A stretch of 60,714 nt of DNA from a virus (Duplodnaviria; Caudoviricetes): positions 1 through 60,714 of the IMG/VR virus record IMGVR_UViG_3300042890_000355. One strand, 5' to 3'. Below the pieces are notes generated by a model, which saw only the letters and a list, made by a program, of their open reading frames with translations, was not told the origin of the DNA and made no database searches. Below are positions 1-60,714 of the stretch, one piece after another (positions within the stretch are counted from its first letter, which is position 1; each line of letters opens with the position of its first letter). Made by a program: the position numbers and the translations under genes.

Positions 1-1622
1 CCTGCTATTGTAGTTGGAGTAGTTGTTACACTTGCCGTAGTAGTAGGTGTAGTTGTTACTTCTCCCGTTTTAGTAGACGTTGCTTTATTAATTTCAGCAT
101 TAGCCATACTAATGGCTGCATTAATAGTTAACTGGTCAAGCGGTTTACCTGCCAAAGCTCCTGAAATTACATTTCTAATTGCGTTTTGTTGAGAGCCAGT
201 AAGAGTTGAGTAGCCCTCAACATTTCCAAGCAACGCATCGGTAGCACCAGAAATTCCTCCAGTAGTAGCACCTGCAAGTACAGATTCAGTTAAATCTGTA
301 CCAGTTACTACGCCTCTAACTAATCCAGAAGCAGCACCTTGGAATGTCTTAGCTAACATTCCTGTACTGTCAATAGAATTTAGCTGATTAGTAATATCAG
401 CCAATCCTGCTGAACTAAGAACTTGTCCACCTAAATATGACGCAAGCATATTCTTAGCTGCTGTGCCTGCATCGGCACCTGACAAAACTGACACAGCAAA
501 GTTGGTGGCCAACTGTGCAGGCAAAGACATACCAGCCGTAGCTACAGCAAGACCAACCTGACCAATAGGCCCAAGATCGGTCATTATTTTAGCTAAGTCA
601 TTACTTTCTACTCTTTGTGTGTAAAAGATAGGAAGACCAGTGTTAGGGTCTATGCTAATTTTGTACTCTGTGCCATCGCCACCTGTAGCGGTATAACCAA
701 AAGTTCCTGAACCATCACCAACAGCTTGACCTGTTGTTTTGTTAATAATTCCTGTACCAATTACGCCAGTAGTAACAAGACTTTGTTGTTGATTTTCACC
801 ATCACCTGAAGTAACTGTTTTTATACCTGCAATTTCCGATGCAGTCAGTGGAGTCCAAGTACCTGTTGAATTATCCCATTTTGAAAATTCACCAGTTGGA
901 TTTCCATTTTGATCGTATTCAACTTTGACATTTACATCACCAGTAATATTGCCTAGACCTAGTTGATTAATATTTGTAATGCCATATTTATTTAAGGAAG
1001 CGGCCATGTCTAAGGCAACTTGATCTTTGTTTGAAATAGTATTTGTGCCCAGAATCCTTGCGCCAGTAGCAGCATCAAATCCAATATTTGCACCTGATCC
1101 GGCTGTAAAAGCACCGCCAGTCCAATACCTATCCGTTCCTAAAGCATTGGTTATAGAATTAATTTGGTTAGTTAAATTACTTAACTGTGTAGCATCAAAT
1201 GTTTGACCATCGTTATATGTTGCTGTCCAACTGGTTGTTGGGGTAGTAGTTACTGTTGGTGAAGTTGTTACTGTTGGTGAAGTTGTTACTGTTGGTAGTG
1301 TAGTAACAGTAGTTGAAACTGTTGGTTGTGTTGTAACGGTAGGCCCAACAGTTGGGATAGTTGCAATACCAGTTGTATCTACAACATTTGTACCGCCAGT
1401 TGTAGGTAATCCAGTAATTCCACCAGAAGCTGGTGCGGTATAAGTGTTGTAATAGTTAGTTACTTGACTGGTGTCAATATCGTATCTATTGGCAATCATG
1501 TCAGCTAAACCAGTGTTAGCTTCCAACCCTCCAATACCTTGTACTGCGGCAGCAACTTCATCTGCCGTAGCAGTAGGATTCTGGTCAAACCACCAGTCAA
1601 CTTGTTCTTGTGTTACTGCCAT
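1..1622 (-). CDS. Large Thr/Gly-rich virion protein, 3'-truncated by window edge (not in ORF track)
   Basis: ATG at 1622 (MAVTQEQVDWWFDQNP...) directly after the 1632 stop; frame read as open to the window start; PTVTT(S/T) repeats. Confidence 0.8.
   Translation of the reverse strand, partial: MAVTQEQVDWWFDQNPTATADEVAAAVQGIGGLEANTGLADMIANRYDIDTSQVTNYYNTYTAPASGGITGLPTTGGTNVVDTTGIATIPTVGPTVTTQPTVSTTVTTLPTVTTSPTVTTSPTVTTTPTTSWTATYNDGQTFDATQLSNLTNQINSITNALGTDRYWTGGAFTAGSGANIGFDAATGARILGTNTISNKDQVALDMAASLNKYGITNINQLGLGNITGDVNVKVEYDQNGNPTGEFSKWDNSTGTWTPLTASEIAGIKTVTSGDGENQQQSLVTTGVIGTGIINKTTGQAVGDGSGTFGYTATGGDGTEYKISIDPNTGLPIFYTQRVESNDLAKIMTDLGPIGQVGLAVATAGMSLPAQLATNFAVSVLSGADAGTAAKNMLASYLGGQVLSSAGLADITNQLNSIDSTGMLAKTFQGAASGLVRGVVTGTDLTESVLAGATTGGISGATDALLGNVEGYSTLTGSQQNAIRNVISGALAGKPLDQLTINAAISMANAEINKATSTKTGEVTTTPTTTASVTTTPTTIA
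1249..1296. repeat. 18-bp tandem repeat (about 2.7 copies) encoding PTVTTS
   Basis: GTTACTGTTGGTGAAGTT at 1249 and 1267, partial copy at 1285. Confidence 0.85.
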
Positions 1623-1631
1623 GTTTAAACC

Positions 1632-2303
1632 TTAAGGAGGAGTTGGGCGGGGGTCAGGCAACCGCGCAACAAAGTTTACAGCCATTACCGCTGAAGCTAC
1701 AGCAGGGTATGGGGCAGACGCAGGAATAGCTTCCATTGTCACGGCAGTATCATCTGCGCCCCAGTACATCTCAATGTATTCATTAGCTGCCAAATCAATG
1801 TCAAAGTTCCATGCTACGTTGAAGTGGTTGTCTGAGCCTTCAACCGTGTATCTGTGGCCCGAATACCCAATTGTGATGTTGTTGCGCTTAATCCAAATCT
1901 GTACATCTTTGCCCGATGCGTTGGTGCTTTTTAACTGAGCCGACAATTGGAAGTTATAGACACCAGCAACAGCCACCTCAATCTTAGAAGTGCTGGCAGT
2001 TTGGAGGGCCACAAAGTTGTTAAGGTAGGTCTGGTTAAACGTGATGGGGTAGCCCGTATTTACAGCGGCTAATGTTTGATCTGCGGTGTTAAAAAACAAC
2101 CCATTAGGCACATTGATTAATGATGGATCAATAGACCCAGAAGTCATCAACTGAGTTGTCAGTGCATCAAGCCTGTTGAAATACAGACGAAGTACGTTTA
2201 AAAGCTGGTCAAAATATACACGGTCGTACTCATTCAAAGGAAGCGGCAGATTAGGTGCGGCTACTTTGTTCAGTTCAAACTCAGACGTAATGATGTAAGT
2301 CAT
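1632..2303 (-). CDS. Putative virion/tail protein with beta-sandwich C-terminal domain
   Basis: 223 aa, coupled to the tail stabilisation gene; AGVYNFQLSAQL strand pattern. Confidence 0.55.
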   Translation of the reverse strand: MTYIITSEFELNKVAAPNLPLPLNEYDRVYFDQLLNVLRLYFNRLDALTTQLMTSGSIDPSLINVPNGLFFNTADQTLAAVNTGYPITFNQTYLNNFVALQTASTSKIEVAVAGVYNFQLSAQLKSTNASGKDVQIWIKRNNITIGYSGHRYTVEGSDNHFNVAWNFDIDLAANEYIEMYWGADDTAVTMEAIPASAPYPAVASAVMAVNFVARLPDPRPTPP

Positions 2304-4387
2304 CGTCTGCCGTCCGGTCTGATGTCAATACGGGTAGAGCCAAGCTGCCATGCAGTTCCTAGATTGCTAGAGCTTACCTTGAGGATAAGTTGACGGCCAC
2401 GCACTCGTGTGTTGACTTGACCCGTAAAACCTTCAGTTACCGTATAGGACGCACCTGTTAACTTGCTAACCCCAGCCGTAACTGCCGTGCCCGTGCCCGA
2501 ACCCGAGTTCTGCATAGGATACAAAGTGTACGTAACTTGCGGAGTTGGAGATGCGTCAGAGCCTGAGAACGTCAAGTCAGGGAGCATCCTCCAGACAAAG
2601 CCTAAATGCTCACCATCTTCAATGTCAAACTCAGCAGAGGAGATGTAAGCTTCAATACCAGATGGCGTACCAGTCTCGTTATTGTCTAAGCCAAACTCTT
2701 GATTGACCAAGTTGTAGTTGTATGTAGCAGCAATAGGGAAGTCCCTTAGACCAGAGTCCAGCCAAGCTGTTCGCTCCATCGTGCCGTAGTACCAAACTTT
2801 CTCAAGGTAGTTGTACACAACATAACGGTTAGCAACTAGACTTCCAGCCGCGCAGTAGAACCACCATACTTCATTGAAACCCTCGTTAGTACTGGCAAAC
2901 ACTTGCTGGTTCTGCTGAAGGTTAATGTCTTGATAGATGTACCTACGCAGGTCACAGCTAAGTGTTTGTAACCGACCATCGTACAGATAGAACTTATCCA
3001 CACCCATCCAGTACACAACACCAGAAGCCTGAGCCGCCGCATTCTGACCCAAGATGGAGATGTTATCTCCCATCAACTGGCTAGACCAGACTACGGGTGG
3101 GCCAATGTATTGGAGAGAATAGATGGCTGAGTCAGTCCACACTAAAATCTCTTGACGGGTTTGAACGGCGGTCACAATGCTAGAGCCGTGGGACAGAGTA
3201 ACACTACCCGCTTGATTGGTAGCAGAAGGTGTCCAATTGACCACAGACTCCTGATCTGACCAACGAATTAACATGGGGTTTTGAATGGTTGAGCCGTAAT
3301 CATTACAGCCAAACGCAAATACAAACCGGCTAATGTCAGATACAAATAGGTAATTCTGAATGATTGGAACGTCAGAAGCGTTTGCTAAGCTGGTAACGGG
3401 TATACCATTAGGCATGATGTAGTGATCGCCAGACTGGGTTCCAGTCGTTGTAATAGCCGCGCCGCCCACAGTTGCCGCTAGGTTAAATGTATTACCACTG
3501 GCGTTAATGACGTAGTAAATCGTTCCGGGAGACAAACCAGTTGGCAGGGCGGCAGGATAGCCACTGTTTGTAAAAATGACTGGAGCGCCATTTGGCAAGC
3601 TATAAGCGGCAGTAACTACCGCAGGAGAAGCTATAGTAATTGTAGCTATGGTAGGGTCTACGCCATAACCAGCATCCCAGTAATAGATTGGGCCACCACG
3701 GAAACCGTAAACTAAGTCTTCACCAAAGTTGTTTTGGCTCCACAAACGTAGAGCAGAAGTAGATGTACCGCCAAAGCCCCAAACCCCTGCACCCCATGTA
3801 CCAGCACCCCAGCCAGCTAGTGGAATCTCGTATGGATCACCTACGTTAATCTGATAGATAGCATTTACATCTGTACCACCGCCAGCCGCCACTGTTGAAG
3901 TAGCCGCAGTAGCAGCCACGATTGTGTAAGTATTGGCATCAATAACGGTAACCTGATATTCGCCATTTAAATCAAGACCGCCTACAGGAGCTACGTTGCT
4001 AAAGGTTACAAAGTCATTGGTTACTGCGCCATGGGCTGTATCTGTAACGGTAACTAAAGTGAGTAGATTGGTTGTGGAAAACGGATTACTTAAGATAGCC
4101 GCCGCACGAATAGGCGTGATGTCGTTGTAGTTACCACCCAACTCAAGGTAGAACTTAAGGTTAGTACCCACTCCAATTAGGTTTAAGTTGTCTAGGGTGA
4201 TCCAGTTCCACAATGACCGGCACAGACCTTGGAATGTGGACACGGAAATACGTGCCCAGCCACCAATCTTCTCAGGCGTACCCTGACGAAACCGCACTTT
4301 ATCGGACTCATACCACCCACCTTCGTTGGTATAACGGGTGTTCTCCCGGTTAACTCCCGGCTTCAGTACAAGTTTTTTAAGCGCCAT
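2300..4387 (-). CDS. Tail tubular/stabilisation protein (P22 gp10 / T7 gp12-like nozzle)
   Basis: 695 aa beta-rich protein; LIRWSDQE motif and C-terminal RVRGRQ...IRPDGRR typical of podovirus nozzle proteins; position in tail module. Confidence 0.7.
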   Translation of the reverse strand: MALKKLVLKPGVNRENTRYTNEGGWYESDKVRFRQGTPEKIGGWARISVSTFQGLCRSLWNWITLDNLNLIGVGTNLKFYLELGGNYNDITPIRAAAILSNPFSTTNLLTLVTVTDTAHGAVTNDFVTFSNVAPVGGLDLNGEYQVTVIDANTYTIVAATAATSTVAAGGGTDVNAIYQINVGDPYEIPLAGWGAGTWGAGVWGFGGTSTSALRLWSQNNFGEDLVYGFRGGPIYYWDAGYGVDPTIATITIASPAVVTAAYSLPNGAPVIFTNSGYPAALPTGLSPGTIYYVINASGNTFNLAATVGGAAITTTGTQSGDHYIMPNGIPVTSLANASDVPIIQNYLFVSDISRFVFAFGCNDYGSTIQNPMLIRWSDQESVVNWTPSATNQAGSVTLSHGSSIVTAVQTRQEILVWTDSAIYSLQYIGPPVVWSSQLMGDNISILGQNAAAQASGVVYWMGVDKFYLYDGRLQTLSCDLRRYIYQDINLQQNQQVFASTNEGFNEVWWFYCAAGSLVANRYVVYNYLEKVWYYGTMERTAWLDSGLRDFPIAATYNYNLVNQEFGLDNNETGTPSGIEAYISSAEFDIEDGEHLGFVWRMLPDLTFSGSDASPTPQVTYTLYPMQNSGSGTGTAVTAGVSKLTGASYTVTEGFTGQVNTRVRGRQLILKVSSSNLGTAWQLGSTRIDIRPDGRR

Positions 4388-4395
4388 CGGTTGTC

Positions 4396-4902
4396 CTAAG
4401 ATAGAAACAAGGCACGTTCAGCGTCCCTGCGCTTTTTTAGCCCTGAGAGAATTTTACCTCCTGCCATGCAGTACAGCAAGAGGGAATCTGCTGCGCCTTC
4501 CCAGTCACCCCTATTAATTTTTATCCGAATAGAAGACCGCTGAAAAGCCCCCACTCCGGCGTTGAAGGCAAAGCTGACACACGCATCAAAAGCCCCTTGA
4601 CGACCAGATAAAGCGGGAGCAAGTCTAAGAACACCACGTTCAGTAGGGCCGACATCATCCTCGAATAGTTTCTCGATCTCTTCTTTAGTCCAGACACGGT
4701 TGTCCTCCGGTTTCAGTGGCATCTCTTTGCGGATCATGGGGGTATCTTTTCCTTCCACCCTAACTACGGGCAGACGGATTTGATCTTGGTACAGCACATG
4801 ACCATAACCAATTGTCCAAATATGGGCTGGGCAAAGGTACGGCTTAGTCCTGTACCCCTCCCACTGGTGCATCAACTTAGCGCCAGCTTCACCCAATTTC
4901 AT
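4396..4902 (-). CDS. Endolysin, GH24 phage lysozyme
   Basis: EG-x6-C-x5-TIGYGH catalytic region, FAFNAG, GLKKRRDAERALF. Confidence 0.93.
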   Translation of the reverse strand: MKLGEAGAKLMHQWEGYRTKPYLCPAHIWTIGYGHVLYQDQIRLPVVRVEGKDTPMIRKEMPLKPEDNRVWTKEEIEKLFEDDVGPTERGVLRLAPALSGRQGAFDACVSFAFNAGVGAFQRSSIRIKINRGDWEGAADSLLLYCMAGGKILSGLKKRRDAERALFLS

Positions 4903-5402
4903 TTCTTGCTCCAGCTACGTGAGCCAAACCAGAAACCTATGATGCCTCCAAGCATTGCCATCTCATCCGTGGAAAAAATGATGTCGGACAAGCGGATCAG
5001 GTCTTCCATACTCATCACAAGCCGTGGGTTGCTGTAAACGTAGTAGGCAATCCACGCATTAATGGCACACAGTTCCAGCACAAAAATGTAAGTCACCATC
5101 GGGCGCACAGTGCCCACAAAGTTCACCACCCAGCGGCTGGCTTCTTCCATAATCTTCTTGTCATGGTCATAGGCCGCAACAGTCATTTCTGCGTCCGTCT
5201 GCATGGCAATCTGGTCGGTGCGAATCTCTTCCATGCGTTCTTGGGCGGCAAAACCCTGCGCCATCATCTGTAGCTGTAGCTCTACTTGGACACGGGCAAG
5301 CGCCAACTCATGCTTTTGGTCAGCCTTGTTCTGGAAGAAGTCTAGGAGTTTGGGCAAGCCTGATATTAGCAAGCCGCCAAGGGTTGAGAATAAAGATAGC
5401 AT
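4899..5402 (-). CDS. Holin-like membrane protein (3TM holin type)
   Basis: VRPMVTY and C-terminal IIGFWFGSR motifs, hydrophobic segments, overlaps the lysozyme start. Confidence 0.7.
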   Translation of the reverse strand: MLSLFSTLGGLLISGLPKLLDFFQNKADQKHELALARVQVELQLQMMAQGFAAQERMEEIRTDQIAMQTDAEMTVAAYDHDKKIMEEASRWVVNFVGTVRPMVTYIFVLELCAINAWIAYYVYSNPRLVMSMEDLIRLSDIIFSTDEMAMLGGIIGFWFGSRSWSKK

Positions 5403-5551
5403 TACAATCCAATCATTCCAAGTAGTTTATCGACAATTTTCCCCGCCAACTCGTCAGGCAGGAACCGAAGCAGACCAAGCACCCACCAAGCAATGCACAG
5501 CCTGACAAAGACTTTAAGGAAAAGGTCAAACTGTTTTTGGTATTCATTCAC
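5402..5551 (-). CDS. Small membrane protein, 49 aa (MNEYQKQFDLFLKVFVRLCIAWWVLGLL...)
   Basis: GTG start overlapping the upstream stop, TAA overlapping the holin ATG; one TM segment. Confidence 0.6.
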   Translation of the reverse strand: MNEYQKQFDLFLKVFVRLCIAWWVLGLLRFLPDELAGKIVDKLLGMIGL

Positions 5552-6042
5552 CTACCGCACCTTGCTGTAGCGCATAGTTCGTTAATTTGTGTAAGCCCCC
5601 AGCCAACAGCACCAACAAACATCACAATAATCACAATGGCAATTGCCCACTCCATCTGTTCGGCTTCGGCCTCTTTGCGCCTTTTTTCTTCAGCGTGTAA
5701 AGCCGCCATCTCTTTAGCATCATCCCTGTCCATTTCAGCTTGACGGGCTTTGGTTGCATTCCATACGTCTATGCGCCCAGCTTGCATGAACAACATTTTT
5801 AACTGCTCTTCAAACCGCTTGGCTTCATCCAAAGCCATCTCAATTTGTAACGCCGCACCAAGGTTAGACTTACCACCCGTACGCTTGGCTTGAAGCATGG
5901 CCTTGGTAGCGGTTGACTTGGCATCAAAAAGCTTGGCTATTGACGGCGTTAGACCTGCCAGATCACTAGCCACTTTACTAGCTTTTTTAACGACACTGAT
6001 TGCAGTTTGCAATCCTTCTAGCGCCGTGATCGGATCTATCAT
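5548..6042 (-). CDS. Hypothetical protein with C-terminal TM helix (lysis region)
   Basis: 164 aa, coiled-coil followed by a hydrophobic stretch; translational coupling. Confidence 0.7.
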   Translation of the reverse strand: MIDPITALEGLQTAISVVKKASKVASDLAGLTPSIAKLFDAKSTATKAMLQAKRTGGKSNLGAALQIEMALDEAKRFEEQLKMLFMQAGRIDVWNATKARQAEMDRDDAKEMAALHAEEKRRKEAEAEQMEWAIAIVIIVMFVGAVGWGLTQINELCATARCGR

Positions 6043-6491
6043 TTCAATTCAAAACTTAAATTTGCATGGCGGGGGTACTGCACAACGCGCTCCCCTTCAG
6101 GACACTTGTACTTGATCGTTGCCAGCAAAGTTGCTTTCCCACTGGTAACCTTTTCCTTGCCTACCATCGTAAGTTCGTAGGTGAACGTATCAATCTCTGG
6201 CCCTGCTGGGCCACTGAACTTACTTGCGGTGGTGGTTGCCTCATGCACCATGCCAGCCGCATCACGGATGCTTGGCGTAAAACTCTCAACAGAACAATCG
6301 TCCCGCTTCTTTATTCTTGCAACCGTGACATTTATTGGCTTGCCAGCTTCTGCCACAATCTTAAAGTTTTCAGGCGACCATTCAATGATTGCGCGGTCAA
6401 ACCAACCAAACTTGTCGGCAAGCGTGTAACTACCGCCTAAAGCGGCAACGGTAGCGGCAACGGCTCCAATTGCTTTGGTAATGTCAATCAT
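6039..6491 (-). CDS. Hypothetical protein with N-terminal membrane anchor
   Basis: Likely start MIDITKAIGAVAATVAALGG; two Cys in the soluble domain. Confidence 0.65.
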   Translation of the reverse strand: MIDITKAIGAVAATVAALGGSYTLADKFGWFDRAIIEWSPENFKIVAEAGKPINVTVARIKKRDDCSVESFTPSIRDAAGMVHEATTTASKFSGPAGPEIDTFTYELTMVGKEKVTSGKATLLATIKYKCPEGERVVQYPRHANLSFELK

Positions 6492-6492
6492 T

Positions 6493-6585
6493 TCAAACCC
6501 AACTCCATGCAATCATGTAAGTTCCAAAGATTACAAAGGCGACTATACAGACCGCTGCAATAATTGCCTCGGCCCAGTCTCTCAC
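6493..6585 (-). CDS. 30-aa single-TM peptide (MRDWAEAIIAAVCIVAFVIFGTYMIAWSWV)
   Basis: GTG overlaps the epimerase stop; fills the gap exactly. Confidence 0.45.
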   Translation of the reverse strand: MRDWAEAIIAAVCIVAFVIFGTYMIAWSWV

Positions 6586-7337
6586 TTTAATATCCCGTTT
6601 AGTTTGGTCATGTCAGCACACGTATACATTTGATAACCACCCAATATAGGCATTGGAATAGTCTCTATTTTCGCTGAAAATTCACTAGCTGCCAAGCGAG
6701 CAACGTCCAAAAAGGACATTGTTTTTCCAGTTCCAACGTTCCAAATTCCAGAACCTAGAAAACTTAAAAGTTTTCTGTGAACTTTAATGACCTCATCTAC
6801 ATGGATAAAGTCACGTTTAAAGTTCTCACTACCTTCAAAGATTTTAATGGTTCCTGTCTTTGCCTGCTCACGGAACTTATGAAACGGAGAAGCCTGATCC
6901 CCCTTGTGGTCTTCATGTGGGCCATAGACATTAAAGTACCTAAAGATCTGGATGGGTGCAACGGGCCGCATAGTATGGAAGTACTCTTCTATAAGAGCTT
7001 TAGATTCTGCATATAGATTAGCCGGCGCTACTGGGTCATCTTCCCTAAACGTGGTGTTATTTGGGCCATAGACCGAAGCCGAAGAAGCCAGTTGCAAAGG
7101 TATCCCATACTTCTGGCACCGCTCCATGAGAGTAATGGTATACCCTACGTTCTGTTTACGCAGGGCTACCCAATCCTGACAGCGTGTATCTGAGATAGCA
7201 CCTAAGTGGATGACCCGATCTATTCCATAGAGGGAATACTCATCACCCCATTCACACAGATCTAAGTCGTGATCTGCCATGGCTTTAACCATGTTCTGGC
7301 CAATAAACCCCTTATATCCTGTGATTAAGATACGCAT
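6582..7337 (-). CDS. hldD: ADP-L-glycero-D-manno-heptose 6-epimerase (extended SDR)
   Basis: TGYKGFIG, HLGAISDT, ASSASVYG, YAESK, FRYFNVYGPHEDHKG, RDFIHVD. Confidence 0.88.
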   Translation of the reverse strand: MRILITGYKGFIGQNMVKAMADHDLDLCEWGDEYSLYGIDRVIHLGAISDTRCQDWVALRKQNVGYTITLMERCQKYGIPLQLASSASVYGPNNTTFREDDPVAPANLYAESKALIEEYFHTMRPVAPIQIFRYFNVYGPHEDHKGDQASPFHKFREQAKTGTIKIFEGSENFKRDFIHVDEVIKVHRKLLSFLGSGIWNVGTGKTMSFLDVARLAASEFSAKIETIPMPILGGYQMYTCADMTKLNGILK

Positions 7338-8035
7338 ACAGCACCTATGCTCTGGCAAGATATTGCCGCTTTCTCATTAGCAAACGGCAAAGCTATGCCC
7401 ATGTCACCAGTCTGCATGTGTTTGTATACCATAGCAGCTAGGAATACATCCCCTGCCCCGCAGACATCCACAACTTCTATCACCTTAGCCGGGTAGAGTG
7501 AATCTTTATATCCGCATCCTTTAGAACCATAGGTAACAATTAAATGTTCTGGATCTGGGATAGACGTAGATTCGTACAGTTCCCGCTGGTTAATCTTGAT
7601 ATAGATGCCGGGGAAGTCTGCCAAGTTCTTCTTCTTGGTATCCATGTAGATTGGCCCACGAAACTTCTGACGGAACTTCCAAATAACTTCATCAGTTATG
7701 AAACCCTTATCATAGTCAGAGATAACTATGGCATCGAAAAAGTACTTACTGCCGGTTTTATATGGCTTGGCTCGTACATCATGGTCTACCCTGAGTAGAT
7801 GCTCACCTGTTCTGCGGTCGATGTACCTGATCTTGCGGGAGATTTGCTCACTCACAGACAGGGTAACTTCTGCCCCAAATGCCTTTAGATTCTGGGCTAC
7901 GTTAAACGCCATACCCATCTTCTCTTCACTTTTTTCAAAGTTCAACAACGGCGCAGTAGATTCTGGATTTACTCTCCGAATTTCCCCATATCTGTATTCA
8001 TCTATACAGACATCACCAATAACTAAGATTCGCAT
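7325..8035 (-). CDS. hldA: Heptose-7-phosphate kinase (PfkB family, RfaE/HldE domain I)
   Basis: VIGDVCIDEY, RVNPES, ISDYDKG, DVCGAGDVF. Confidence 0.85.
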   Translation of the reverse strand: MRILVIGDVCIDEYRYGEIRRVNPESTAPLLNFEKSEEKMGMAFNVAQNLKAFGAEVTLSVSEQISRKIRYIDRRTGEHLLRVDHDVRAKPYKTGSKYFFDAIVISDYDKGFITDEVIWKFRQKFRGPIYMDTKKKNLADFPGIYIKINQRELYESTSIPDPEHLIVTYGSKGCGYKDSLYPAKVIEVVDVCGAGDVFLAAMVYKHMQTGDMGIALPFANEKAAISCQSIGAVCVS

Positions 8036-8385
8036 TGACTGTCTCCCGGCTCGACTCGGTAGTTATCCTCCACGGAATCAGCCGTAGAGACTTCCATGAT
8101 TGCACCTGAAACTAGGCAGACTAGCTGGTGCGGCATAAGTGGAGGGTTGTGCCATGTATCGCCAACGTTAAGGATCTTTTCATGGCGGCTGGCATCTTTG
8201 GTGTCTATGTAGATCACTTTAAACAGACCGCTTTGGACTAGCCAAGTCTCTTCTTTAACTGCGTGGAAGTGCATAGAGAACTTAGCACCGCCACGGAAAG
8301 TCATCAACTTCCCGCAGTACTTATCATTGGTAGCCCAGATTAGCTCCGACCCCCAACCCTTTTTCACTATTCCTTTGAGTTGCAT
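8023..8385 (-). CDS. Cupin, mannose-6-phosphate-isomerase-like sugar isomerase
   Basis: KGWGSE, SMHFH-x2-KEETW, PHQL, EVST...DNYRV. Confidence 0.8.
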   Translation of the reverse strand: MQLKGIVKKGWGSELIWATNDKYCGKLMTFRGGAKFSMHFHAVKEETWLVQSGLFKVIYIDTKDASRHEKILNVGDTWHNPPLMPHQLVCLVSGAIMEVSTADSVEDNYRVEPGDSQCES

Positions 8386-8755
8386 TGATAATCCTCGTAG
8401 ATGAATATCCGTCTAGGAACGGGATGATAACTACCCGCTTGACTAAAGTGAACCCAACAACCTGCTCAGGTCTGTAATCGCCACCTTTTGTGATGATGTC
8501 AGGCTTGATTCTGTGGATTAATTGCAACGGTGTAGGTTCATCAAAGATGATGACCTTATCTACCCAGCGCAGAGCCAACAGCACAGCCATGCGGTCATCT
8601 TGGGAATTAACAGGTCTGCCCGGTTTAAGCTGCCGAACAGAAGCATCGGAGTTTAAGCCAACGATTAGCTTATCCCCCAATGCTCTAGACTTCTCAAGGT
8701 ATTCGACATGCCCACGGTGGAGCACATCAAAACACCCATTAGTGAAGACAATCAC
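8324..8755 (-). CDS. hldC: Heptose-1-phosphate adenylyltransferase (RfaE/HldE domain II)
   Basis: FTNGCFDVLHRGH, VGLNSDASV, KPGRP, KGGDY, GYSST. Confidence 0.9.
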   Translation of the reverse strand: MIVFTNGCFDVLHRGHVEYLEKSRALGDKLIVGLNSDASVRQLKPGRPVNSQDDRMAVLLALRWVDKVIIFDEPTPLQLIHRIKPDIITKGGDYRPEQVVGFTLVKRVVIIPFLDGYSSTRIINATQRNSEKGLGVGANLGYQ

Positions 8756-9537
8756 ACACCCATCTCTTTGCGTATCTTGGTTGCTGAGATAGCGTGGGTA
8801 GCATCGTCAAAAGATTCCTGCTCAATCTTGTAGCCAACATCACGGCCATAGGTAATGTTGACAATGTTAGGAACCAATTGAACCTCGTACTGCCCTTGAT
8901 ACAGAGGGTCTAGATCACGGCTAATGAACTCTTTGACCTGATTGGCGGCAAACGGGTTTGACCCATTCCAGCCTTGGCAGTCTCTGATCTGGATCACTAC
9001 CTGACCAGTCTTAGCTAGTGCCCGTTCAAACAGCTTACGGTGGCCTTCATGCCACGGTTGCCATCTGCCAAGCATTTGGACTGTTTCTTTTTGCCAGTCA
9101 AATACAGGGCGGCGGCGGTCATCTAGGATATGCGCGGCAATGAACTCACCCCACTTCTCAGACTTTTGCTCGGTGATCCTGAAATCATACTGGGCAGGAG
9201 GAACGAACACCTTGTTGGTGTCTTCAAAACGACCTTGGTTAATGGTGTCAACCCAGATAGTCCAGTCAGCCTTGAAGTTGTTACGCATCTCCACAAGGGG
9301 GGCAACAAAGTCGCAGATCACATAGTCAACATCGTAGCTGTCAGCCAACTCACGCATCCGCAGACTCTGACGAATGCGACCTTCGTGGGAAAAGTCCCAG
9401 TCGTTGTACTTCTTGCGAACATCGTCAGCGTTCAACCACATGACCGTCTTGCGTTCAGCTTGCAAGTGGTCGAGGATGTGTTGCGCTAGGTATGTCTTAC
9501 CCGCTCCGGGAAGACCCATCACCAAGATGCGTTTCAT
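8752..9537 (-). CDS. Adenylyl-sulfate-kinase-like P-loop domain fused to an HxGH nucleotidyltransferase domain
   Basis: GLPGAGKT, LNADDVR, DFSHEGR (CysC-like); GRWQPWHEGH and ISATKIR (HIGH superfamily). Confidence 0.8.
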   Translation of the reverse strand: MKRILVMGLPGAGKTYLAQHILDHLQAERKTVMWLNADDVRKKYNDWDFSHEGRIRQSLRMRELADSYDVDYVICDFVAPLVEMRNNFKADWTIWVDTINQGRFEDTNKVFVPPAQYDFRITEQKSEKWGEFIAAHILDDRRRPVFDWQKETVQMLGRWQPWHEGHRKLFERALAKTGQVVIQIRDCQGWNGSNPFAANQVKEFISRDLDPLYQGQYEVQLVPNIVNITYGRDVGYKIEQESFDDATHAISATKIRKEMGV

Positions 9538-9547
9538 TCGTTACCCC

Positions 9548-9958
9548 TTACAGCAATGCGTCAAGCTGGTCGTGAGTCGTAGCGGCATCAATAGCGGCTT
9601 GCTTGGTCAACATAGCCTGACGCGCTGTCTCTACCGCTGTGGCATCGTACTGCTCGTTAGCGTTAGGAGAAAGCTGTAGGCGGGACTGCTCCATCACCAC
9701 TTGCTGGAATGCAAAACCTGCGTTGGACTTCATGCCGTTTTTGCGGTCATCCACGGAGATTTCGTATGTGTCCCAGATGATTTGAACAGGGTCAGTGTTC
9801 AGATCAAAGCGGTGGGCAGTGTAGCCCTGACGGTGTGCTGTGATTGCAGGACGAACTTCCACAGCGTTGCGCCAGCCGTTATTGCCTACGCCTTCTGCGG
9901 GAGGTGTGTCCCAGACTTGTTTGACCTCACCATTGAGGATTTGTACATAATGTGTCAT
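9548..9958 (-). CDS. Hypothetical protein, possible tail-fibre assembly chaperone
   Basis: Follows the RCC1 genes; C-terminal AAIDAATTHDQL resembles chaperone-like ends. Confidence 0.5.
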   Translation of the reverse strand: MTHYVQILNGEVKQVWDTPPAEGVGNNGWRNAVEVRPAITAHRQGYTAHRFDLNTDPVQIIWDTYEISVDDRKNGMKSNAGFAFQQVVMEQSRLQLSPNANEQYDATAVETARQAMLTKQAAIDAATTHDQLDALL

Positions 9959-9980
9959 TTAAGACTCCTTGTAAAAAAGT

Positions 9981-11147
9981 TTATTGTTGAATTGCCAACC
10001 CGGGGTACTCGCCACCAGTAGCCTTTAACCAGCCCGTTTCAGAGCCAATTTGTTTTGGTGATGAATAATTGGTTGTATTGCCTAAGCCTAATGCATATAG
10101 TGCATTTCGACCCCAAGACCAGAGCGTGCCATCTGTTTTAATAGAAACTGCTGAATATTTTCCACAAGAAACTAGCAACCAATTAGTCAGCGCACCTAAT
10201 TGTTTAGGCGAAGAATAGCTCGTTGTGTTGCCAAGTCCAAGTTGACCGTTTACACCATAACCCCAAGACCATGCTGTTCCATCTGTTTTAACAGCAAGCG
10301 TAAAACCATTTGCAGAAGTTCCAGCCGCCCCACCAGCTATAGACGACCAATTTGTTAATGCGCCCACTTGTACTGGAGATGAATTTCCATCCGTTGATCC
10401 TATACCTAGTTGACCAGCCGTATTCCTACCCCAAGACCATAACGCACCTGCGGTTGTAATACCAAAACCGCTTGCATAACCAGCAGAAATACTAAGCCAA
10501 GTAGTTAAAGAACCAATTTGTTTGGGAGAAGAATAGTATGTGCTATTGCCAAGACCAAGACGACCATCGCCGTTGTAGCCCCATGTCCAGATTGTCCCGT
10601 TGGTTTTAAGAGCTATGCAAGTGTAGTATCCAGCAGAAACATCTGACCAGTTTGTCAATGCACCTAACTGCTTTGGGGATGAATAGTATGTGGTGTTGTT
10701 TAAACCCAATTGACCTAAATTATTTCTACCCCAAACCCAAATAGTTCCATCTGTTTTGACAGCCGCACTGTGTGCGTAACCTGCGGCTATTTTTATCCAA
10801 TTGGTTAATGCACCAACTTGTGATGGGCTTGATCTACCAGTTGTGTTTCCCAATCCAAGTTGCCCAAATATATTTGCGCCCCAAGACCACAGAGTTCCGT
10901 CAGATTTAGTAGCTAGAACAAATAAGCCCCCGGGGTTTGAACTAATGGAAGACCAATTGCTTGTTGAAACTAAAACAGGAGCAGTTATAGCTGTTTTATT
11001 TCCAGTTCCAGATTGACCTTCATTGTTGTATCCCCAAGCGTATAGTTTGGGATATTGGACAGGCCAAGTCCCCGCCGCCTTAGCATTGGCTTGACTGCTG
11101 ATGTTCCAGATACCTGAGTATTGAACGCCTGTGATTGTTACTGGCAT
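9981..11147 (-). CDS. RCC1/BLIP-II repeat beta-propeller protein (putative receptor-binding)
   Basis: About 7 repeats KTDGTLWSWG-x-N-x2-GQLGLG...SSPKQ; N-terminal YSGIW...AGTWP motif. Confidence 0.9.
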   Translation of the reverse strand: MPVTITGVQYSGIWNISSQANAKAAGTWPVQYPKLYAWGYNNEGQSGTGNKTAITAPVLVSTSNWSSISSNPGGLFVLATKSDGTLWSWGANIFGQLGLGNTTGRSSPSQVGALTNWIKIAAGYAHSAAVKTDGTIWVWGRNNLGQLGLNNTTYYSSPKQLGALTNWSDVSAGYYTCIALKTNGTIWTWGYNGDGRLGLGNSTYYSSPKQIGSLTTWLSISAGYASGFGITTAGALWSWGRNTAGQLGIGSTDGNSSPVQVGALTNWSSIAGGAAGTSANGFTLAVKTDGTAWSWGYGVNGQLGLGNTTSYSSPKQLGALTNWLLVSCGKYSAVSIKTDGTLWSWGRNALYALGLGNTTNYSSPKQIGSETGWLKATGGEYPGLAIQQ

Positions 11148-11156
11148 AGTTGTCTC

Positions 11157-12281
11157 TTAAAAAGCTAAGGCAAAAGTTGACTGACCGCCAGCAGTAATAT
11201 AGCCCCAAGTGGCAAGTGATCCTACTTGTACTGGTGAACTTCTGTTAGTTGTATTATTTAAACCTAATTCACCTAAAGTGTTATTTCCCCAAGTCCAAAT
11301 GGTTCCGTCTGTTTTAGAAGCAATAGCAAAGTTTTTACCAAGCCTTACAGCAGTCCATGTAGTTAAAGCACCAACTTGTTTAGGAGAACTGTAATTGCTT
11401 GTATTACCTAAACCTAAAACGCCCGAACCACCATCTCCCCAAGACCATAATGTACCGTCAGTTTTAACAGCTAGTGCAGAATATTCCGATGCCGAAACTT
11501 GCAACCAATTAGTTAAAGCACCAATTTGGGCTGGACTGGATATACTTGTAGTATTACCAAACCCTAATTGACCATAGTCATTATTACCCCAAGCCCAAAG
11601 TGTGCCATTTGTTTTAATTGCGTAAGTGTTTTGTATTCCAGATACAACAGATGACCAATTAGTTAATGAACCGACCTGCTTAGGTGACGAATAGTTGGTG
11701 ACATTACCCAACCCTAATGCACCTGAAGTGTTGTAACCCCAGCCATACAAAGCGCCACTGGTTGTAATTGCAAAACCACCAAGATTTGCACCTGTGGAAA
11801 TTTTTGCCCAATTGGTCAAAGCTCCTACTTGTACTGGGCTAGACCTAGATACAGTATCACCAAGACCTAACGCACCTAAACTATTACCACCCCAAGTCCA
11901 AATGGTTCCATCTGTTTTTAATGCAAATGAAGCATTGTTAATGGTTGCTACAACAGACCAAGTTGTTAAAGCACCAACTTGTTTTGGAGATGAATAGTAG
12001 GTAGTGTTTCCTAATCCCAATTGGCCCGATTGATTTCTACCCCAAGCCCAAATTGTTCCGTTAGTTTTTAAAGCTAATGTGTTATACCTAGTAACAATAC
12101 TTAACCAATCAATCAAAGCACCAACTTGATTAGGAGAAGAACGAGTAGCAGTGTTACCCAAACCTAATTGACCAAATTGATTATCGCCCCAACTGTACAA
12201 ATTGTAAGTATAGATAGTTGTCTGAGCCGCCAACGGATTAAAGCCCGGCTTGTTAATCCCAGCGGCGTATCTAAAGCTCAT
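11157..12281 (-). CDS. RCC1/BLIP-II repeat beta-propeller protein
   Basis: RCC1 repeats; N-terminal KPGFNPLAAQT. Confidence 0.9.
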   Translation of the reverse strand: MSFRYAAGINKPGFNPLAAQTTIYTYNLYSWGDNQFGQLGLGNTATRSSPNQVGALIDWLSIVTRYNTLALKTNGTIWAWGRNQSGQLGLGNTTYYSSPKQVGALTTWSVVATINNASFALKTDGTIWTWGGNSLGALGLGDTVSRSSPVQVGALTNWAKISTGANLGGFAITTSGALYGWGYNTSGALGLGNVTNYSSPKQVGSLTNWSSVVSGIQNTYAIKTNGTLWAWGNNDYGQLGFGNTTSISSPAQIGALTNWLQVSASEYSALAVKTDGTLWSWGDGGSGVLGLGNTSNYSSPKQVGALTTWTAVRLGKNFAIASKTDGTIWTWGNNTLGELGLNNTTNRSSPVQVGSLATWGYITAGGQSTFALAF

Positions 12282-14047
12282 GCCACTCTCCGAATAGCAG
12301 ATTTGTTGGACAGGCGGTCTTTGATCTTTTCAAACGGTGCAGTCCAGTCGCCATACACCTCTTGGCGAACCAGCTTCATGCTGTCGTAGTACGGCGTTTT
12401 CTCACCATCCAAAGCATATAAGAAGTACGGCATGATCGGAGTTACCACCCATGTTTCTACGCCCATCGCCGCCGCCAAGTGACTGACAGAAGTACAGGCT
12501 GAGATCACCAAGTCACATGAAGCCACTGCTTGTCGAGTGTCTTCCCATGACTGTAATGGTACTTGTTTTACCCAAGCTGGGCAAGCGTCTACGCCCTCAT
12601 CCCGCTGTAAAGAAATGAACTCTGCGTCAGCATCTTTCACCGCTTCAAACATCAGGTCATACGGAAAGGCTTTGTGATGCTCGTGCTCAAATTTACTGTT
12701 GCCCTGCCAGCGCAGACCGATGCGTTTCTTACGGCCTTTAATCGTTACAGGCTTCTCAAGGTAGGGCGCACCAGACAGGTCACGCAACTCTAAGCCTAGA
12801 GGAACCACAGCAGACATTCCAGACACCCAGAAGTCGTGGTAGATACCAAAGGTAGCCTCATGCTGAACAACGGCTGATACGCCTTCTACGCCTTGGAACA
12901 ATGATGCGAGTGGGCCAGTACAGGACACAACCACCTTACAGCCACGCTCGGCAATTAGTTTGGCATAGCGAATCTGGTGAATCTGATCGCCCAGACCACC
13001 TTCTAGATACAGCATGACCGTACCCTTTGTCTTACCATCCCATTGAGGTGTAGGCACATCAGGTCGAGAATTACCAAACACACCTACGATTCGTCCTCTA
13101 TCCATCAGGCTGTAGCCCTTTTGAATCTGACCTTGACGCAGGTAGTACCAGCCACGGTTATAGGCGGCTCGGTGGTTGCTAGGCTCTTCTGCTTCCAGCT
13201 TTTGAGCCAGTCTCCAGCCTTCTACAAAGTCACCCATCGTAGATGCGGCAAGCTGTAGGTCTAGGTCATGTAATTCAGGAACTGTGCGTGGACGCTCAAG
13301 CCAGAACTCAGGCTGGCAGAAAGCTGAGTAGTGGTGCTTCAGCAGATCGCGGGGGTCTTGCTTATGCTGTGCCGCCAATACAGGCTTGACATCGTGCATA
13401 CCTGCGTGACCGTGCAAGTTCTCGTCATCTTCAGCTACGCTTGAGCCATCGATGTTGTTGAAGTCGTAGGCAAATTCTGGAAGCTCAAGGAACTCATGGA
13501 TACGGGCTAACTGCGCTTTGGGGTCAGCTAACAGGTCTTCGTATTCAACAAACAGAAAGTTCTCTGGTGCGTACTCGTAGCCGTTCTGGAGGGAGATGTA
13601 GGCGGCTCGTAGGTGATCCATTAGTTGACCAGTTGCCATGAACTCGTCTAGGTCTGTGGGTTTGGCTACACGGATGAAGCTGGCGGCACAGTCAGGTACT
13701 GAGCGAACAGTGGCAATGATCTTAGGCTGACGGCCTAGCACCTGTGACATAGCACCCATGATTTGACCGATAGGCCAGCCACGGGACTTGTCGATGATGA
13801 CAGGCTTGTCAGTGTCTTCGTAGAACGCATCAATTGCACCGCGCATGGTTTGCGCTAACTTGCTTCTCTCAGGATCATTCTCGTTCAGTAAACCCGCTGA
13901 GTGCCATGTGTTCGCCAATCCATCGAGGGCGTGGACAAGCCCAGATGTGGTGGATACATGAGTCATCGGGTTCTGGTTCAAGATAGCCGCAAGGACTGTC
14001 GAGCCAGAACGAGGAATGCCAGAGAGGAAGTGCAGTGTTTTGTTCAT
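12278..14047 (-). CDS. Sulfotransferase fused to TPR-like segment and GT9-like (GT-B) glycosyltransferase
   Basis: SGIPRSGST PAPS-binding loop, DKSRGW, VEYEDL; then PQWDG, EGGLGDQI, IGLRWQGN, FISLQ, DLVISACTSVSHLAAAMG. Confidence 0.85.
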   Translation of the reverse strand: MNKTLHFLSGIPRSGSTVLAAILNQNPMTHVSTTSGLVHALDGLANTWHSAGLLNENDPERSKLAQTMRGAIDAFYEDTDKPVIIDKSRGWPIGQIMGAMSQVLGRQPKIIATVRSVPDCAASFIRVAKPTDLDEFMATGQLMDHLRAAYISLQNGYEYAPENFLFVEYEDLLADPKAQLARIHEFLELPEFAYDFNNIDGSSVAEDDENLHGHAGMHDVKPVLAAQHKQDPRDLLKHHYSAFCQPEFWLERPRTVPELHDLDLQLAASTMGDFVEGWRLAQKLEAEEPSNHRAAYNRGWYYLRQGQIQKGYSLMDRGRIVGVFGNSRPDVPTPQWDGKTKGTVMLYLEGGLGDQIHQIRYAKLIAERGCKVVVSCTGPLASLFQGVEGVSAVVQHEATFGIYHDFWVSGMSAVVPLGLELRDLSGAPYLEKPVTIKGRKKRIGLRWQGNSKFEHEHHKAFPYDLMFEAVKDADAEFISLQRDEGVDACPAWVKQVPLQSWEDTRQAVASCDLVISACTSVSHLAAAMGVETWVVTPIMPYFLYALDGEKTPYYDSMKLVRQEVYGDWTAPFEKIKDRLSNKSAIRRVA

Positions 14048-14051
14048 GTGT

Positions 14052-15218
14052 TTATATTGTTGCAATAGCCAATGCAGTATTACTTAGTGACGCTGATAGC
14101 CAGTTTGTTGCTGTACCTACTTGTTTTGGAGATGAGTAACCTGTAGTGTTGCCTAGACCAAGTTGCCCATTACTATTACCGCCCCATGCCCAAAGTGTGC
14201 CATCATTTTTTATGGCTAAAACACTATACGGGCCTTTGCCTGCATATATTTTTGTCCAAGATGTTAGTGCGCCAATTTGTTTTGGAGAGGAATAAGATGT
14301 AGTATTTCCAAGTCCTAATTGACCTTGTGCATTAGCACCCCAACCCCAAATTGTGCCGTTTGTTTTGACTGCTACAGCCCAACCGTAGTATCCAGCGACA
14401 TCCAACCAATCCGTCAATGCTCCAACTTGTTTAGGAGAAGAATAATCAGTTGTATTACCTAAACCTAATTGTCCACTACCGCCAGCACCCCATGACCACA
14501 AACCTCCACTGGTTGAAATGCCATAAGAATTAAAGTAGCCAGCATAAGTCTTGCCCCAACTTATTGCGGCTCCTACTTGTACTGGGCTTTGGATATTTCC
14601 AAAACCTGACGAACCATTCCCAATTTGGCCTTGAAATGTATATCCCCAACCCCACAAAGTGTTATCTGTTTTGACAGCTAATGTGTATTGATGACCACCA
14701 ACAACTTGCGACCAATTGGTTAAAGCGCCAACTTGTTTGGGGCTAGAGTAATAAGTAGTGTTGCTGGTTCCAAGTTGACCATAATCGTTTTGTCCCCAAG
14801 CCCACAAAGTATTATCTGATTTAATGGAAAAAGTACCATTTGAAGCAGAAGAAAAAACAGACGACCAATTTGTTAATGCACCAACTTGGACTGGGCTAGA
14901 TACGCTAGTTGTGTTACCAGTACCTAATTGTCCATAAGTATTTAAACCCCAAGTCCATAGCGTTCCGTCAGTTTTAATAGCCGCACTGCTTTGATTTCCT
15001 GCCGACACTGTTGACCAAGTTTTTAATGCGCCAACTTGTTTAGGACTGGAATAGTAAGTTGTGTTACCTAGTCCAAGCTGTCCTTGACTGTTGCGTCCCC
15101 ATGCAAGCAAGCTCGGCCCCGGCGGTACAGGCCAAGTCCCAGCCGCAATAGCGGCATTCACCTGTTGCATTGTCCAGATGCCTGAGTATTGAACGCCTGA
15201 TACGATTGTGGTTGCCAT
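14052..15218 (-). CDS. RCC1/BLIP-II repeat beta-propeller protein
   Basis: RCC1 repeats; N-terminal GVQYSGIW...AAGTWPV shared with the 9981 gene. Confidence 0.9.
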   Translation of the reverse strand: MATTIVSGVQYSGIWTMQQVNAAIAAGTWPVPPGPSLLAWGRNSQGQLGLGNTTYYSSPKQVGALKTWSTVSAGNQSSAAIKTDGTLWTWGLNTYGQLGTGNTTSVSSPVQVGALTNWSSVFSSASNGTFSIKSDNTLWAWGQNDYGQLGTSNTTYYSSPKQVGALTNWSQVVGGHQYTLAVKTDNTLWGWGYTFQGQIGNGSSGFGNIQSPVQVGAAISWGKTYAGYFNSYGISTSGGLWSWGAGGSGQLGLGNTTDYSSPKQVGALTDWLDVAGYYGWAVAVKTNGTIWGWGANAQGQLGLGNTTSYSSPKQIGALTSWTKIYAGKGPYSVLAIKNDGTLWAWGGNSNGQLGLGNTTGYSSPKQVGTATNWLSASLSNTALAIATI

Positions 15219-15219
15219 A

Positions 15220-16359
15220 TTAGTTTAACCCAACAGCATAATATTGACCTGATGATATTGATAACCAAGAAGTCAGTGAGCCAACTTGTACTGGTGATGA
15301 ATAATTAGTGGTGTTCCCAAGGCCTAAAGCGCCAATATTACCAGCGCCCCATGCCCACAAAGTACCATTATTTTTAATAGCGTATGACGCAAGATAGTTT
15401 GGGCCGCCCGGCCCCAGCCGCGCCCAAGTAGTTAGAGCACCAATTTGCTTTGGAGAAGAGTAATAGGTTGTGTTTCCAAGCCCTAAACGACCATAAGTGT
15501 TTTGACCCCAAGACCACAGTGTGCCGTCTGTTTTAATGGCAAACATTGTATATAGACCAGCGCAAACATATAGCCAGTTTGTTAATGATCCAACTTGTTT
15601 AGGCGAAGAGTAGTTGGTAGTGTTTCCAATACCCAAAGATCCGTATGCATTATTACCCCAAGTCCAAAGAGTTCCATCGGTTTTTATGGCAGAAGTTATA
15701 TACCAACCTGCTGACACCTGAAGCCAGCTAGTCAAAGCTCCAATTTGTACAGGAGAATTTCTTTGAGTAACAGTTCCATCACCTAACTGACCTTTGTTGT
15801 TGTAGCCCCAAGTCCAAAGAGTTCCATCTGTTTTAGTTGCAATAGTATGATAAAACCCACCAGAAATACTTAACCAATTAGTTAATGCACCCACCTGTTT
15901 AGGGGAAGAATAATCAGTTAAATTTCCCAAACCTAAAACACCATGAGCACCGTATCCCCAAGCCCACAAAGTGCCGTCTGTTTTAATAGAGTGGACAACA
16001 TTGTACCCAGATGATATACGCAACCAATTAGTTAATGTTCCAACTTGTTTAGGCGAAGAATAAGCTGTTGTATTACCAAGACCCAATTGACCAAAAGCGT
16101 TATAACCCCATGACCACAAAGTGCCATTAGTTTTTGTGGCAACTGTAGCTCTATACCCAGCATTAACAGAAGACCACCCATCAGTTGTATTCCCAACTTG
16201 CTTAGGGCTGGAATAATTTGTGGTATTACCCAATCCTAATTTTCCAGATTGGTTGTAACCCCATGTATTAAGGTCATAGTAAGTGGTCGTGGTCTGTGCC
16301 GCCAGCGGGTTAAACCCCGGCTTAACAATACTCCCCAAGAACATTTGTCTTATAGACAT
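15220..16359 (-). CDS. RCC1/BLIP-II repeat beta-propeller protein
   Basis: RCC1 repeats; N-terminal KPGFNPLAAQTT shared with the 11157 gene. Confidence 0.9.
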   Translation of the reverse strand: MSIRQMFLGSIVKPGFNPLAAQTTTTYYDLNTWGYNQSGKLGLGNTTNYSSPKQVGNTTDGWSSVNAGYRATVATKTNGTLWSWGYNAFGQLGLGNTTAYSSPKQVGTLTNWLRISSGYNVVHSIKTDGTLWAWGYGAHGVLGLGNLTDYSSPKQVGALTNWLSISGGFYHTIATKTDGTLWTWGYNNKGQLGDGTVTQRNSPVQIGALTSWLQVSAGWYITSAIKTDGTLWTWGNNAYGSLGIGNTTNYSSPKQVGSLTNWLYVCAGLYTMFAIKTDGTLWSWGQNTYGRLGLGNTTYYSSPKQIGALTTWARLGPGGPNYLASYAIKNNGTLWAWGAGNIGALGLGNTTNYSSPVQVGSLTSWLSISSGQYYAVGLN

Positions 16360-16371
16360 ACTGTTCCCCGC

Positions 16372-16749
16372 TTAAGAAGCAATAGACTCGTAGCTGATCG
16401 TGTAAGTGATACCACTCGATGTGCCAGATGTCACCACAATGGATGAGTTCTCCATCAGGTACACCGCCGTGGTCTTATCTACCGCAATCACAGATGCACT
16501 AGCAGGCACAGCAATCGTAGAGATGATTGGGTAGTTTGTACCTGCGCCAGCGGCTTGGTTGTTAATTGCAACCGTAGCGTTCACTGCGCTTGAGCCGTTT
16601 ACATTAGCACACACAATCTGGTTGATTTTGAAGACCAGACCAGAAGATGCGGCGTTAGACAGCAAGGTGTTAGCCGTTGTGTTGCCGGGTGTTAAATACG
16701 TTGTATTGCCCGTTAGGGTCGTAACGTTAACAATATTAGGATTTGCCAT
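16372..16749 (-). CDS. Tail-fibre-associated structural protein
   Basis: MANPNIVNVTT...YLMEN...SYE pattern; lies between the fibre and RCC1 genes. Confidence 0.6.
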   Translation of the reverse strand: MANPNIVNVTTLTGNTTYLTPGNTTANTLLSNAASSGLVFKINQIVCANVNGSSAVNATVAINNQAAGAGTNYPIISTIAVPASASVIAVDKTTAVYLMENSSIVVTSGTSSGITYTISYESIAS

Positions 16750-16758
16750 GATATTTCC

Positions 16759-17586
16759 TTACAGACCGAATACGATTGAGAATGCGATTGCTTGACCCTT
16801 GGTAGCACCAGAAGCCGCAGGGGTAGTAGATGACCATGTAGTGCCGTCAGATGTCAGTACATTACCTGCTGTGCCGGGCGCAACAAACAAGGGCGTTGAA
16901 GTGCCATTACCTAGAATTACGTTGTTGGCTGTCAAAGTAGTTAAACCTGTACCGCCCTGATCTACACCCAGTGTTCCAGTGGACACCAAGTTCTTACTGC
17001 CGTTGGTAAATACAGGCTTGCTGGCTGTCAGTGAAGAGTCAATAATGTCATTGGCCGTCAGCGTTGTGCCGTCCCATGTCAAACCAGCAGCAGCACCAAA
17101 AGCGCCAGCGTTGTTAAACTGAATCTGCGTGTTAGAGCCAGCAGCCGATCCGCCTCCAACGCTTACAAAGTCAGGCGTAGCAAGTCCCCCATCCCACGCA
17201 ATAATTGCTCGACCACCAGCCGGTACGGTTACACCTGTTGTAGGAGATGTTGGGCCACCGCGAACTGTAACTGCATAGCCACCTGTAGTGTCGTTAATAA
17301 CAACATAGATTTTGCTCTGCTTGGGGGTATTGATAAAACGAAGTGCTGTACGTGCGCCCGTGCACAGGAGGACTGCGTACTGGGAGCTTGTAGATGTTAA
17401 GCCGCTGCTTGCAGCAGTCCCGGTTGTAAGTGTTAGATCAACGTCTGCGTCTGTTGAAACTGTCTGCGTACCAGCAACAGCTACGTCAACGATTTGAGAA
17501 ATGGCATTATTGACTGTATCGCCCCAAGTACCAGATAAGGTACCCGTAGTCGGTAGCGTCAAGCCAATTAGCGAAGTATTTGCCAT
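16759..17586 (-). CDS. Tail fibre (proximal) protein
   Basis: G/T/A-rich; GSNTQIQFNNAGAF, LGVDQGGTG, GTAGNVLTSDG fibre motifs; ends KGQAIAFSIVFG. Confidence 0.75.
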   Translation of the reverse strand: MANTSLIGLTLPTTGTLSGTWGDTVNNAISQIVDVAVAGTQTVSTDADVDLTLTTGTAASSGLTSTSSQYAVLLCTGARTALRFINTPKQSKIYVVINDTTGGYAVTVRGGPTSPTTGVTVPAGGRAIIAWDGGLATPDFVSVGGGSAAGSNTQIQFNNAGAFGAAAGLTWDGTTLTANDIIDSSLTASKPVFTNGSKNLVSTGTLGVDQGGTGLTTLTANNVILGNGTSTPLFVAPGTAGNVLTSDGTTWSSTTPAASGATKGQAIAFSIVFGL

Positions 17587-17595
17587 TTAGTGCTC

Positions 17596-18372
17596 CTACT
17601 GAGTAGAAATTTGTGTCCAACCGGGTGATTCTGTATTGTCAACAGCAGCCCAGCCCGGTGTTTGCGGATTGCTGATATTTTGCCAGTTTGCAGTCTCTGT
17701 GTCATCTATTACTTCCCACAAATTTCTGCCAAATTCTGTGGATGTTATTGCCATTGTCTCAGTTCTATTTACGCCATACCCAGTTATTGCTGTTGGGCTG
17801 TCACCAATAGATGCAGATTCATTAAGGAATTCTGTGTAAAACGTACCAACAGTCGTACTGTCTAAAGCTGACATTGACTCAGTGATGGTCATAATCAACA
17901 CAGCCAACTGAGCTTCTGCAATAGAAATTGACTCTGTAACATCCCCAAGGAATGTAGCTACAGCTTCTTCAACTGTAGCAATATTGGCGTTTTCTGTAAC
18001 TGATACAGGGAAGTTTGCAGTCGCTGATTCAGCCGCACTGATGGCCGCAGAATCCGATACGGTAGCTGTGTAAGCTGTAGCAGCCTCATTCGTATCTGCA
18101 ATAGAGGCACTTTCCGTAATGCTTTGAGCAAACGTGGCGGCTACGGCTTGGACTTCCGTATATTCCGCAGACTCTGTGATGGACAAGGCAAATGTTGCCA
18201 ATACTGACTGGGCTTCTGTATACGCCGCAGTCTCTGTAATAGATACCCCAAAACTGGCTGTAGCCGCCTCGGATGCGGTGACTGCTATAGATTCTGTTAC
18301 GGCTACCTCGTAGACATCCGCGCCACCCCAGTAGCCATCACCCCAAGCAAGATCACCCCATCCAGTTGCCAT
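17596..18372 (-). CDS. Acidic repetitive structural protein
   Basis: About 20-aa periodic (I/V)TES/A repeats; N-terminal GWG-x3-WG. Confidence 0.65.
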   Translation of the reverse strand: MATGWGDLAWGDGYWGGADVYEVAVTESIAVTASEAATASFGVSITETAAYTEAQSVLATFALSITESAEYTEVQAVAATFAQSITESASIADTNEAATAYTATVSDSAAISAAESATANFPVSVTENANIATVEEAVATFLGDVTESISIAEAQLAVLIMTITESMSALDSTTVGTFYTEFLNESASIGDSPTAITGYGVNRTETMAITSTEFGRNLWEVIDDTETANWQNISNPQTPGWAAVDNTESPGWTQISTQ

Positions 18373-18373
18373 A

Positions 18374-18943
18374 TCAGGTAGCTGTTAATGTGGCAGTGTA
18401 AGTTACGGCAATCGTATCGCCAGACACAACAGACTTAGAACTAGAAAAGTCTCCAGCAGAGAACAGCGTTCCTGTTGTTGAGTCCTTAGTAGAGCTACCA
18501 CCAATGTTAATAAAGCAACCAGCCACTGTTCCAGTGCTAGTCATGGCAAAAGACACCGCAGAAGACGTAGCTTTACTACCAGCAGAAGCCGCGCTAAATG
18601 AAGGCGTAGGACGGTTTCCTGAGTAAGCGGGAGCGTTAGTGCCACCCACCTCTAACCAGCTTGCGTGAGAGGCTTGTGTATCAGCAGCTACGGCTGTACC
18701 AGTACCCTTCAAACCCATCACAACTGCACCGCCAGCGGTGTTACCAAAGGCGGTATCTAAAGTAAAGTTACGGCCAACAGTGGTAACGATGTTTTTAATC
18801 TCATCTGTCCACTTAACAAAGCCATCAACGCTATAGCAAATAGCCGTGTAATGGCCACCGATACCCATCGTATCTTCAGGCATTGTGTTGTATTTAGTAA
18901 CCGCTTCCACTTTATCTGTCGCGGTGATTTTGTCTATAGTCAT
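18374..18943 (-). CDS. Putative tail structural protein
   Basis: NIVTTVG, GTLFSAGDF, GDTIAVTYT motifs; in the virion operon. Confidence 0.6.
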   Translation of the reverse strand: MTIDKITATDKVEAVTKYNTMPEDTMGIGGHYTAICYSVDGFVKWTDEIKNIVTTVGRNFTLDTAFGNTAGGAVVMGLKGTGTAVAADTQASHASWLEVGGTNAPAYSGNRPTPSFSAASAGSKATSSAVSFAMTSTGTVAGCFINIGGSSTKDSTTGTLFSAGDFSSSKSVVSGDTIAVTYTATLTAT

Positions 18944-18953
18944 GGGAAGCTCC

Positions 18954-19370
18954 TTAATTAGAAGAACGGATTAATGCTGCTGACGCTGTGTTAGCAGGCA
19001 TTGTGATGGTGAAATTGGTTGATGTTTTGTCAGACCCAAAGTCCAACACAGCAATAGATTTATTACCTTGAGTAACGTTGTAGATCAACGCACAACGAGC
19101 CGTCACCGATGCGTTAAACACCACATCAGCAAAGTCTACATAAGCCGTATAACCAGACGAACTAATAGTTACGCCTGTTAGCGTTACGCCACCAGCTACG
19201 TATCCACCACCGCTTACCTCACCGGAGGTAGTGTAAACAGTCGTAGCTTCATTTAAATCAGCACTAGCCGTATACAAAGCAATCTTTAACGTATTGGTAG
19301 ATAGGTTATGAACACCAGTGTATAGCTCTGTCTTAAAGCTGGTCGTTTGGGTTTGGAGAATACTACTCAT
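18954..19370 (-). CDS. Putative tail structural protein
   Basis: SFKTEL, LKIALYT, GYVAGG, ALIYN, VLDFG. Confidence 0.6.
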   Translation of the reverse strand: MSSILQTQTTSFKTELYTGVHNLSTNTLKIALYTASADLNEATTVYTTSGEVSGGGYVAGGVTLTGVTISSSGYTAYVDFADVVFNASVTARCALIYNVTQGNKSIAVLDFGSDKTSTNFTITMPANTASAALIRSSN

Positions 19371-20218
19371 GTGACTGCAACCCTAAATTGACCATCGCGA
19401 TAAGCATCTGCACGTTGCTTACCATCACCCAAGTTCTTGAGAAGTGCAATAGATTGAACGTACCGTTCTTGGTACAGTTTATACATACCGTCTTCCGGCG
19501 CACTCTTCATGTAAGTTCCTGCTTCACACAGTGTTCCATAAAGCAAAGCCGAATCAAAGTTATCACCCAGCCATGTTGTCAAAGCAGTCACAATGGATTC
19601 TGGATAGTAGTAATAATGCAGTTCTGCGTAGTAATTGGCGCTAGGCGTAGGGCCAAGAATGAACGACAACTCATTCACATTAGCTGACTGAGGGCCAAAG
19701 ATAGCGTAGTGTTTAGGCTCAGAAGCTACCGCGCTCAATGGATAAGCTTCACGGATAAAGTTCACATCTTTATTCAACAAATAAAGATAGTCGCCTTGGA
19801 ACACTACAGCACCGTTTACCGTACCGCTATTGGCTACAGTTAAAGTAACTGTCGTACCGCTGATGCTACGCACTATAGCGTTAGTGCCAATGTTTGTGCC
19901 AGTAACCTGCTGTCCCGCCGCGATTCCTGTGGCACTAGCAACAACAATAGTCTTCTGACCAGATGTTCCAGTCGCAGTCGTAGCGTTGTACGGATATATG
20001 GCAAGGCTGTATGTAGACAAAAAGTCTTCTGGACAAGCCAAATACTTATTACCAGTTGACAGTACACCCGTCACGTTCTTACGCAAGTTAGCAATCTGCA
20101 CCGTGTTATAGATGCGCTGCTCCGCCTGCTTAATCATCGTGTTGATAGTTGTCGTATCAAACGTGTTCTGCGTGTAGTCTTCTACCGCAGTAACAAGTTG
20201 GGCGTATGTCATTGGCAT
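19367..20218 (-). CDS. Head-tail adaptor-like protein with inserted beta domain
   Basis: TYAQL...IKQAEQRI...LLYGTLCEA pattern; central G/T-rich insertion. Confidence 0.6.
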   Translation of the reverse strand: MPMTYAQLVTAVEDYTQNTFDTTTINTMIKQAEQRIYNTVQIANLRKNVTGVLSTGNKYLACPEDFLSTYSLAIYPYNATTATGTSGQKTIVVASATGIAAGQQVTGTNIGTNAIVRSISGTTVTLTVANSGTVNGAVVFQGDYLYLLNKDVNFIREAYPLSAVASEPKHYAIFGPQSANVNELSFILGPTPSANYYAELHYYYYPESIVTALTTWLGDNFDSALLYGTLCEAGTYMKSAPEDGMYKLYQERYVQSIALLKNLGDGKQRADAYRDGQFRVAVT

Positions 20219-20228
20219 AATTTAAACC

Positions 20229-20492
20229 TCAAGCCATTGGGCCTCGTGACATAACACCTTTAGTCGCCGCGCCTGCACCACGCATCTTGATACCAGATGT
20301 TTTAGTTGCCGGCTGAGGACGACGATTAATGTTACCTACAGACATATTGACTGTATTGGCATCACTGTGGTCAGGGCCAGAACCGGGGTTGTCAGTAGCT
20401 TTAACAACTTTGCCAGTCATTGTGTGTGGCGTGGCATAGACCTTGGCATCGCCAACTTCTTTACCCATCAATTTTTTGCTAAATGTAGCCAT
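20229..20492 (-). CDS. Small basic virion-associated protein
   Basis: C-terminal MRGAGAATKG. Confidence 0.7.
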   Translation of the reverse strand: MATFSKKLMGKEVGDAKVYATPHTMTGKVVKATDNPGSGPDHSDANTVNMSVGNINRRPQPATKTSGIKMRGAGAATKGVMSRGPMA

Positions 20493-20494
20493 GA

Positions 20495-20683
20495 TTAACC
20501 TCGTTTCTGTGCGGCAATCTTTGCCAAGTTACGACCCATAGTCTTCATATCGGCATTGGTTTTACCCTTACCTTTACCTTTTCCGCCGTGCATCATGGCG
20601 GCAACAGGGCCGCTGTCACCAAGGTTTTTACCCTCAGTCTTACCTTTTTTAGCAATGCCGTCGGCTGATTTTGTATATGCCAT
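20495..20683 (-). CDS. Small basic protein
   Basis: ADGIAKKGKT motif; AAGGAG RBS upstream. Confidence 0.65.
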   Translation of the reverse strand: MAYTKSADGIAKKGKTEGKNLGDSGPVAAMMHGGKGKGKGKTNADMKTMGRNLAKIAAQKRG

Positions 20684-20693
20684 TTTAATCTCC

Positions 20694-21233
20694 TTAAGAT
20701 ACTGTAAATTGATTTGACTTGCTCAAATTGTCTGATGCGGGTATTACCTGCAAATTATGAAGCACATGAAGCCCAGATGCAAGTTTTCCTTGCAACGGAA
20801 TGACATGATCTACATGCCATTTAAAGCCAAAAAGCTTGGTTCGTAAAACAGCCAAGTCATAAACTTCTTCAATCATCCAATGGTCTTCTAATGTTAACCA
20901 ATTTGCAGTTCTATTGTCTTTGGCTATCTGATAGCGTCTTGTCTTTGCAGTCCACTTGCCAGCATTGTTTTTGCGATACTGAGCACGTACTTCTTTAACT
21001 TTTTGAGTTTGCTCATACGCTTTTTGGTAAATTGCTTGGTAAGTTTTTAGCTTTACGCTGTGTTTTCGGTAGCCGACCAGATACTCTTTTCGACTCGTTG
21101 TACGTTGCCTATCCATTGCACATTCAGCACAATCAGCATTAACTACAAAACGTACACCAGAATGCCCATTTTTACATGGCACACCCTGATACCTTTTATC
21201 CCCAGCTAATTGAGCATCTTGTTTATTTTTCAT
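20694..21233 (-). CDS. HNH homing endonuclease
   Basis: CKNGH...CAEC zinc site; VDHVIPLQG...GLHVLHNLQ...NLSKSN. Confidence 0.9.
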   Translation of the reverse strand: MKNKQDAQLAGDKRYQGVPCKNGHSGVRFVVNADCAECAMDRQRTTSRKEYLVGYRKHSVKLKTYQAIYQKAYEQTQKVKEVRAQYRKNNAGKWTAKTRRYQIAKDNRTANWLTLEDHWMIEEVYDLAVLRTKLFGFKWHVDHVIPLQGKLASGLHVLHNLQVIPASDNLSKSNQFTVS

Positions 21234-21613
21234 GAAACTGTGACCGTTCCAACTGAAGTCGTAGCAACAAGATAGTTGGGGGTTAATCCTGCATCATTTA
21301 AACTGGCTCCACCTACTGGATTCCAGCCCCATTGAATGTTCCGCGAACCACCCGATAAATTACCAGCAGAATTAACGCCTGAAGTAACATACGTTGTGTC
21401 TTTACGTGGGTTACGCAAAGCTTGTGGATCGTCCACAGGAAACGTTCCAAGCATCAACTGTGGCTGATCTGGATCCCAACATTCTGGACATACCAACAAC
21501 TGATATTTACGCTGCTTAATGATCTCAGTCTTAAGCGCCTTCAATTGATACTGTTGCCCACAGCGATCACATTCAGCAATCGCTATCTTGCCGGATGCAA
21601 ACCTATTTCCCAT
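21230..21613 (-). CDS. Zinc-finger virion-operon protein
   Basis: CDRCG...CPECWD...PQ, DPQALRNPR. Confidence 0.75.
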   Translation of the reverse strand: MGNRFASGKIAIAECDRCGQQYQLKALKTEIIKQRKYQLLVCPECWDPDQPQLMLGTFPVDDPQALRNPRKDTTYVTSGVNSAGNLSGGSRNIQWGWNPVGGASLNDAGLTPNYLVATTSVGTVTVS

Positions 21614-22539
21614 TACGTGCTACCAATAAACATCTGACGAGGAACAAACCTAATCGCTGCTTTCTCGCGGTCTTCACCTGCGGCAATCTCAAAGGTTTCA
21701 TCGTAAATCTGTTTGAGCATCTGAATGCGAGGCATTAATTCAGGCACTTTAATAGCAATGTGGTACGCCAAACCAGCTACCAAACAAGGCAGAAAGCGGA
21801 AGTTCATGTCAGCAGTTTCTACACCAGCGCCAGCATCTTGCACTCTACGCAGTCGGTAGTAAACAAATTGATATGGTGTGCTGTTATCTGGTGTAGGCCA
21901 CACAGTTACCGAAGGAAGTTGAGGAACAAATACCGCAGTACCATCTGCTTGAGCAACGGCTGTCGTGTTATTCTGCCCACGGAATACACCACCAAGGGTA
22001 TTCCCTGATACATAAGTGTAGTAAATATCTTCAGTGCCTAGCCGGATAAACCCAGATCCAGCTAGTCCAACCACCGTGCTAAGCGTGATCGTTGTGTCTG
22101 TAGAGGTAAGAGCACCATCTAAGACTGCATTTGTAGGATTAGTTTCGCCAGACAAACGCTGAATCCATACTTGGATTGGTCTTGCTTGACTAAGTTTGTT
22201 TGGAATAGTCGCATAGGTAGAAACACTAATACGAGTAATAGTCAAATCGGCTTGAGTAGAAGCTGTATTAGATCCAGTACGAATAACATGTTCTAACAAA
22301 TCAATGGTATCTGTAGGTAGTGCATACGTAGATAAACCCGGAGTTAGGTTAATGATCCCCTGCTCCATCGTCCACATGTTGATACCCTTGGATTGCCACT
22401 CAATAGTCATTAGATTCATCGACCGCCGAGCAGTTCTAAGATCATAACCAGAACGCATTTCACGACCAGCCCGCTCCCACGCCTCTTCAGCGATCTCCGT
22501 GAAATCCATATTGAATAGGGTTGAGCCGGTAGTGGTCAT
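21613..22539 (-). CDS. Head-tail connector / tail tubular protein A-like
   Basis: EEAWERAG, ARRSMNL, IPNK...RP, WPTPD, RFLPCLVAGLAY. Confidence 0.65.
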   Translation of the reverse strand: MTTTGSTLFNMDFTEIAEEAWERAGREMRSGYDLRTARRSMNLMTIEWQSKGINMWTMEQGIINLTPGLSTYALPTDTIDLLEHVIRTGSNTASTQADLTITRISVSTYATIPNKLSQARPIQVWIQRLSGETNPTNAVLDGALTSTDTTITLSTVVGLAGSGFIRLGTEDIYYTYVSGNTLGGVFRGQNNTTAVAQADGTAVFVPQLPSVTVWPTPDNSTPYQFVYYRLRRVQDAGAGVETADMNFRFLPCLVAGLAYHIAIKVPELMPRIQMLKQIYDETFEIAAGEDREKAAIRFVPRQMFIGST

Positions 22540-22557
22540 ATTAATCCTAGAAAACTT

Positions 22558-22809
22558 TTAATTTTTCTGCGCTGTTTTTGCAGAGTTAATAAAAGCCTGT
22601 GCAGTAGGCGCACCTTTAGAGCCGGGCTTACGCATCTTCTCTTTGGAACCCGCTGCGATACGCTTTTTCTTAGCGTTGATGTTGGCATATAGGCCAACAG
22701 GCCCGCCATCCGCATACTGCGTAAAATCAGTATTGTCCTTACGTGCTTTCTTTGCACCTTTGGGCATTTTGCTTGGGGAGATGGCTCCCATTCCACGGCT
22801 TGCTAACAT
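22558..22809 (-). CDS. Small basic protein
   Basis: YADGG, GLYANINAKKKR; Lys-rich. Confidence 0.7.
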   Translation of the reverse strand: MLASRGMGAISPSKMPKGAKKARKDNTDFTQYADGGPVGLYANINAKKKRIAAGSKEKMRKPGSKGAPTAQAFINSAKTAQKN

Positions 22810-22810
22810 A

Positions 22811-23104
22811 TCAACACATCCCGCCGTTACGCATAGTAATCATTGTGCCTTTGGTTTTACCTTTGGTAATACAACCATCAGCACGGCTAGAAGCTGATCC
22901 GCCTTTGGCCATTCTTTTGACAGATCTGCCATCAATATCTTGGGGCACAGGCATACCTTCACGGAACACTGTATCTTTAGGAACAGGTTTCTTAGGCACT
23001 GGTGCTTTAGGCATAGGCTTTTTTACAGCCGGTACACCTTCAGGATCTGTTGGGGGCTTTCCCATCTCAGCGGTATAGATACCGCCATCAGCATATTTTT
23101 TCAT
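22811..23104 (-). CDS. Small basic protein
   Basis: YADGG, MAKGG, ASSRADGCITKGKTKG. Confidence 0.7.
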   Translation of the reverse strand: MKKYADGGIYTAEMGKPPTDPEGVPAVKKPMPKAPVPKKPVPKDTVFREGMPVPQDIDGRSVKRMAKGGSASSRADGCITKGKTKGTMITMRNGGMC

Positions 23105-23107
23105 GGC

Positions 23108-23596
23108 TTAGCACTTTCCGCCACGTTTCATAGCAATCATTGTTCCTTTAGTTTTGCCTTTTGTAGCAATACCATCAGGAGTTTTACCAGTTTTAACAGC
23201 GCCCATCTTTGATGGAGCCATACCACCAGAAGCCAACTTAGTCATAGTTGAACCTTTATGTAAGCGGCCTTCGTGTTTGTTCACGGCTTTTTGCATCATC
23301 TTCTTGTCCATCTTGACATCTTCATGAGCCATGCCGCCTTTTTTCATTTTGCCAACGCCGTCAGCAGCAAAAGTTGGAACTTTTTTTCCATCTTTCATAA
23401 CCATTGGCATACCGCCATCTGCATATCCACCCATGTTCATCTTTTTCATATCGCCACCTTTAGAAAATTTCTTGCCTTTATCGGCAGTTACAAAGTCTTT
23501 ACCCACTGATGTAGGCACTCCGGCTTTCTTAGCAAACGATGGCGAATTAGCTATCGCGGCCATGAAATTGTGTTGCGCTTTACTTTTGCTCGGCAT
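23108..23596 (-). CDS. Basic Met/Lys/Gly-rich protein
   Basis: Repeated xxxGG motifs; DGIATKGKTKG. Confidence 0.7.
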   Translation of the reverse strand: MPSKSKAQHNFMAAIANSPSFAKKAGVPTSVGKDFVTADKGKKFSKGGDMKKMNMGGYADGGMPMVMKDGKKVPTFAADGVGKMKKGGMAHEDVKMDKKMMQKAVNKHEGRLHKGSTMTKLASGGMAPSKMGAVKTGKTPDGIATKGKTKGTMIAMKRGGKC

Positions 23597-23838
23597 CATT
23601 TCCCCGCTTGAATAAGCTGGTCAATCTTTGCTTCAAGTTTGTTAAAGCGTTGGTCAATGTGGTTCGTAATGCGATCCACTTCTGCTTGAGTAACGTTATC
23701 ACGGGCAACCTCCTCGCGTGTTTTGTTCAACAGAATACTGATACGAGCCAGTTCCCTGAACTTTTCATTCATCATATAGCACAACAATCCAATCACTAAG
23801 GATAGGACGGCAGACCAAGCGGTGTTTAGATCTAACAC
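23596..23838 (-). CDS. Small protein with N-terminal TM helix and coiled coil
   Basis: LLNKTREEVA...RFNKLEAKID. Confidence 0.6.
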   Translation of the reverse strand: MLDLNTAWSAVLSLVIGLLCYMMNEKFRELARISILLNKTREEVARDNVTQAEVDRITNHIDQRFNKLEAKIDQLIQAGK

Positions 23839-24389
23839 ATCCGACCTTTAGTTTTACCACGCTGGGCAATACCATCTGCACGACTGGATGCAGAAACTTT
23901 ACCGCCTTTTTTGTAAGTATCGCCAGCGGCATTTTGTTTATTTGCTTCGGCATATTGTGAGCCAACATCAAACCCAGTTTGTCCAGAAGCATTGTTAACG
24001 GCTTTACGCCCAACATCTTCACCAACGCCTATAATTTTTGAAAGTTCTTTTTGTTTAGCAATACGTTCTAATTCTTTAGGAGATGGTTCTGGAAATGGAT
24101 TACGTCCAAATGGGGTTTTACTCCAATCTTTGGTACGATATTCCTCTACCAATCGCCTATCTTTATCTATTGCCTCTACGTTAGAACCTATCTTTGGTGT
24201 ATCAAACTTTCGTGATTGGGCTTTTTTATTTATTGCGTTTTTTACTACAGAGGCGGCGGCTCTACCGGGGCCAATAAGTAGCCCCTCTAACGTAGTGTCT
24301 CGTTCAATAGCTTGTTCTTCAGGCGTAGGTAACTGACGATTGCCTTTAGCATCGTATTTTTCGAGTACGCTTCTAAATTTTTCAGCCAT
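23832..24389 (-). CDS. Basic protein with C-terminal ASSRADGIAQRGKTKG motif
   Basis: YKKGG followed by the shared motif; AAGGG RBS. Confidence 0.7.
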   Translation of the reverse strand: MAEKFRSVLEKYDAKGNRQLPTPEEQAIERDTTLEGLLIGPGRAAASVVKNAINKKAQSRKFDTPKIGSNVEAIDKDRRLVEEYRTKDWSKTPFGRNPFPEPSPKELERIAKQKELSKIIGVGEDVGRKAVNNASGQTGFDVGSQYAEANKQNAAGDTYKKGGKVSASSRADGIAQRGKTKGRMC

Positions 24390-24398
24390 ATTTACCCC

Positions 24399-24644
24399 TT
24401 AACAATTCCACGCCCTCAATGCTTTATTAATCCGTGAATCTGGATCGTTGGCTGTCTTGGCAGAGGTTAGCTTCTTCTTCATGCCACTCATCCTTGCACA
24501 AAAGGAGTCGCGCCGTGAGCCGCCTTCCGGCTGGGGAGGTTTCAAGTTCATACCTTGCGCTTTCGCGGAGGCCCGACCCTTGGCGTTTAAACCACCCTTC
24601 TCGGATTTGCCCTCTTTCCTCTGCCATGCTGGACTCTTAGCCAT
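24399..24644 (-). CDS. Conserved small basic phage protein
   Basis: MAKSPAWQRKEGK, GGLNAKGR, SFCARM, ALRAWNC. Confidence 0.75.
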   Translation of the reverse strand: MAKSPAWQRKEGKSEKGGLNAKGRASAKAQGMNLKPPQPEGGSRRDSFCARMSGMKKKLTSAKTANDPDSRINKALRAWNC

Positions 24645-25113
24645 AGAACACCGTAATATGCGTATTGGCTCCCAAGAAAAGTCGTATGCCGTAATGGGCA
24701 AGAATACCTTCTCCGGGAATATTTACGTTGTATGCAGTTTGATTTGACGAATCTATTTGCAGTAGTACGTCATTGTATACGGTGACATTTCCGCTGGCTG
24801 CACCAGAATTGGCAACAGTAACAGTAAACGTATTTGCAGTAGCCGCTGTTTGAACTTGATATGGGTTGTCTGTTAAATCCCAATCCAAATAAACCCAATC
24901 ACCCGCTTTTAGACCGTGATTGATGGCAGTAATTGTTGCTGTTGTAGTGGCTCTTGCGTAAGTCCCGCTAATACTAATGTTGTCAACCAAAACAGTGTAC
25001 TCAGTAGCACCAGTAAAAGGAAAAATAATCGCTCCCTTTAAACGAGTTCGGTACGGAACCATCAAGCCGGAAACCCCGCCATGCTGTGATTTAACGTCAT
25101 ATTGCATTGACAT
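24637..25113 (-). CDS. Putative structural protein
   Basis: AAAGGAG RBS; ends IPGEGIL...TVFYG. Confidence 0.65.
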   Translation of the reverse strand: MSMQYDVKSQHGGVSGLMVPYRTRLKGAIIFPFTGATEYTVLVDNISISGTYARATTTATITAINHGLKAGDWVYLDWDLTDNPYQVQTAATANTFTVTVANSGAASGNVTVYNDVLLQIDSSNQTAYNVNIPGEGILAHYGIRLFLGANTHITVFYG

Positions 25114-25127
25114 AATCAATCTCCTTT

Positions 25128-25149
25128 AAAAAAGGGGCCGAAGCCCCTT
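25128..25149 (-). terminator. Rho-independent terminator
   Basis: AAGGGGC-TTCG-GCCCCTT followed by a T-tract on the minus strand. Confidence 0.85.
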
Positions 25150-25156
25150 GGGTTGA

Positions 25157-25705
25157 TTAGGAATCTGCAAATGGTGTAGCAACAGTGCCGGAACCAATAA
25201 CGTTTCCAGTCACCATGTACTTATCAGCAGCAACTGCAACAATTTGAATCCATGTGCCTGCAACGCCGCCGGTAGTTGTACCGTTCAAGTTGATGAAGTC
25301 ATTAGAAGAGCCGTTGGCAGTAAAGCCAACAACTGCGCCAGATGAATCTGAGTCAACAGAGATTACAGTACCAACGTACAAGTCACCAGAACCAGAAGTT
25401 GTACCGATCTTCAAAGAGCTTGTAGAGATGGTAGTAGGAACCCAGATCGTGTATACAACGCCTTCGTTGTTAGCTGTGCTTGGGTCTTGACCGGGGCCAG
25501 ATGTAACAGAGTTTGCTGAAACGTTGATTGCTGGCAAAGTCAAAGTGACTGCTGCTGCCAAAGAACCGCCAACCGCAATAATGCGACCACCATGAGCTTC
25601 TGGGCTTAATGTGGTGCTTGTTGTGATGTCCACAACAGTAGCTGGACCTTGTTGATAAATGCCGCCCAATGAACGAACTGGGCCTTGAAACGTAGTACGT
25701 GCCAT
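25157..25705 (-). CDS. Putative capsid decoration / structural protein
   Basis: MARTTFQGPVRS...ATPFADS; downstream of the major capsid gene. Confidence 0.65.
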   Translation of the reverse strand: MARTTFQGPVRSLGGIYQQGPATVVDITTSTTLSPEAHGGRIIAVGGSLAAAVTLTLPAINVSANSVTSGPGQDPSTANNEGVVYTIWVPTTISTSSLKIGTTSGSGDLYVGTVISVDSDSSGAVVGFTANGSSNDFINLNGTTTGGVAGTWIQIVAVAADKYMVTGNVIGSGTVATPFADS

Positions 25706-25790
25706 GATGTATTCCTTACATACAAGTTAAGTGCATCAGTCTGTATGTCGTCAGCCGGGACTGTCTAATGCACCGGATAAGCCCGGATTA
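25706..25790 (-). ncRNA. Candidate structured (pseudoknotted) cis-RNA downstream of the major capsid gene
   Basis: GTGCATTAG/CTGATGCAC stem; CCGGG/CCCGG and ACATACA/TGTATGT cross-pairings. Confidence 0.5.
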
Positions 25791-25795
25791 ACATG

Positions 25796-25824
25796 TTTAT
25801 ACCACTACAATAAATCTAATGCAA
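25796..25824 (-). promoter_or_regulatory. Putative sigma70 promoter
   Basis: TTGCAT-17bp-TATAAA on the minus strand. Confidence 0.5.
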
Positions 25825-25825
25825 G

Positions 25826-25857
25826 AAAAAAGGGAGCCGAAGCTCCCTCTTTTTTTT
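25826..25857. terminator. Rho-independent terminator after the major capsid gene (bidirectional)
   Basis: AGGGAGC-TTCG-GCTCCCT with A/T tracts on both sides. Confidence 0.9.
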
Positions 25858-25864
25858 AGACCTA

Positions 25865-26776
25865 TTAGGCTCCGGGTGAACCGAAGATACCCAATGGATC
25901 TGACACGCCGAAGCTGTAACGCTCACGGGCTTTGTAACGAACGTTACCTGTGTCAAAGTCACCGTCCATGCCAGTAGACATAGGGGTGCGGATGAAGTGC
26001 TTCAAACCATTAGGCACATCTGTCAACAGGAACCAAGCATTGGTGTCTGTCAAGTAGTGGTTAATGCAATAGCCTTCAGGGATAGAACCATTGTTCTTCA
26101 AAGCGTTGATGTCATTGTCGGCTGTAGAAACACGGAGTTCGGTTTCAAGCAAACGAGTAGCAACGAATTGCAGAGCAGGTGGAATCACCAACTTCTTAGG
26201 CTTAGCGGCGATCAACAAGCTACGCTCATCTGTCCAAGCAGCGATTTGAATAACAGCGTTTTCCAACGATGTTTCATTCAAGTCAGAAGCGGTAGATGGA
26301 GTGTTACTGTTAGTACCACCAGAGACCAATGGGTGGGCAGTGTTACACAAAGTAACGCCGTCACCGTAGGTCACGCCAGAGCCAGAAAATGCGTTGTTCA
26401 ACACAAAAGCGGCTTTAACTTGCTTGGTGTAAGCCATACCACGGGCCAAAGCCTTGGTATAACGTGAAGACAGGCTGTCGTACAAGTTATCTTCCACAGC
26501 TTCCTCTGTAATGGCAAAGCCCATCGCAATGGTTTCGTGTGTGTAACGTGCAGTAAATGCTTCCTGTGCATTGTCATAAGCGATGGCAGAACCCTCGTTT
26601 TTGACAGGTGCTTGACCGAAGCCAGACAACTTTGTCTCTTCTTCGAAGCTACGCTCAGATGACTCTGTTTCGTAGATTTCTTTGTGCTCTTCGCCGTATT
26701 TAGCGTACTCAAGACCGAACAAAGCGTTCAAGCCGGGGAGTAATTCTTTGAGCAGTTGTGCGCGTGAAATAGCCAT
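25865..26776 (-). CDS. Major capsid protein (HK97 fold, Mu gpT-like)
   Basis: MAISRAQLLKELLPGLNALFG, APVKNEG, ITEEAVEDNLY, RYKARERYSFG; followed by a strong terminator. Confidence 0.9.
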   Translation of the reverse strand: MAISRAQLLKELLPGLNALFGLEYAKYGEEHKEIYETESSERSFEEETKLSGFGQAPVKNEGSAIAYDNAQEAFTARYTHETIAMGFAITEEAVEDNLYDSLSSRYTKALARGMAYTKQVKAAFVLNNAFSGSGVTYGDGVTLCNTAHPLVSGGTNSNTPSTASDLNETSLENAVIQIAAWTDERSLLIAAKPKKLVIPPALQFVATRLLETELRVSTADNDINALKNNGSIPEGYCINHYLTDTNAWFLLTDVPNGLKHFIRTPMSTGMDGDFDTGNVRYKARERYSFGVSDPLGIFGSPGA

Positions 26777-26787
26777 GATTTAGCTCC

Positions 26788-27393
26788 TTAGATGCCAACG
26801 GCGTTAGTGAAAGCGGAAGCGCCGGGATTGAACTTAACAAACACTTCAGTGTAAGTATCAGTCAATGGAGAAGCGAAACCGATGATCTTAAACGCAGCGG
26901 CAGTAGTAACTACTGTGCTCTCCAAGGCGCTGGTAGAGTTACCTGTACGGGTAGAACCTGTAGAAGTAGACTGTGCAGCAGCAAAGAAGGTGTTTGCGCC
27001 AAGAGCGGCTTGAGTAACTTGGCCATCCAATTGAGCTTGGAAAGTCACGTTAGGGTCAGTGATAACGTATGCAGTTACCACGCCGGTTGTGCCGGAGGGA
27101 TAGTACTGACCGTAAATCTGCTGGCCTTGTGCGTTGATGTAGGATGCACCAACAAAAACGCCCCAAGCACCCAAACTAGAACCACCAAGGTTATTAGTAG
27201 TTAAGTCTGAGCCGGTAGCGGTACACAAAGCGATATAACCGTCTGCATTGATGAGAACAGCTTGTCCAAAGAACAAGTTAGTACCAGCGCCGCTGGTTGG
27301 GTCAATCAGGAACTGACTCGTAGCGCCAGCATAGGGCATGCCGTCGTTACGATTTATGGCTCGTAGGCCATAGGGGGTATTGGTCATTGACAT
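26788..27393 (-). CDS. Capsid accessory/decoration protein
   Basis: PYGLR...GVFVG...DPNVTF; immediately upstream of the major capsid gene. Confidence 0.65.
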   Translation of the reverse strand: MSMTNTPYGLRAINRNDGMPYAGATSQFLIDPTSGAGTNLFFGQAVLINADGYIALCTATGSDLTTNNLGGSSLGAWGVFVGASYINAQGQQIYGQYYPSGTTGVVTAYVITDPNVTFQAQLDGQVTQAALGANTFFAAAQSTSTGSTRTGNSTSALESTVVTTAAAFKIIGFASPLTDTYTEVFVKFNPGASAFTNAVGI

Positions 27394-27412
27394 TTTAAGT
27401 CTCCAAAAAAAT

Positions 27413-27871
27413 TTAAGTACCTTTTCCGAAAGTGACCGTGGACTTACGTTCTTTGAACATAGGCATCCGTGGATCATTTTCGCGCATGTAGGTGTTGTCT
27501 ACTGACTGCATTTGCGCTTCCGCTTGATTGCGATAGTACGCATTTCGTTGTTCAGTAAATTCCACGGGTGTTTTGCAAAGTAAAAGACCACTGACTTGAA
27601 CGCTATCTGGAAACTGTGCATGACTGCTAGATCCAAACAAACGAATTTCAGGATGGTCAGAAGCCTTTACGGGTTCCCAGCCTTCGCGCAGTTTTGAAGA
27701 GATATTGGTAGCGTCTTCCTTATTCAAGGTACTAACACGGATCCAACGGAAAGCATAGCCCGGCTCTGGATGAGGATCAGGCAAAAGCTGGGGCGGCATC
27801 CAATGTTTTGGACGGGCAACAGCCTCACGGCTTTCAGTGTCACGTTTAGCGCGAGTTTGAGTTTCAGACAT
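27413..27871 (-). CDS. Conserved head-module protein
   Basis: GYAFRWIR, LREGWEPV, GLLLCK. Confidence 0.75.
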   Translation of the reverse strand: MSETQTRAKRDTESREAVARPKHWMPPQLLPDPHPEPGYAFRWIRVSTLNKEDATNISSKLREGWEPVKASDHPEIRLFGSSSHAQFPDSVQVSGLLLCKTPVEFTEQRNAYYRNQAEAQMQSVDNTYMRENDPRMPMFKERKSTVTFGKGT

Positions 27872-27872
27872 A

Positions 27873-28796
27873 TCAATTACCTTTTCTTAATTCTGCAATT
27901 TTTTGAGCCATAAGTTCGTGGGATACACCAAACTTTTTAGCCATCGTTACCTGAAATGGAGTGAGCCGGATCTTGGAAGATGAGGTGCTCCGTGTCGCAG
28001 GTGCGACGACATTCGATTTTTGACGAGGAGCGGAACTCGTTTGAGCTTCCGATTCGTTGTTATCCAGATCGAAGTTCTCTGGAAACACTTGGCGAATACG
28101 CGAATTAAGTCGCGCGTAATATTCGTCGGAGTTAGGGTCAATGCCATTCTTAATGAGCTTAGTATGTAAGCCCAGAGCAAAGCTGGTCATTTCATCATCA
28201 CTACCAAACCAAGAATTCTCGCTTTGCCATCTAGCAGCTTTAGGGTCTGCTTGCGGTTGACGAGGGACTTCCCTAGGTGCGATTTTTACTTCATTTTCTT
28301 CCTTTTGTAAAGCAGGTCGAAAATTATTTACACGATCCATCTTAATTTTGGCAGAAGTTAGTAACTCCTGAGCCTCAACTAAAGCGTCAGAATCACCCGA
28401 TTCATACGCACTTTTATAGCGTCGTTTAGCTTCTTCAACCTCGTTAGATACTACTTTCTTAGCTTGCTCTAATAGAGCAGACTGACCTTCGCTCAAGGAA
28501 CCTTTGAGTTTTTTATTCTCTTCGGCTACCGATTGGGCAAAAGCTACAGCCTCTTCCCGCTCGCGGGCAGCTTCCTCAGCACGGCGACGCTCATTGTGAA
28601 AGCCAGACTGAAGGTCAGCAATACGCTTCTTAACCTTTTCGTCGTACTTTTCAATCTCATCGTCGTCATTAGATTGAGTAGATTTTGTTTCTTTTGAAGA
28701 GGTTTCAATCTCTACATCTACCCCGCCATCATCCTCGACAGCAGGTTTCTTTTCCTCATCTGGAAAACTAAATTCTTGCTTTTCAATTTCGGGCAT
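27873..28796 (-). CDS. Capsid scaffolding protein
   Basis: Acidic N-terminus, long coiled coil, W-x3-NSWFG, C-terminal AKKFGV. Confidence 0.75.
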   Translation of the reverse strand: MPEIEKQEFSFPDEEKKPAVEDDGGVDVEIETSSKETKSTQSNDDDEIEKYDEKVKKRIADLQSGFHNERRRAEEAAREREEAVAFAQSVAEENKKLKGSLSEGQSALLEQAKKVVSNEVEEAKRRYKSAYESGDSDALVEAQELLTSAKIKMDRVNNFRPALQKEENEVKIAPREVPRQPQADPKAARWQSENSWFGSDDEMTSFALGLHTKLIKNGIDPNSDEYYARLNSRIRQVFPENFDLDNNESEAQTSSAPRQKSNVVAPATRSTSSSKIRLTPFQVTMAKKFGVSHELMAQKIAELRKGN

Positions 28797-28805
28797 GATT
28801 ACTCC

Positions 28806-29213
28806 TTAGTAGTTAGGTCGCTGAATTCCACGGGGATCCTGAACCACTGCTTCGACGCTATCGTCGTTAATCAGTCGCCACTCGGTACCGTGTATTTTCA
28901 TTCGCGTCCCAGTATTAGGTCGCGTAATGATGAAATCTCCAACTTTGCAGGAAGCTCCTGAAGGAAATCGCTTTTCGTCTTTGAAAGCGTCTGGGCCAAT
29001 CTTGGCCACAAACAAAACGGGAGAAAGCAATTCTTCATGGTGCATTGCAGTGGCTGATTTTAAAATGCCAGTTTCGCTAAATTCCTCTTCAGCTTTGGGA
29101 AGCATACAAAGAATATGGTAAGTAGCGGGATCGGGCACTTGTCGTGCTTTCTCCTCTGGTTCTTTGTTTAGAAGGCCAGAAAGATCAACAGCAGACACAT
29201 CAAATTCACTCAT
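28806..29213 (-). CDS. GroES/Cpn10-like co-chaperonin
   Basis: TGIL mobile-loop-like segment, VAKIGPDA, CKVGDFI, RLINDDSV. Confidence 0.8.
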   Translation of the reverse strand: MSEFDVSAVDLSGLLNKEPEEKARQVPDPATYHILCMLPKAEEEFSETGILKSATAMHHEELLSPVLFVAKIGPDAFKDEKRFPSGASCKVGDFIITRPNTGTRMKIHGTEWRLINDDSVEAVVQDPRGIQRPNY

Positions 29214-29403
29214 CGTCATCATCCTTAATTTTTCTTAAAAGGTCATTCAACTCATACTGCGCGGTTCGTAGACCCTTGATTACTCCGCACATACCTTTGT
29301 AATCAGCGTAGTCTTTAGCTACGCCGTCACATAAAGATCCAGTTAAATCTTGTACACGTTCATTAATCTTTTGATTAAGAACATCAAATATTTTCAGTTC
29401 CAT
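29206..29403 (-). CDS. Small head-module protein
   Basis: DYADYKGMCGVIKGL; coupled to both neighbours. Confidence 0.7.
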   Translation of the reverse strand: MELKIFDVLNQKINERVQDLTGSLCDGVAKDYADYKGMCGVIKGLRTAQYELNDLLRKIKDDDDE

Positions 29404-30142
29404 GATGCACCTCTAATGGTTTAAAAGTAATAGGGTCGTATTTAGCGGTTTTACTCCACACCCTTATGTAGTTACAGACTGGCCGCTCTTCGCAAGTCTC
29501 ACATTTTTTGTTGTTATTACTGTTATTTCCGGGGTGTGCACGGTATAAATACAGCACTTTTGGCAGCCTAACAATGGGAAATTTCTCTGAAATTTGCATG
29601 AAAAGATCCCCATCTTCACACGCACTGACCAGTTTTTCGTTATATCCGTCAATAACATCCATTACTTTGCGGCGATATACCCCAAAATGCCGCCATCCAT
29701 GCTGGTGTAAAACATTAATATCAAAGGTTTTACTCTCCGAATACAGTTGATGCTCACCTTTTTCTCCAATCTGAGCCAGATCTGAGTAGATTAATCCCAC
29801 ATCTGGTAGCTGATCGAAGCTTCTAACCATCTCATCCAATGAATATCTCTCTAATATGTCGTCATTATCAAAGTGACCCACTAAATCACCCGTAGATAAC
29901 TCATAAGCCCGCTTCCTATTCTTGACAATCCCTAAATTTTCGTCATTCCGATACGCTTTAATGCGGGGATCATAGGTAGATAACATATAAGCTATCTCCC
30001 ATGTCCCATCATCAGAGCAATCATCGACAATAATCAACTCCCAGTTCTCGTAAGTCTGGTTTCGTACACTATCGACCGCATATTTAATGTATCTGGCCGA
30101 GTTATATGCCGGCATTAACAGAGAAACTAGGGGTTTTGTCAT
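29384..30142 (-). CDS. GT2 family glycosyltransferase
   Basis: VSLLMPAYN, IIVDDCSDD, FDNDD, CEDGDL. Confidence 0.92.
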   Translation of the reverse strand: MTKPLVSLLMPAYNSARYIKYAVDSVRNQTYENWELIIVDDCSDDGTWEIAYMLSTYDPRIKAYRNDENLGIVKNRKRAYELSTGDLVGHFDNDDILERYSLDEMVRSFDQLPDVGLIYSDLAQIGEKGEHQLYSESKTFDINVLHQHGWRHFGVYRRKVMDVIDGYNEKLVSACEDGDLFMQISEKFPIVRLPKVLYLYRAHPGNNSNNNKKCETCEERPVCNYIRVWSKTAKYDPITFKPLEVHHGTENI

Positions 30143-32506
30143 TTAGCCTCGCGTCATTTTGGTAATAACATCAGCTTTAAGCTTCTGTTCATTTTGTTTC
30201 TGCTGAGATTGCAGGCGCATAGCCTCTCTTTGGCTCTCAGCCTTGATCCTCTCAGCGTCAATGGCCAATCTAGCCTGAGCCAGCGCCATATCAGCCTGAT
30301 CTTTTGCAGATTTACGTTTAACTTCCTCAGCTTTGATCTGTAATTCAGCCTGTTGCATCTGAATAAGCGGGTCTTGCGCCTGTTGTTGAGCCTGTTTCTG
30401 CTGAGCAGCCGCCATATTTGTCTGTAAAAGCTGGGCACTTGCCTGAGCAATCAACTTAGATAACTGAACTTCCACATCCTCTGGCAATTCCTTGTCAGGT
30501 GGTGGCAAAGGTACGCCCATTTGCTCTTCAATTTTGCGTCTGTACAAGAATCCTAAGTGCTCCGCGATGTGCGCCTGAATAGCCGCCATCATTTGCTGAG
30601 CCATAGGGTTCTGACCCATCGTCTGAGCAATCATTGGATCCTGCATGAACGTTGTATGAGCCGCAATGTGAGCATCTTGATCCTGATAAATGAACGCTCT
30701 CGTAGGTTCACCCTTCAAGAACGCCATGTTCTCAGAAATAGGATCGCGAGGTGTCTCATCATCAGGAGTTGGTACTAGCTTCTCGCCATTCTTAATACCC
30801 AACACCTCAATCATCTGTCTATGTAGGTTAGGCAAGTTGTAAATCTGAGGAGCCTGCGCCGCCATTTGCATCACAGCTTGGTACTGCATGATCCTCTGAG
30901 CCATGGTCGAGCTATTAGGATCTGACACAGGGATAACATCCACCATGTCATAGTCTTCCTGCTTGGCCATCCTCGTGCCAGAGGTAGGTTCATACTCATA
31001 CTCTGTAGGAGCGTAGTCACGAATGATCGCTTTGAGGATCTTGAACTCTTGCTTCATAGCGTAGTGAACCCGAGCCTGCACAGCAGACATTGTTTTCAAC
31101 TGACGCTCTAACAAAGCTAACGTAGTTCCTACAGGAGCGTTAGCACTCATATCACTGACGTTCATGTCAGCAATAGATCCCAAACGTCTACCTTCTTCAG
31201 TGACTTTATCTAACAACATAGACAATACTTGTGATGGCTCCTTATAAGGAAGCATCATGATGTTGTCTTTGATAGACCCACTTGGTACGTCTACGTCTCT
31301 AAACTCACCCGGAGCGATAGGTGTGTCGTCACCCTTAACTCGGAGTCCTCTAGATTTAAGACCGCCGGGCAGATTGCTTAATGTGCCAGCATCAATGAGT
31401 TGTCTAATAAGAGAAGTACCGGCACGGGCATAACCACCAATAAGATGTATGAAACCAAAGCCATAAGCACCAAAGCCGGGTACATAATCATACTGAACAA
31501 AGTGCTGGCGCTTAAGTTTCTTCTCATCTGTTTCATTCCAGTTCCTGTAAATAGACAGAATCTTATTTGTACCTACATCAATTGTGATGATGTAAGGTAA
31601 AGCAATACCATCTTCATCTTCATAGCCGGGTAAGTCATAGTCAACCTGAATCTCATAAATCTGGTAACGGTCGTCATCAGTAACTGAGTAACCCTGCTCG
31701 TCCGCTTTTTTCTTTTCTACGTCGGTGTGTAGGTTACTCGGCTCTCCCAGTTCTACATCAACATAGAAGCCTGCTACCTGTAGTTTCTTAAGTTCATTCT
31801 TAGACTTACGCATGATGTGCGTAACTCTCTCTGCTGTTCTAGAACTACTAGAGCCGTAAGGAATAATCACATCCTCGGCGGGAACGTAAACAGAAGTCTG
31901 CCGTCCCAAACTGGGATCATAGTAAACCTTCTTAAAGGCCGAACCAGCTAGACCTAAGTTAAACAACATTCTCTCGTGCTCAGGACGATACTCAGGCATC
32001 TCCTCAGTGAGTTTATAGTTCATGTCCTCCTGAACTCGCGCAGCCGCTTCAGTTTTAAGGCGGTCGATTGCACCAATAATTTCAGTTTTGACTGGCCCCG
32101 CCGCTGGGAACGTTTCAATAATCGTCTCACTCTGGAACCGAACCGCAGCTTCAGTGAGGATAGTCGAGAATACGCCGCAAGCACCGTTCCACGGCTCAGT
32201 ACGTTCTTCATACTTCATCCCCAAAACATCCAGACCCTTGACATACATCTCTACCCAGTCTTTACGGGATGTGATGTCGCTAGAAACTTCCTCAACCAAA
32301 TCAGATCCAATCGTAGCCAGTACGCTGTCATCTATAAATTCAGCCAAGTTGTCGTCAAACTTATCTCCTCCGCCGGCGGGAGGAGTTAAATCAATCTCAA
32401 TCCCATCTATCTCAATCGACATAGATTCAGGATTCTCAACTTCGATTTCAATATCTGGAGCCAGTGAATCTATGCCTTGTGGCATTTCGTATAAAGATTT
32501 TTCCAT
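30143..32506 (-). CDS. Portal protein (P22-like with Gln-rich barrel)
   Basis: 787 aa after the terminase; GSAFKKVYYD, RQLIDAGTLSNLP, Q-rich C-terminal helix. Confidence 0.88.
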   Translation of the reverse strand: MEKSLYEMPQGIDSLAPDIEIEVENPESMSIEIDGIEIDLTPPAGGGDKFDDNLAEFIDDSVLATIGSDLVEEVSSDITSRKDWVEMYVKGLDVLGMKYEERTEPWNGACGVFSTILTEAAVRFQSETIIETFPAAGPVKTEIIGAIDRLKTEAAARVQEDMNYKLTEEMPEYRPEHERMLFNLGLAGSAFKKVYYDPSLGRQTSVYVPAEDVIIPYGSSSSRTAERVTHIMRKSKNELKKLQVAGFYVDVELGEPSNLHTDVEKKKADEQGYSVTDDDRYQIYEIQVDYDLPGYEDEDGIALPYIITIDVGTNKILSIYRNWNETDEKKLKRQHFVQYDYVPGFGAYGFGFIHLIGGYARAGTSLIRQLIDAGTLSNLPGGLKSRGLRVKGDDTPIAPGEFRDVDVPSGSIKDNIMMLPYKEPSQVLSMLLDKVTEEGRRLGSIADMNVSDMSANAPVGTTLALLERQLKTMSAVQARVHYAMKQEFKILKAIIRDYAPTEYEYEPTSGTRMAKQEDYDMVDVIPVSDPNSSTMAQRIMQYQAVMQMAAQAPQIYNLPNLHRQMIEVLGIKNGEKLVPTPDDETPRDPISENMAFLKGEPTRAFIYQDQDAHIAAHTTFMQDPMIAQTMGQNPMAQQMMAAIQAHIAEHLGFLYRRKIEEQMGVPLPPPDKELPEDVEVQLSKLIAQASAQLLQTNMAAAQQKQAQQQAQDPLIQMQQAELQIKAEEVKRKSAKDQADMALAQARLAIDAERIKAESQREAMRLQSQQKQNEQKLKADVITKMTRG

Positions 32507-32513
32507 GAGAGCC

Positions 32514-34004
32514 TCAATAGTAAACGTGCTTCTTTCTGAAGCCGATTAGATCTTCACGCTCATCTGAATCGAGCCGCAAAAACCCACCTTGTCTGAAACG
32601 AATTAGTCCTTGTACACAAGCATCAACCAAGTCATCATGGTCTGCATTCGGAAACGCAGCCATCTGCTCGATCAACTCGTGCGCCCACCTCGTATCAGGT
32701 GCCCATACTTTACCCGACTTGAACAAATCAGTCACCGAGTTTAGTCGCACAAATTTATCATTACCTCTAGACGGCGTATATTCACTCACCACAATCCCCA
32801 TCCGCCGGAGTTCAAAAATTAACGGAGCGCCAGCAGCTTTAGCCTCCACAACAAAAGCATCCGGCTCCCAATCCTTATAGTGGTTAAACGCTTTCTCCTT
32901 CAATTCAGGAAACTCCATCCTTTTCTGGAAAGCGTCTAACAGAATGATATTTATATCCTCTGGATTCTCATTCAGATGAAAAACGCCAAGGGTCACGCAG
33001 GCGGAATAGTCTGACCTTTCATTCTTAGTGAATGCGGTATCCCAAGACTGGATGATAAATTCACACCTAGGAGGATCTTCCTTCTCCCAGATCTTCCACC
33101 ACTCTCGTTTAACTAAAGCACCTTCTTCTCCCGTAGGGTTCTGCTGATACTGTGCATTCCATTTACTAGGAGGCAACTCATCCCGTAGTGCCTCTAATTC
33201 TTCTAAGCTCCAAAACTCTGGCCACAAAGCTTTCCCACTGGGCATGATCGCGGGCAGTTCTATCACCTCCCACTCTTCCCCTCTATCCCTACTTGCTGCA
33301 TCCTTAATGATCCTACCAGTCAGGTCTTTCTCCGACCATCTGGTCATAACGACAACAATAGTACCTCCCGGCTGTAAACGTTGTCTAGGCCCAGAGGTGT
33401 ACCATTCATAAATCTTGTCAAAGACCGTAGGGTCTCCTTGAGCTAAAGCCGCTTCCTGTTCAGAGTGGGGATCGTCAATAATCAAAAGATCCGCACCCTT
33501 ACCAGTTACAGTTCCGCCAACGCCGATAGCGAAGTACTCTCCGCCGCCATTAGTAGCCCACCGGCCAGCAGCTTTGGAATCTTGCCGTAGAGAAACATTA
33601 GGAAATATTTTTGAGTACTGTTCACTGTCTACTAAGTTCCTAACCTTGCGGCCAAAGCCAACGGCGAGGTCAGCCGTGTTCGAACATTGAATAACCTTCT
33701 TATTAGGGAATTTCCCAAGGAACCACGACGGCAACAGGTAACTAGCAAACTCTGACTTAGTATGCCGAGGAGCCATATTGATGATTAATCTCTTAATCTT
33801 CCCATTAGCTACATCTTCAAACTTCTTAGCCATGAGAGAATGATGTCTTCCAGAAACAAACCCCGGCCACATTGTCTTGATGTAGTCCATGAAAGACTCC
33901 TGCGCCTTCTCCCGCACAAGCGCACTCTTATAGTCCTCCACCTCAGCCAAGAACAAATCCTTCTCGTTCTCCGGCAAACTATCAATCAATTCTTCCAGCT
34001 TCAT
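32514..34004 (-). CDS. terL: Terminase large subunit
   Basis: APRHTKS Walker A, LLIIDDP Walker B, MTRW, SWDTA and HDDLVDA nuclease motifs. Confidence 0.95.
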   Translation of the reverse strand: MKLEELIDSLPENEKDLFLAEVEDYKSALVREKAQESFMDYIKTMWPGFVSGRHHSLMAKKFEDVANGKIKRLIINMAPRHTKSEFASYLLPSWFLGKFPNKKVIQCSNTADLAVGFGRKVRNLVDSEQYSKIFPNVSLRQDSKAAGRWATNGGGEYFAIGVGGTVTGKGADLLIIDDPHSEQEAALAQGDPTVFDKIYEWYTSGPRQRLQPGGTIVVVMTRWSEKDLTGRIIKDAASRDRGEEWEVIELPAIMPSGKALWPEFWSLEELEALRDELPPSKWNAQYQQNPTGEEGALVKREWWKIWEKEDPPRCEFIIQSWDTAFTKNERSDYSACVTLGVFHLNENPEDINIILLDAFQKRMEFPELKEKAFNHYKDWEPDAFVVEAKAAGAPLIFELRRMGIVVSEYTPSRGNDKFVRLNSVTDLFKSGKVWAPDTRWAHELIEQMAAFPNADHDDLVDACVQGLIRFRQGGFLRLDSDEREDLIGFRKKHVYY

Positions 34005-34300
34005 TCAAGGTTCCGAAAGTTTATATAAACCGGACGAATCGTCCTACCCTGTCTATCCACCTTCTTTATAACACCTATATTCACAAGCCGCTTAATTATT
34101 TTTGAAGTATTTGACATACTCATCTTTCCACGCTGGTGAGCTATGTCCTTCAAAGACGGGCTAAACCCATACCTCTTCCACCACTCATCAATAATCAAAA
34201 ACACTTCCTTCTGTACCGGTGTCATCTCTACCTCCATACACTCGTTAAACGTCATGTCACTTTTACGTGACACCATTTTCTTATTTATCTGTACTTTCAT
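34001..34300 (-). CDS. LexA-type winged-helix DNA-binding protein (no peptidase domain)
   Basis: MTPVQKEV...YGFSPSLKDIA...LVNIGVIK...RTIR. Confidence 0.8.
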   Translation of the reverse strand: MKVQINKKMVSRKSDMTFNECMEVEMTPVQKEVFLIIDEWWKRYGFSPSLKDIAHQRGKMSMSNTSKIIKRLVNIGVIKKVDRQGRTIRPVYINFRNLE

Positions 34301-34307
34301 AAATCGC

Positions 34308-34406
34308 AGAAAACTTTTAATTTTTCTAGAAAACTTTTAATTTTTCTACATCCTAGAAAACTTTTAATTTTTCTAGAAATTTTTGTAGAAAACTTTTAAT
34401 TTTTCT
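34308..34406. repeat. Cluster of four 20-bp quasi-palindromes AGAAAACTTTTAATTTTTCT
   Basis: Exact copies at 34308, 34328, 34355, 34387; further copies at 6757, 22549, 35213, 47377, 53597. Confidence 0.95.
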
Positions 34407-35130
34407 AGGCCGGGGGGTCTTCCCTAAACGCATGGGTGGGTATGCTGCCAGAAACTTTTTCTGGGGGCGGGGGTTCTTCCGAATCTGATTCTTGTGGGGA
34501 TCGTTCGGGTTGAATAGTATGTATAGGATCTCGGGACTCCGCAACGTCGTTTGGGGGGGTCGGGAGTGGGTGGGTCTCGCCCGCAAGCTCGCGCAAAAGG
34601 GTGTCCGCCTCTACAAACGTCACATCCTCCGCGCCCGCCTTCAGCATCTCACGCAACTGCCCCATGATCTTAGCCTTCGTATCCTCGCTCGACCTGATGT
34701 GACGCACCTCGCGCCTCTCGGTGAACGCAGACACCTCTGTCACTGTGCCGAGTACCTTACTCGCCTGTACCTTCGTCGCCTGTTTAGCCTCAGGGTCAAT
34801 CAGCACTTGGACAAGCGATTGGATTACCAACGACCTCAAGGCTTCAGGGGTGCGATGTTTACTCGCCTCAATCGCCAGCTTATAAGCTTCTATCTCTGCC
34901 TGAATCCTTACGTCCTTGGCTAGCTCGTATGGCTTACTCGCTAGCGTGTGTTTACTCGCGTTCGGTTTGTACGCTTTGCGGTATGCGTCAGCCTTCGTAG
35001 AACCCCTTGCGACCTCTTGGGCGAATGACTGCATCTTGGGTGTGATCGCCTTACGGGAAACGCCAAGAATGTCAGCCATTGGCACTTGCTCTAGACCTTC
35101 CTTGATCTGCTTCCTTGTGAGTGTTTTCAT
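34405..35130 (-). CDS. terS: Terminase small subunit (probable)
   Basis: TPKMQSFA...ADAYRKAY HTH, ASKVLG; upstream of terL. Confidence 0.7.
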   Translation of the reverse strand: MKTLTRKQIKEGLEQVPMADILGVSRKAITPKMQSFAQEVARGSTKADAYRKAYKPNASKHTLASKPYELAKDVRIQAEIEAYKLAIEASKHRTPEALRSLVIQSLVQVLIDPEAKQATKVQASKVLGTVTEVSAFTERREVRHIRSSEDTKAKIMGQLREMLKAGAEDVTFVEADTLLRELAGETHPLPTPPNDVAESRDPIHTIQPERSPQESDSEEPPPPEKVSGSIPTHAFREDPPA

Positions 35131-35447
35131 CTCTCTGTCTCTCCTACGTTATTGGGGGAATGGGAGGCAAAGCCGTTCCGCTTCGCTAGTTCCTTACGGG
35201 CGCGATTGGAACAGAAAACTTTTAAGTTTTCTACCCCTTTTGTGCTGCCTGTTTTTGTAAGCATTTCGTTCACAGTTTGAAAAGCACTTTCACCCTGTTT
35301 TTGTAATGCTTTCGATTACATAGGGAAAATACCTAGCGTTGATTTTAAAGGCTTTTTTGATACATGGCACGTTTCTATTATGCTTATATAGTGTAAGGCA
35401 CAACATTTTGATGCACTACATTGCAACCACTTACAAAAGGATTGATA

Positions 35448-35648
35448 ATGAACCTCTACCGACTCAGCGTAATGATTGACAAAAAAACCGATGCACTTGG
35501 ACTTGATTCAAGTGAAATTTTAATTATTAAAACTGCCCACCGAGTAACTGGTGCGACCTATGGCGAGTGCTTCCTTGCATTGGTCAAAGCCGATTGGGAC
35601 TTGCCTGTGGCTTGTCGTGCCATCTCCGAACTTCACGAAACCAACTAA
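35448..35648 (+). CDS. Early hypothetical protein
   Basis: AAAGGA RBS, ATG 35448; first gene of the rightward early operon. Confidence 0.55.
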   Translation: MNLYRLSVMIDKKTDALGLDSSEILIIKTAHRVTGATYGECFLALVKADWDLPVACRAISELHETN

Positions 35649-35657
35649 GGAAAAACC

Positions 35658-35897
35658 ATGACCAACACACAACCCGACCACTGCCACTTCTTCGCCTCAT
35701 CCGCTTTCACCTACATCACGACCACCGACAAGCGAGACCTCCGGCAACTTATGAAACACATGGATAAAGAGGGCTACGCCTACAACCTGTTCCTTGTGCC
35801 TGTTCCGCACACCCACGAGTATGAAATCAACCTGTATCAGCCTCAAGTTGACGGCACTCAGTGGCTAGGCTTCTACGACAAGAAAAAAACGCGCTAA
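35658..35897 (+). CDS. Early hypothetical protein
   Basis: AAGGA RBS, 79 aa. Confidence 0.7.
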   Translation: MTNTQPDHCHFFASSAFTYITTTDKRDLRQLMKHMDKEGYAYNLFLVPVPHTHEYEINLYQPQVDGTQWLGFYDKKKTR

Positions 35898-35902
35898 GGC
35901 AT

Positions 35903-35930
35903 GCCTGAAGCCCTTCTGTGAGGGCTTTGG
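35903..35930 (+). promoter_or_regulatory. Repeated intergenic hairpin, copy 1
   Basis: GCCTGAAGCCCT-TCTGTG-AGGGCTTTGG; near-identical copy at 37486. Confidence 0.7.
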
Positions 35931-35962
35931 GGATTACTTACCACCAACCAAAAGGAGAGACC

Positions 35963-36133
35963 ATGACCCAGTACCTTGAGACAATTTATTTAGCCGTAAA
36001 GACGCTGATCTGCTTCGCAGGTTACGTCGCATCAATTTTTATCGGAGAGCCATCCGAGACCCTAGGGCTTGTCACTGCCCTGTCTGCCGGATCTTGCGCC
36101 CTGTTCGCCCTCATTCAAACCGACTGGAGCTAA
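35963..36133 (+). CDS. Small early membrane protein
   Basis: AAGGAG RBS, ATG 35963, two hydrophobic segments. Confidence 0.6.
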   Translation: MTQYLETIYLAVKTLICFAGYVASIFIGEPSETLGLVTALSAGSCALFALIQTDWS

Positions 36134-36136
36134 ACC

Positions 36137-36301
36137 ATGACTGACGCAGAAAAAATTGAAAAACTTGGCGAGGCTTTGAATAACCTTTACCAATCCGCAG
36201 ACCACTACATTGAGGATGGATCTTGGCTTGGTGAATTGCTCAATGACATTGACCGCGCACAAGCATTACTCCAACAAATTGAAATGGGAAAAAAATCATG
36301 A
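36137..36301 (+). CDS. Early hypothetical protein, 54 aa (MTDAEKIEKLGEAL...)
   Basis: GGAG RBS; ATGA overlap with the next gene. Confidence 0.6.
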   Translation: MTDAEKIEKLGEALNNLYQSADHYIEDGSWLGELLNDIDRAQALLQQIEMGKKS

Positions 36302-36510
36302 ATGCCATTGTTCTAGACACACCCGAAAAGATCGCCCGCTTCCGCCTTCTAGCCCTTCGGGGGGCTTTGCGCCTTGAGATCGCGGGCATGAAAAAGCGCG
36401 GACAGTCTGCGTATCAAACCCTCAAAAACGAGGGCTATACCGGAACACGCGCCCAAGTACTTGAGCAACTTCACAACCACCTAGAAACCACAAAGGAGAC
36501 CATCCGATGA
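36298..36510 (+). CDS. Early hypothetical protein (ends ETIR)
   Basis: LRLEIAGMKKRG; stop lies in the junction repeat. Confidence 0.7.
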   Translation: MNAIVLDTPEKIARFRLLALRGALRLEIAGMKKRGQSAYQTLKNEGYTGTRAQVLEQLHNHLETTKETIR

Positions 36511-36653
36511 AACGCTATTTTGTCCACATCCCAACATGGATACACATCGCCATGACTTGCTACGGCACGAACAAAAAAGACGCTATCGCCCGATTCCGCC
36601 ATCAGCATGGGCTTGTCCGTATGCCCAAGGGCTACGGCATTTGGGAGGCTTAA
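36507..36653 (+). CDS. Early hypothetical protein, 48 aa (MKRYFVHIPTW...)
   Basis: Starts at the junction-repeat ATG. Confidence 0.65.
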   Translation: MKRYFVHIPTWIHIAMTCYGTNKKDAIARFRHQHGLVRMPKGYGIWEA

Positions 36654-36656
36654 ACC

Positions 36657-36833
36657 ATGTTTACCTATATCGCGTTTTACAAAGGCAAAGAAATCACAGT
36701 CAAGGCTTTGCGCTCATTCGATGCTCAGGAGATCGCTAGCAAGATTTTTAAAGCCAAGAAAAGCTACGAAGTGACTGTAATGCTTGTCGCCAAAGATGAC
36801 GAGCCAGTTATCCACCACCCCGCCACAATTTAA
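36657..36833 (+). CDS. Early hypothetical protein, 58 aa (MFTYIAFYKGKEITVKA...)
   Basis: GGAGG RBS; fills the gap between neighbours. Confidence 0.7.
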   Translation: MFTYIAFYKGKEITVKALRSFDAQEIASKIFKAKKSYEVTVMLVAKDDEPVIHHPATI

Positions 36834-36845
36834 GGAGACCATCCG

Positions 36846-37313
36846 ATGAACAAAGAACTAGCCAACCAAATCGCCCAAGCCTACGACCAAACCTTGTATC
36901 ACTCCAAGTTTTTAAGAACGCCAAGGAATAACGCACAAGTAATGCTCGGAGGGCGCACCCATTACGTTGACGACAATACTTTGCACTTCTTTAACGCAAG
37001 GATTACATCCGCTCAGCCTTCGACCTTCGGTCTGTTCTACCGCATAACCGAATCTCTCAGCCTTCCAACTGGCGGGAGAGGCTTTAGGACTGTCCTCTTT
37101 GATCTCGGGGGACAAGTTGTCTACCGCCCTCAACTGGCAGAGATGGAGAACAAAACCGAAAAGGCAGAAAAGGCTTTTTATAAATGGTTTGAAACCTTTG
37201 ATATTGAGACCTATTACCGCGACCAAATTAGAGAGAGGATCATCCTCACAAACCGCCAAGCTAACCGCCTTGAAGATGCTTTGAACGCTTTGAGCCAAAA
37301 GGAGACCGCATGA
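36846..37313 (+). CDS. Early hypothetical protein
   Basis: 155 aa; starts at the junction repeat. Confidence 0.75.
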   Translation: MNKELANQIAQAYDQTLYHSKFLRTPRNNAQVMLGGRTHYVDDNTLHFFNARITSAQPSTFGLFYRITESLSLPTGGRGFRTVLFDLGGQVVYRPQLAEMENKTEKAEKAFYKWFETFDIETYYRDQIRERIILTNRQANRLEDALNALSQKETA

Positions 37314-37483
37314 ACTACCCGACCGCCTTCGTTATCTCTCAGGGTTACAAATACGAGAGAACAAAAAGCAGCGCACGAGCGAAAACCTACCGCACTTGGC
37401 TAGCCCAAGCCACCGCCAAAGACCCCGCCAACCGCCTAGAGATCGTCCGATTGTTTGAGATAGGGAGAGCCGAAGCGAGATAA
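37310..37483 (+). CDS. Early hypothetical protein, 57 aa (MNYPTAFVISQGY...)
   Basis: GGAGACCGCATG junction. Confidence 0.65.
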   Translation: MNYPTAFVISQGYKYERTKSSARAKTYRTWLAQATAKDPANRLEIVRLFEIGRAEAR

Positions 37484-37485
37484 CC

Positions 37486-37513
37486 GCCTGAAGCCCTTTT
37501 CTGAGGGCTTTGG
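37486..37513 (+). promoter_or_regulatory. Repeated intergenic hairpin, copy 2
   Basis: GCCTGAAGCCCT-TTTCTG-AGGGCTTTGG. Confidence 0.7.
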
Positions 37514-37545
37514 AGGGTACTTTTGCCCGAACAGGAGAAAACTAA

Positions 37546-37854
37546 ATGCTAAAAGTTAATAAATACAACGTCAGGATTGTGCGAAAGGGCGACCGCTTCG
37601 GGCGCGACGATTGCCTGACCCATGACGAAGACAAACCAATGGTTGAATTCTACGACTCGAACCACCCGACCAATGACGGGCGAGGAGGGTTTGTAAGCCG
37701 TTATTACGTCGGGACGCTACTCGGACATGAGGGCTTTCATGGGGGCGACCCTACGGGCGGATTATGCCTTGACGGGGGTCAGCGCGACACCTACACAGTA
37801 AGCGATCAGGACATGCAAACAGTCAGAACATACATTCAAGAGGCAACAAGATGA
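37546..37854 (+). CDS. Early hypothetical protein
   Basis: AGGAG RBS; PMVEFYD...FVSRYY...GLCLDGG. Confidence 0.75.
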   Translation: MLKVNKYNVRIVRKGDRFGRDDCLTHDEDKPMVEFYDSNHPTNDGRGGFVSRYYVGTLLGHEGFHGGDPTGGLCLDGGQRDTYTVSDQDMQTVRTYIQEATR

Positions 37855-38033
37855 GCAAATTAAAACTTAGCGTTGATCTACTGGACAACCTTTATGGTTC
37901 TGCCGTCGTCAACATTGGAAAAAATAGCGGTTACGTTGAAGTTTTTATTGACGAGGGAGGCGACTTGACTGTGATTGTCTACGACAAAACAGGCGAGATC
38001 GTCCACTCATACGACACACCTTGGAAAAAATAA
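37851..38033 (+). CDS. Early hypothetical protein
   Basis: ATGA overlap, 60 aa. Confidence 0.65.
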   Translation: MSKLKLSVDLLDNLYGSAVVNIGKNSGYVEVFIDEGGDLTVIVYDKTGEIVHSYDTPWKK

Positions 38034-38042
38034 GGAAGAACC

Positions 38043-38354
38043 ATGCAAACAAGAACACGCAAAACACCACACGGCTACATGACCGAGACCAACATTTTAT
38101 TGAGCGACTCAATGCAGTTATCGCTTACCACGATGAAAAGATCATCCGGACAACTGACCACGACCGCAGTTGTGACCATCCGAGAGGGTCAGTTTTTCTC
38201 GCATCGAATGTTTCACGACTACAACAAAACGCTTTTGACGAGCCGTGTCGCCCGATGCACACCCAAAGCATTGGAGACCCAACACGCCCAAGCCTTGCAA
38301 AACTTAGACGTTATCAAAGACACAGTAAACCACCACTACGCAACCCTGAACTGA
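38043..38354 (+). CDS. Early hypothetical protein
   Basis: AAGGA RBS, 103 aa. Confidence 0.7.
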   Translation: MQTRTRKTPHGYMTETNILLSDSMQLSLTTMKRSSGQLTTTAVVTIREGQFFSHRMFHDYNKTLLTSRVARCTPKALETQHAQALQNLDVIKDTVNHHYATLN

Positions 38355-38366
38355 GGAGACCATCCG

Positions 38367-38546
38367 ATGACAACTTTTAGAGTGAAATTTATAAACACGG
38401 CTAGCCTGAGCATGACTGTTGAGGCAGAGACAGAAGAACAAGCGACCGAGCTTGCATGGAAAAAGTTTAATGCCGTGAATGTGCGTGACCCCTATTTGTA
38501 CTGGGACATTGGTTATGTTAATGAACTAGAGGAGACCATCCGATGA
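38367..38546 (+). CDS. Early hypothetical protein, 59 aa (MTTFRVKF...EETIR)
   Basis: Bounded on both sides by exact junction repeats; VEAETEEQA motif. Confidence 0.7.
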   Translation: MTTFRVKFINTASLSMTVEAETEEQATELAWKKFNAVNVRDPYLYWDIGYVNELEETIR

Positions 38547-38719
38547 TTGACCAAAACGATATTTCAAATGCCGTACTGAATATGTACGACATTCGGGACG
38601 CTTTGTCTAAACGAATGAAAGCAAGACGCATACATGACCCCGATACAGATTACTCGATTGGCGACTGTATAAATGATGTCATTCTATTTTTGGAACAACT
38701 AGAGGAGACCAACCAATGA
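38543..38719 (+). CDS. Early hypothetical protein, 58 aa (MIDQNDISNAV...)
   Basis: Bounded by junction repeats. Confidence 0.65.
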   Translation: MIDQNDISNAVLNMYDIRDALSKRMKARRIHDPDTDYSIGDCINDVILFLEQLEETNQ

Positions 38720-39201
38720 CCAATGAACAACTGCAACAAGTGGCAAACCAGTTAATTGAGCAATACAGGCACGAAATCGTCCGAGATGGCGATTGGTGGC
38801 ATGGCACAGATGAGCATTCATTTAACATCCATTCACCCGATGAGGACGGATGGTTTTCTATCAACGTCTACAAAGTTGACCCAGTTACAGGGATGGATAA
38901 CTACGAATGGATGATCGACCTTGAGCGTATTTATTTGGGCTTGGGCGAGACCAACGGCACTATCCGGATGCGGGACGACCTAGCCAAAGCGGGTTACGCC
39001 ATTCCCGCTTCGCGCACCTTCAGCGATTACGACACGCTAGACGATGACCTTTACATCACCGCCAAAGAGTTAGAGGGCGCAGTGCAAGGTGACGACCCCG
39101 CAGACCCTGACGACCACCCGTTTTGCTACGTCAAACTGAAAGACGGACGGAGTTTGTACTTCATCAGCGTAGACCTAGATTTTGAGGAGACCATCCGATG
39201 A
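38716..39201 (+). CDS. Acidic early protein, possibly a fusion of two modules (ends ETIR)
   Basis: 161 aa, Asp-rich; bounded by junction repeats. Confidence 0.7.
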   Translation: MTNEQLQQVANQLIEQYRHEIVRDGDWWHGTDEHSFNIHSPDEDGWFSINVYKVDPVTGMDNYEWMIDLERIYLGLGETNGTIRMRDDLAKAGYAIPASRTFSDYDTLDDDLYITAKELEGAVQGDDPADPDDHPFCYVKLKDGRSLYFISVDLDFEETIR

Positions 39202-39455
39202 ACAAATTAGAAGCCCACAAATACCACACCGAGGAACTAGCCAAGCATGGATGGCATGTTCTGCACATGCTACACATTGACGACATTAAAGACCGCATCA
39301 ACGGAGGCACAGACATTGTGGAGATGCCTTCCGATGCAGTACTGAATGACGCTTGCGCTTATGTTGCTAACGGACACGACTTCCACGACTACGCAGACTG
39401 CGTAGATTGGGCGGTGAGCATGATTCACGAATGGAAAGAGGAGGGATCAATATGA
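39198..39455 (+). CDS. Early hypothetical protein
   Basis: Starts at the junction repeat. Confidence 0.7.
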   Translation: MNKLEAHKYHTEELAKHGWHVLHMLHIDDIKDRINGGTDIVEMPSDAVLNDACAYVANGHDFHDYADCVDWAVSMIHEWKEEGSI

Positions 39456-39667
39456 AAACATCCGAACACTTCGCACTTGACGAATGGTTGTCAGACTACC
39501 CCGACAACCTGACTTACGACCAAGTGATCGCCATTCTGCGCGACCCTGAGAACACATGGTGCGCTGATGACATTACTGTTTGGGATGGCGTATCAAATAC
39601 TGAACTAAACGAAGTCGCCAACTACATTGAAAGCACAAAGAAACATTTTGAAAGGGTTACATCATGA
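39452..39667 (+). CDS. Early acidic hypothetical protein
   Basis: Likely start MKTSEHFAL overlapping the upstream stop. Confidence 0.65.
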   Translation: MKTSEHFALDEWLSDYPDNLTYDQVIAILRDPENTWCADDITVWDGVSNTELNEVANYIESTKKHFERVTS

Positions 39668-39825
39668 AAGTATCAGAACTGATCGCCCACCTAAGCGAAC
39701 TACCACCGCACCTAGAAGTCATGGTGTGGGATGCCGGAAATCGCAGCCGAATTGCGAGCGTTGACGACTCATTTATCCATGACGAACTGCCGTTCGTTGA
39801 ACTAAACACAGACACAGACGATTAA
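39664..39825 (+). CDS. Early hypothetical protein, 53 aa (MKVSELIAHLSELPPHLEV...)
   Basis: Common phage MKVxELIxxL N-terminus; ATGA overlap. Confidence 0.7.
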   Translation: MKVSELIAHLSELPPHLEVMVWDAGNRSRIASVDDSFIHDELPFVELNTDTDD

Positions 39826-39834
39826 GGAAACAAA

Positions 39835-40224
39835 ATGAAATACACAATTAAATCATCATTCATCACAAATTTGACCGCAGAGATCGAAGCAGACGATTAC
39901 GACCATGCTTACAAACTTGCCAGTCTACTTGTTAACAACACTTCAGAAAATGCGGTGTCACTAAAATACAAAACGACTGGGACTGAAAGCATAAAAATCA
40001 AAGAGATTGTTTTGTCAGATCTTAACTTCACAGACGAACAACTAGCTTTCATCAAATCCTACTCAACCAATGTTGCGGTAGCTGAAGATGAAATAATTAA
40101 GGCTTTCGTTTTGTCAGAAAACCATGATGAATTTTACAAAGATCATTCGGACACTTACTCAGGATTAGCCGATGCCCGAGGTGTATGGGAGGACGCTCGC
40201 AGATACTTCAAGGGGGCAAAATGA
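39835..40224 (+). CDS. Early hypothetical protein
   Basis: AAGGA RBS, 129 aa. Confidence 0.7.
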   Translation: MKYTIKSSFITNLTAEIEADDYDHAYKLASLLVNNTSENAVSLKYKTTGTESIKIKEIVLSDLNFTDEQLAFIKSYSTNVAVAEDEIIKAFVLSENHDEFYKDHSDTYSGLADARGVWEDARRYFKGAK

Positions 40225-40388
40225 ACTACCAATCAAGCTATTGGGACGATGAGAAGCTAGACATATTCCGAGACATGGAACGCAGGGCTTTTGCCGAGGG
40301 TAAACCTCCGGAACTGACCGACCTCTACGGCTTTATCATCGACACCCTCGAAGAACTCATTCAAGTAAAAGAATCATTGGAGAACTAA
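40221..40388 (+). CDS. Early hypothetical protein
   Basis: Likely start MNYQSSYW at the ATGA overlap. Confidence 0.6.
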   Translation: MNYQSSYWDDEKLDIFRDMERRAFAEGKPPELTDLYGFIIDTLEELIQVKESLEN

Positions 40389-40390
40389 TC

Positions 40391-40573
40391 ATGGATACAA
40401 CTCGCACCTTCCCCCGCACCTTAGCCGAGGCTTTTCCCGACGACTCAGACCACCGCGCCCGCTACGGATGCGCTATCGAGATCATGAAAAAACGTCCGAC
40501 TTACTGGCAAGAAACCTTTCAATTAGCCATTCTTTGTATTGCAATCGGCTATTGTTTGGGCAAAATGTTTTGA
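40391..40573 (+). CDS. Small protein with C-terminal TM helix
   Basis: TRTFPRTLAEAF motif; GGAG RBS. Confidence 0.7.
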   Translation: MDTTRTFPRTLAEAFPDDSDHRARYGCAIEIMKKRPTYWQETFQLAILCIAIGYCLGKMF

Positions 40574-40773
40574 TGAAAAACAAAACCCTCTTTGCAATCT
40601 ATCTCGTAGAAGATGAATCCGGTTTCGTAACTGTCAAGTCTGACCACATAGGCCACGGCATGATGAGCTACGAAATCGGGTTAGAGATACTAGCCAACCT
40701 CAAGATGGCGGAGGCTTTAAACCCCGAAGTCTTGAGCGTTGACTACATGTATTACTCAGACCAGTTTCAATGA
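40573..40773 (+). CDS. Hypothetical protein, last of the early operon
   Basis: TGATG overlap, MKNKTLFAIYL. Confidence 0.55.
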   Translation: MKNKTLFAIYLVEDESGFVTVKSDHIGHGMMSYEIGLEILANLKMAEALNPEVLSVDYMYYSDQFQ

Positions 40774-41580
40774 CGCAACGAGGCTTAGACCTAGCTTCAA
40801 CAAGCCAACCCTTTGATGGGTATCGTTCGCGTCCTCACCCACCACATCGCTCATCCAGTACTTCCATCCGATCTCCTTTGCGACACGTTCTCCTGTCCCG
40901 CTTTTATCGTTGTCCGCAATAAGGAGTCCATCCGGCAAGCCTTGAGCAACCTTCTTCATGTTGCCCGCACTGAAGCAAACATGAATGGTGTACCTCCGAC
41001 TCATCTTCTTAAGAGCCGCTTGTATAGACAAAGCCGTAGCGTATCCTTCACACAGAATATGCACACCCTTGTTATCAATTACTAACTCTGCGTTACTGGT
41101 GCGCTGACCATAGAGAAACTTCTTTGAGCCATCCGATTCGATTAGCTGACATCCAACAAGATGCCCATCCACCCGCATCGGTACGACCAAAGTCTTTTTA
41201 CCTTCATGCCCCCAGATCATGTCCTCTGCGCCTTCAAACCCCTTGGCATTTAAATACTCATGCTTGCCTAAGACTGTCTGACTTAGTATGAAAGCAGCCC
41301 GTTTAACTGCATCCGCTTGGTCAGCCATCCGCTTAGCGTCAGCTTCCCGCATGTCCCGAGCAATCTTCTTTCTGTCCACCTTGATAGGTGTCTCTGTCTG
41401 CCACAAAGATACCTCTGTATCCGTTGCATGGTTCTGCACAAAGCCATGATCTCCCATGAACTTGACCGCCCCGTTGCGCTTCCTTGGATGGTCATCCGTT
41501 GGGTATCTTCTCCATACTCCGATAGGCGGAGGGATGTCGATCAGGATGCCATGCGCCCTGCAAAATGAAATGAATTCCAT
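40756..41580 (-). CDS. Toprim-domain primase-like protein
   Basis: HEYLNAKG, LVVPM, LCEGYATALS, IADND, DAND. Confidence 0.88.
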   Translation of the reverse strand: MEFISFCRAHGILIDIPPPIGVWRRYPTDDHPRKRNGAVKFMGDHGFVQNHATDTEVSLWQTETPIKVDRKKIARDMREADAKRMADQADAVKRAAFILSQTVLGKHEYLNAKGFEGAEDMIWGHEGKKTLVVPMRVDGHLVGCQLIESDGSKKFLYGQRTSNAELVIDNKGVHILCEGYATALSIQAALKKMSRRYTIHVCFSAGNMKKVAQGLPDGLLIADNDKSGTGERVAKEIGWKYWMSDVVGEDANDTHQRVGLLKLGLSLVASLKLV

Positions 41581-43055
41581 TACCGCATCCTCCTGATTGA
41601 CTTGACGTATCTGTTGATGCCATCTTGCACAAACTTAGAGACCTTCGCATCCGGCATGACTGGTCTATCCTCTAACCCGCGAGGCCAGACTCCGAACTTC
41701 TCTCGGTACACATTAGCGGCTCGGCCTTTAGACCATCCGTTATATTTCATGTACCAGTTCATCATCGACCACCACATCTGCTTGTCGTCACGGGTCATAG
41801 TTCCTGTGAGTTCTTCCATCTCACCCGCTACCGCCTCGACCTTGGTCTTTCTCTGTCGTATATGTCCACATGACTTGCACATATCAGAGTTTAAAGGCCA
41901 TAAAGCACCACACGCAGGACACTTAGCCAACTCTTTCTCTTTCTCAGTGGGTTCTTTCTTAGTCTTTTCCGCCCCGTCATCTAGTTCACTAACACCACCA
42001 CCGAACACCTCATCCCAATTCTCACGGAAGCGCAGATAGTTACCCGAATGATCTAGCCACACGGCAAACTCTTTACCCTCATGACCACGCATGACCCGTC
42101 CCATCTGCTGAATGTGGGAGGACAATGACTTAGAGAACGGACGAGCCGAGACTCCGATCATCACATCGGACACATCGAATCCCTTGGTGAGAATGTCAGT
42201 AGCAATCAGGCCATTGATCTCTGTGTCCGGCTTGCTGAACTCCTCGATCACATCCTTCTTATACTGATCGTCATCCCGATAACTGATATTGATAAAGTTA
42301 TAGCCACGATCACCAAACTTCTGCGCCAAGTCAGCACCATGAGCTACACCGGAACAGAACACAATCGTCTTTGCCGGCTTACCAAAGATCTCATGGGTCT
42401 TTTTCTCCCACTCCACCACAATATCCCCTGTGATCTGCATGCCACGCTTGGTAGTCTCAGTAGGAGACCACTCGCCCGCCACCTTCTTAGCCCCCTCCAT
42501 GTTTATTTCTTTGGCAATAAATACTTTTAGCGGGACAAGCACCTTGTCATCTACTAAATCCCTTGTCGTTACAGTAGAGACCACATCCTCATAGACCTTG
42601 GCTAGACCCTTGGTGAATGGCGTAGCACTCAGACCTATGACTCTGATCTCTGGATTGTTCTTGATGAATTCAACTGTTGCCGCCCGTGTCTGGTGGGCTT
42701 CGTCAATGATGAGTAGGTTAAGGTTAGGGAACTCATCCCTTCTCTCCAACGTCTGAGCCGAGCAGATTTGTATCTTCTCCGATGGTAGATTACGCCAGTG
42801 ACCTGACTGTAAAACTCCATGCTCAATCTTGTACTTGTCTAGCCGTTGACTGGTCTGATCGCACAGAATGATCCTGTCCAAGACCATTGCCGCCCGATTA
42901 CCCTTCATCTTTGTGGCCTCAAGCAAAGCAATAGCCATCTCTGTCTTGCCTGCTCCTGTCGGGGCATAAAGCATCAAGCTTTTCTTGCCCGATGCAAACC
43001 CCTCACGCAATGCCTTCAGCGTAGCCTCTTGATAAGGCCGTAGTTCTAATCCCAT
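41580..43055 (-). CDS. SF2 (DEAH) helicase with C-terminal zinc finger
   Basis: LRPYQ, APTGAGKT, DEAH, LSATP, KGFD, QQMGRVMR, CPAC...CKSC. Confidence 0.93.
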   Translation of the reverse strand: MGLELRPYQEATLKALREGFASGKKSLMLYAPTGAGKTEMAIALLEATKMKGNRAAMVLDRIILCDQTSQRLDKYKIEHGVLQSGHWRNLPSEKIQICSAQTLERRDEFPNLNLLIIDEAHQTRAATVEFIKNNPEIRVIGLSATPFTKGLAKVYEDVVSTVTTRDLVDDKVLVPLKVFIAKEINMEGAKKVAGEWSPTETTKRGMQITGDIVVEWEKKTHEIFGKPAKTIVFCSGVAHGADLAQKFGDRGYNFINISYRDDDQYKKDVIEEFSKPDTEINGLIATDILTKGFDVSDVMIGVSARPFSKSLSSHIQQMGRVMRGHEGKEFAVWLDHSGNYLRFRENWDEVFGGGVSELDDGAEKTKKEPTEKEKELAKCPACGALWPLNSDMCKSCGHIRQRKTKVEAVAGEMEELTGTMTRDDKQMWWSMMNWYMKYNGWSKGRAANVYREKFGVWPRGLEDRPVMPDAKVSKFVQDGINRYVKSIRRMR

Positions 43056-43103
43056 ATTGTTTCTCCAGCTACCCACACATTAGCCTGTGGGCTTAGGCTT
43101 CTT

Positions 43104-43862
43104 TTACTTCTTAAGTTGTCTCTGCATCGCTGCGATTTGCTTCTTCATTGCCGCATTCTCATTGAGCAATGTGTCCCGACTGATACGGGTTGACTTCAAC
43201 TCTAACTCCAGTATACGGATGTCCTCACGCAACTGGGCAATCGTGTTCTCAGCCAGCTTCTTCTCTGATTCGTCAGCCGCATAAACTGCCACGGCCAATC
43301 GGTCTTTCAGCTTGTCGTTCTCATCTGCCAATGCCTTGATAACATCACCGCTTTGGTCGTGCTTTGGTTCTTCCTCTGGCTTCTCATACTTAGCCTTGCG
43401 CTCGAACGTCTTGCCGTTGCGAGAAACTTTAACAACCTCTGGCTTCACACCACCACGGACTGACTCGACTAAAGTAACAGACACACGACACGCCTTAGCT
43501 ATCTCGGTACTGTTCCAGAACTGCCATTCAAAGTCATCAAGCATAGCCTGAACTGCGTTGCGCTTGTCCTCGTTAGATCTGTGCCGGCCATTCTCTGCGT
43601 TCACGCTAAAGGATCTGAGGATCGCATCCCTCAATGTGCCGTTGACAACCTGTACATCAATGTCCTTTAAGCCTGCCTTCTGGTGGGCAAAGTATCGGTG
43701 GTATCCGTCAGTCAAGTAATACTTAATGCCGTCATAGTACACAAGCACCGGAGGAAACCGAGCACCATTCTTTAGCGACTCTGCGTATTCATCTACCGCC
43801 TCTTGAATAATCTTGACCCGTGACTGCGTACCGCCATCAATAGTTAGTTGGTTAAGTTTCAT
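43104..43862 (-). CDS. ParB/Srx N-terminal domain protein with HTH and coiled coil
   Basis: TQSR, FPPVLV, DGYHR, NAENG; EIAKACRVS HTH. Confidence 0.85.
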   Translation of the reverse strand: MKLNQLTIDGGTQSRVKIIQEAVDEYAESLKNGARFPPVLVYYDGIKYYLTDGYHRYFAHQKAGLKDIDVQVVNGTLRDAILRSFSVNAENGRHRSNEDKRNAVQAMLDDFEWQFWNSTEIAKACRVSVTLVESVRGGVKPEVVKVSRNGKTFERKAKYEKPEEEPKHDQSGDVIKALADENDKLKDRLAVAVYAADESEKKLAENTIAQLREDIRILELELKSTRISRDTLLNENAAMKKQIAAMQRQLKK

Positions 43863-44120
43863 TTGCCCTGTCCTTTCATCGTCCATCCAATTAAAAAGTA
43901 ACACCACTTAGTGTTTATGTTTATGTTTGTGTATCTCTTTCCATTCCAAGCATCAGCAATGCTTCTGCCCTTGGTGGCCATGTAAGACTCAAACGCCTGT
44001 CGTGCATCGTTCATGATTTCGCTTTCAAATAATTAATCTCGCGTTGGTAGTGGGCTATTAACTCCTCCAACATCTTGCTATATTGCTTTTCCCATTCCAG
44101 TTTTGCTTTCAGTTCTTCCA

Positions 44121-44294
44121 TTACGATCTCCTTATTGCTCTTCTAGTCCAGCAGTTTGCACAATGCCACTTGTTGGGTGACATCTGAATGCCTCCCTCTG
44201 GTGGCTTCTCTTCCTTACACTTGTCACATTTTTTAAGTTGGTGATAGGGCTGCTTACTCCCAAGCGTCAACTGTTGCGCTACAAATCCGTTCAT
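44121..44294 (-). CDS. Small zinc-finger protein, 57 aa
   Basis: CDKC...CANCW; ATGA overlap with the 44291 gene. Confidence 0.65.
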   Translation of the reverse strand: MNGFVAQQLTLGSKQPYHQLKKCDKCKEEKPPEGGIQMSPNKWHCANCWTRRAIRRS

Positions 44295-44527
44295 TCTTCA
44301 TCCCATATATCGTTAGGCCATACCAGTACGGGTGTAGTAACCCCCAAGTAACCGCCTTCTATGTTGAACTCTATAAACTCTCGTGCTTCATCGGCATCTA
44401 TGCCGTCCCGCATGAGAATCTCCCGTATCTTTTCGCCGTCGTAGACAAGCACTTGAACCTGTTGTCTGTCGCGCCAGATAAATGCAGGGCCAAGGATGGC
44501 TTCGTCATATCCTTCGTACTTAATCAT
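44291..44527 (-). CDS. Conserved phage hypothetical protein
   Basis: GYDEAILG...EAREFIEFNIEGGYLG..TP. Confidence 0.8.
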   Translation of the reverse strand: MIKYEGYDEAILGPAFIWRDRQQVQVLVYDGEKIREILMRDGIDADEAREFIEFNIEGGYLGVTTPVLVWPNDIWDEE

Positions 44528-44727
44528 CGCTTCATGCTCCTTATGTATGCCGAAAAGCTTCCCATAGTGTCTTTCTCAAAGGCTTTAAAGTTGTACACCG
44601 CCTTTGCCACCTCCTCTAGCGTGTCGTTCCTGATCTTTTCTGACACCTCATTGATCTGAGCCTTGACCATCTGCCGCTTGCGCCAGCCCATCGCCTTCTC
44701 CCATATATTTAATTCAGGTTCTGACAT
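44524..44727 (-). CDS. Hypothetical protein
   Basis: RNDTLEEVA motif; coupled. Confidence 0.7.
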   Translation of the reverse strand: MSEPELNIWEKAMGWRKRQMVKAQINEVSEKIRNDTLEEVAKAVYNFKAFEKDTMGSFSAYIRSMKR

Positions 44728-44894
44728 GGAATTCCTTTCAAGTCTGGAAACATCTTGTCTACTTGCGCCTTGATCCTGTCGTTGCGTTCTTTAATCTTTG
44801 CCGCCCTCGCAAGGATCGGTGCAATAAACCATGTAATTGTTTTGTTGTAACGAAGTTTTCTTAATGTTTTCTTTCGGTTTTTTCTTACTTTCAT
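44709..44894 (-). CDS. Basic hypothetical protein
   Basis: Coupled to neighbours. Confidence 0.5.
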   Translation of the reverse strand: MKVRKNRKKTLRKLRYNKTITWFIAPILARAAKIKERNDRIKAQVDKMFPDLKGIPCQNLN

Positions 44895-45334
44895 CGCTTC
44901 ATCCTAACCCTTGATGGGCTTTTAGTTACATTCCAATCTGTAGCTTGGTTACGGTTGGAATATTCAAGCATACTCATTGCAACCTTCTTACGATTGCGTG
45001 AGTCCTGCCCCCGCTCCTTTGCAAGATTTAAGTCATTAATCATGTCTTTCTCGGTGTCATAAGAACTTGTTTCTAATTTGCGTAGAAGCAGTATGTCTTT
45101 ATCAGGAGTCTGCTCCCACAACCGCTTGCTAATCTTTGACAAATGATTGGCAACAAATACTCTGATACCAATCTTCCACGGATACCCCATTTTGGGTATG
45201 CGTTTTAATGGTGGATCACAATCTGTTAACTGCTTTCCAGACAAGTCCCTAAACAAAAGCACTGCGTCTTGAACACTTCCCGCTCTACGCCATGTGCTTA
45301 TGACTGCTGCATCCCAGTTCTTTTGGTCACTCAT
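44891..45334 (-). CDS. Hypothetical protein
   Basis: 147 aa, ATGA overlaps. Confidence 0.7.
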   Translation of the reverse strand: MSDQKNWDAAVISTWRRAGSVQDAVLLFRDLSGKQLTDCDPPLKRIPKMGYPWKIGIRVFVANHLSKISKRLWEQTPDKDILLLRKLETSSYDTEKDMINDLNLAKERGQDSRNRKKVAMSMLEYSNRNQATDWNVTKSPSRVRMKR

Positions 45335-45564
45335 TTGTTCTTCCTTTCACCGAGAACTTTATTGCTCCACTCGACTTTGTAGATGCCACCATCCAAGCCA
45401 AAGTCAATTCGTATGTTGCACTCAACAAGGTATGGATGCAGGCTTACACCCAACCCATCCATGTTCTGATTCACTCTGTAGTATTTGCTGACCATTGTCT
45501 TGCCGCGATCTTCTTCGGGCGTGAACTGCCTGTACAGTGGTTCAGGTGTCTTTGATTTGCTCAT
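45331..45564 (-). CDS. Hypothetical protein
   Basis: 77 aa, ATGA overlaps. Confidence 0.6.
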   Translation of the reverse strand: MSKSKTPEPLYRQFTPEEDRGKTMVSKYYRVNQNMDGLGVSLHPYLVECNIRIDFGLDGGIYKVEWSNKVLGERKNK

Positions 45565-45815
45565 GCTTGTCCCCTTGCTCGGATGGCATCACGGTTATCA
45601 ATACAAGCCGCCCATGCTGATTTTGCTGTTGGGTTTCCTTCAAGTTTTGCATACACATCAGCGTGTTTCTTGCAAACTTCAGCACACGACTCACGCTCGG
45701 CAGAAGCGACAAGGGCGGCTAGTTGTTCAAACTTGTTAACGTCTTTGTCGCTGGCGTGTCGAATGAAACCAAGGCCAGCTTTCTCAGCCAGATCAAATAG
45801 TTCATCGCGGTTCAT
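45561..45815 (-). CDS. Conserved phage protein (AEREACA...AIRARG type)
   Basis: AERESCAEVC...DAIRARGQA. Confidence 0.8.
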   Translation of the reverse strand: MNRDELFDLAEKAGLGFIRHASDKDVNKFEQLAALVASAERESCAEVCKKHADVYAKLEGNPTAKSAWAACIDNRDAIRARGQA

Positions 45816-45832
45816 ACTGCTACCTTTTTTCT

Positions 45833-46078
45833 TTACTGTTGTGGTGTGTTGGGCGCAATTAAAAGCTTCATTTTTCTCGCTAGTAATGCCGCAAACATAT
45901 TTAACTCTTCGGTAATATCTGTCTCACCATGTATGTCAGAATAAAAACGTTCGCCATCCGTAGAAAAACCGGCATCAGTAGCACAGTCAAAGATTAAATT
46001 GTCTATAAATTCATAATCTGCATCTGTTAATTCTGGATCCATAACATCGTTGTCATCTCTCATATCATCTATATTCAT
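45833..46078 (-). CDS. Acidic hypothetical protein
   Basis: GAGGA RBS, 81 aa. Confidence 0.6.
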   Translation of the reverse strand: MNIDDMRDDNDVMDPELTDADYEFIDNLIFDCATDAGFSTDGERFYSDIHGETDITEELNMFAALLARKMKLLIAPNTPQQ

Positions 46079-46166
46079 AGCGGTGCATCCTCGTGGTTAT
46101 TAGGGTTGAACTTAGGAACTTTGTTGCCAGTGTCTTTGGGGTTTGGAAATGGGGGGAAAGGCCATG

Positions 46167-46475
46167 TCATTTCGTATCCTCAAAGATTTCATCAAACTGC
46201 TCCACTAACTTCTGCGTTACCTCTGCTTCCACCCACGCCACCATCGTTCTTCCAAGGATGTTGTCGAACTCTGGGAATGTCTGGTTGAATCTCTCTATCT
46301 GTTCTTTGGTCATCACTGATCTCCTTTGTTTAATCTTTCTTCTCTCCACATGGCACTGCATGTCGTCCTCCCACGTAGCCCACTCAAAGAGCCAACGCCA
46401 CATGAATTCCTCGTTCATGCACCCATGTTGGTACTTAGCCATCTTCAGGCAGATGTCTTTACTTGGTCTGTCCAT
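46167..46475 (-). CDS. Hypothetical protein
   Basis: GGAG RBS, 102 aa. Confidence 0.6.
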   Translation of the reverse strand: MDRPSKDICLKMAKYQHGCMNEEFMWRWLFEWATWEDDMQCHVERRKIKQRRSVMTKEQIERFNQTFPEFDNILGRTMVAWVEAEVTQKLVEQFDEIFEDTK

Positions 46476-46659
46476 TCTTTATCTCCCTGATTACTCTCTT
46501 GATAACCGCAGCAGTTACCATGAATCTTTCAGCAATAACTCTCATAGACAAACCCTCTTTCATAAGCACCTCAACCCTGCGTTTATCCACTTGTGTAGCA
46601 GGACGACCCGACCCTTTCCTTGCTCCACCGTGCGTTAGTTTCTCTTCGTTATACCTCAT
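46459..46659 (-). CDS. Small HTH DNA-binding protein
   Basis: AGGAG RBS, start MRYNEEK; HGGARKGSGRP then GLSMRVIAERFMVT HTH. Confidence 0.75.
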   Translation of the reverse strand: MRYNEEKLTHGGARKGSGRPATQVDKRRVEVLMKEGLSMRVIAERFMVTAAVIKRVIREIKNGQTK

Positions 46660-47119
46660 TGCTTGTCTCCTGTTATACCTGCTACGTTTTACAATATTAT
46701 TGCACAGTTCTGGCAGTTTGTGCCGTCTTGTGTAAAAAAGTGGTAGGTGGTTTCCCGTAGTACCCGTTTTGGGCATAGAGAGAGCCGCTACCTCTGAACC
46801 CCCCTCTGGTGGAGAGGAGGAACTCAGTGAGGCAGTGCTCCGAAAACGCGACTCATCTGTCCTACGTTTTCCAAGTTCGGTGGAATGCCGGATTCTCTTT
46901 CTATAAGGGTGGCGCTTTAACGGTACGCCCTGACAGCTAGTCTTACCTCCCTACGGCTCAATTGGTTAGTTACCCTCTTTCACACTGGCCACGAATCATT
47001 TGCCAGTACCGCTCGGCTCTCTTAGGAAGCGGCCCTTGACTGCAAGGGTAAGGTCATATCTGGGTACCGGAGATTTCTGCCGTATAAGCTAACGCGCCCT
47101 GACGGTTACTGTAGGAGGA

Positions 47120-47331
47120 GAGACTGGAACTGCTCACATGAAGCAGTGTTTCGTCAACTAAGAAAGGGCAATGTGAAGGCGCTAACCCATCACCAGTCCC
47201 AGTCTCAAAACAAAAAAGGCCGCTTACAACTGCGTCCGGTCGGAGCCTTAACTAATACCTCTCTCTACTAGGGTATTAGGTAAAGCGGAACGCATGTGTA
47301 AACGGCCTCAACTTATTGCCTCCGACAGCAA
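47120..47331 (-). ncRNA. Candidate structured leader/antisense-type RNA with terminator
   Basis: Long interrupted hairpin 47217-47308 followed by a T-tract; its bulge CTCCGAC is complementary to upstream loop GTCGGAG; second domain closed by a 13-bp stem 47120-47206. Confidence 0.55.
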
Positions 47332-47338
47332 CGAGCGG

Positions 47339-47369
47339 ATTATAACCACAACTGTTCCGGCCTTGTCAA
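47339..47369 (-). promoter_or_regulatory. Putative leftward sigma70 promoter
   Basis: Perfect TTGACA and TATAAT hexamers with an atypical 19-bp spacer; 20-bp palindrome adjacent at 47377. Confidence 0.55.
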
Positions 47370-47398
47370 CTCACGTAGAAAAATTAAAAGTTTTCTGC

Positions 47399-47429
47399 AA
47401 AAAAAAAGTGGCCTCAGTTACGAGGCCAC
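47399..47429 (-). terminator. Rho-independent terminator
   Basis: GTGGCCTC-6nt-GAGGCCAC followed by T9 on the minus strand. Confidence 0.85.
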
Positions 47430-47491
47430 CAAAGTTCATCAAAGGAAAAAAGCAACTCACAAAACAACCAGCCGTCTGGATTGATGCCATC

Positions 47492-47779
47492 TTACTCGCA
47501 GCGTTTAAGAATTTCAAGTGCTTCTTGCGCCGAATTCACTATTACCAGCATCCCACCTGTCCACTCATCAAAGAACTTCTGCTCGGCCTCGGTTAGTTTC
47601 CTAGCTGACGGTACTTTGTCCCCGTCTTTGACCTCCATAAGCACCGTATAGCCCTTGTAAGCCACTAAAAGGTCAGGGATGCCATCACCCTGCGAGATGA
47701 TCCTTACGAACGCTCCTGCGCCCCGTAATGCGTCCACGATTTTGTTCTGGTTAGCGTCGATTCTGTTGGCGTATCTCAT
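47492..47779 (-). CDS. VRR-NUC / PD-(D/E)XK endonuclease (resolvase-like)
   Basis: GIPDLLV...LMEVK...LTEAEQKF. Confidence 0.85.
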   Translation of the reverse strand: MRYANRIDANQNKIVDALRGAGAFVRIISQGDGIPDLLVAYKGYTVLMEVKDGDKVPSARKLTEAEQKFFDEWTGGMLVIVNSAQEALEILKRCE

Positions 47780-47817
47780 GGCTTCTCCTACCTGATAAAA
47801 ATATTTTAACTTACCTG

Positions 47818-47846
47818 TTGCAAAATTAAAATGTAGCAGGTATAAT
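47818..47846 (+). promoter_or_regulatory. Sigma70 promoter of the pentamer array/RAMP operon, overlapped by an inverted repeat
   Basis: TTGCAA(47818)-17bp-TATAAT(47841); TACCTGTTGCA...TGTAGCAGGTA inverted repeat 47812-47842. Confidence 0.85.
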
Positions 47847-47862
47847 CAGTTCCAACCTATCT

Positions 47863-48326
47863 GGTTTAATGTGGTCTGGCAAGTTATGGCGGGACGAGGC
47901 GGTGCCCGGTCGGGCATGGCAGGGAACTGGTAACAGTCGATAGGGAATTAGCAATAGTTCTCCTTCGAGTGTTAGGCACGGTCGGGCAAGTCTCGGCACG
48001 GTGAGGAGAGGCGGGGATAGGCAGGGTACGGCACGGAAAGGTGCGGCAGGGAGCTAGAAATAGTCGATAGGGTATTGGCAACAGTACCACTTCGAGTGTT
48101 AGAGGAATGGCTGGATGCGGTCAGGCGAGCAAAGGTCAGGTTTGGAGGGGTAAGGCAAGGGCTGTTTACAGCGGGAAGTTATTTAACAAGATAACTTTTC
48201 GGTGGTAACACCACTAGGTTGGGTCTGGTGTGGCAAGGCGAGGAATGCTTAGGAAGGGTCTGGCAAGGGCTAATGTAGCGGCTATTAGATTGGCAACAGT
48301 CTTATGGTCGATGCAAATTGTGCATC
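47863..48326 (+). ncRNA. Four-unit putative guide-RNA array: phased GG(Y/A)NN pentamer tracts each followed by hairpin handles (VIPR-like)
   Basis: Tracts 47863-47922 (12), 47975-48049 (15), 48104-48158 (11), 48217-48266 (10); 40/48 pentamers start GG and position 3 is never G; each tract ends GGCAR-GG then stem-loops, several with GNRA loops. Confidence 0.85.
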
Positions 48327-48342
48327 AATTAAAGGAAACAAA

Positions 48343-48912
48343 ATGAAATCTATTAAAGTAAAACTCTCAGGCTCATCTGCTTTACTCATGCACTCTGATC
48401 GCTTTGCGAACCCGTTAGACCCACTAACTAAGGCTCACAAAGAACTGACAGGCAAGCGCAAGAAAACTGACGATGACCATATCGCCATCGCTAGAAGTGA
48501 ATTCATTGGTGGCTGTTATTGGAATGAAGACACTGGCTTCTTTATTCCTGCACAAAACCTAGACTCATGCCTGATCGCGGCGGCTAAGCTTCAAAAGCTT
48601 GGCGTTAAATTCAAGCAGGGCGTACAGGTATTGGAAGACGAGCTACCCATCGACGGCTTTAAGTCCGTCACTCCCGAGAAGCTTTGGGAAAACCCAAAGA
48701 ACGTAGATGCCCGTGGCGTTAAGGTAGGCATGGCCAAGATCATGCGCTACCGCCCCATCTTTCGCAACTGGTCACTGTCTGCCACTGTGATGGTGAATGA
48801 AGATGTAGTTAACCTCAATGAAGTTAAGAAAGCTTTGGTTGACGCTGGCAATTTGATTGGCTTGGGTGATTACCGTCCCCGCTTTGGCCGCTTTGATGTG
48901 GAGTTTGCATGA
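48343..48912 (+). CDS. Stand-alone Cas7/RAMP-like protein (putative Vipr-type effector), 189 aa
   Basis: AAAGGA RBS and ATG 48343; beta1 IKVKLSGSSALLMH, FFIPAQNLDSCL (RAMP IPxxxLK-like), C-terminal G-loop IGLGDYRPRFGRFDV. Confidence 0.8.
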   Translation: MKSIKVKLSGSSALLMHSDRFANPLDPLTKAHKELTGKRKKTDDDHIAIARSEFIGGCYWNEDTGFFIPAQNLDSCLIAAAKLQKLGVKFKQGVQVLEDELPIDGFKSVTPEKLWENPKNVDARGVKVGMAKIMRYRPIFRNWSLSATVMVNEDVVNLNEVKKALVDAGNLIGLGDYRPRFGRFDVEFA

Positions 48913-49391
48913 GCGACAATCCAAAACTATTTCCCGCTTGGAAGCAGGCAGTTAAAACTTTATTGGACAGCGGCCTTACATACGGAAGCGTACTCAAGCG
49001 CAGTTACATTTCCGAGTTGTGTGATGTGCCAAAGCCAGTAGACATTGACGATGTTCGCAGGTATGACCTTGAAGTGCTTCGCTGCATCACAGAGATCAAA
49101 GACATTCTGCTAACAGCCCACTGCATGCTAATGGTCAGTGACCATGCAGGCAACTACATCATCATCGAGCCTGAGTCACAAACTCAACACGCTGTTGATG
49201 CAGGTGTTAAAGCAATCAGTCGAGAGATGAAGCGTATGGCTATGGGCGTGAGCTTTACCAAGACTGATTTACTCACAGACGAAGGCCGTAAGAAAAACGC
49301 AGATGCTCAGGCAAAGATCTCAAAGCTGGCCGGAATGCTAAGCATTGAGAAGCGTGAGCTTCAGCGTATATCCGACAGGAGTCAGCCATGA
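48909..49391 (+). CDS. Accessory protein coupled to the RAMP gene, function unknown
   Basis: ATGA overlap with the RAMP stop; possible winged helix (GNYIII) followed by a long helix. Confidence 0.7.
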   Translation: MSDNPKLFPAWKQAVKTLLDSGLTYGSVLKRSYISELCDVPKPVDIDDVRRYDLEVLRCITEIKDILLTAHCMLMVSDHAGNYIIIEPESQTQHAVDAGVKAISREMKRMAMGVSFTKTDLLTDEGRKKNADAQAKISKLAGMLSIEKRELQRISDRSQP

Positions 49392-50284
49392 AGTTCACAA
49401 ACAAGTTCAACTTACCTCAGACATTTGTCAATGTAATACATCGGCCAACGTACTCCAAAGGTAAGGCGCACATCTCTGCGACTGAGATCATTAACTCACC
49501 ACGAATCGTTCAGTTAAAGAAGAAACACTGGGATGACATTGAGCAAGACGCAAGCGAGATGGTGTGGTCACTCTTTGGTTCTGCTGTTCACAACATCTTG
49601 GAACACGGCAAAGATAAGAACCACATTGTTGAAGAGAGACTGCACCTTGAGTATGAAGGATGGCATATCTCTGGTGCGATTGACTTACAAGAGTTAGAGC
49701 CTAATGGAACGATGACTGTCAGTGATTACAAAGTTACTGGCGCATGGGCAGTGATGAATGAGAAGGATGACTGGCACCGCCAATTAAATATTTATGGTTG
49801 GATGGTGGAGAAGGTTAAGAAAGTACCAGTAGGTAAGCTTCAGATCATTGCCATCATTCGTGACTGGTCTGCCCGCGATGCCGCATCTAAAGAAGGCTAC
49901 CCTCAGTCACCAGTGGCTACGATTGATATTCCTCTGTGGACATTTGAAGAGCGTGAAGCGTTTATCACGAAACGAATCTACGACCACGGCACAGCACTCT
50001 TTGAGATGGAGACAGATGGCGAGATGCCTGACTGCACACCCGAAGAAATGTGGGAGAAGAAAACTTCCTATGCTTTAAAGAAGGATGGGAACGTGAGAGC
50101 AAAGAGTGTTCACGAGACACTTGAGGATGCTGAGAAAGCACTGGCTAAGTCCGAAGAGACAGCCAAGAAGAACGAGAAGTTTGTTATCGAAGTAAGACAA
50201 GGAGAAAGAACACGATGCCGCAGCTACTGCCAAGTGTCACCGTTCTGCACTCAATACCAAAACTACCTAAAGGAAATGCCATGA
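49388..50284 (+). CDS. PD-(D/E)XK exonuclease, Cas4-like
   Basis: ISAT, FGSAVH, EERL, ISGAID, DYK, QLNIY; Cys cluster RCRSYCQVSPFC. Confidence 0.85.
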   Translation: MKFTNKFNLPQTFVNVIHRPTYSKGKAHISATEIINSPRIVQLKKKHWDDIEQDASEMVWSLFGSAVHNILEHGKDKNHIVEERLHLEYEGWHISGAIDLQELEPNGTMTVSDYKVTGAWAVMNEKDDWHRQLNIYGWMVEKVKKVPVGKLQIIAIIRDWSARDAASKEGYPQSPVATIDIPLWTFEEREAFITKRIYDHGTALFEMETDGEMPDCTPEEMWEKKTSYALKKDGNVRAKSVHETLEDAEKALAKSEETAKKNEKFVIEVRQGERTRCRSYCQVSPFCTQYQNYLKEMP

Positions 50285-50529
50285 AGCCAGTTCAACTATC
50301 CCTTACTCAGCAAAGCGCAGAACTAATTGTTCGTGCTTTGATTGAGATGCCATTTAAACAAGTGAATCAATTGATCCACTACATAGATCATGAGATTGCT
50401 ATCTCTCAACAACAGATGCCTACCAATACAGTAACTGTTGCACAGAAAGTTACTACGCCATTCCCAAAGTACGGCTTGAAGAAAGACGGTACTCCAAAGA
50501 AACGTGCTGGTCGTCCAGCTAAGAAGTGA
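50281..50529 (+). CDS. Small protein with basic C-terminus
   Basis: Start MKPVQL; YGLKKDGTPKKRAGRP. Confidence 0.65.
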   Translation: MKPVQLSLTQQSAELIVRALIEMPFKQVNQLIHYIDHEIAISQQQMPTNTVTVAQKVTTPFPKYGLKKDGTPKKRAGRPAKK

Positions 50530-50537
50530 GGTGCATC

Positions 50538-51017
50538 ATGGAAAAAGAAGAACTCAGAAAAGCATGGAGAAGTGACATTGAATACAAAGGCGGTCACTGT
50601 CCAGTGTGTGATCGTTGGGGAAAGATTTACGGAAGGAATCTAAACCGATCTATGGCTAGAGCTTTGATCTGGTTATGCAGTGCAACTAAAGATGAAGATG
50701 GTTGGGTTGATGTTGCAAACAAAAGCCCTCGATGGCTTGTGAAAACAAATCAAATCCAATCATGCCGTTGGTGGGGTCTTGTTGAAAGTAAACCAAAAGA
50801 TGAGACTGATGATAGTAAAGGTTCATCAGCTTTTTGGAGACCAACTCAAGCAGGTTTGGATTTTGTATTTAAACATACAAGAGTTCCAAAGAAAGTATTT
50901 ACATACAACGCCGACGTTGAGGGAATAAGCGAAGAGACAGTGTTTATCGAGGACTGCTTCAAAGAGTTCTTTGATTACCAAGATGTAATGAATTCATTTT
51001 TTAAAAAAGGTAACTAA
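50538..51017 (+). CDS. Hypothetical protein with CxxC and winged-helix-like segment
   Basis: GAGGTG RBS; CPVCDR, WWGLVE, WRPTQAGLDF. Confidence 0.75.
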   Translation: MEKEELRKAWRSDIEYKGGHCPVCDRWGKIYGRNLNRSMARALIWLCSATKDEDGWVDVANKSPRWLVKTNQIQSCRWWGLVESKPKDETDDSKGSSAFWRPTQAGLDFVFKHTRVPKKVFTYNADVEGISEETVFIEDCFKEFFDYQDVMNSFFKKGN

Positions 51018-51716
51018 ATGTCAGTCCATAAAAAGCTAATGCAAGCGAGGGTCAAGCTTCAATCCACAGAGATGAAGAAGTCTGGCCTCAATAAGTTTGC
51101 CGGCTATTCATACTTTGAGTTGAGTGACTTTATCCCTCACGTTCAGACCATCTTCAACGACCTTGGCCTGTGCGGTGTCGTGACGTTTAACACTGAGTAT
51201 GCACAGCTATGTATCACCGACGTAGATGACGGCACAGTCATTGTGATTACTAGCCCAATGGCCGAGGCCAACCTCAAGGGAGCACACCCCATACAAAATT
51301 TGGGCGCAGTTTTGAGCTACCAACGGAGGTACCTCTGGATGGCCGCTTTGGAGCTAGTCGAGGGGGATCCCATAGATTCAGCGCCCCCTGTAGAAGCGCC
51401 AAAGCCCGAACCTAAACCAGAACCTAAACCAGAGCCAGTTAAGAAGACACCAGTTCCTTTGAAGATGGAAGGCCGCGACGATAAGTCTTGGCACCTCATC
51501 GTAGAGAAGGAACCCGGAGACTCATCAGAATCTTGGATCACAGCAGTAGTAGACATCACTAAGATGGGTCTAGCAGAGACTCATAACGAAGCTGAAGTGA
51601 TGAAGCTGTTTACCAACAACAGAATTATCTTTGATCGTCTGAAGTTAGAAGACGTTGAGAGATATACCGCGCTCATGGGCGCATTCAAAACCCGTAAAGA
51701 AGAACTGAAAGGATAA
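51018..51716 (+). CDS. ERF-family single-strand annealing protein
   Basis: KKSGLNKFAGYSYFEL, QNLGAVLSYQRRY. Confidence 0.85.
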   Translation: MSVHKKLMQARVKLQSTEMKKSGLNKFAGYSYFELSDFIPHVQTIFNDLGLCGVVTFNTEYAQLCITDVDDGTVIVITSPMAEANLKGAHPIQNLGAVLSYQRRYLWMAALELVEGDPIDSAPPVEAPKPEPKPEPKPEPVKKTPVPLKMEGRDDKSWHLIVEKEPGDSSESWITAVVDITKMGLAETHNEAEVMKLFTNNRIIFDRLKLEDVERYTALMGAFKTRKEELKG

Positions 51717-51718
51717 TC

Positions 51719-52009
51719 ATGGCTACTAAGTACCCAAACTCAGGAATGCTCGGCAAAGCTAAGCAGCCTAAGATCAACCCCAACTCACCAGACTACACTG
51801 GAAGTATTGATGTTGACATCTCTCTTATCAAAGAGATGTTGGAAGATGCCCGTCAAGAGGGCGCTGACTCTATCAACATGAAGCTTGGTGCTTGGATCAA
51901 AGAAGGACAGTTCGGAAAGTTCTTCAGCATCAAGGTCAACAACTACAAGAAGACTAATGCACCCGTGCAGAATAAGCTTCCAGTAGACGACTCTGACATC
52001 CCTTTTTAA
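51719..52009 (+). CDS. Putative single-stranded DNA-binding protein
   Basis: SPDYTG, GAWIK, acidic tail DDSDIPF. Confidence 0.75.
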   Translation: MATKYPNSGMLGKAKQPKINPNSPDYTGSIDVDISLIKEMLEDARQEGADSINMKLGAWIKEGQFGKFFSIKVNNYKKTNAPVQNKLPVDDSDIPF

Positions 52010-52029
52010 TACTAAAGTATTAACTTTGT

Positions 52030-52449
52030 ATGCAAACAAGCCAGTTTGAAAGCGTCAAGGTAGCTCTCAAGCAAGACAAGACTGGGTTCGTATTGACACT
52101 CTCAATACACCCAGACGACTTGCCCGAGGAGATCCTACGCGATTTTGTTGGTGCTCGATACCAAGTAGTTATGGTTCGACTTAACAACGAAGAACGCCCT
52201 ATGAACAGAGAGCAAGAGCACTCTAACGATGGCGTTCGAATGGCTGGGATGCTCAGTAGGGATCCCCAGTTTCACAAGTTTCTCTACGACGGTGGCCACA
52301 TCTTCATTGCTAACGAAGAAGAAGCAACCAGTTGGTTAAAAGAGTACTTGGAAATTAATTCAAGAACAGAAATAAAAGACAGCGCCCGTGCTCAAGAAAA
52401 GCTACGTGGCGTAACACAGGAGTTTTCAGCATGGAAGATAACCGCTTAG
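52030..52449 (+). CDS. Conserved phage hypothetical protein
   Basis: HPDDLP...VGARYQVVMV; AGMLSRDPQF...SRTEI. Confidence 0.75.
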   Translation: MQTSQFESVKVALKQDKTGFVLTLSIHPDDLPEEILRDFVGARYQVVMVRLNNEERPMNREQEHSNDGVRMAGMLSRDPQFHKFLYDGGHIFIANEEEATSWLKEYLEINSRTEIKDSARAQEKLRGVTQEFSAWKITA

Positions 52450-52751
52450 TCCCTTACTCAGTACATCTTAAGCGAGAGGTGTACGACAAACTAAAGCTGG
52501 CCGCTGGTCAGCGCAAGGCTTCCGCCCTTGTGCGTGATGCTATTACGATGATTGTCGAAGGTGATGACGAGTTCAATGGTGGATACAACAAAGGTATCCG
52601 TGACGCGATCTCTGTTATCAGTGAAGACGAACTAGCTTCGGCTATTGCATACAACGGTGATACTGTTGCCGATCTGTTGGCCGAGAAACTTTTAGAGATG
52701 ATTGTTTCTCAGAATACAAAAGGTAAATCCAATGGCAAGAAAAAAGCCTGA
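52431..52751 (+). CDS. Ribbon-helix-helix-like DNA-binding protein
   Basis: YSVHL...YDKLK...ASALVRDAI. Confidence 0.6.
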   Translation: MEDNRLVPYSVHLKREVYDKLKLAAGQRKASALVRDAITMIVEGDDEFNGGYNKGIRDAISVISEDELASAIAYNGDTVADLLAEKLLEMIVSQNTKGKSNGKKKA

Positions 52752-52926
52752 AGGTGTTAAGAGTCTGGTTAAGTTGGAGCCCGTCTCCCTTGACCAGATC
52801 ACCATGCTTGACTTCTTTGCAGCCTTTGTCCTCATGGGCTTGGCCGGCGGAGAAGACATGCACCAGAACGCACAACAAGCATACGACCAAGCGGAGGAGA
52901 TGATGCTTGAAAGGATGGAGCGATGA
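52732..52926 (+). CDS. Hypothetical protein
   Basis: Start MARKKPE; LDFFAA...AYDQAEEMM. Confidence 0.65.
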   Translation: MARKKPEGVKSLVKLEPVSLDQITMLDFFAAFVLMGLAGGEDMHQNAQQAYDQAEEMMLERMER

Positions 52927-53144
52927 ACAGAAAGACACACATAGAACAACTAGAGCGAGCCGTTGGCGATGCTCATCGTGCGATGGCCGTACAAGAAAGT
53001 ATTTGGATGGAGGAGTGGGAGGCCGCTCGTAATCCTTTCATAGCCATCAACGAATGGAATAAGAACTACGATAGACGAATGGTCTACATTCAGCCGTGGC
53101 TTGATGCAAAAGCAGAACTTAATAAATTTAGGAACAAAGAATGA
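52923..53144 (+). CDS. Hypothetical protein
   Basis: ATGA overlaps. Confidence 0.6.
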   Translation: MNRKTHIEQLERAVGDAHRAMAVQESIWMEEWEAARNPFIAINEWNKNYDRRMVYIQPWLDAKAELNKFRNKE

Positions 53145-53356
53145 CTGAAATCTACGGCGGGAAGATGGCCTTCCCCATACACAACACTGGCCACGGCGCA
53201 CCCTTTGATGAGGGTATGTCTCTCAGAGACTACATAGCTATACATGCAATGCAGGCTTCTTTAATGCGTCAGCATGACACAGTAAGTAGACATGCTGAAT
53301 ATGCCTACATGGTAGCGGATGCCATGCTAGAGCACAGGGTGTCGGGTGAACAATAA
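53141..53356 (+). CDS. Conserved phage protein (AFP...GMSLRDY type)
   Basis: AFP, GMSLRDYIA, AYMVADAML. Confidence 0.8.
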   Translation: MTEIYGGKMAFPIHNTGHGAPFDEGMSLRDYIAIHAMQASLMRQHDTVSRHAEYAYMVADAMLEHRVSGEQ

Positions 53357-53609
53357 GCTAACCGCCAAGCACAGGCTTCACATAGGCAGAGTTAAGGAAC
53401 TACCTTGCTCTGTCTGTGATGAACCCGGCCCGTCGGATGCTCACCACGTTAAACAACATCAACAGTACACAGTGGTAGCCCTGTGTAAGTCCTGTCACCA
53501 AGGCCCAGTCTTGGGCTGGCACGGCCAGAAACGGATGTGGGCTATCAAGAAGATGGATGAATTAGACGCTCTAGCTGTCACCATAGAGCGCCTCCTAGAA
53601 AACTTTTAA
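53346..53609 (+). CDS. Ref/DUF968-like His-Me (HNH) nuclease
   Basis: PCSVC...DAHH...ALCKSCHQG. Confidence 0.75.
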   Translation: MNNKLTAKHRLHIGRVKELPCSVCDEPGPSDAHHVKQHQQYTVVALCKSCHQGPVLGWHGQKRMWAIKKMDELDALAVTIERLLENF

Positions 53610-53614
53610 TTTTT

Positions 53615-56600
53615 CTACTTCATTGACTTACGAACATCTTCAGCTTGTTTAGCTAGCATGGAGATCAACTCTTTCATCTGGTCAATCTGCTCTCGCTTGG
53701 TAGCCCCGTCCATACCCGTGTCTGCTGTGACCACTTGAATCTGCTTACGGATGTTAGCCATCTGCTTAGATGTCTGGGTGTACATCTTCTGTAATGCAAT
53801 CTTGTCACCCTTCTCCTCATAAATCTGCTGGACTTTATCTATCTCACCAATCTCAGAGTAATGACGCATATCCGCAAAGGCTTGCTGAATCTGTTTGTTG
53901 TTCTCGTAGAACGAAGTGGTGTAGAAAGATTGGTTAGCGGGAAGAGACTTAACAAATCCAAGACTTGCTCTATCCATCCACTTAGTATCTGGGTACTCAC
54001 CCTCTTTAAACGGGGCAACAGCGTACATAGAAGTGGTAGCTGCTGTGCCGCCGAGCCAGCCGAAGTAACCCTTAATAGCATAGTCCACCTGAACTGGGCT
54101 TAACTCTGCTTTTTCTGGCAAAGCTATGTTTAATACAGGAGCCAAAGCCAAAGCTAGTGGACTGGTGTTCTCTGTCTTACGCTCAGCTTTAGACAAGGCT
54201 TCCATACCCGCAGTCTCAATAGGTGAGCCGGTGAAGCTATCCTTATTGGAGTACAGATCAACAATAGGTTTGAAGATCTGCGGCAACGGGTTCATCGCAA
54301 ATGTATCCCACACCATACGGCTAAGGGCATCTGTGAATTGCTTACCTTCTGCATTCTCATCAAAGATCTGCTCGGCTGTACGCTCGGCAATAGTTCCAAG
54401 AGCACCAATCTCAAATGGCTTAGGAATACGAAGAGCCGCTTCCATGCCGGGTAACTTGATCCACCAGAAGTTATCCCGATCCCAGTTGTCCCGCTTTTGG
54501 TACTCTTCGTCGTCTTTAAATCCATAGTACAAAGCAAGAGAGGCAAGGCACACAGCACCAGAGATGATAGAGAACGCTTCTGCTTTCTTCTTATCACTCA
54601 GATCCAACTCTTTACCTGTCATTGAGTTGTACAGGACACGGCCAGTAGGTACGATGCCATCACGACCAAGCTTGTACAGACCTTGAATACGGGCATTCAT
54701 GAACGGTACGACCTGAGTCAAGTAACGGAACGCACTCCATGAACCTTGCATAGAGAAGTCCATCAAGTCGCGAGCTTCGTAAGAGGCTTGTAAGTGAGAT
54801 AGACCCTGCTCTCGTAGCTGGTTGTAAAGCGCCATGCGGTTAGCAGCTTCAGACTTGTTACCCGCATCTTCGTATGCAGACCATAGCTTAGCCAAACCAG
54901 CTTTGATCTTGTCTGGTGTATCTAGAATGTCGGCCTCTTTAACACCTTTGGCCAGTAATCTTTTAATTAACTTTGCCTGATTACCTTCATAAGCGGTACC
55001 AAAGTTAAAGATAGCACCACCGGCCAGAGCAGAAATGTGTGCAGGGTTGTTCTTATCTGTGGCTACCCAGCCCTCAACCACGTTGGCAAAAGGATTCTTC
55101 TTCAAGCCGGACACGGCCATAGCCTGAACAGAATCACGGAACAAGTTGTTTACTTTAAACGCAGGAGAGATGGTAACGCCGTACTGCAAGATGTTCTTGA
55201 AGTCACGAGACACATCAAGGAACTTAGACTTTGGCCCCATGTATCCGATAGAGGTGATCGACTCAAGCAAGAGAGGATCTTTAATGGTGTAGTAAACAGG
55301 GTTGCCGTCTTCCATAACCTTTACGGTATCTGGGCCGGCTTCTGTGGCTTTCTCTACGGCATCTAGCTTCTCGGCATCCTTGACCGTAGTCACAGCGGCT
55401 TGGTTCTTCATAGACGCAGACAGGATATGACTCCAGTTACGCAGAGTGTTTTCCATCAAGTCACCGAATGGTCGCTCTCCTCCGCCTTTCAAAGCTTTAG
55501 AGAACTGCTGACGGGTCAAACCTGCTGAAGTCTGAGCACCCTGAAGATCACCGTCTTCCATCTGACGATAGAAAGGAATGTAGTAAATATCCCGAACAAA
55601 GTTGTCGTAGCTGAACTGGTCAATTAGACCTTGATCTAAAGCCACATCCAAGACGGAACGGTTTAGATTATTCATATCTTTAAGGACAGCAGCATAGACC
55701 TCAGCACGGGGCTTGCCGTTAATCGTACCTTCAGACAACTGCTTGCGATTGGCCACCATGTAGTCCATGTCAGGACTGCGTGATTTCTTTTCTGGAGGTA
55801 AATTAGATTCACGGTTCAACGCAACCCACATCTGGTAGCGGTCTACCTCAGAGCCAACAGGCTTGAGTGTCTCAATCAGACCCTTGGTGTTGGGTTTAAT
55901 GTTCAATGCACCGCCGTCGTTAAAGACATGACCGTTAAACAAGATACCCTCAAGAGCGCCGTCAACAGTCTTAGACAGACGGGCTTGCATGTAGCCGACA
56001 GGCGAGTAGTCTTTGATCGTTCTGTACTGGTCTGCAATACCCTGAGCCAGACGTTGCCAGAAACGATCCTGCATGTCAGTAATCTTCTCAACAATCGTTC
56101 TAGTCTGTGGCTTGAAGACACGGTTAGCCGCATCTGTAAACTCTTGGTTTACACCCTGCATAGTCTCAGCGGCAAGAGGCTTTTGTTTCTGTAAGGCAGT
56201 AGAGACTTTCTGCTTTACCTCGCTAACAGACTTAGGTATCTCCATCTGGTCTGTCATCTCTGAGTAGTCAACTTCACCCTTATCAACTTTTACACCTTTA
56301 GGCTGTTTAGTCTGAGCAAGCCTGTCTACCAAGTTCATAACTTCGGTAAGAGCGTTAACATCTTTAATACCAAGCAACTCTGCAACCATACGAGTAAATG
56401 CTGTCCATGCACTGCGACGACCGCCATAGGAGATTTGCATTAACTCATATTGGAACTCTGGATTAGTCATTGCCTCGGCAGTGAACTCACGCTCGTTAGT
56501 CAGGCCGTAGAAGTCTTTACCTTGACGGCGCAGTTCTTTCTTAACGTGCTTGTATAGCTTTTCAATCTGTTCAACAATAGGTTTCTGACGCTCAGTAGGA

Positions 56601-58969
56601 TAACGCTGTGCCTTAGAGATCAATCCATGTAGTGTTTCGTGAGCGTTTGTGTGCTCATCGCCAGCGTAAGCCTTAGCCATCTGAATGGAGTCATCAGCGT
56701 AACGGTACACGCCAGCCACACCAGCACCTACGTTACCCGGCTTCTTCAGCTTAATCTTTGTAGCTACGCCACGACCCAACTCACCAATGCGCCGAATAGC
56801 TGGGTTCTTACTCTTAGCCAAAGTCTCAGCTAATTGTGCAAAGTTTCCAGCGTCATTAGCAGCACGAACCTCTAAGTTGTTTGATGTAATAGGCATCCTT
56901 GCTTTGAATTCAGCAAGGTTTTTAGGCATCTCAGTACTTGGAGTAGGTGGTTCAACTTCTACAGGAGGAGGTTCCACTGGAGGGGGAGGTTCAACCACAG
57001 GAGGTCTACCTGAAGTACCGGGAGCAGGAGGTTCCATCTCACCATATACCTGAGTAGCAGGCTTGGTAACAGGAGGACGCTCTGGGCCTTCTGGTGTAGG
57101 TGTTAGCGTAGCACTAACAGGCAATGTGCGATCACCACGAGGCTTACCAACTTCAGCAGAAATAAACCAAGGTTCACCGTTACCTTGATAGTTCAACGGC
57201 AAAGGTTTGCCGGCACGTTGCTCGGCGGCAATAGCAGCTTCTACATCTTCACGAGTAACGATACCAGACTCAAAGTCCTTAACCAAACGCATAGACGCAG
57301 GCGTATTAGTACGTCGAGCAATCTCAATGTATGCGTTAACTGGGTCAATGATAGGCGTGGACTCAGGTTTGTTAATAGCCGTGCCTTCCAAGCCTTTAGT
57401 AAACTTAACTGGTACGTCCAAAGATTGAATAGCAAACTTACCCGCATCTGTTGGGTGAGGAACAATAGTCAGGCTATTAGGATCACCGCCTTGGTTTTGA
57501 AGCATGTTACGCATCACCAACAAACGGTTCTTTGCGGCACGTTCTTCAAGGGGACGGTTGTCTACAATCTTAGGTACAGGTGTGTCTTCCACGGTCACAT
57601 CTGCTGGCATAACGCCGGGAGTTTTAGATGACGCACCAGTAGGAAGTCCTGCCTCTAAACGCAAGCGATCAATCTCAGCTTGCTTGGCTTCCAACTCTGC
57701 ACGAGGTGTAGCTTGTGGCATCTGCTCATTCAAGCTAGGCTGTACCACGGGAGTAGAAGCGGCGCGAGCAGCCTTCTCTTGTGGTGATTCAGGAAGCGTA
57801 CCAGCAAGAGCCTTTGCTTCTTCATCGGCTTTTTGCTGGAGCATTAACAGACGCTGACGATTAGCTTCCTCAGATGTCAGCATCTCAGGAGTAGTTTCTT
57901 CTGGACGGGTAACACCAGTAATAGCCTCAACTTGCTGTTGCAACGCAGGCTGAACAACAGGTTGCTCTGGAGGAGGAGGTGGTGGTGGCTCAATCTCAGG
58001 AGCAGCAGGACGACGAGCCAAGCCAGCCGCACCACCCAAACCTACACCACCGATAGTGGCCATAGCCGCAGCTTCACCCAGACCTTCAGTCAAACTCTGC
58101 TCAGGTTTAACCTGTTGCATGGCCAAGTTAGAAACAAACTTACCGCCAACCTCTTCAGGAATCTCACCCACTGTCTCACCAACAGCAGTACCGCCAGCCG
58201 TTCTAAGACGACCAGTAAGACCAGCCGCTCCTTTACCGGGAACACCTGCCAATACTTCCTCAAGCTGACGAGCACCGGGTAGGCGCTGAGCCAAGAGAGA
58301 AATAACACCGGCGGAAGCACCAGCTTGACGGGCTAAAGTTAAAGCACCCTGAGCGGCTTCAGTATCAGAAGCACCTTTACTCTTAAGTTCTTTGTAGATG
58401 TTCTCGTATGCGTTAGCACCTACGTCAGCACCTTGCTGTACACCACCAGCACCAACCGCGCCGGAGACAGCCGCTTTACCAGCCGCAGCTTCGCCCGCAC
58501 CCAGACCTCTAGCCGCCATACCAACGCCACGAGCAGCGCCAAATGGGACTAATAGTTGTGGAGCTTGCTCAGCCAAGAATGTAAGGAGCAGTGCAGGATC
58601 TTTAACAGTCTCACCAAGTGCAGTTCCAAATGCTTGGAACTGACCTTCCTTAGCAGACTCAGCAATCTTCCTTGCCCGCTCAGCCTCACGAGCCTTAAGC
58701 CCAGCAGACTTCATCTCCTCAGCATACTTCTGGAGATCTTTACCAAGCTCCATAGAAGTACTGTCCTGCATGTTGCCAGTCACCAAACCAGCAAGCTGGC
58801 CGGGTAAAGCAACAAGAGAACCTATACCACCTACGACACCAGCACCGATGTCCTTGGTAGCTTCCCCAAACGTTCTCTCTGTAGTAGCAGGAGCTTTAGC
58901 TTTGGGCTGGAATTTTGACCATGGCCCCTCTTGGGCAGCATAAGATTCCCAAGGTTTATTATCGGCCAT
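53615..58969 (-). CDS. Large internal virion/ejection protein with zincin-like HExxH and LPD38-like C-terminal domain
   Basis: 1784 aa; AHETLH...EFTAEA; VPFMNARIQG and RIPKPFEIG motifs. Confidence 0.75.
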   Translation of the reverse strand: MADNKPWESYAAQEGPWSKFQPKAKAPATTERTFGEATKDIGAGVVGGIGSLVALPGQLAGLVTGNMQDSTSMELGKDLQKYAEEMKSAGLKAREAERARKIAESAKEGQFQAFGTALGETVKDPALLLTFLAEQAPQLLVPFGAARGVGMAARGLGAGEAAAGKAAVSGAVGAGGVQQGADVGANAYENIYKELKSKGASDTEAAQGALTLARQAGASAGVISLLAQRLPGARQLEEVLAGVPGKGAAGLTGRLRTAGGTAVGETVGEIPEEVGGKFVSNLAMQQVKPEQSLTEGLGEAAAMATIGGVGLGGAAGLARRPAAPEIEPPPPPPPEQPVVQPALQQQVEAITGVTRPEETTPEMLTSEEANRQRLLMLQQKADEEAKALAGTLPESPQEKAARAASTPVVQPSLNEQMPQATPRAELEAKQAEIDRLRLEAGLPTGASSKTPGVMPADVTVEDTPVPKIVDNRPLEERAAKNRLLVMRNMLQNQGGDPNSLTIVPHPTDAGKFAIQSLDVPVKFTKGLEGTAINKPESTPIIDPVNAYIEIARRTNTPASMRLVKDFESGIVTREDVEAAIAAEQRAGKPLPLNYQGNGEPWFISAEVGKPRGDRTLPVSATLTPTPEGPERPPVTKPATQVYGEMEPPAPGTSGRPPVVEPPPPVEPPPVEVEPPTPSTEMPKNLAEFKARMPITSNNLEVRAANDAGNFAQLAETLAKSKNPAIRRIGELGRGVATKIKLKKPGNVGAGVAGVYRYADDSIQMAKAYAGDEHTNAHETLHGLISKAQRYPTERQKPIVEQIEKLYKHVKKELRRQGKDFYGLTNEREFTAEAMTNPEFQYELMQISYGGRRSAWTAFTRMVAELLGIKDVNALTEVMNLVDRLAQTKQPKGVKVDKGEVDYSEMTDQMEIPKSVSEVKQKVSTALQKQKPLAAETMQGVNQEFTDAANRVFKPQTRTIVEKITDMQDRFWQRLAQGIADQYRTIKDYSPVGYMQARLSKTVDGALEGILFNGHVFNDGGALNIKPNTKGLIETLKPVGSEVDRYQMWVALNRESNLPPEKKSRSPDMDYMVANRKQLSEGTINGKPRAEVYAAVLKDMNNLNRSVLDVALDQGLIDQFSYDNFVRDIYYIPFYRQMEDGDLQGAQTSAGLTRQQFSKALKGGGERPFGDLMENTLRNWSHILSASMKNQAAVTTVKDAEKLDAVEKATEAGPDTVKVMEDGNPVYYTIKDPLLLESITSIGYMGPKSKFLDVSRDFKNILQYGVTISPAFKVNNLFRDSVQAMAVSGLKKNPFANVVEGWVATDKNNPAHISALAGGAIFNFGTAYEGNQAKLIKRLLAKGVKEADILDTPDKIKAGLAKLWSAYEDAGNKSEAANRMALYNQLREQGLSHLQASYEARDLMDFSMQGSWSAFRYLTQVVPFMNARIQGLYKLGRDGIVPTGRVLYNSMTGKELDLSDKKKAEAFSIISGAVCLASLALYYGFKDDEEYQKRDNWDRDNFWWIKLPGMEAALRIPKPFEIGALGTIAERTAEQIFDENAEGKQFTDALSRMVWDTFAMNPLPQIFKPIVDLYSNKDSFTGSPIETAGMEALSKAERKTENTSPLALALAPVLNIALPEKAELSPVQVDYAIKGYFGWLGGTAATTSMYAVAPFKEGEYPDTKWMDRASLGFVKSLPANQSFYTTSFYENNKQIQQAFADMRHYSEIGEIDKVQQIYEEKGDKIALQKMYTQTSKQMANIRKQIQVVTADTGMDGATKREQIDQMKELISMLAKQAEDVRKSMK

Positions 58970-58975
58970 GATGTG

Positions 58976-60714
58976 TTAAACCTTTTCCCAGTTATTTTTA
59001 TCAGCAGGATTGCCGCCTTTAAATCTAAAGCCCTCTTGGATAGATCCAACCGTAGGGCCACCACTGGAATCAATAATACCATTGCGACGCTCAATTGCCG
59101 TCATAATTTCTTGCGCTCTAGCCCTTGCTTCAGCTTTCTGCTTAGGATCATCAGCAATACGAGCTTGCATCTTATAGTTATCGTCCTTCTCAGCCAAAGC
59201 CAAACGTTTGATGGCATTAGCTTCAGCCGCTAACTGGGGTTTACTGCCAGTCTTTACACGCTCAATAGTCTTCATGAAATCTTCAGCAGCAGCTTCGCCT
59301 CTGGTTCTCTTAATGTCTGCATACTGTTGCATTAAACGCTCAGTCTCACCGGGCTTCATAGATGTAGCTTGATTGATACGAGCCACTTCTAACTGTGTAA
59401 GATTGTTAGCACGAGCGACACGTTCAGAAGATTCATTCTGAGCCATTGCATTAGCCACTTGACCCTGCAATTGAGTACGTTGTTGAGTGAGTTCAGCAAT
59501 CTTAACTTTACTCTCGTACACAGCTTTGCTGTCACCACGCTCTTCAGCACGGCGTAGGTTAGCAATCTCATACTTAGTCTTAGCATCGTTGTCAGCTAAC
59601 TGCTGTTGCTTCTCTTGGAAGGCTAATGCACGTTCTTCGGCGGCAGTAGCTGATGCACCAAGTGATCGACCAGTACCAGCAAACAAAGCACCAATACCTT
59701 TTCGGCCACGAGTAGCTTCACCGCCTTCAATTAAAGCATTGAAGAAGTCACGCTTAGAACGAGCAGCTTCTATGTCTTCTCTTTTCAAAGCATCTTCTCT
59801 GCGCTTCTGTTCGCGGTCAGTCATGTACTTTGTGTACTCTTCGCCAATAGGAGCTTGCTTAGGAGGCTCGTATACTGGGGGCAAATCACCTATGCCTTGT
59901 CCAGACAATAGCTTCTCTTGGAAAGCCTGTGCCGCGCTCTTAGCTGGCGCAGGTGCTACAGGACGCTGAATGCCACCTGTAGGAGCACGTTGTGGTGCAG
60001 GCCCAGCAATTCCACCGGGTGGAATGTTAGGAGCATTCACTGGATAGCGAGGAACCATGCGGTCTCCGGGGCCAGCAGATGTAATCATTGGCGAAGCTGG
60101 AGCAGTCGGGGAAGAAGGACGAGCTTGAGCCATGATAGCTTCACCCAAGTTCTGATCTGCACCCATAGAAGGAGCACCTTCACCCGTAGGTCTAGGAGTA
60201 GAAGGACTACCTTCAGCATTACCCAATCCACCAATCATGGACAACAATCCACGCAAGCCACCAGAGAATCCTTTAGCGGCACTAGCGCCGGGCAAAGCTA
60301 CCATAGTATTGTTAATGTTGCGCTCTAACCCAGTAGGCATACGGCCAGAAGGAGCCGGTGCTTGAAATGTTTGTCCGGGAATCTGCTCAGACATGTCAGG
60401 TCTAGCTACGTTAGCTTCTATCTGTTGAGGTGTAGGAGGCACAGGACGGGGGTTAATCTTAGCCATCTCCTGAGCAAAACGATTACCAGCTTGAAAGCCG
60501 GGAATAGTAGTGTCAACTTCTGGAGGTGGTTCAATAACATCACGAGGCTCTGTACCTTCACGCTGTTTCATGCGTTTAAGGATAGCTTTAGCTTCTTTCT
60601 TACTAAGCTCTTCACCCTCATCACCACCGCCTGCGAAAGCAATGATGCCACCAGAACCAAACTCCATGTCGCCTATTGGCAAAGATGTCAAACCACCAGC
60701 AGCCATAGCCATCT
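58976..60714 (-). CDS. Internal virion protein, probably 5'-truncated
   Basis: MAAGGL, GGIIAFAGGG, coiled coils, C-terminal FKGGNPADKNNWEK. Confidence 0.7.
   Translation of the reverse strand, partial: MAMAAGGLTSLPIGDMEFGSGGIIAFAGGGDEGEELSKKEAKAILKRMKQREGTEPRDVIEPPPEVDTTIPGFQAGNRFAQEMAKINPRPVPPTPQQIEANVARPDMSEQIPGQTFQAPAPSGRMPTGLERNINNTMVALPGASAAKGFSGGLRGLLSMIGGLGNAEGSPSTPRPTGEGAPSMGADQNLGEAIMAQARPSSPTAPASPMITSAGPGDRMVPRYPVNAPNIPPGGIAGPAPQRAPTGGIQRPVAPAPAKSAAQAFQEKLLSGQGIGDLPPVYEPPKQAPIGEEYTKYMTDREQKRREDALKREDIEAARSKRDFFNALIEGGEATRGRKGIGALFAGTGRSLGASATAAEERALAFQEKQQQLADNDAKTKYEIANLRRAEERGDSKAVYESKVKIAELTQQRTQLQGQVANAMAQNESSERVARANNLTQLEVARINQATSMKPGETERLMQQYADIKRTRGEAAAEDFMKTIERVKTGSKPQLAAEANAIKRLALAEKDDNYKMQARIADDPKQKAEARARAQEIMTAIERRNGIIDSSGGPTVGSIQEGFRFKGGNPADKNNWEKV

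What the first reader, a model, noticed from the sequence alone, without database searches (positions are those of the whole stretch)
47818..48912. Minimal phage RNA-guided system: GG(Y/A)NN pentamer guide array plus stand-alone Cas7/RAMP-like gene
Seen: a consensus sigma70 promoter is followed by about 460 nt of non-coding sequence made of four units, then a 189-aa gene. Each unit is a phased 5-nt tract plus hairpins. T1: GGTTT AATGT GGTCT GGCAA GTTAT GGCGG GACGA GGCGG TGCCC GGTCG GGCAT GGCAG. T2: GGCAC GGTCG GGCAA GTCTC GGCAC GGTGA GGAGA GGCGG GGATA GGCAG GGTAC GGCAC GGAAA GGTGC GGCAG. T3: GGAAT GGCTG GATGC GGTCA GGCGA GCAAA GGTCA GGTTT GGAGG GGTAA GGCAA. T4: GGTTG GGTCT GGTGT GGCAA GGCGA GGAAT GCTTA GGAAG GGTCT GGCAA. 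40/48 pentamers begin GG, position 3 is never G (40 pyrimidine, 8 A), and positions 4-5 vary freely. Known: RAMP/Cas7 proteins have an N-terminal beta1, an IPxxxL motif and a C-terminal G-rich loop, all present here, and they polymerise along guide RNA with fixed periodicity. Inference: one protomer binds each pentamer, holds the GGY and displays the NN for non-contiguous target pairing. There is no cas1/2/3/5/6 and no repeat-spacer array. From memory this matches recently reported viral VIPR systems; I cannot verify that assignment here.
Basis: partly seen in the sequence, partly recalled or inferred. Interest (0 to 1): 0.97.

Follow-up and report, generated by a model that had tools for sequence, protein, structure and literature searches.

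The report
Phage VIPR RNA-guided system, new member
This lake-water phage carries a complete VIPR system (four guide RNAs made of GG-pentamer repeats, a small Cas7-like protein and its accessory gene), a kind of RNA-guided gene silencer first described in 2026, so it is a real but already known type of system.

Summary
Four phased GG-pentamer tracts, each followed by a structured tail, lie at 47863-48330. A 10/12 sigma-70 promoter precedes them and a 189-aa gene follows.

The protein matches the solved SUSP1 Vipr protein (PDB 36pp) over its full length (E 7e-47). It keeps the residues that contact the guide RNA. Its model (pLDDT 91.6) finds Cas7/Csm3 folds. The downstream gene is homologous to the accessory gene beside SUSP1 vipr.

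Of 59 related loci, 57 carry pentamer tracts next to the gene; the other two are cut at the contig end. VIPR is in print as two bioRxiv preprints of 2026. This locus is therefore a new member of a known kind, most likely type II.

- Under the published 1-nt-skip rule, guide 1 matches 22/24 positions in 17 metagenome contigs.
- Guide 3 matches 20/22 positions in Enc34-type SSB genes.
- Guide 2's first 8 units match the catalytic-serine codons of large serine recombinases.
- There are no self-targets.
- The array uses three tail classes.
- Pentamer position 3 tolerates A (GGH rather than GGY).

Transcription, RNP formation and silencing were not tested here.

The parts
47818..47846 (+). sigma-70-type promoter TTGCAA-17-TATAAT of the array/vipr operon
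   Evidence: 10 of 12 consensus matches. It is the only + strand promoter-like site in 47400-50400. A consensus match alone does not prove function.
47863..47974 (+). vrRNA 1: guide tract 47863-47922 (12 pentamers, the first two overlapping a conserved 5' leader) plus class A tail 47923-47974
   Evidence: Under the 1-nt-skip rule, units 2-12 match 22 of 22 positions (22 of 24 counting unit 1) in 17 of 17 metagenome hits.
47975..48103 (+). vrRNA 2: guide tract 47975-48049 (15 pentamers) plus class A tail 48050-48102
   Evidence: Units 1-8 match the TRKST[DE][DE]G codons of large serine recombinase genes in 120 of 120 listed IMG/VR hits. Units 9-15 do not continue that match.
48104..48216 (+). 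vrRNA 3: guide tract 48104-48158 (11 pentamers) plus class B tail 48159-48214
   Evidence: It matches 20 of 22 positions in Enc34-type ssDNA-binding protein genes.
48217..48330 (+). vrRNA 4: guide tract 48217-48266 (10 pentamers) plus class C tail 48267-48326, which is always the last tail before vipr in relatives
   Evidence: Only a borderline 16 of 20 match, to Cas4-domain exonuclease genes.
48343..48912 (+). vipr: 189-aa minimal RAMP (Cas7-like) protein
   Evidence: PDB 36pp_D 'SUSP1 Vipr protein', E 7e-47, residues 1-188. 39.9% identity to phiSUSP1. AF2 model pLDDT 91.6. Foldseek top hits are type VII Cas7, Csm3 and type III-D Cas7. phrog_4652. No Pfam family.
48909..49391 (+). vap: 160-aa accessory gene, overlapping the vipr stop by 4 nt (ATGA)
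   Evidence: BLASTP against the gene after SUSP1 vipr gives E 1e-7 at 20% identity. Against the LESphi2 neighbour it gives E 2e-25. It sits directly downstream of vipr in 54 of 59 related loci and elsewhere in one more, L041. phrog_5926. The model (pLDDT 88.7) has no significant PDB fold match.

Best explanation
The stretch 47818-49391 is a complete VIPR (Viral Interference Programmable Repeat) system of a lake-water phage, most likely type II.

Proposed mechanism:
1. One promoter drives a leader that holds four vrRNAs, followed by vipr and vap.
2. Each vrRNA has 10-15 GG(C/T/A)NN pentamers and ends in a structured tail.
3. By homology with SUSP1 VIPR, Vipr protomers polymerise one per pentamer. 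They bury GGY and present the NN dinucleotides.
4. The filament binds double-stranded DNA whose sequence reads NNx-NNx (1-nt skip) and blocks transcription there.
5. The natural targets are genes of other phages or mobile elements.

What is shown here is homology, locus architecture, tail structure, and target matches that obey the skip rule. What is inferred is transcription and processing of the vrRNAs, filament assembly, DNA binding and silencing.
For: Protein:
- Full-length phmmer match to PDB 36pp 'SUSP1 Vipr protein', E 7e-47.
- tblastn finds 130 phage records, including phiSUSP1 at 39.9% identity.
- The preprint names SUSP1 H17, D177, R138, W178 and R179 as guide-RNA contacts and K33 as a target-strand backbone contact; alanine at D177, R138 or K33 abolished silencing (section 5; section 6). 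These correspond to window H17, K33, R137, D176, Y177 and R178. H17, K33, R137, D176 and R178 are invariant in 25 homologues.
- AF2 model with pLDDT 91.6 and pTM 0.84.
- 71 PDB chains at Foldseek E <= 1e-3; those listed are Cas7-family subunits (type VII Cas7, Csm3, III-D and Cmr subunits), TM about 0.5.

Guide RNAs:
- Four phased tracts, far beyond shuffles.
- 57 of 59 related loci have same-strand tracts within 900 nt upstream or 1800 nt downstream of the gene. phiSUSP1 has one scoring tract upstream and two downstream (the preprint reports one and three).
- 113 distinct tracts in the clade differ in their NN dinucleotides while keeping GG.

Tails:
- Class A alignment of 37 sequences: 100% of 516 cells paired, 6 covarying pairs, 78 double-change cells, 0 of 500 shuffles as high, and slid controls at 28-50% paired.
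- Class C has 8 covarying pairs and class B has 10.

Accessory gene: vap is homologous to the SUSP1 and LESphi2 neighbours and is found in 55 of 59 loci.

Context: an IMG/VR virus record estimated 96% complete. No Cas1. No repeat-spacer array.

Targets under the 1-nt-skip rule:
- T1: 17 exact metagenome hits, all encoding VLKMG[ED]GPRIR, with variation confined to the skipped wobble base.
- T3: 48 of 62 core hits encode WAQDNQFG. The two ORFs I scanned are PF10991 SSB genes. The best match is 20/22, against a shuffled-guide maximum of 17.
- No self-target: the best scores are 15/24, 19/30, 15/22 and 14/20, no better than the wrong-skip controls.
Against: - Nothing here shows that the array is transcribed, processed or bound. 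Contigs from four RNA libraries cover vipr-vap of relatives, and in one run parts of the array, but DNA carry-over cannot be excluded and contigs cannot show RNA ends.
- T2 as a whole reaches only 21/30 (70%), below the preprint's 80% criterion. No match with 3 or fewer mismatches was found in 401 genomes of one order or in 4 MAGs.
- T4 reaches only 16/20, and 10 of its 29 core hits fall in other frames or motifs (7 of them with stop codons) and look like chance.
- Position 3 is A in 7 of 40 GG units. This departs from the published GGY, whose pocket is said to exclude purines.
- The pyrimidine-pocket residues E71/M72 of SUSP1 are Q71/N72 here.
- The type assignment (II) rests on similarity to SUSP1 and on the vap homology. 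The preprint's tree and tables, which are supplements, were not seen.
Confidence: 0.93

Rival explanations
1. This is a VIPR system that destroys rather than silences its targets. The PD-(D/E)XK nuclease gene at 49388-50284, chained to vap by an ATGA overlap, would be an effector recruited by the filament, as proposed for the nuclease-bearing VIPR types III-V.
For: The nuclease start overlaps the vap stop. It belongs to Pfam PDDEXK_1 (E 7.5e-8) and to the phrog_2139 exonuclease family. It lies downstream of vap in 29 of 59 related loci. The preprint says types III-V carry nuclease or helicase vaps.
Against: It is missing from 30 of 59 loci, including all the distant ones (L003, L049-L060) and SUSP1. 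Where it is present, an ERF annealase gene usually also lies downstream (22 loci), and in the window ERF lies at 51018-51716. That pattern is the usual phage recombination module. In several loci a gap of about 250 nt separates it from vap.
Confidence: 0.08
2. The vrRNAs regulate the phage's own genes or host genes (a timing or takeover switch) rather than competing elements.
For: The array sits at the head of the early replication/recombination operon. The host genome is unknown, so host targets could not be excluded.
Against: No 1-nt-skip match in the window rises above the wrong-skip controls. T1 and T3 have near-perfect matches in genes of other elements, namely an unknown ORF beside a primase/helicase-like gene and Enc34-type SSB genes. 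The window itself lacks that SSB family and lacks resolvase. For PF10991 the tool's control genomes also gave no hit. The preprint also reports no self-targets.
Confidence: 0.04
3. The pentamer tracts are not guides but some other G-rich regulatory leader (G-quadruplex or protein-titration sites), and the protein's neighbourhood to them is incidental.
For: The tracts are G-rich and regularly spaced. No direct RNA evidence exists for this locus.
Against: The tracts co-occur with the gene in 57 of 59 loci across 47-99% protein identity. NN positions are conserved while position 3 drifts in shared guides. Targets match only at a 1-nt skip and in codon phase. The homologous SUSP1 system was shown experimentally to use such RNAs.
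Confidence: 0.01

Closest known systems
VIPR type II, Escherichia phage SUSP1 system (bioRxiv 10.64898/2026.04.26.720920 and 10.64898/2026.04.26.720927; PDB 36pp)
   Same: - A Vipr protein of the same length class: 189 aa here against 195 aa in the phiSUSP1 record, 40% identical over the full length, with the guide-contact residues kept.
- A vap gene immediately downstream.
- vrRNAs of 10-16 GG-pentamers with a structured 3' tail.
- No cas genes or CRISPR array.
- Phage-borne.
- Targets read with a 1-nt skip in the wobble phase.
   Different: - All four vrRNAs lie upstream in one co-oriented array behind a single promoter. SUSP1 has one upstream and three downstream.
- The array uses three tail classes.
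- Position 3 is A in 7 of 40 GG units here and in 187 of 995 across the clade, against 0 of 34 in SUSP1.
- The pocket residues E71/M72 are Q71/N72 here.
- The predicted targets are an unknown ORF, Enc34-type SSB genes and serine recombinase genes, rather than a satellite phage.
Pseudomonas prophage VIPR loci (LESphi2-like, OQ594955.1; the preprint's P. fulva clade is of this kind by its description)
   Same: The vrRNA array lies upstream of vipr-vap on the same strand, with three tracts in LESphi2. The vap is clearly homologous (E 2e-25). The tail begins with the same GGCAA GGGCT junction.
   Different: Vipr identity is 49%. I did not fetch the P. fulva locus itself, so the comparison rests on LESphi2 and on the text of the preprint. 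The preprint reports lysogeny-switch regulators as targets for that clade, and none was found here.
Class 1 CRISPR-Cas backbone subunits (Cas7 family: Csm3, Cmr4, type VII Cas7)
   Same: An RRM/RAMP fold with a glycine-rich loop and a thumb. Foldseek gives probability 1.00, E down to 1.9e-5 and TM about 0.5 to 8z4j_F, 6ae2_A, 8s9x_A and others. By homology it polymerises along a guide RNA with a fixed period.
   Different: - No repeat-spacer array, no Cas1 and no other cas genes.
- A 5-nt rather than 6-nt period.
- Only 2 of every 5 guide bases pair, and the target skips 1 in 3.
- The preprint reports DNA binding and silencing rather than cleavage.
- Sequence identity is 9-15%.
TIGR-Tas (tandem interspaced guide RNA systems).
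   Same: A compact phage- or MGE-associated RNA-guided system outside CRISPR, with tandem guide arrays.
   Different: As I recall it, the protein family is different (Nop-domain, not RAMP) and the guides are contiguous dual spacers. None of this was checked here.

Membership tests
VIPR (type II) | A Vipr protein: a minimal RAMP homologous to the described Vipr family | tested here: met
   phmmer to PDB 36pp_D 'SUSP1 Vipr protein' gives E 7e-47 over query residues 1-188. The AF2 model finds Cas7-family folds.
VIPR (type II) | Guide-binding residues of SUSP1 Vipr (H17, K33, R138, D177, W178, R179) | tested here: met
   The window has H17, K33, R137, D176, Y177 (aromatic kept) and R178. Five of these are invariant in 25 homologues. 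The residue list comes from the preprint, sections 5 and 6.
VIPR (type II) | Flanking vrRNAs with at least 4 (typically 9-16) YNNGG tandem repeats | tested here: met
   Four tracts of 12, 15, 11 and 10 pentamers directly upstream. The criterion comes from preprint section 20 and the Results.
VIPR (type II) | GGY conserved with a pyrimidine at position 3, and NN hypervariable | tested here: inconclusive
   GG and the variable NN are met. Position 3 is C/T in 33 and A in 7 of 40 GG units, never G. The preprint allows 'a related consensus' in some types.
VIPR (type II) | A structurally conserved 3' tail after the repeat tract | tested here: met
   Three tail classes with compensatory changes. The pseudoknot reported for the SUSP1 clade could not be tested, because the candidate columns never vary.
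VIPR (type II) | A two-gene operon, vipr plus vap, where vap is a predicted DNA-binding protein | tested here: met
   Homology to the SUSP1 and LESphi2 neighbours, and vap found in 55 of 59 loci. The DNA-binding fold itself is inconclusive: best Foldseek E 0.19, with weak hits that include winged-helix proteins.
VIPR (type II) | No CRISPR array and no cas adaptation genes; viral genome context | tested here: met
   No repeat-spacer family in the window. No Cas1. An IMG/VR virus record estimated 96% complete. Other cas families were not searched one by one.
VIPR (type II) | Guides match foreign DNA under the 1-nt-skip rule at 80% of NN positions or more, with no self-target | tested here: met
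   T1 22/24. T3 20/22. T4 16/20, borderline. T2 21/30, not met. No self-target.
VIPR (type II) | vrRNAs expressed as RNAs of about 100 nt, co-purifying with Vipr; NN-programmable dsDNA binding and silencing | not testable with these tools
   Only contigs from RNA libraries were available, and they cannot show RNA ends or exclude DNA.
VIPR (type II) | Placement in the type II clade of the Vipr phylogeny | not tested
The assignment is inferred from 40% identity to the type II exemplar and from the vap homology.
CRISPR-Cas class 1 (Cas7 backbone) | RAMP fold | tested here: met
   Foldseek probability 1.00 to type VII Cas7, Csm3 and III-D Cas7.
CRISPR-Cas class 1 (Cas7 backbone) | A repeat-spacer CRISPR array and further cas genes (Cas1/2, Cas5, Cas6, large subunit) | tested here: not met
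   No such array. No Cas1. The neighbours are vap, a PD-(D/E)XK nuclease and ERF.

The most novel reading that the evidence does not exclude
This freshwater clade may run VIPR as a combinatorial cassette system with a relaxed code.
- Guide modules and three interchangeable tail classes appear to recombine independently. The same T3 guide carries a class B tail here and a class C tail in L011.
- T2 looks like a fusion of two guides joined at a shared GGCGG unit.
- Position 3 accepts A (GGH).
- The guides are aimed at the most conserved codons of whole gene families: the serine-recombinase catalytic motif, Enc34-type SSB genes and Cas4-like exonuclease genes. One guide could then silence many diverged competitors, because the skipped base falls on the wobble position.

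Unit-level recombination would then be a primitive way of generating new specificities.
Probability: 0.25. Interest if true: 0.6.

Novelty: new member of a known kind. Interest (0 to 1): 0.4.

Why it matters
VIPR is a very recent discovery, proposed as an ancestor of the CRISPR backbone proteins and as a new logic for programmable DNA recognition. This locus adds an uncultivated lake-water phage lineage with dozens of relatives. It also gives concrete, testable guide-target pairs outside E. coli and Pseudomonas: an unknown ORF beside a primase/helicase-like gene, Enc34-type SSB genes, and serine-recombinase genes. Two further features, the tolerance of A at position 3 and the three tail classes in one array, could inform the rules for engineering vrRNAs. 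None of this changes the concept.

Tried and rejected
Annotation searches that gave nothing useful
- Rfam scan of 47000-49000 at E <= 1: only three sub-threshold chance hits outside the array, and no hammerhead or other family in the array.
- Pfam on the protein: no family.
- megablast of 47780-49400 against the phage collection: no match.

Target searches that found nothing
- T2 units 1-10 in IMG/VR: 0 hits.
- T4 units 1-9 in IMG/VR: 0 hits.
- T1 units 3-12 in IMG/VR: 0 hits. The same pattern gave 17 hits in metagenome contigs.
- T2 full length with 3 or fewer mismatches: 0 of 4 MAGs and 0 of 401 genomes of the order of G001.
- A mismatch-tolerant scan of 242 loci (2.0 Mb) showed nothing above the shuffled-guide null for T1 (16/20), T4 (16/20) or the T2 3' half (14/16).

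T4's candidate target
The N-terminus of Cas4-domain exonucleases (phrog_1990) accounts for 19 of 29 core hits. It reaches only 16/20, with both flanking units mismatched, so I keep it only as a lead.

T2
The serine-recombinase match covers units 1-8 only. I considered and could not confirm that T2 is a chimera of two guides.

RNA evidence
Contigs of four RNA libraries cover relatives' vipr-vap, and in X15 parts of the array, at 90-99% identity. Contigs cannot show RNA ends and DNA may be present, so I draw no conclusion on transcription.

Other checks
- vap fold: Foldseek against the PDB gives no hit at E <= 0.001. The weak hits include winged-helix proteins.
- A strict promoter regex matched upstream of only 10 of 50 relatives. 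I draw no conclusion on promoter conservation.
- I tried to link A at position 3 to the pocket change E71/M72 to Q71/N72. LESphi2 and Medea1 also have Q-N, yet LESphi2-like arrays have only 2 A in 67 units. That link is rejected.
- PF10991 absence in the window: the tool's control genomes also gave no hit, so this is weak evidence.

Papers
- 10.64898/2026.04.26.720920: I read the outline and abstract, the Results (section 4, both parts), Methods sections 18, 20, 26 and 27, and 12 passages from a term search.
- 10.64898/2026.04.26.720927: I read the outline and abstract and sections 5 and 6.
- The supplements of both are closed and I did not ask for them. Tables S2-S3 and data S3-S4 could show whether this clade is among the 664 loci, which type it has, and whether similar targets are already listed.
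- The term search in the first preprint's main text found 0 occurrences of 'recombinase', 'integrase' and 'freshwater'.
- The other nine papers listed were seen only as a search listing.
Full report
**Observation.**
After a TTGCAA-17-TATAAT promoter at 47818-47846 (10 of 12 consensus positions) come four tracts of phased pentamers at 47863-47922, 47975-48049, 48104-48158 and 48217-48266. Each is followed by 52-64 nt of hairpin-rich sequence. A 189-aa ORF follows at 48343-48912.

40 of 48 pentamers start with GG. Position 3 is C 21, T 19, A 8 and never G. Positions 4-5 use all 16 dinucleotides.

A phase-aware scan of the whole window on both strands found tracts scoring 10 or more only here. 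2000 composition-matched shuffles of the array reached at most 12, against the observed 27, 15 and 14. The only ORFs of 40 aa or more across the tracts are two on the minus strand (57 and 68 aa); I take them as not genes. No + strand terminator separates the array from the gene.

**What the protein is.**
Pfam finds nothing. PHROGs gives phrog_4652, function unknown. Against PDB sequences the single hit is 36pp chain D, 'SUSP1 Vipr protein', E 7e-47 over residues 1-188. tblastn finds the gene in 130 phage records, mostly Felixounavirus-like coliphages including phiSUSP1 (39.9% identity). The closest are Pseudomonas phages Medea1 (59%) and LESphi2 (49%).

The cryo-EM preprint (section 5) names H17, D177, R138, W178 and R179 as the GG-holding residues. 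Its section 6 names K33 as a target-strand backbone contact. Alanine at D177, R138 or K33 abolished silencing. In the alignment these are H17, K33, R137, D176, Y177 and R178 in the window protein. Five of them are invariant in 25 homologues. The pyrimidine-pocket residues E71/M72 are Q71/N72 here.

An AlphaFold2 model built on that alignment has pLDDT 91.6 and pTM 0.84. Foldseek against the PDB returns 71 chains at E <= 1e-3. The best are type VII Cas7, Csm3 and type III-D Cas7, with probability 1.00 and TM about 0.5. That fold library ends on 8 April 2026 and returned no Vipr entry among the listed matches, so this is an independent confirmation of the RAMP fold.

**What is known.**
A literature search found two bioRxiv preprints of 2026.

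The first is 10.64898/2026.04.26.720920. I read its Results and four Methods sections. It reports the following:
- VIPR systems consist of a minimal RAMP (Vipr), usually one accessory gene (vap), and vrRNAs of 9-16 YNNGG repeats followed by an invariant structured tail.
- They are mostly phage-borne.
- Each NN pairs with the target and one target base is skipped between pairs.
- Targets lie in competing phages and satellites, with the skipped base mostly at the codon wobble position.
- There are no self-targets.
- The outcome is transcriptional silencing, and vap1 enhances protection.
- There are seven types. Type II is exemplified by SUSP1 and a P. fulva prophage.

The second is 10.64898/2026.04.26.720927, sections 5 and 6. 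It shows one protomer per repeat in a helical filament and a gapped R-loop.

**Locus comparison.**
In phiSUSP1 the homologous gene has 449 nt of non-coding DNA upstream and 531 nt downstream of the next gene. My scanner finds one tract upstream and two scoring tracts downstream; the preprint reports one upstream and three downstream. LESphi2 has three tracts upstream, as here.

I fetched 6 MAG loci and 50 IMG/VR loci encoding relatives at 47-99% identity. With the three phage records that makes 59 loci. Of these, 57 have same-strand tracts within 900 nt upstream or 1800 nt downstream. The two exceptions (L005, L007) have fewer than 100 nt of upstream DNA because the contig ends there. Only one locus, L041, shows tracts elsewhere, and it turned out to hold a second, divergent vipr-vap pair.

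The 160-aa gene at 48909-49391 overlaps the vipr stop. It is homologous to the gene after SUSP1 vipr (E 1e-7) and after LESphi2 vipr (E 2e-25). tblastn finds it in 55 of 59 loci. Its model (pLDDT 88.7) is an N-terminal helix-helix-helix-hairpin unit followed by two long helices. It has no significant PDB match; the weak hits include winged-helix proteins.

The PD-(D/E)XK nuclease gene that follows is found in 29 of 59 loci, and an ERF gene in 22 of 59; in the window the ERF gene lies further downstream. I read the nuclease as the phage's recombination module, not as a VIPR part. The window has no Cas1 and no repeat-spacer array. It is an IMG/VR virus record estimated 96% complete.

**The vrRNAs.**
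Across the clade I listed 113 distinct tracts. Near-identical Vipr proteins (99%, L011 and L012) carry different sets and numbers of guides. Some guides are shared. Window T2 recurs in L012 and L024. Window T3 recurs in L011, with changes at position 3 and identical NN, and with a different tail class. This is what selection on the NN would give.

The tails fall into three classes:
- Class A (T1, T2), 37 distinct sequences. A 4-bp stem with a GNRA-type loop, an invariant CGA/UCG pairing and a 7-bp variable hairpin are paired in 100% of 516 cells. There are 6 covarying pairs and 78 double-change cells, with none of 500 shuffles as high and slid controls at 28-50%.
- Class C (T4; always the last tail before vipr), 20 sequences. 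Three hairpins with 8 covarying pairs.
- Class B (T3), 36 sequences. A central hairpin with 10 covarying pairs. The invariant flanks can pair locally or at long range, and I cannot tell which.

Position 3 is A in 187 of 995 GG units in this clade. It is A in 0 of 34 units in SUSP1 and in 2 of 67 in LESphi2-like arrays.

**Targets.**
I converted each guide to an NNx pattern, as in the preprint's Methods. The window has no match better than the wrong-skip controls.

- T1. Units 3-12 gave no IMG/VR hit but 17 exact hits in metagenome contigs. All 17 encode VLKMG[ED]GPRIR in the frame that puts the skipped base at the wobble position. The DNA differs among them at the skipped bases. Unit 2 also matches, giving 22 of 24. 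The ORF is 147 aa with no Pfam or PHROG family. In L281 it lies beside a primase/helicase-like gene.
- T3. Units 1-10 have one exact IMG/VR hit. The 8-unit core has 62 hits, of which 48 encode WAQDNQFG. The two ORFs I scanned are Enc34-type ssDNA-binding proteins, PF10991. The best match is 20 of 22, against a maximum of 17 for ten shuffled-unit guides over the same 2.0 Mb. The other 14 of the 62 hits are other motifs or frames with stop codons, which gives a measure of the chance background.
- T2. All 120 encode TRKST[DE][DE]G. In the ORF I scanned (L091) this is the catalytic-serine region of a large serine recombinase with Resolvase and Recombinase domains. Units 9-15 match at most 5 of 14 positions there, so the whole guide reaches 21/30. 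Relatives' guides that share this 5' part do continue along the recombinase codons; for example, L022 reads on as L-D-M. The 3' part of T2 resembles a different guide in L048. T2 may therefore be a fusion at a shared GGCGG unit. This is inference.
- T4. Units 2-9 gave 29 hits. 19 of them encode LV[KN]DIYSL at the N-terminus of Cas4-domain exonucleases. The flanking units mismatch, giving 16/20.

The window itself lacks resolvase. No Enc34 SSB was found either, though that search's controls were silent.

**Habitat and expression.**
The stretch is held at 81-100% of its sampled words by 14 lake, freshwater and river DNA runs from 11 studies. Ten of these runs may be its own source. Contigs from four RNA libraries cover relatives' vipr-vap, and in one run parts of a variant array. 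This cannot show transcription.

**Verdict.**
It is a new member, most likely type II, of a kind published in 2026, with modest variant features. The mechanism is inferred by homology. The target matches obtained here are independent support for the 1-nt-skip code in a new lineage.

Noticed in passing
L041:280-4028: This IMG/VR contig carries two complete VIPR systems head to head. One is vipr 1307-750 and vap 735-280 on the minus strand, with four tracts. The other is vipr 3001-3564 and vap 3567-4028 on the plus strand, with three tracts. The two Vipr proteins are each about 77% identical to the window's.
   Followed up: partly
window 47975-48049: Guide T2 looks like a fusion of two guides. 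Units 1-8 equal the 5' part of guides in L021, L017 and L027, which continue along serine-recombinase codons. Units 8-15 resemble guide 2 of L048. The join is at a GGCGG unit. The same fused guide occurs in L012 and L024.
   Followed up: partly
window 47863-48266 and loci L011-L048: Pentamer position 3 is A in about 19% of GG units in this clade (187 of 995), but in 0 of 34 units in SUSP1 and 2 of 67 in LESphi2-like arrays. G is almost never seen. The code here is GGH rather than GGY.
   Followed up: partly
window 49388-50284 and 51018-51716: A Cas4-like PD-(D/E)XK exonuclease is chained to vap by an ATGA overlap, and an ERF-family annealase lies further downstream. In relatives the nuclease is usually accompanied by a downstream ERF gene. 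I read it as a recombination module, not a VIPR component.
   Followed up: partly
window 34295-34407: Four copies of an AT-rich direct repeat of about 30 nt, spaced 20-32 nt apart. They look like iterons or operators.
   Followed up: no
window 1218-1337: A run of 18-nt-period direct repeats, probably a coding repeat in a structural gene.
   Followed up: no
window 47492-47779 (minus strand): A 95-aa gene divergent from the array promoter, with weak PHROG matches to endonuclease and Holliday-junction-resolvase families. It is found upstream of the array in 20 of 59 related loci.
   Followed up: no
L281:10821-12441: The predicted T1 target is a 147-aa ORF with no known family. It sits next to a primase/helicase-like gene on uncultivated contigs. 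The element could be a phage or a satellite.
   Followed up: partly

What the first reader, a model, noticed from the sequence alone, without database searches (positions are those of the whole stretch)
47923..48326. Two classes of structured handles with compensatory base changes delimit the array units
Seen: handle 1 is ACTG-GTAA-CAGT then CGATAGG-GAATTA-GCAA-TAGTTC-TCCTTCGAGTGTTA. Handle 2 is GCTA-GAAA-TAGT then CGATAG-GGTATTG-GCAA-CAGTACC-ACTTCGAGTGTTA. They share flanks and GNRA loops while the stem pairs covary. Handles 3 and 4 both follow GGCAAGG and have three hairpins: GCTG/CAGC, GGGAAGTTATTT/AGATAACTTTTC, GGTG-GTAA-CACC; and GCTA/TAGC, GGCTAT.AGATTG-GCAA-CAGTCT.ATGGTC, GATGCA/TGCATC. 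Inference: selection acts on RNA structure, the handles are processing or 3'-capping signals, and the array grew by unit duplication followed by guide diversification. The final hairpin ends 4 nt before the RAMP RBS, which could couple processing to translation.
Basis: partly seen in the sequence, partly recalled or inferred. Interest (0 to 1): 0.75.

Follow-up and report, generated by a model that had tools for sequence, protein, structure and literature searches.

The report
VIPR guide-RNA array with structured tails
The four "handles" are the folded 3' tails of four guide RNAs of a phage VIPR system, a CRISPR-like RNA-guided DNA-silencing system first described in 2026, so the finding is real but belongs to a known kind.

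Summary
Window 47870-48326 holds four units. Each is a run of 11-15 YNNGG pentamers followed by a hairpin module. They lie between a sigma-70-like promoter (47818-47846) and a 189-aa gene (48343-48912). That protein matches the solved "SUSP1 Vipr protein" (PDB 36pp, E=7e-47). The locus is therefore a type II-like VIPR system: a vrRNA array, vipr and a vap-like gene. VIPR is described in 2026 bioRxiv preprints, which report that each vrRNA is a GGY/NN repeat tract capped by a structured 3' tail. The "handles" are those tails.

Across 53 loci I found 116 distinct tails. Compensatory base changes support helices P1 and P2, and P3 where it is present (covariation score 0.40-0.48, against 0.13-0.16 for shuffles and at most 0.125 for slid controls). 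This clade's tail is three hairpins. It is not the hairpin plus pseudoknot reported for SUSP1.

There are three variants rather than two:
- A has no P3 and can form an alternative extended helix.
- B has a GNRA-capped P3.
- C was called in 31 loci, always as the last unit, next to the vipr ribosome-binding site.

Units are shared and shuffled among related phages; they are not recent local duplicates. RNA ends, processing and targets were not shown here. This is a new member of a known kind, of modest interest.

The parts
47818..47846 (+). Sigma-70-like promoter (TTGCAA, 17-nt spacer, TATAAT) that would transcribe the array and the operon. An 11-nt inverted repeat (47812-47822 / 47832-47842) overlaps it.
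   Evidence: 10 of 12 consensus matches, and no other + strand promoter or terminator between 47850 and 48343; inverted repeat I5. Similar promoters stand just upstream of the arrays in related loci. Function is inferred.
47870..47924 (+). vrRNA1 guide tract: 11 YNNGG pentamers, 3 of them degenerate.
   Evidence: pentamer parse. It fell below my caller's 75% GG threshold, so it was added by eye.
47925..47974 (+). Tail 1, variant A: P1 47926-47937, P2 47938-47967, 3' segment 47968-47974, no P3.
47975..48051 (+). vrRNA2 guide tract: 15 YNNGG pentamers.
48052..48101 (+). Tail 2, variant A: P1 48053-48064, P2 48065-48094, 3' segment 48095-48101.
48104..48160 (+). vrRNA3 guide tract: 11 pentamers. 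The same guide, 96% identical, is unit 4 of L004.
48161..48212 (+). Tail 3, variant B: P1 48161-48172, P2 48173-48200, P3 48201-48212 (GNRA loop).
   Evidence: The variant-B covariance model R1 matches 48159-48215 at 71.9 bits, its only match in the window.
48217..48268 (+). vrRNA4 guide tract: 11 pentamers.
48269..48326 (+). Tail 4, variant C (terminal): P1 48269-48279, P2 48280-48309, P3 48310-48326. It ends 4 nt before the AAAGGAAA ribosome-binding region.
48343..48912 (+). vipr: 189-aa RAMP-like Vipr protein.
   Evidence: PDB 36pp_D 'SUSP1 Vipr protein', E=7e-47, aligned 1-188 to 1-189, with a shared C-terminal glycine-rich loop region; phrog_4652, E=2.7e-67; 712 homologues at E<=1e-5.
48909..49391 (+). 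vap-like accessory gene (160 aa).
   Evidence: phrog_5926, E=5.7e-16; weak similarity (E=5e-7, 19% identity over 139 aa) to the gene after vipr in the SUSP1-clade phage VpaE1. The same gene pair is found in Medea1 and LESphi2.

Best explanation
The region is the guide-RNA array of a phage-borne type II-like VIPR system. One early promoter transcribes four vrRNAs in tandem as the leader of the vipr-vap operon. Each vrRNA is a tract of 11-15 YNNGG pentamers followed by a structured 3' tail. The tails are the 'handles'.

From the published work on SUSP1 and P. fulva VIPR: Vipr protomers polymerise along the pentamer tract, holding each GGY. The NN dinucleotides read double-stranded DNA with a one-base skip and silence transcription.

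Shown here: the tail is an RNA structure under selection. It has a 4-bp hairpin P1 directly after the last GG, a long variable hairpin P2, and usually a third hairpin P3.

Inferred: the tail marks where the filament ends, caps and protects the 3' end of the mature vrRNA, and so sets the unit boundary, as the 3' pseudoknot does in SUSP1. Variant A lacks P3. Instead its last 7 nt can pair back onto the P1 loop and 3' arm, which would also bury the 3' end. Variant C is the form used next to the vipr start.
For: Identity of the system:
- The protein matches solved SUSP1 Vipr.
- The pentamer composition of 134 unique tracts is G 0.95, G 0.91, Y 0.82, then two near-random positions (entropy 1.94 and 1.99 bits). 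This matches the published GGY/NN code.
- Tracts are strand- and locus-specific. 178 were called on the vipr strand and 4 on the other, in 52 sources.
- In 11 whole phage records, 47 of 49 tract calls lie just upstream of vipr on its strand.
- A vap-like gene follows vipr.

Tail structure:

| Set | Distinct tails | Cells paired | Pairs changed on both sides | Covariation score | Shuffle mean | Shuffles reaching it | Slid controls |
|---|---|---|---|---|---|---|---|
| Variant A | 31 | 100% | 6 of 15 | 0.416 | 0.155 | 0/500 | <=0.11 |
| Variant B | 35 | 95.1% | 7 of 17 | 0.400 | 0.132 | 0/500 | <=0.125 |
| Variant C | 21 | 95.0% | 11 of 23 | 0.413 | 0.149 | 0/500 | <=0.122 |
| Remote clades (Vipr 47-72% identical) | 31 rows, 2 of them minus-strand echoes | 93.1% | 11 of 17 | 0.483 | 0.158 | 0/500 | <=0.10 |

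- The remote-clade alignment was fitted to the model, so it leans towards the structure.
- G-U pairs are frequent (for example U-G in 30 of 31 and 21 of 21 at one P2 position), and fold z-scores are stronger on the + strand. Both point to RNA, not DNA.
- An all-against-all column scan recovers the proposed pairs and no convincing pseudoknot.

Function as a 3' cap: the discovery preprint says the tail parallels the crRNA repeat handle. [quoted passage not shown]
Against: - No RNA ends, processing or protein binding were observed for this phage. The metatranscriptome contigs I laid cannot show ends or strand.
- P1 and P3 of variant B are nearly invariant, so within that variant they rest on conservation only. 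Their support comes from the other variants.
- The sequences are related to one another, so shuffle controls overstate significance. The slid controls carry the main weight.
- The tail here does not look like the SUSP1 pseudoknot, so carrying its role over is an inference.
- No DNA target of the four guides was found, so guide function in this phage is not demonstrated.
Confidence: 0.85

Rival explanations
1. The tails are mainly nuclease recognition sites. They would resemble CRISPR repeats cut by Cas6, with Vipr itself or a host RNase cutting at or beside them. Capping would be secondary.
For: - Vipr is a RAMP, as Cas6 is.
- Units abut closely. Tail and next guide are 0-4 nt apart in the window, so ends must be made within a narrow stretch.
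- Other VIPR types use hammerhead ribozymes between vrRNAs, so unit separation is a real need.
Against: - No cleavage evidence here.
- The preprint texts searched contain no statement on cleavage or maturation for type II: 'matur', 'RNase' and 'precursor' gave 0 hits, and the single 'cleav' hit concerns ribozymes.
- The three variants differ at their 3' ends, where a common cut site would be expected.
Confidence: 0.3
2. The hairpins are cis-regulatory leader elements of the operon, acting in attenuation, antitermination or control of vipr translation. They would not be parts of mature small RNAs.
For: - The whole array lies between the promoter and the first gene.
- Variant C is always the unit next to the ribosome-binding site. 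In 22 distinct sequences its last hairpin lies 15-27 nt before the ATG.
Against: - No U-tract terminators lie in the array.
- In other members the same unit type lies downstream of vipr-vap (L050, L051, Medea1). For SUSP1 the units are separate ~100-nt RNAs that co-purify with Vipr.
- The Shine-Dalgarno sequence is outside the hairpin.
Confidence: 0.07
3. The palindromes act at the DNA level, as operators, recombination sites or cruciforms that delimit cassettes.
For: - Units are gained and lost at the guide/tail junctions among relatives. The conserved junction sequence could serve recombination.
Against: - Many G-U pairs would be A-C mismatches on the other strand.
- Folding is clearly weaker on the - strand.
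- The stem sequences vary while pairing is kept. That is the mark of RNA structure, not of a protein-binding DNA site.
Confidence: 0.03

Closest known systems
Type II VIPR systems (Escherichia phage SUSP1; Pseudomonas fulva prophage), bioRxiv 10.64898/2026.04.26.720920 and 10.64898/2026.04.26.720927
   Same: - A Vipr protein, full-length match to the solved SUSP1 protein.
- 11-15 YNNGG pentamers per guide, within the published 9-16.
- A conserved structured 3' tail after each tract.
- An accessory gene directly after vipr.
- Phage-borne, with the vrRNAs upstream of vipr as in the P. fulva locus.
   Different: - The tail fold differs. Here it is three consecutive hairpins, about 50-58 nt, with no supported pseudoknot. 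In the SUSP1-clade phage VpaE1 each tract is followed by a short stem whose loop matches a downstream segment, as the published pseudoknot predicts.
- Three tail variants sit in one array with one vipr gene. One of them is specific to the last position.
- Vipr is only about 41% identical to SUSP1-clade proteins and 49% to the Pseudomonas prophage LESphi2.
- I could not see the supplements, which may show P. fulva tails.
Class 1 CRISPR crRNA with its repeat-derived 3' hairpin handle (Cas6-bound)
   Same: A variable guide capped by a conserved structured handle. A RAMP protein polymerises on the guide. Units lie in tandem under one promoter.
   Different: - No near-identical direct repeats: TRF found no array, and the window's tails are 5-77% identical to each other.
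- Guides are not free sequence but a fixed GGY scaffold with two variable bases per five.
- No adaptation genes were noticed. The next genes are an exonuclease, Erf and SSB.
Type III toxin-antitoxin RNA arrays (ToxIN-like; recalled from general knowledge, not tested by a family search)
   Same: Tandem structured RNA units directly upstream of a small protein gene in phage-related DNA.
   Different: - ToxI-type repeats are near-identical and short, and a terminator separates them from the toxin gene.
- Here the units are 105-127 nt and diverged, and there is no terminator.
- The protein is a Vipr homologue.
Lambdoid nut / HK022 put leader RNAs (recalled from general knowledge)
   Same: Hairpins, some with GNRA-like loops, just downstream of an early phage promoter.
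   Different: Those are single sites that act on RNA polymerase. Here the hairpins come once per pentamer tract. In other members they are also found downstream of the genes.

Membership tests
VIPR system (type II-like) | Vipr protein: a minimal RAMP with an RRM core, glycine-rich loop and thumb | tested here: met
   Sequence match to PDB 36pp_D 'SUSP1 Vipr protein', E=7e-47, over residues 1-188, including the C-terminal glycine-rich loop region. The fold itself was not predicted here.
VIPR system (type II-like) | vrRNA guide: 9-16 tandem YNNGG repeats with conserved GGY and hypervariable NN | tested here: met
   The window's tracts have 11, 15, 11 and 11 pentamers. Composition over 134 unique related tracts is G 0.95, G 0.91, Y 0.82, with NN entropy 1.94 and 1.99 bits. 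The caller required GG, which inflates the first two figures.
VIPR system (type II-like) | Conserved structured 3' tail after each repeat tract | tested here: met
   Covariation is supported in three variants and in remote clades. The fold differs from the SUSP1 hairpin plus pseudoknot.
VIPR system (type II-like) | vap accessory gene adjacent to vipr (vap1-like, predicted DNA-binding) | tested here: inconclusive
   A 160-aa gene follows vipr with a 4-nt overlap. It hits phrog_5926 (E=5.7e-16) and is weakly similar to the gene after vipr in VpaE1 (E=5e-7, 19% identity). It has no Pfam or PDB match. DNA binding was not tested.
VIPR system (type II-like) | vrRNAs expressed as about 100-nt RNAs that co-purify with Vipr | not testable with these tools
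   Only assembled contigs of metatranscriptomes were available. They cover relatives of the array and vipr but show no ends.
VIPR system (type II-like) | Natural DNA targets that match the NN code with a one-base skip | tested here: inconclusive
   Scans of the window, the fetched loci and 11 whole related phage records gave nothing above shuffled-guide controls. Public collections were not scanned.
CRISPR array | Near-identical direct repeats that alternate with unique spacers of free sequence | tested here: not met
   TRF found 0 arrays. The window's tails are 5-77% identical to each other. The 'spacers' are period-5 GG tracts.
Rfam RNA families | Match to any curated covariance model | tested here: not met
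   No match at gathering score in the whole window. Only chance-level matches at E up to 5 in 46500-49000.

The most novel reading that the evidence does not exclude
The tail is not one fixed cap. It is a small family of interchangeable modules with distinct roles.

- Variant A would be a two-state element. P1 and an extended P2 helix exclude each other, and both show compensatory changes. The extended form is 4.4-4.9 kcal/mol more stable. It could switch after transcription or on Vipr loading.
- Variant C is always the unit next to the vipr ribosome-binding site. It could let a Vipr filament on the last vrRNA, still joined to the mRNA, throttle vipr translation. That would be an autoregulatory link between guide loading and effector supply.

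The same guide occurs with different tails, so tails and guides recombine freely among phages.
Probability: 0.2. Interest if true: 0.5.

Novelty: new member of a known kind. Interest (0 to 1): 0.3.

Why it matters
The finding places this freshwater phage in the VIPR family. It extends what is described about vrRNA tails. In a large clade, with Vipr 47-100% identical to the window's, the tail is a covariation-supported three-hairpin module rather than the SUSP1 pseudoknot. The structure preprint could not resolve such a 3' marker in its P. fulva complexes.

A defined secondary structure gives concrete mutants for testing what the tail does: filament boundary, 3' protection or processing. It also gives covariance models for annotating vrRNAs, which Rfam 15 does not yet hold.

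The unit-level shuffling of guides and tails bears on an open question: how VIPR arrays acquire new guides without an adaptation module.

Tried and rejected
**Searches that found nothing**
- Rfam: nothing at gathering score, and only chance-level hits at E up to 5.
- Tandem Repeats Finder: no array.
- blastn of the intergenic region against 50,697 phage records: no match.

**Covariance model R1 (built on variant B)**
- It found only tail 3 in the window at E<=1. It is too sequence-specific to serve as a general tail model within the window.
- With filters off it did find 30 + strand tails in remote loci.

**RNA evidence**
- Four RNA-library runs kept as contigs were laid. One of them is flagged as probably DNA.
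- The contigs are of relatives, mostly 90-99% alike. They cover the array and vipr but cannot show ends, strand or level.
- Two contigs from two studies begin at 48267 and 48287. These positions differ, and assemblies break at the repeats, so I draw nothing from them.

**Target search by the published NNx rule**
- The window's four guides against the window and all loci gave best scores of 15/22 and 19/30. Shuffled-guide maxima were 16-17/22 and 21/30.
- 118 unique guides against 11 whole related phage records gave best hits of 15/16 and 18/20. One shuffle per guide reached 0.8 or more for 19 of 118 guides, with a maximum of 0.89. There is therefore no credible target among close relatives and no self-target.
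- I did not scan the public collections with NNx patterns. Those patterns would be rebuilt, joined sequence that I should not type.

**Ideas dropped**
- I first considered a CsrA/TRAP-like protein sponge, G-quadruplex arrays, R-loop origins and type III toxin-antitoxin RNA. All were dropped once the protein matched Vipr.
- A pseudoknot like SUSP1's: not supported by the column-pair scan.

- Supplementary files of the papers were closed, so figs S8/S9 and data S3/S4 of the discovery preprint may already show related tails.
- No structure prediction or complex prediction was run.

Full report
**What is there**

The window is a virus record of 60,714 bases, estimated 96% complete. Bases 47780-48342 are a 563-nt gap. 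It lies between a 95-aa gene on the minus strand and a plus-strand operon. The operon encodes:
- a 189-aa protein (phrog_4652),
- a 160-aa protein (phrog_5926),
- a PD-(D/E)XK exonuclease,
- an Erf-like annealing protein,
- an SSB-like protein.

A promoter-like site (TTGCAA, 17-nt spacer, TATAAT; 10 of 12 matches) lies at 47818-47846. No other plus-strand promoter or terminator was called before the first gene. Downstream of the promoter the gap consists of four units. Each is a G-rich run with a strict five-base period, followed by a hairpin module. The hairpin modules are the four "handles" of the finding.

**Identity of the system**

The 189-aa protein matches one solved structure, PDB 36pp chain D, "SUSP1 Vipr protein". 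The match has E=7e-47 and is aligned end to end, including the C-terminal glycine-rich loop region. [quoted passage not shown]

- **Discovery preprint (10.64898/2026.04.26.720920).** I read the outline, all of Results, the Discussion, two Methods sections and searched passages. It reports that Vipr is an ancestral RAMP. vrRNAs are 9-16 YNNGG repeats followed by a conserved structured 3' "tail". The NN dinucleotides read double-stranded DNA with a one-base skip. Type II loci carry vipr plus a vap gene.
- **Structure preprint (10.64898/2026.04.26.720927).** I saw the start of the abstract and searched passages. It describes Vipr protomers polymerising along the vrRNA and a terminal pseudoknot that caps the RNA's 3' end in SUSP1. 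It states that the P. fulva complexes lacked such a 3' marker.
- **Satellite-competition preprint (10.64898/2026.10.15.759431).** I read the outline, the Introduction and searched passages. It treats a shared tail as what makes a vrRNA competent for Vipr complex formation.
- **Language-model preprint (10.64898/2026.10.21.760802).** I saw searched passages only.

The window fits this description.
- Its tracts have 11, 15, 11 and 11 pentamers.
- Over 134 unique tracts from related loci the five positions read G 0.95, G 0.91, pyrimidine 0.82, then two nearly random bases. My caller demanded GG, which inflates the first two figures.
- Tract calls are strand-specific: 178 on the vipr strand and 4 on the other, in 52 sources.
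- They are locus-specific: in 11 whole phage records, 47 of 49 calls lie just upstream of vipr on its strand.
- The 160-aa gene is weakly similar to the gene after vipr in the SUSP1-clade phage VpaE1 (E=5e-7).

**The handles as RNA structure**

I fetched 50 related viral loci and three named phages. The SUSP1-clade phage VpaE1 was used only for the tail comparison. The other 52 loci plus the window give the 53 loci counted here. I called 179 tracts. A P1 hairpin was found after 159 of them. These gave 116 distinct tails. The tails fall into three variants plus a set from remote clades:

| Set | Distinct tails | Features |
|---|---|---|
| A | 31 | P1 and P2, then a 7-nt 3' segment; no P3 |
| B | 37 | P1 with a UUWA loop, P2, and a 4-bp P3 with a GNRA loop |
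| C | 21 | P1 with a 3-nt loop, P2, and a 6-bp P3 |
| Remote clades | 27 | Same three-hairpin plan |

Plain MAFFT alignments of A, B and C were scored against the structures I wrote down.

| Variant | Cells paired | Pairs changed on both sides | Covariation score | Shuffle mean | Best slid control |
|---|---|---|---|---|---|
| A | 100% | 6 of 15 | 0.416 | 0.155 | 0.110 |
| B | 95.1% | 7 of 17 | 0.400 | 0.132 | 0.125 |
| C | 95.0% | 11 of 23 | 0.413 | 0.149 | 0.122 |

In every case 0 of 500 shuffles reached the observed score.

Support is uneven across helices.
- P2 covaries richly in all three variants.
- P1 covaries in A (A-U 19, G-C 8, G-U 4 at one pair; G-C 24, A-U 7 at another) and slightly in C.
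- P3 covaries at one pair in C (G-C 16, A-U 5).
- P1 and P3 are nearly invariant within B.

A covariance model built on B found 30 plus-strand tails in loci whose Vipr is 47-72% identical to the window's. On that alignment 93.1% of cells pair, 11 of 17 pairs change on both sides, and the score is 0.483 against 0.158 for shuffles. That alignment is fitted to the model and leans towards the structure.

Three further points:
- Frequent G-U pairs, together with fold z-scores of -4.1 to -6.3 on the plus strand against -1.2 to -2.7 on the minus strand, show that the structure belongs to the RNA of the vipr strand.
- The sequences are related to one another, so the shuffle controls are generous. The slid controls and the variety of pair types are the firmer evidence.
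- A scan of all column pairs recovered the proposed pairs and gave no convincing pseudoknot.

In the SUSP1-clade phage VpaE1, by contrast, each tract is followed by a short stem whose loop matches a downstream segment. That is what the published pseudoknot predicts. This clade therefore has a different tail fold.

**Three variants, and position**

Variant C was called in 31 of 53 loci. In all 31 it is the last unit before vipr, and it never occurs at an internal position. Arrays that mix A and B occur in 4 of 53 loci: the window (A-A-B-C), L016, L023 and L030. In 22 distinct terminal tails the last hairpin lies 15-27 nt before the ATG and 5-18 nt before the Shine-Dalgarno core. The Shine-Dalgarno sequence is never inside the hairpin.

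Variant A has a second possible fold. Its last bases pair with the P1 loop and 3' arm, which extends P2 by four pairs.
- These four pairs are 90-100% paired across the 31 sequences.
- They show a few compensatory changes: A-U 25, G-C 2 and U-G 1 at one pair; C-G 24, U-G 5 and U-A 2 at another.
- The extended helix and P1 exclude each other.
- The extended fold is more stable: -19.7 and -17.5 kcal/mol, against -14.8 and -13.1 for P1+P2.

I read this as either a switch or another way to bury the 3' end. It is unexplained.

**How the array changes**

By my alignment-based measure the window's four tails are 5-77% identical to each other, but 88-96% identical to tails in other phages.
- Guide 2 recurs at 96-97% identity in L005 and L017.
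- Guide 3 recurs at 96% identity in L004. There it is the last unit and is joined to a variant C tail, whereas in the window it carries a variant B tail.
- The four-way alignment shows whole units present or absent, with breakpoints at guide/tail junctions.
- A metatranscriptome contig of a relative also replaces the stretch 48103-48261 with 34 other bases.

Units therefore move, and guides and tails recombine. This does not look like recent local duplication followed by drift.

**What was not shown**

I could not map RNA ends or show processing. I found no DNA target for the four guides in the window itself or in the fetched loci. None of 118 guides of the group had a target in 11 whole related phage records. 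Best scores were no better than shuffled guides. I did not scan the public collections for targets. The preprint texts I searched say nothing on how type II vrRNAs are cut out. Their supplements, which I could not open, may show tails of the P. fulva clade.

**Verdict**

The central inference also holds: these are structured RNA handles, under selection, that cap guide units of a RAMP-associated array. The system is already known as VIPR, and this is a new member of it. Beyond the preprints' main texts, this analysis adds:
- a covariation-backed three-hairpin model for the tails of this clade;
- the three variants, one of them specific to the last position;
- the two-state possibility in variant A;
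- evidence for unit-level exchange among phages.

Noticed in passing
window 47812-47842: An 11-nt inverted repeat (82% complementary) overlaps the -35 and spacer of the array promoter. It looks like an operator for an early-gene repressor. Similar sequence stands upstream of the arrays in related loci.
   Followed up: partly
window 46777-47491: About 700 nt with no convincing ORF. It contains a strong terminator-like hairpin with a U-run on the minus strand (47430-47407) after the 95-aa gene. Only chance-level Rfam hits.
   Followed up: no
window 47923-47977 and 48050-48104: Variant A tails can form two mutually exclusive helices: P1, or a four-pair extension of P2. Both show compensatory changes across 31 sequences. 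The extended form is 4.4-4.9 kcal/mol more stable.
   Followed up: partly
window 48104-48160 versus L004 2370-2426: The same guide (96% identical) carries a variant B tail in the window and a variant C tail in L004. Guides and tails therefore recombine.
   Followed up: yes
L001 (Pseudomonas phage Medea1) 3995-5200: The vipr-vap pair sits between tail-assembly genes, like a moron, with no array upstream. A pentamer tract (5074-5140) and model-matched tails (5015-5072, 5139-5200) lie downstream of vap.
   Followed up: partly
L050 3623-3995 and L051 3106-3308: In these more distant members (Vipr 47-52% identical) the pentamer tracts lie downstream of vipr-vap, not upstream. Their tails are shorter and differ again.
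   Followed up: no
L040 1868-2459: Six units with near-identical tails, spaced 117-132 nt start to start. The last tract runs to 42 nt before the start codon and is followed only by a short hairpin.
   Followed up: no
window 53615-58969 (minus strand): A 1784-aa ORF just after the early operon. It was not examined.
   Followed up: no

Follow-up and report, generated by a model that had tools for sequence, protein, structure and literature searches.

VIPR (Viral Interference Programmable Repeat) is a CRISPR-related DNA silencer that was first described in 2026 (bioRxiv 10.64898/2026.04.26.720920). As presented in that preprint, Vipr is a minimal RAMP protein encoded with a vap accessory gene, and its guides, the vrRNAs, consist of 9–16 GGY/NN repeats, internally degenerate in places, followed by a conserved 3′ tail. 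Double-stranded DNA is recognized by a "1-nt skip rule", in which the NN bases are read and one base is skipped, and the skipped base mostly coincides with the wobble position of a codon. The same source names competing phages, satellites and prophages as targets, states that there is neither a PAM nor self-targeting, and reports that reprogramming NN in Escherichia phage SUSP1 moves repression to a new DNA site. A second preprint (10.64898/2026.04.26.720927) describes Vipr as forming a helical filament in which each repeat has its own protomer, and gives the SUSP1 residues that contact G1, G2, Y3 and the skipped target base. A third (10.64898/2026.10.15.759431) reports that SUSP1 vrRNA4 silences the excision recombinase of a satellite via a six-unit, codon-aligned footprint. 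In the VIPR preprints, the vrRNA tail of the SUSP1 clade is reported as a pseudoknot, and a VIPR system is recognized by ~100-nt vrRNAs that co-purify with Vipr and by an RNP that binds dsDNA and silences transcription.

We analysed a 60,714-nt stretch of DNA (hereafter, the window) that comprises an entire IMG/VR virus record with an estimated completeness of 96%. A divergent intergenic region of this genome is almost certainly the guide-RNA array of a type II-like VIPR system, carried by an uncultured phage with a probably betaproteobacterial host. The identification draws on anatomy, conservation, homology, protein fold, tail covariation and sequence matches. The array and its operon comprise the following features, all on the plus strand:

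47818..47846, +: putative sigma70-like promoter, TTGCAA-17 nt-TATAAT, from a consensus scan with 10/12 matches
47863..47974, +: vrRNA unit 1, tract T1 at 47863–47922 (12 units) followed by a type-A tail at 47923–47974
47975..48103, +: vrRNA unit 2, tract T2 at 47975–48049 (15 units) followed by a type-A tail at 48050–48103
48104..48216, +: vrRNA unit 3, tract T3 at 48104–48158 (11 units) followed by a type-B tail at 48159–48216
48217..48327, +: vrRNA unit 4, tract T4 at 48217–48266 (10 units) followed by a type-C terminal tail at 48267–48327
48343..48912, +: vipr, 189 aa, minimal RAMP (Cas7-like) protein; phrog_4652, E 2.7e-67; 40% identity to SUSP1 Vipr
48909..49391, +: vap1-like accessory gene, 160 aa; phrog_5926, E 5.7e-16

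The region lies between a small nuclease-like gene on the minus strand (47492–47779) and the operon that begins at 48343; exonuclease, ERF and SSB-like genes are located further downstream. Judged from the promoter hexamers, the array transcript would start a few bases 5′ of T1, and a similar arrangement, with promoter-like hexamers ahead of GGTTT..., recurs in the related loci L002, L013 and L016. Four tracts of GG(Y)NN pentamers, each 10–15 units long and in a single register per tract, occupy 47863–48266. The unit start is GG in 40/48 pentamers and GGY in 33/48, with G at position 1 in 46/48 and at position 2 in 41/48, and all four bases occur at positions 4–5. Between 47780 and 48345, GG-to-GG distances of 5, 10, 15, 20, 25 and 30 nt are found in 32, 34, 30, 29, 29 and 26 pairs, and distances from 2 up that are not divisible by five in 2–15 pairs; distance 1, which reflects GGG runs, gives 17. 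The best 50-nt segment holds 10 in-phase GG; when the same 563 nt were shuffled 200 times, the best segment averaged 4.3 and never exceeded 6. Across the whole 60,714-nt record, segments with at least six in-phase GG are confined to the four tracts and one stretch at 34525–34582, and the minus strand of the record has none. We set the 34525–34582 signal aside as a G-run within a coding frame, unrelated to the array.

The sequence-only reading of this region had listed the variable dinucleotides of each tract, and a script that cuts the tracts into fives returned the same strings letter for letter. T1, for example, reads TT GT CT AA AT GG GA GG CC CG AT AG, and T2 reads AC CG AA TC AC GA GA GG TA AG AC AC AA GC (AG). 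The four strings had been called unrelated, and indeed no two of them share a run of four or more NN. The last pentamer, described as always GGCAR, is GGCAG, GGCAG, GGCAA and GGCAA in T1–T4. In related arrays the unit that adjoins the tail is GGCA[A/T/G] in 84/137 distinct unit ends, and its NN is AA, AT or AG in 103/137, so the last unit is semi-constant. Together with the misfit of the last NN to the targets of T1 and T3 (below), this agrees with the suggestion that it is probably part of the handle and not of the guide.

Searches with general-purpose resources left the region unannotated. Rfam 15 at the gathering score gave no match anywhere in the window, ARAGORN found no tRNAs, and the 566-nt region had no blastn match among 50,697 phage records. 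SUSP1, the reference for type II VIPR, likewise has a two-gene vipr–vap1 operon whose products belong to the same two PHROGs. By BLASTP, the window Vipr aligns with SUSP1 ALH47069.1 over its full length of 189 aa (40% identity, E 7e-57), and both proteins fall in phrog_4652. The start of vipr was set at 48343 because 14/14 aligned homologues start there. The contact residues H17, K33, R138, D177, W178 and R179 of SUSP1 align with H17, K33, R137, D176, Y177 and R178 of the window protein. H17, K33, R137, D176 and R178 are invariant in the 14 homologues, and position 177 holds Y in 12 of them and F in the other 2, where SUSP1 has W. The G-loop motif GLGDYRPRFGRF is likewise conserved among Vipr homologues.

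The Vipr product matches no Pfam family. An AlphaFold model built with 14 homologues as input (pLDDT 89.8, pTM 0.82) was compared with the PDB by Foldseek, which returned 65 chains at E≤1e-3 with TM ~0.5. All the PDB matches listed come from CRISPR effector complexes of type III or VII, of which they are subunits (Csm3, for example). The model supports Vipr as a small stand-alone RAMP fold with an RRM core, a glycine-rich loop and a thumb. The class 1 Cas7 backbone proteins (Csm3 of type III-A, Cas7 of type VII; Foldseek E 3e-5 to 1e-3) share with Vipr this RRM-based RAMP fold and the placement of one protomer per fixed guide step. The steps themselves differ: according to 10.64898/2026.04.26.720920, the class 1 CRISPR step is 6 nt with five read bases, and the VIPR step is 5 nt with two. 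Unlike class 1 CRISPR loci, the window has no CRISPR repeats (the tandem-repeat scan gave no repeat–spacer array) and, in a Pfam and PHROG scan of 53 window proteins, no Cas genes, the one exception being a PD-(D/E)XK exonuclease with a weak Cas4-like PHROG match.

The second gene of the operon is more diverged. Its product and SUSP1 Vap1 (ALH47068.1; E 1.1e-75) both belong to phrog_5926, and the two proteins align by BLASTP at 20% identity (E 1e-7). The model of the window Vap1 has a pLDDT of 85.2, and no PDB structure matches it at E≤0.001; the best match is a winged-helix linker histone at E 0.12, and the other rows are weak and winged-helix-like. A gene of vap1-like size also lies directly 3′ of vipr in Medea1, LESphi2, VpaE1 and SUSP1.

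Using Vipr as a query, we fetched 50 related viral loci at 47–99% identity. GG tracts adjoin vipr on its own strand in all 50, with 1–8 tracts per locus and 6–23 in-phase GG pentamers. In 48/50 loci tracts lie 5′ of vipr and end ~70 nt before its start codon; in L048 and L049 they are solely 3′ of it. One locus, L032, carries two complete, divergently oriented copies of the array, vipr and the second gene. Homologous guides in diverged phages keep their NN while position 3 drifts, as seen when T3 is compared with its counterpart in L002. Beyond the environmental set, Vipr homologues are present in 130 deposited phage records, and all three that we inspected, the Felixounavirus VpaE1 and the Pseudomonas phages LESphi2 and Medea1, have tracts together with a gene of ~150–160 aa behind vipr. 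In phiSUSP1 (KT454805.2), ALH47069.1 is followed by a 146-aa gene, with an unannotated gap on either side of the pair (~450 and ~530 nt), in agreement with the account of the locus in 10.64898/2026.04.26.720920.

Each tract is followed by ~50–60 nt that can fold into hairpins, and the window array combines three tail types, A after T1 and T2, B after T3 and C after T4. The central hairpin of the type-A tail has five compensatory pairs across 33 tails, and that of type B has seven across 37 tails. The type-C tail folds into three hairpins with 22 predicted pairs, nine of which show compensatory changes across 20 loci. With regard to a SUSP1-type pseudoknot, the flanking helices of the tails are invariant and two pairings compete.

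These tails bear on one alternative account of the region, in which the G-rich strand forms two-tier G-quadruplexes or a stable R-loop and serves as a replication origin or primer for the neighbouring recombination–replication genes. Base composition fits it (33% G and 17% C on the plus strand), as do the exonuclease, ERF and SSB-like genes downstream. Such an element, however, needs neither covarying structured tails nor NN that spell foreign codons, and the tracts travel with vipr, not with replication genes, in 50/50 loci and in Felixounaviruses. We give this account next to no credence and return to the array of guides.

If the tracts are guides, their NN should point to DNA. The sequence-only reading had proposed that one target base is skipped per NN, which is identical to the published VIPR 1-nt skip rule, and the rule works on the window guides. 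Target searches used exact seeds, and matches were scored afterwards over whole guides. An eight-NN seed from T3 (NN 2–9) with a 1-nt skip gave 62 exact matches in viral contigs, of which 48 lie in frame on the codons of [ILF]WAQDNQFGK. Four of four ORFs tested that carry the site are PF10991 / phrog_112 proteins, that is, gp2.5-like ssDNA-binding and annealing proteins. Over NN 1–10, T3 matches 20/20 bases in L238, which contains an exact copy of the example pattern put forward in that reading, ATnTGnGCnCAnGAnAAnCAnTTnGGnAA, and 19/20 bases in 46 contigs. NN10, which the seed does not force, fits in 45–46 of the 48; the eleventh NN (GGCAA) does not fit the SSB target. The sites comprise 28 distinct footprints, in which the skipped positions vary freely, and they lie in 35 distinct proteins with a median identity of 46%. 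Among cultured phages, Bordetella phage BPP-1 has the SSB closest to the target protein (43% identity).

Comparison of gap sizes with shuffled NN had been set as the check on this rule. For T3, a shuffled order of the eight NN gave 17 matches without a diverged family, compared with 62 for the true order at skip 1, and the true order at a 2-nt skip gave 20. Two of these 20 score highly, one at 20/20 and one at 19/20 (L310, L317). The lone skip-2 match of 20/20, where chance would give ~0.08 among 20, is no rival to the family-wide agreement at skip 1. With up to two mismatches, the T3 pattern is absent from 4 MAGs that hold relatives of the locus and from the 401 genomes covered in the family of one of these, a Rhodoferax MAG.

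The first eight NN of T2 matched, at a 1-nt skip, 16/16 bases in at least 120 viral contigs, and 120/120 of the matches listed are in frame on the codons of TRKST[DE][DE]G. Both target ORFs tested (2/2) are large serine recombinases (PF00239 + PF07508, phrog_95 integrase) in which the motif is N-terminal. Among the matches listed, the sites form 97 distinct footprints in 115 distinct proteins, with a median identity of 61%. This eight-unit match is longer than the six units over which SUSP1 vrRNA4 is reported to act in 10.64898/2026.10.15.759431. Beyond NN 8 the match does not continue, and the best total among the matches listed is 21/30. The 3′ half alone gave 10 scattered matches in viral contigs with no common frame, the best of them (24/30) with an in-frame stop, and a junction-spanning pattern (NN 3–12) had no match in metagenome contigs. 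Whole T2 therefore fits nothing that was sampled. In at least 15 related loci, the module AC CG AA TC AC GA GA GG CT (TRKSTEEGL) recurs at varying places in the tract; because the module is found elsewhere and the 3′ half of T2 is unmatched, T2 looks like a recombinase module fused to an unrelated half.

T1 was decoded with the help of its relatives. Its eight-NN seed had one match in viral contigs (L256, 18/24), which we took as chance because it lies inside a 48-aa frame. Guides in L015 and L021 share 4–6 NN with T1 and run on beyond it, and a bridging pattern was made from T1 NN 7–11 and the continuation found in these guides. It matched six metagenome contigs. In three of the six (L323, L326 and L327), T1 NN 2–11 fit at 20/20 bases, including 10 unforced ones; the remaining three score at chance level. 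Over all of T1's specified bases up to the last NN, these three contigs match 20/22, with only the first TT misfitting. The last NN (GGCAG) has no fit to the target. The site covers, in frame, the VLKMGEGPRM codons of an ORF of ~152 aa that has no Pfam family and a weak PHROG match. A 10-NN pattern of T1 had no match in genome contigs. The guides show signs of modularity: T2 joins a recombinase module to an unrelated half, and a single site is tiled by T1 together with the guides of L015 and L021.

T4 has no target above chance in viral or genome contigs. Its 29 viral matches fall mostly in two near-identical clusters (NLVKDIYSLF and NLVNDIYSLV) with no gain beyond the forced seed, and its 9-NN pattern gave six genome-contig matches in MAGs of unrelated taxa; we rejected both sets.

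We then consider the rule across the clade. When 123 distinct guides from related arrays were compared with 1.1 Mb of fetched target loci, six had an NN match of at least 90% at skip 1 and none did at skips 0, 2 or 3; shuffled guides gave 0, 0, 1 and 0 at skips 0, 1, 2 and 3. Five of the six top guides are not independent, because the target-locus database was built from 1-nt-skip seeds. The independent sixth, present in L024 and L031, matches at 18/18 on IVVYKIDRL, which is another conserved motif in the serine recombinase that T2 reads. Since the target matches of any one guide are mutual homologues, they amount to one or a few independent events per guide. Guide sense equals the coding strand in all three target families, and the skipped base is codon position 3 in 3/3, in line with the earlier proposal that a 2+1 register would ignore wobble.

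These matches also speak to a second alternative, that the tracts are a cis-acting leader bound by a TRAP-like multimer that controls the downstream operon, with NN as filler. TRAP binds spaced triplet sites with one subunit per repeat, and a 5-nt G-rich period resembles them; the tracts also occupy the interval from a promoter to the operon's first gene. Filler, however, would not be expected to match foreign genes in codon register far above chance, nor to be conserved in diverged phages while position 3 drifts. The tracts are downstream of genes in L048, L049, Medea1 and SUSP1, and the partner protein is homologous to a Vipr tested for DNA targeting. We regard a leader of this kind as very unlikely, and both it and the quadruplex or R-loop origin were dropped after the homology and target results.

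Having returned to the guide array, we asked where its targets lie. The sequence-only reading had found no full match by eye in the phage's own genome, and a search of both strands at skips 0–2 bears this out: no score of T1–T4 exceeds the maxima of 100 NN-order shuffles, and the best scores are 14–19 of 20–30 bases. At skip 3, only the tract itself matches. The own genome has no resolvase domain, in a search whose control was positive in 12/14 genomes, and no match to the T1-target protein. A PF10991 search of the own genome had no match, but its control was likewise without a match in any genome, so this negative carries no weight. Because the own genome lacks such sites and a resolvase-domain gene, the likely use of the array is interference with competing phages, prophages or satellites, as read from these sequences. 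The same reading had named competing phages or the host as targets; the matches support the former, with sites in other viral and mobile DNA, and do not extend to host genomes.

A third alternative accepts a genuine VIPR array and treats the matches as by-products of decayed or recombined guides, with the true targets in an unsampled host or satellite. The chimeric T2 with its unmatched half, the absence of a target for T4, and a host hinted at only by MAG bins count in its favour. Against it, T1 and T3 match at every unit apart from the first, the semi-conserved last or both; the recombinase module is retained in several diverged arrays; and a further guide matches a second motif of the same gene. 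We consider this version highly improbable and take the matches as natural targets of the guides.

Such targets raise the possibility that guides are aimed at protein motifs and not at one rival genome, and that arrays are assembled from reusable modules of ~8–9 units that recombine between tracts. A single guide of 8–10 units covers at least 97 footprints among serine integrases and 28 among gp2.5-like SSBs. In our judgement, the case for this motif-level, modular reading is evenly balanced.

The host is probably betaproteobacterial. Six relatives come from MAGs labelled Rhodoferax, Betaproteobacteria, Methylotenera, Pseudomonadota, Proteobacteria and, in one case, Cyanobium, and bin labels of this kind are weak evidence of a host. 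Four RNA-library runs were compared, all as contigs. Relatives of vipr–vap at 95–99% are present in three metatranscriptome runs, which speaks for their presence and not for transcription or processing, and one RNA-library run contains an array resembling that of L003.

For the window system, we infer RNA processing, filament formation, DNA binding and silencing by analogy with the preprints. The promoter at 47818–47846 would drive one transcript that carries the four vrRNA units and runs on into vipr and vap1. By homology to SUSP1, each Vipr protomer would bind one pentamer, with GGY buried and the two NN bases held out for pairing. The Vipr filament would then pair with dsDNA, reading two bases and skipping one, and the bound gene would be silenced. 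With guides in coding-strand sense, the skipped base would be the codon wobble position. On this model, T3 would spell WAQDNQFGK of a gp2.5-like SSB, T1 VLKMGEGPRM of a small protein, and T2 units 1–8 TRKST(D/E)(D/E)G of serine integrases.

Among the systems described so far, one of the closest to the window locus is that of SUSP1, which also has GGY/NN tracts of 9–16 units followed by a structured tail and, in the preprints' account, sense-strand, wobble-skipping matches with a recombinase gene among the targets. SUSP1 has one vrRNA unit upstream and three downstream of its genes, whereas the window has all four upstream, in one array behind a promoter and with three different tail types. The window phage is an uncultured freshwater-type phage whose guides match family-wide protein motifs (SSB, serine recombinase), where SUSP1 has one satellite as its target. 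Its pentamers mix GGC and GGT, and those of the Felixounavirus relative VpaE1 are mostly GGT. By Vipr sequence, the closest cultured relatives are in the Pseudomonas VIPR clade (Medea1 at 59% identity, LESphi2 at 49%, and a P. fulva prophage in the preprint), which shares with the window GGC-rich pentamers and tails that start GGGCT...CAGC. That clade is described in 10.64898/2026.04.26.720920 as mostly targeting lysis–lysogeny regulators of resident prophages; among the targets of the window guides, none of these was found.

The skip rule itself is not new, having been in print since 2026. The present analysis contributes dense sampling of an environmental clade together with three decoded natural targets, of which two are family-wide protein motifs, and signs of guide modularity. 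The code of two read bases and one skipped wobble base was re-derived from raw sequence by the sequence-only reading, and it can serve to name the likely targets of an uncultured phage. VIPR thereby gains a well-sampled environmental clade of 50 viral loci and ~123 distinct guides, and the guide–target pairs are natural material for asking how many matched units are needed. The targets of this clade are near-universal motifs of serine integrases and gp2.5-like SSBs, which suggests that some vrRNAs act on whole families of rival genes. If the motif-level reading is true, VIPR would be a broad-spectrum interference device that acts at the level of families and draws on a modular repertoire of guides.

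Some guide tracts in the related VIPR loci L004–L009, L013 and L032 are 17–20 units long. These look like two guides of ~9 units fused with no intervening tail. In such joined-looking tracts across these loci, the 3′ half is the recombinase module, whose units read the TRKST(D/E)(D/E)G codons of large serine recombinases. The viral contig L032 carries two complete VIPR systems, arranged back to back and divergent:

274–1826 (−), VIPR system comprising array, vipr and vap
2565–3564 (+), VIPR system comprising array, vipr and vap

At a 2-nt skip, NN 1–10 of tract T3 gave one 20/20 match, in a 230-nt stretch of the IMG/VR contig L310. With ~0.08 such matches expected, this hit is probably due to chance. 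L327, a contig carrying the T1 target, contains ORFs at 167–799 (−) and 1162–1617 (+). There, the T1 target gene is adjoined by a 300-aa ORF without any family, and a second nearby ORF on the opposite strand ends in a similar GRTRGRKPA motif.

In the window itself, three further features were noted:

53615–58969 (−), polyvalent protein of 1784 aa that matches phrog_18222 and contains an LPD38 domain (PF18857, E 1.9e-35)
34308–34408, AT-rich direct repeat, 4–5 copies of ~20–32 nt, AGAAAACTTTTAATTTTTCT
9981–16359 (−), four paralogous genes of ~375–390 aa each, with RCC1-like repeat matches to phrog_7220 and phrog_4219

The direct repeats possibly form a site for packaging or regulation. They are flanked by a small ORF at 34001–34300 (−) and a gene at 34405–35130 (−), the latter with a weak terminase small-subunit match. 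The run of RCC1-like paralogues is interrupted by a 595-aa gene. The paralogues also have weak matches to tail proteins and resemble a diversified cassette of tail fibres or receptor-binding proteins.
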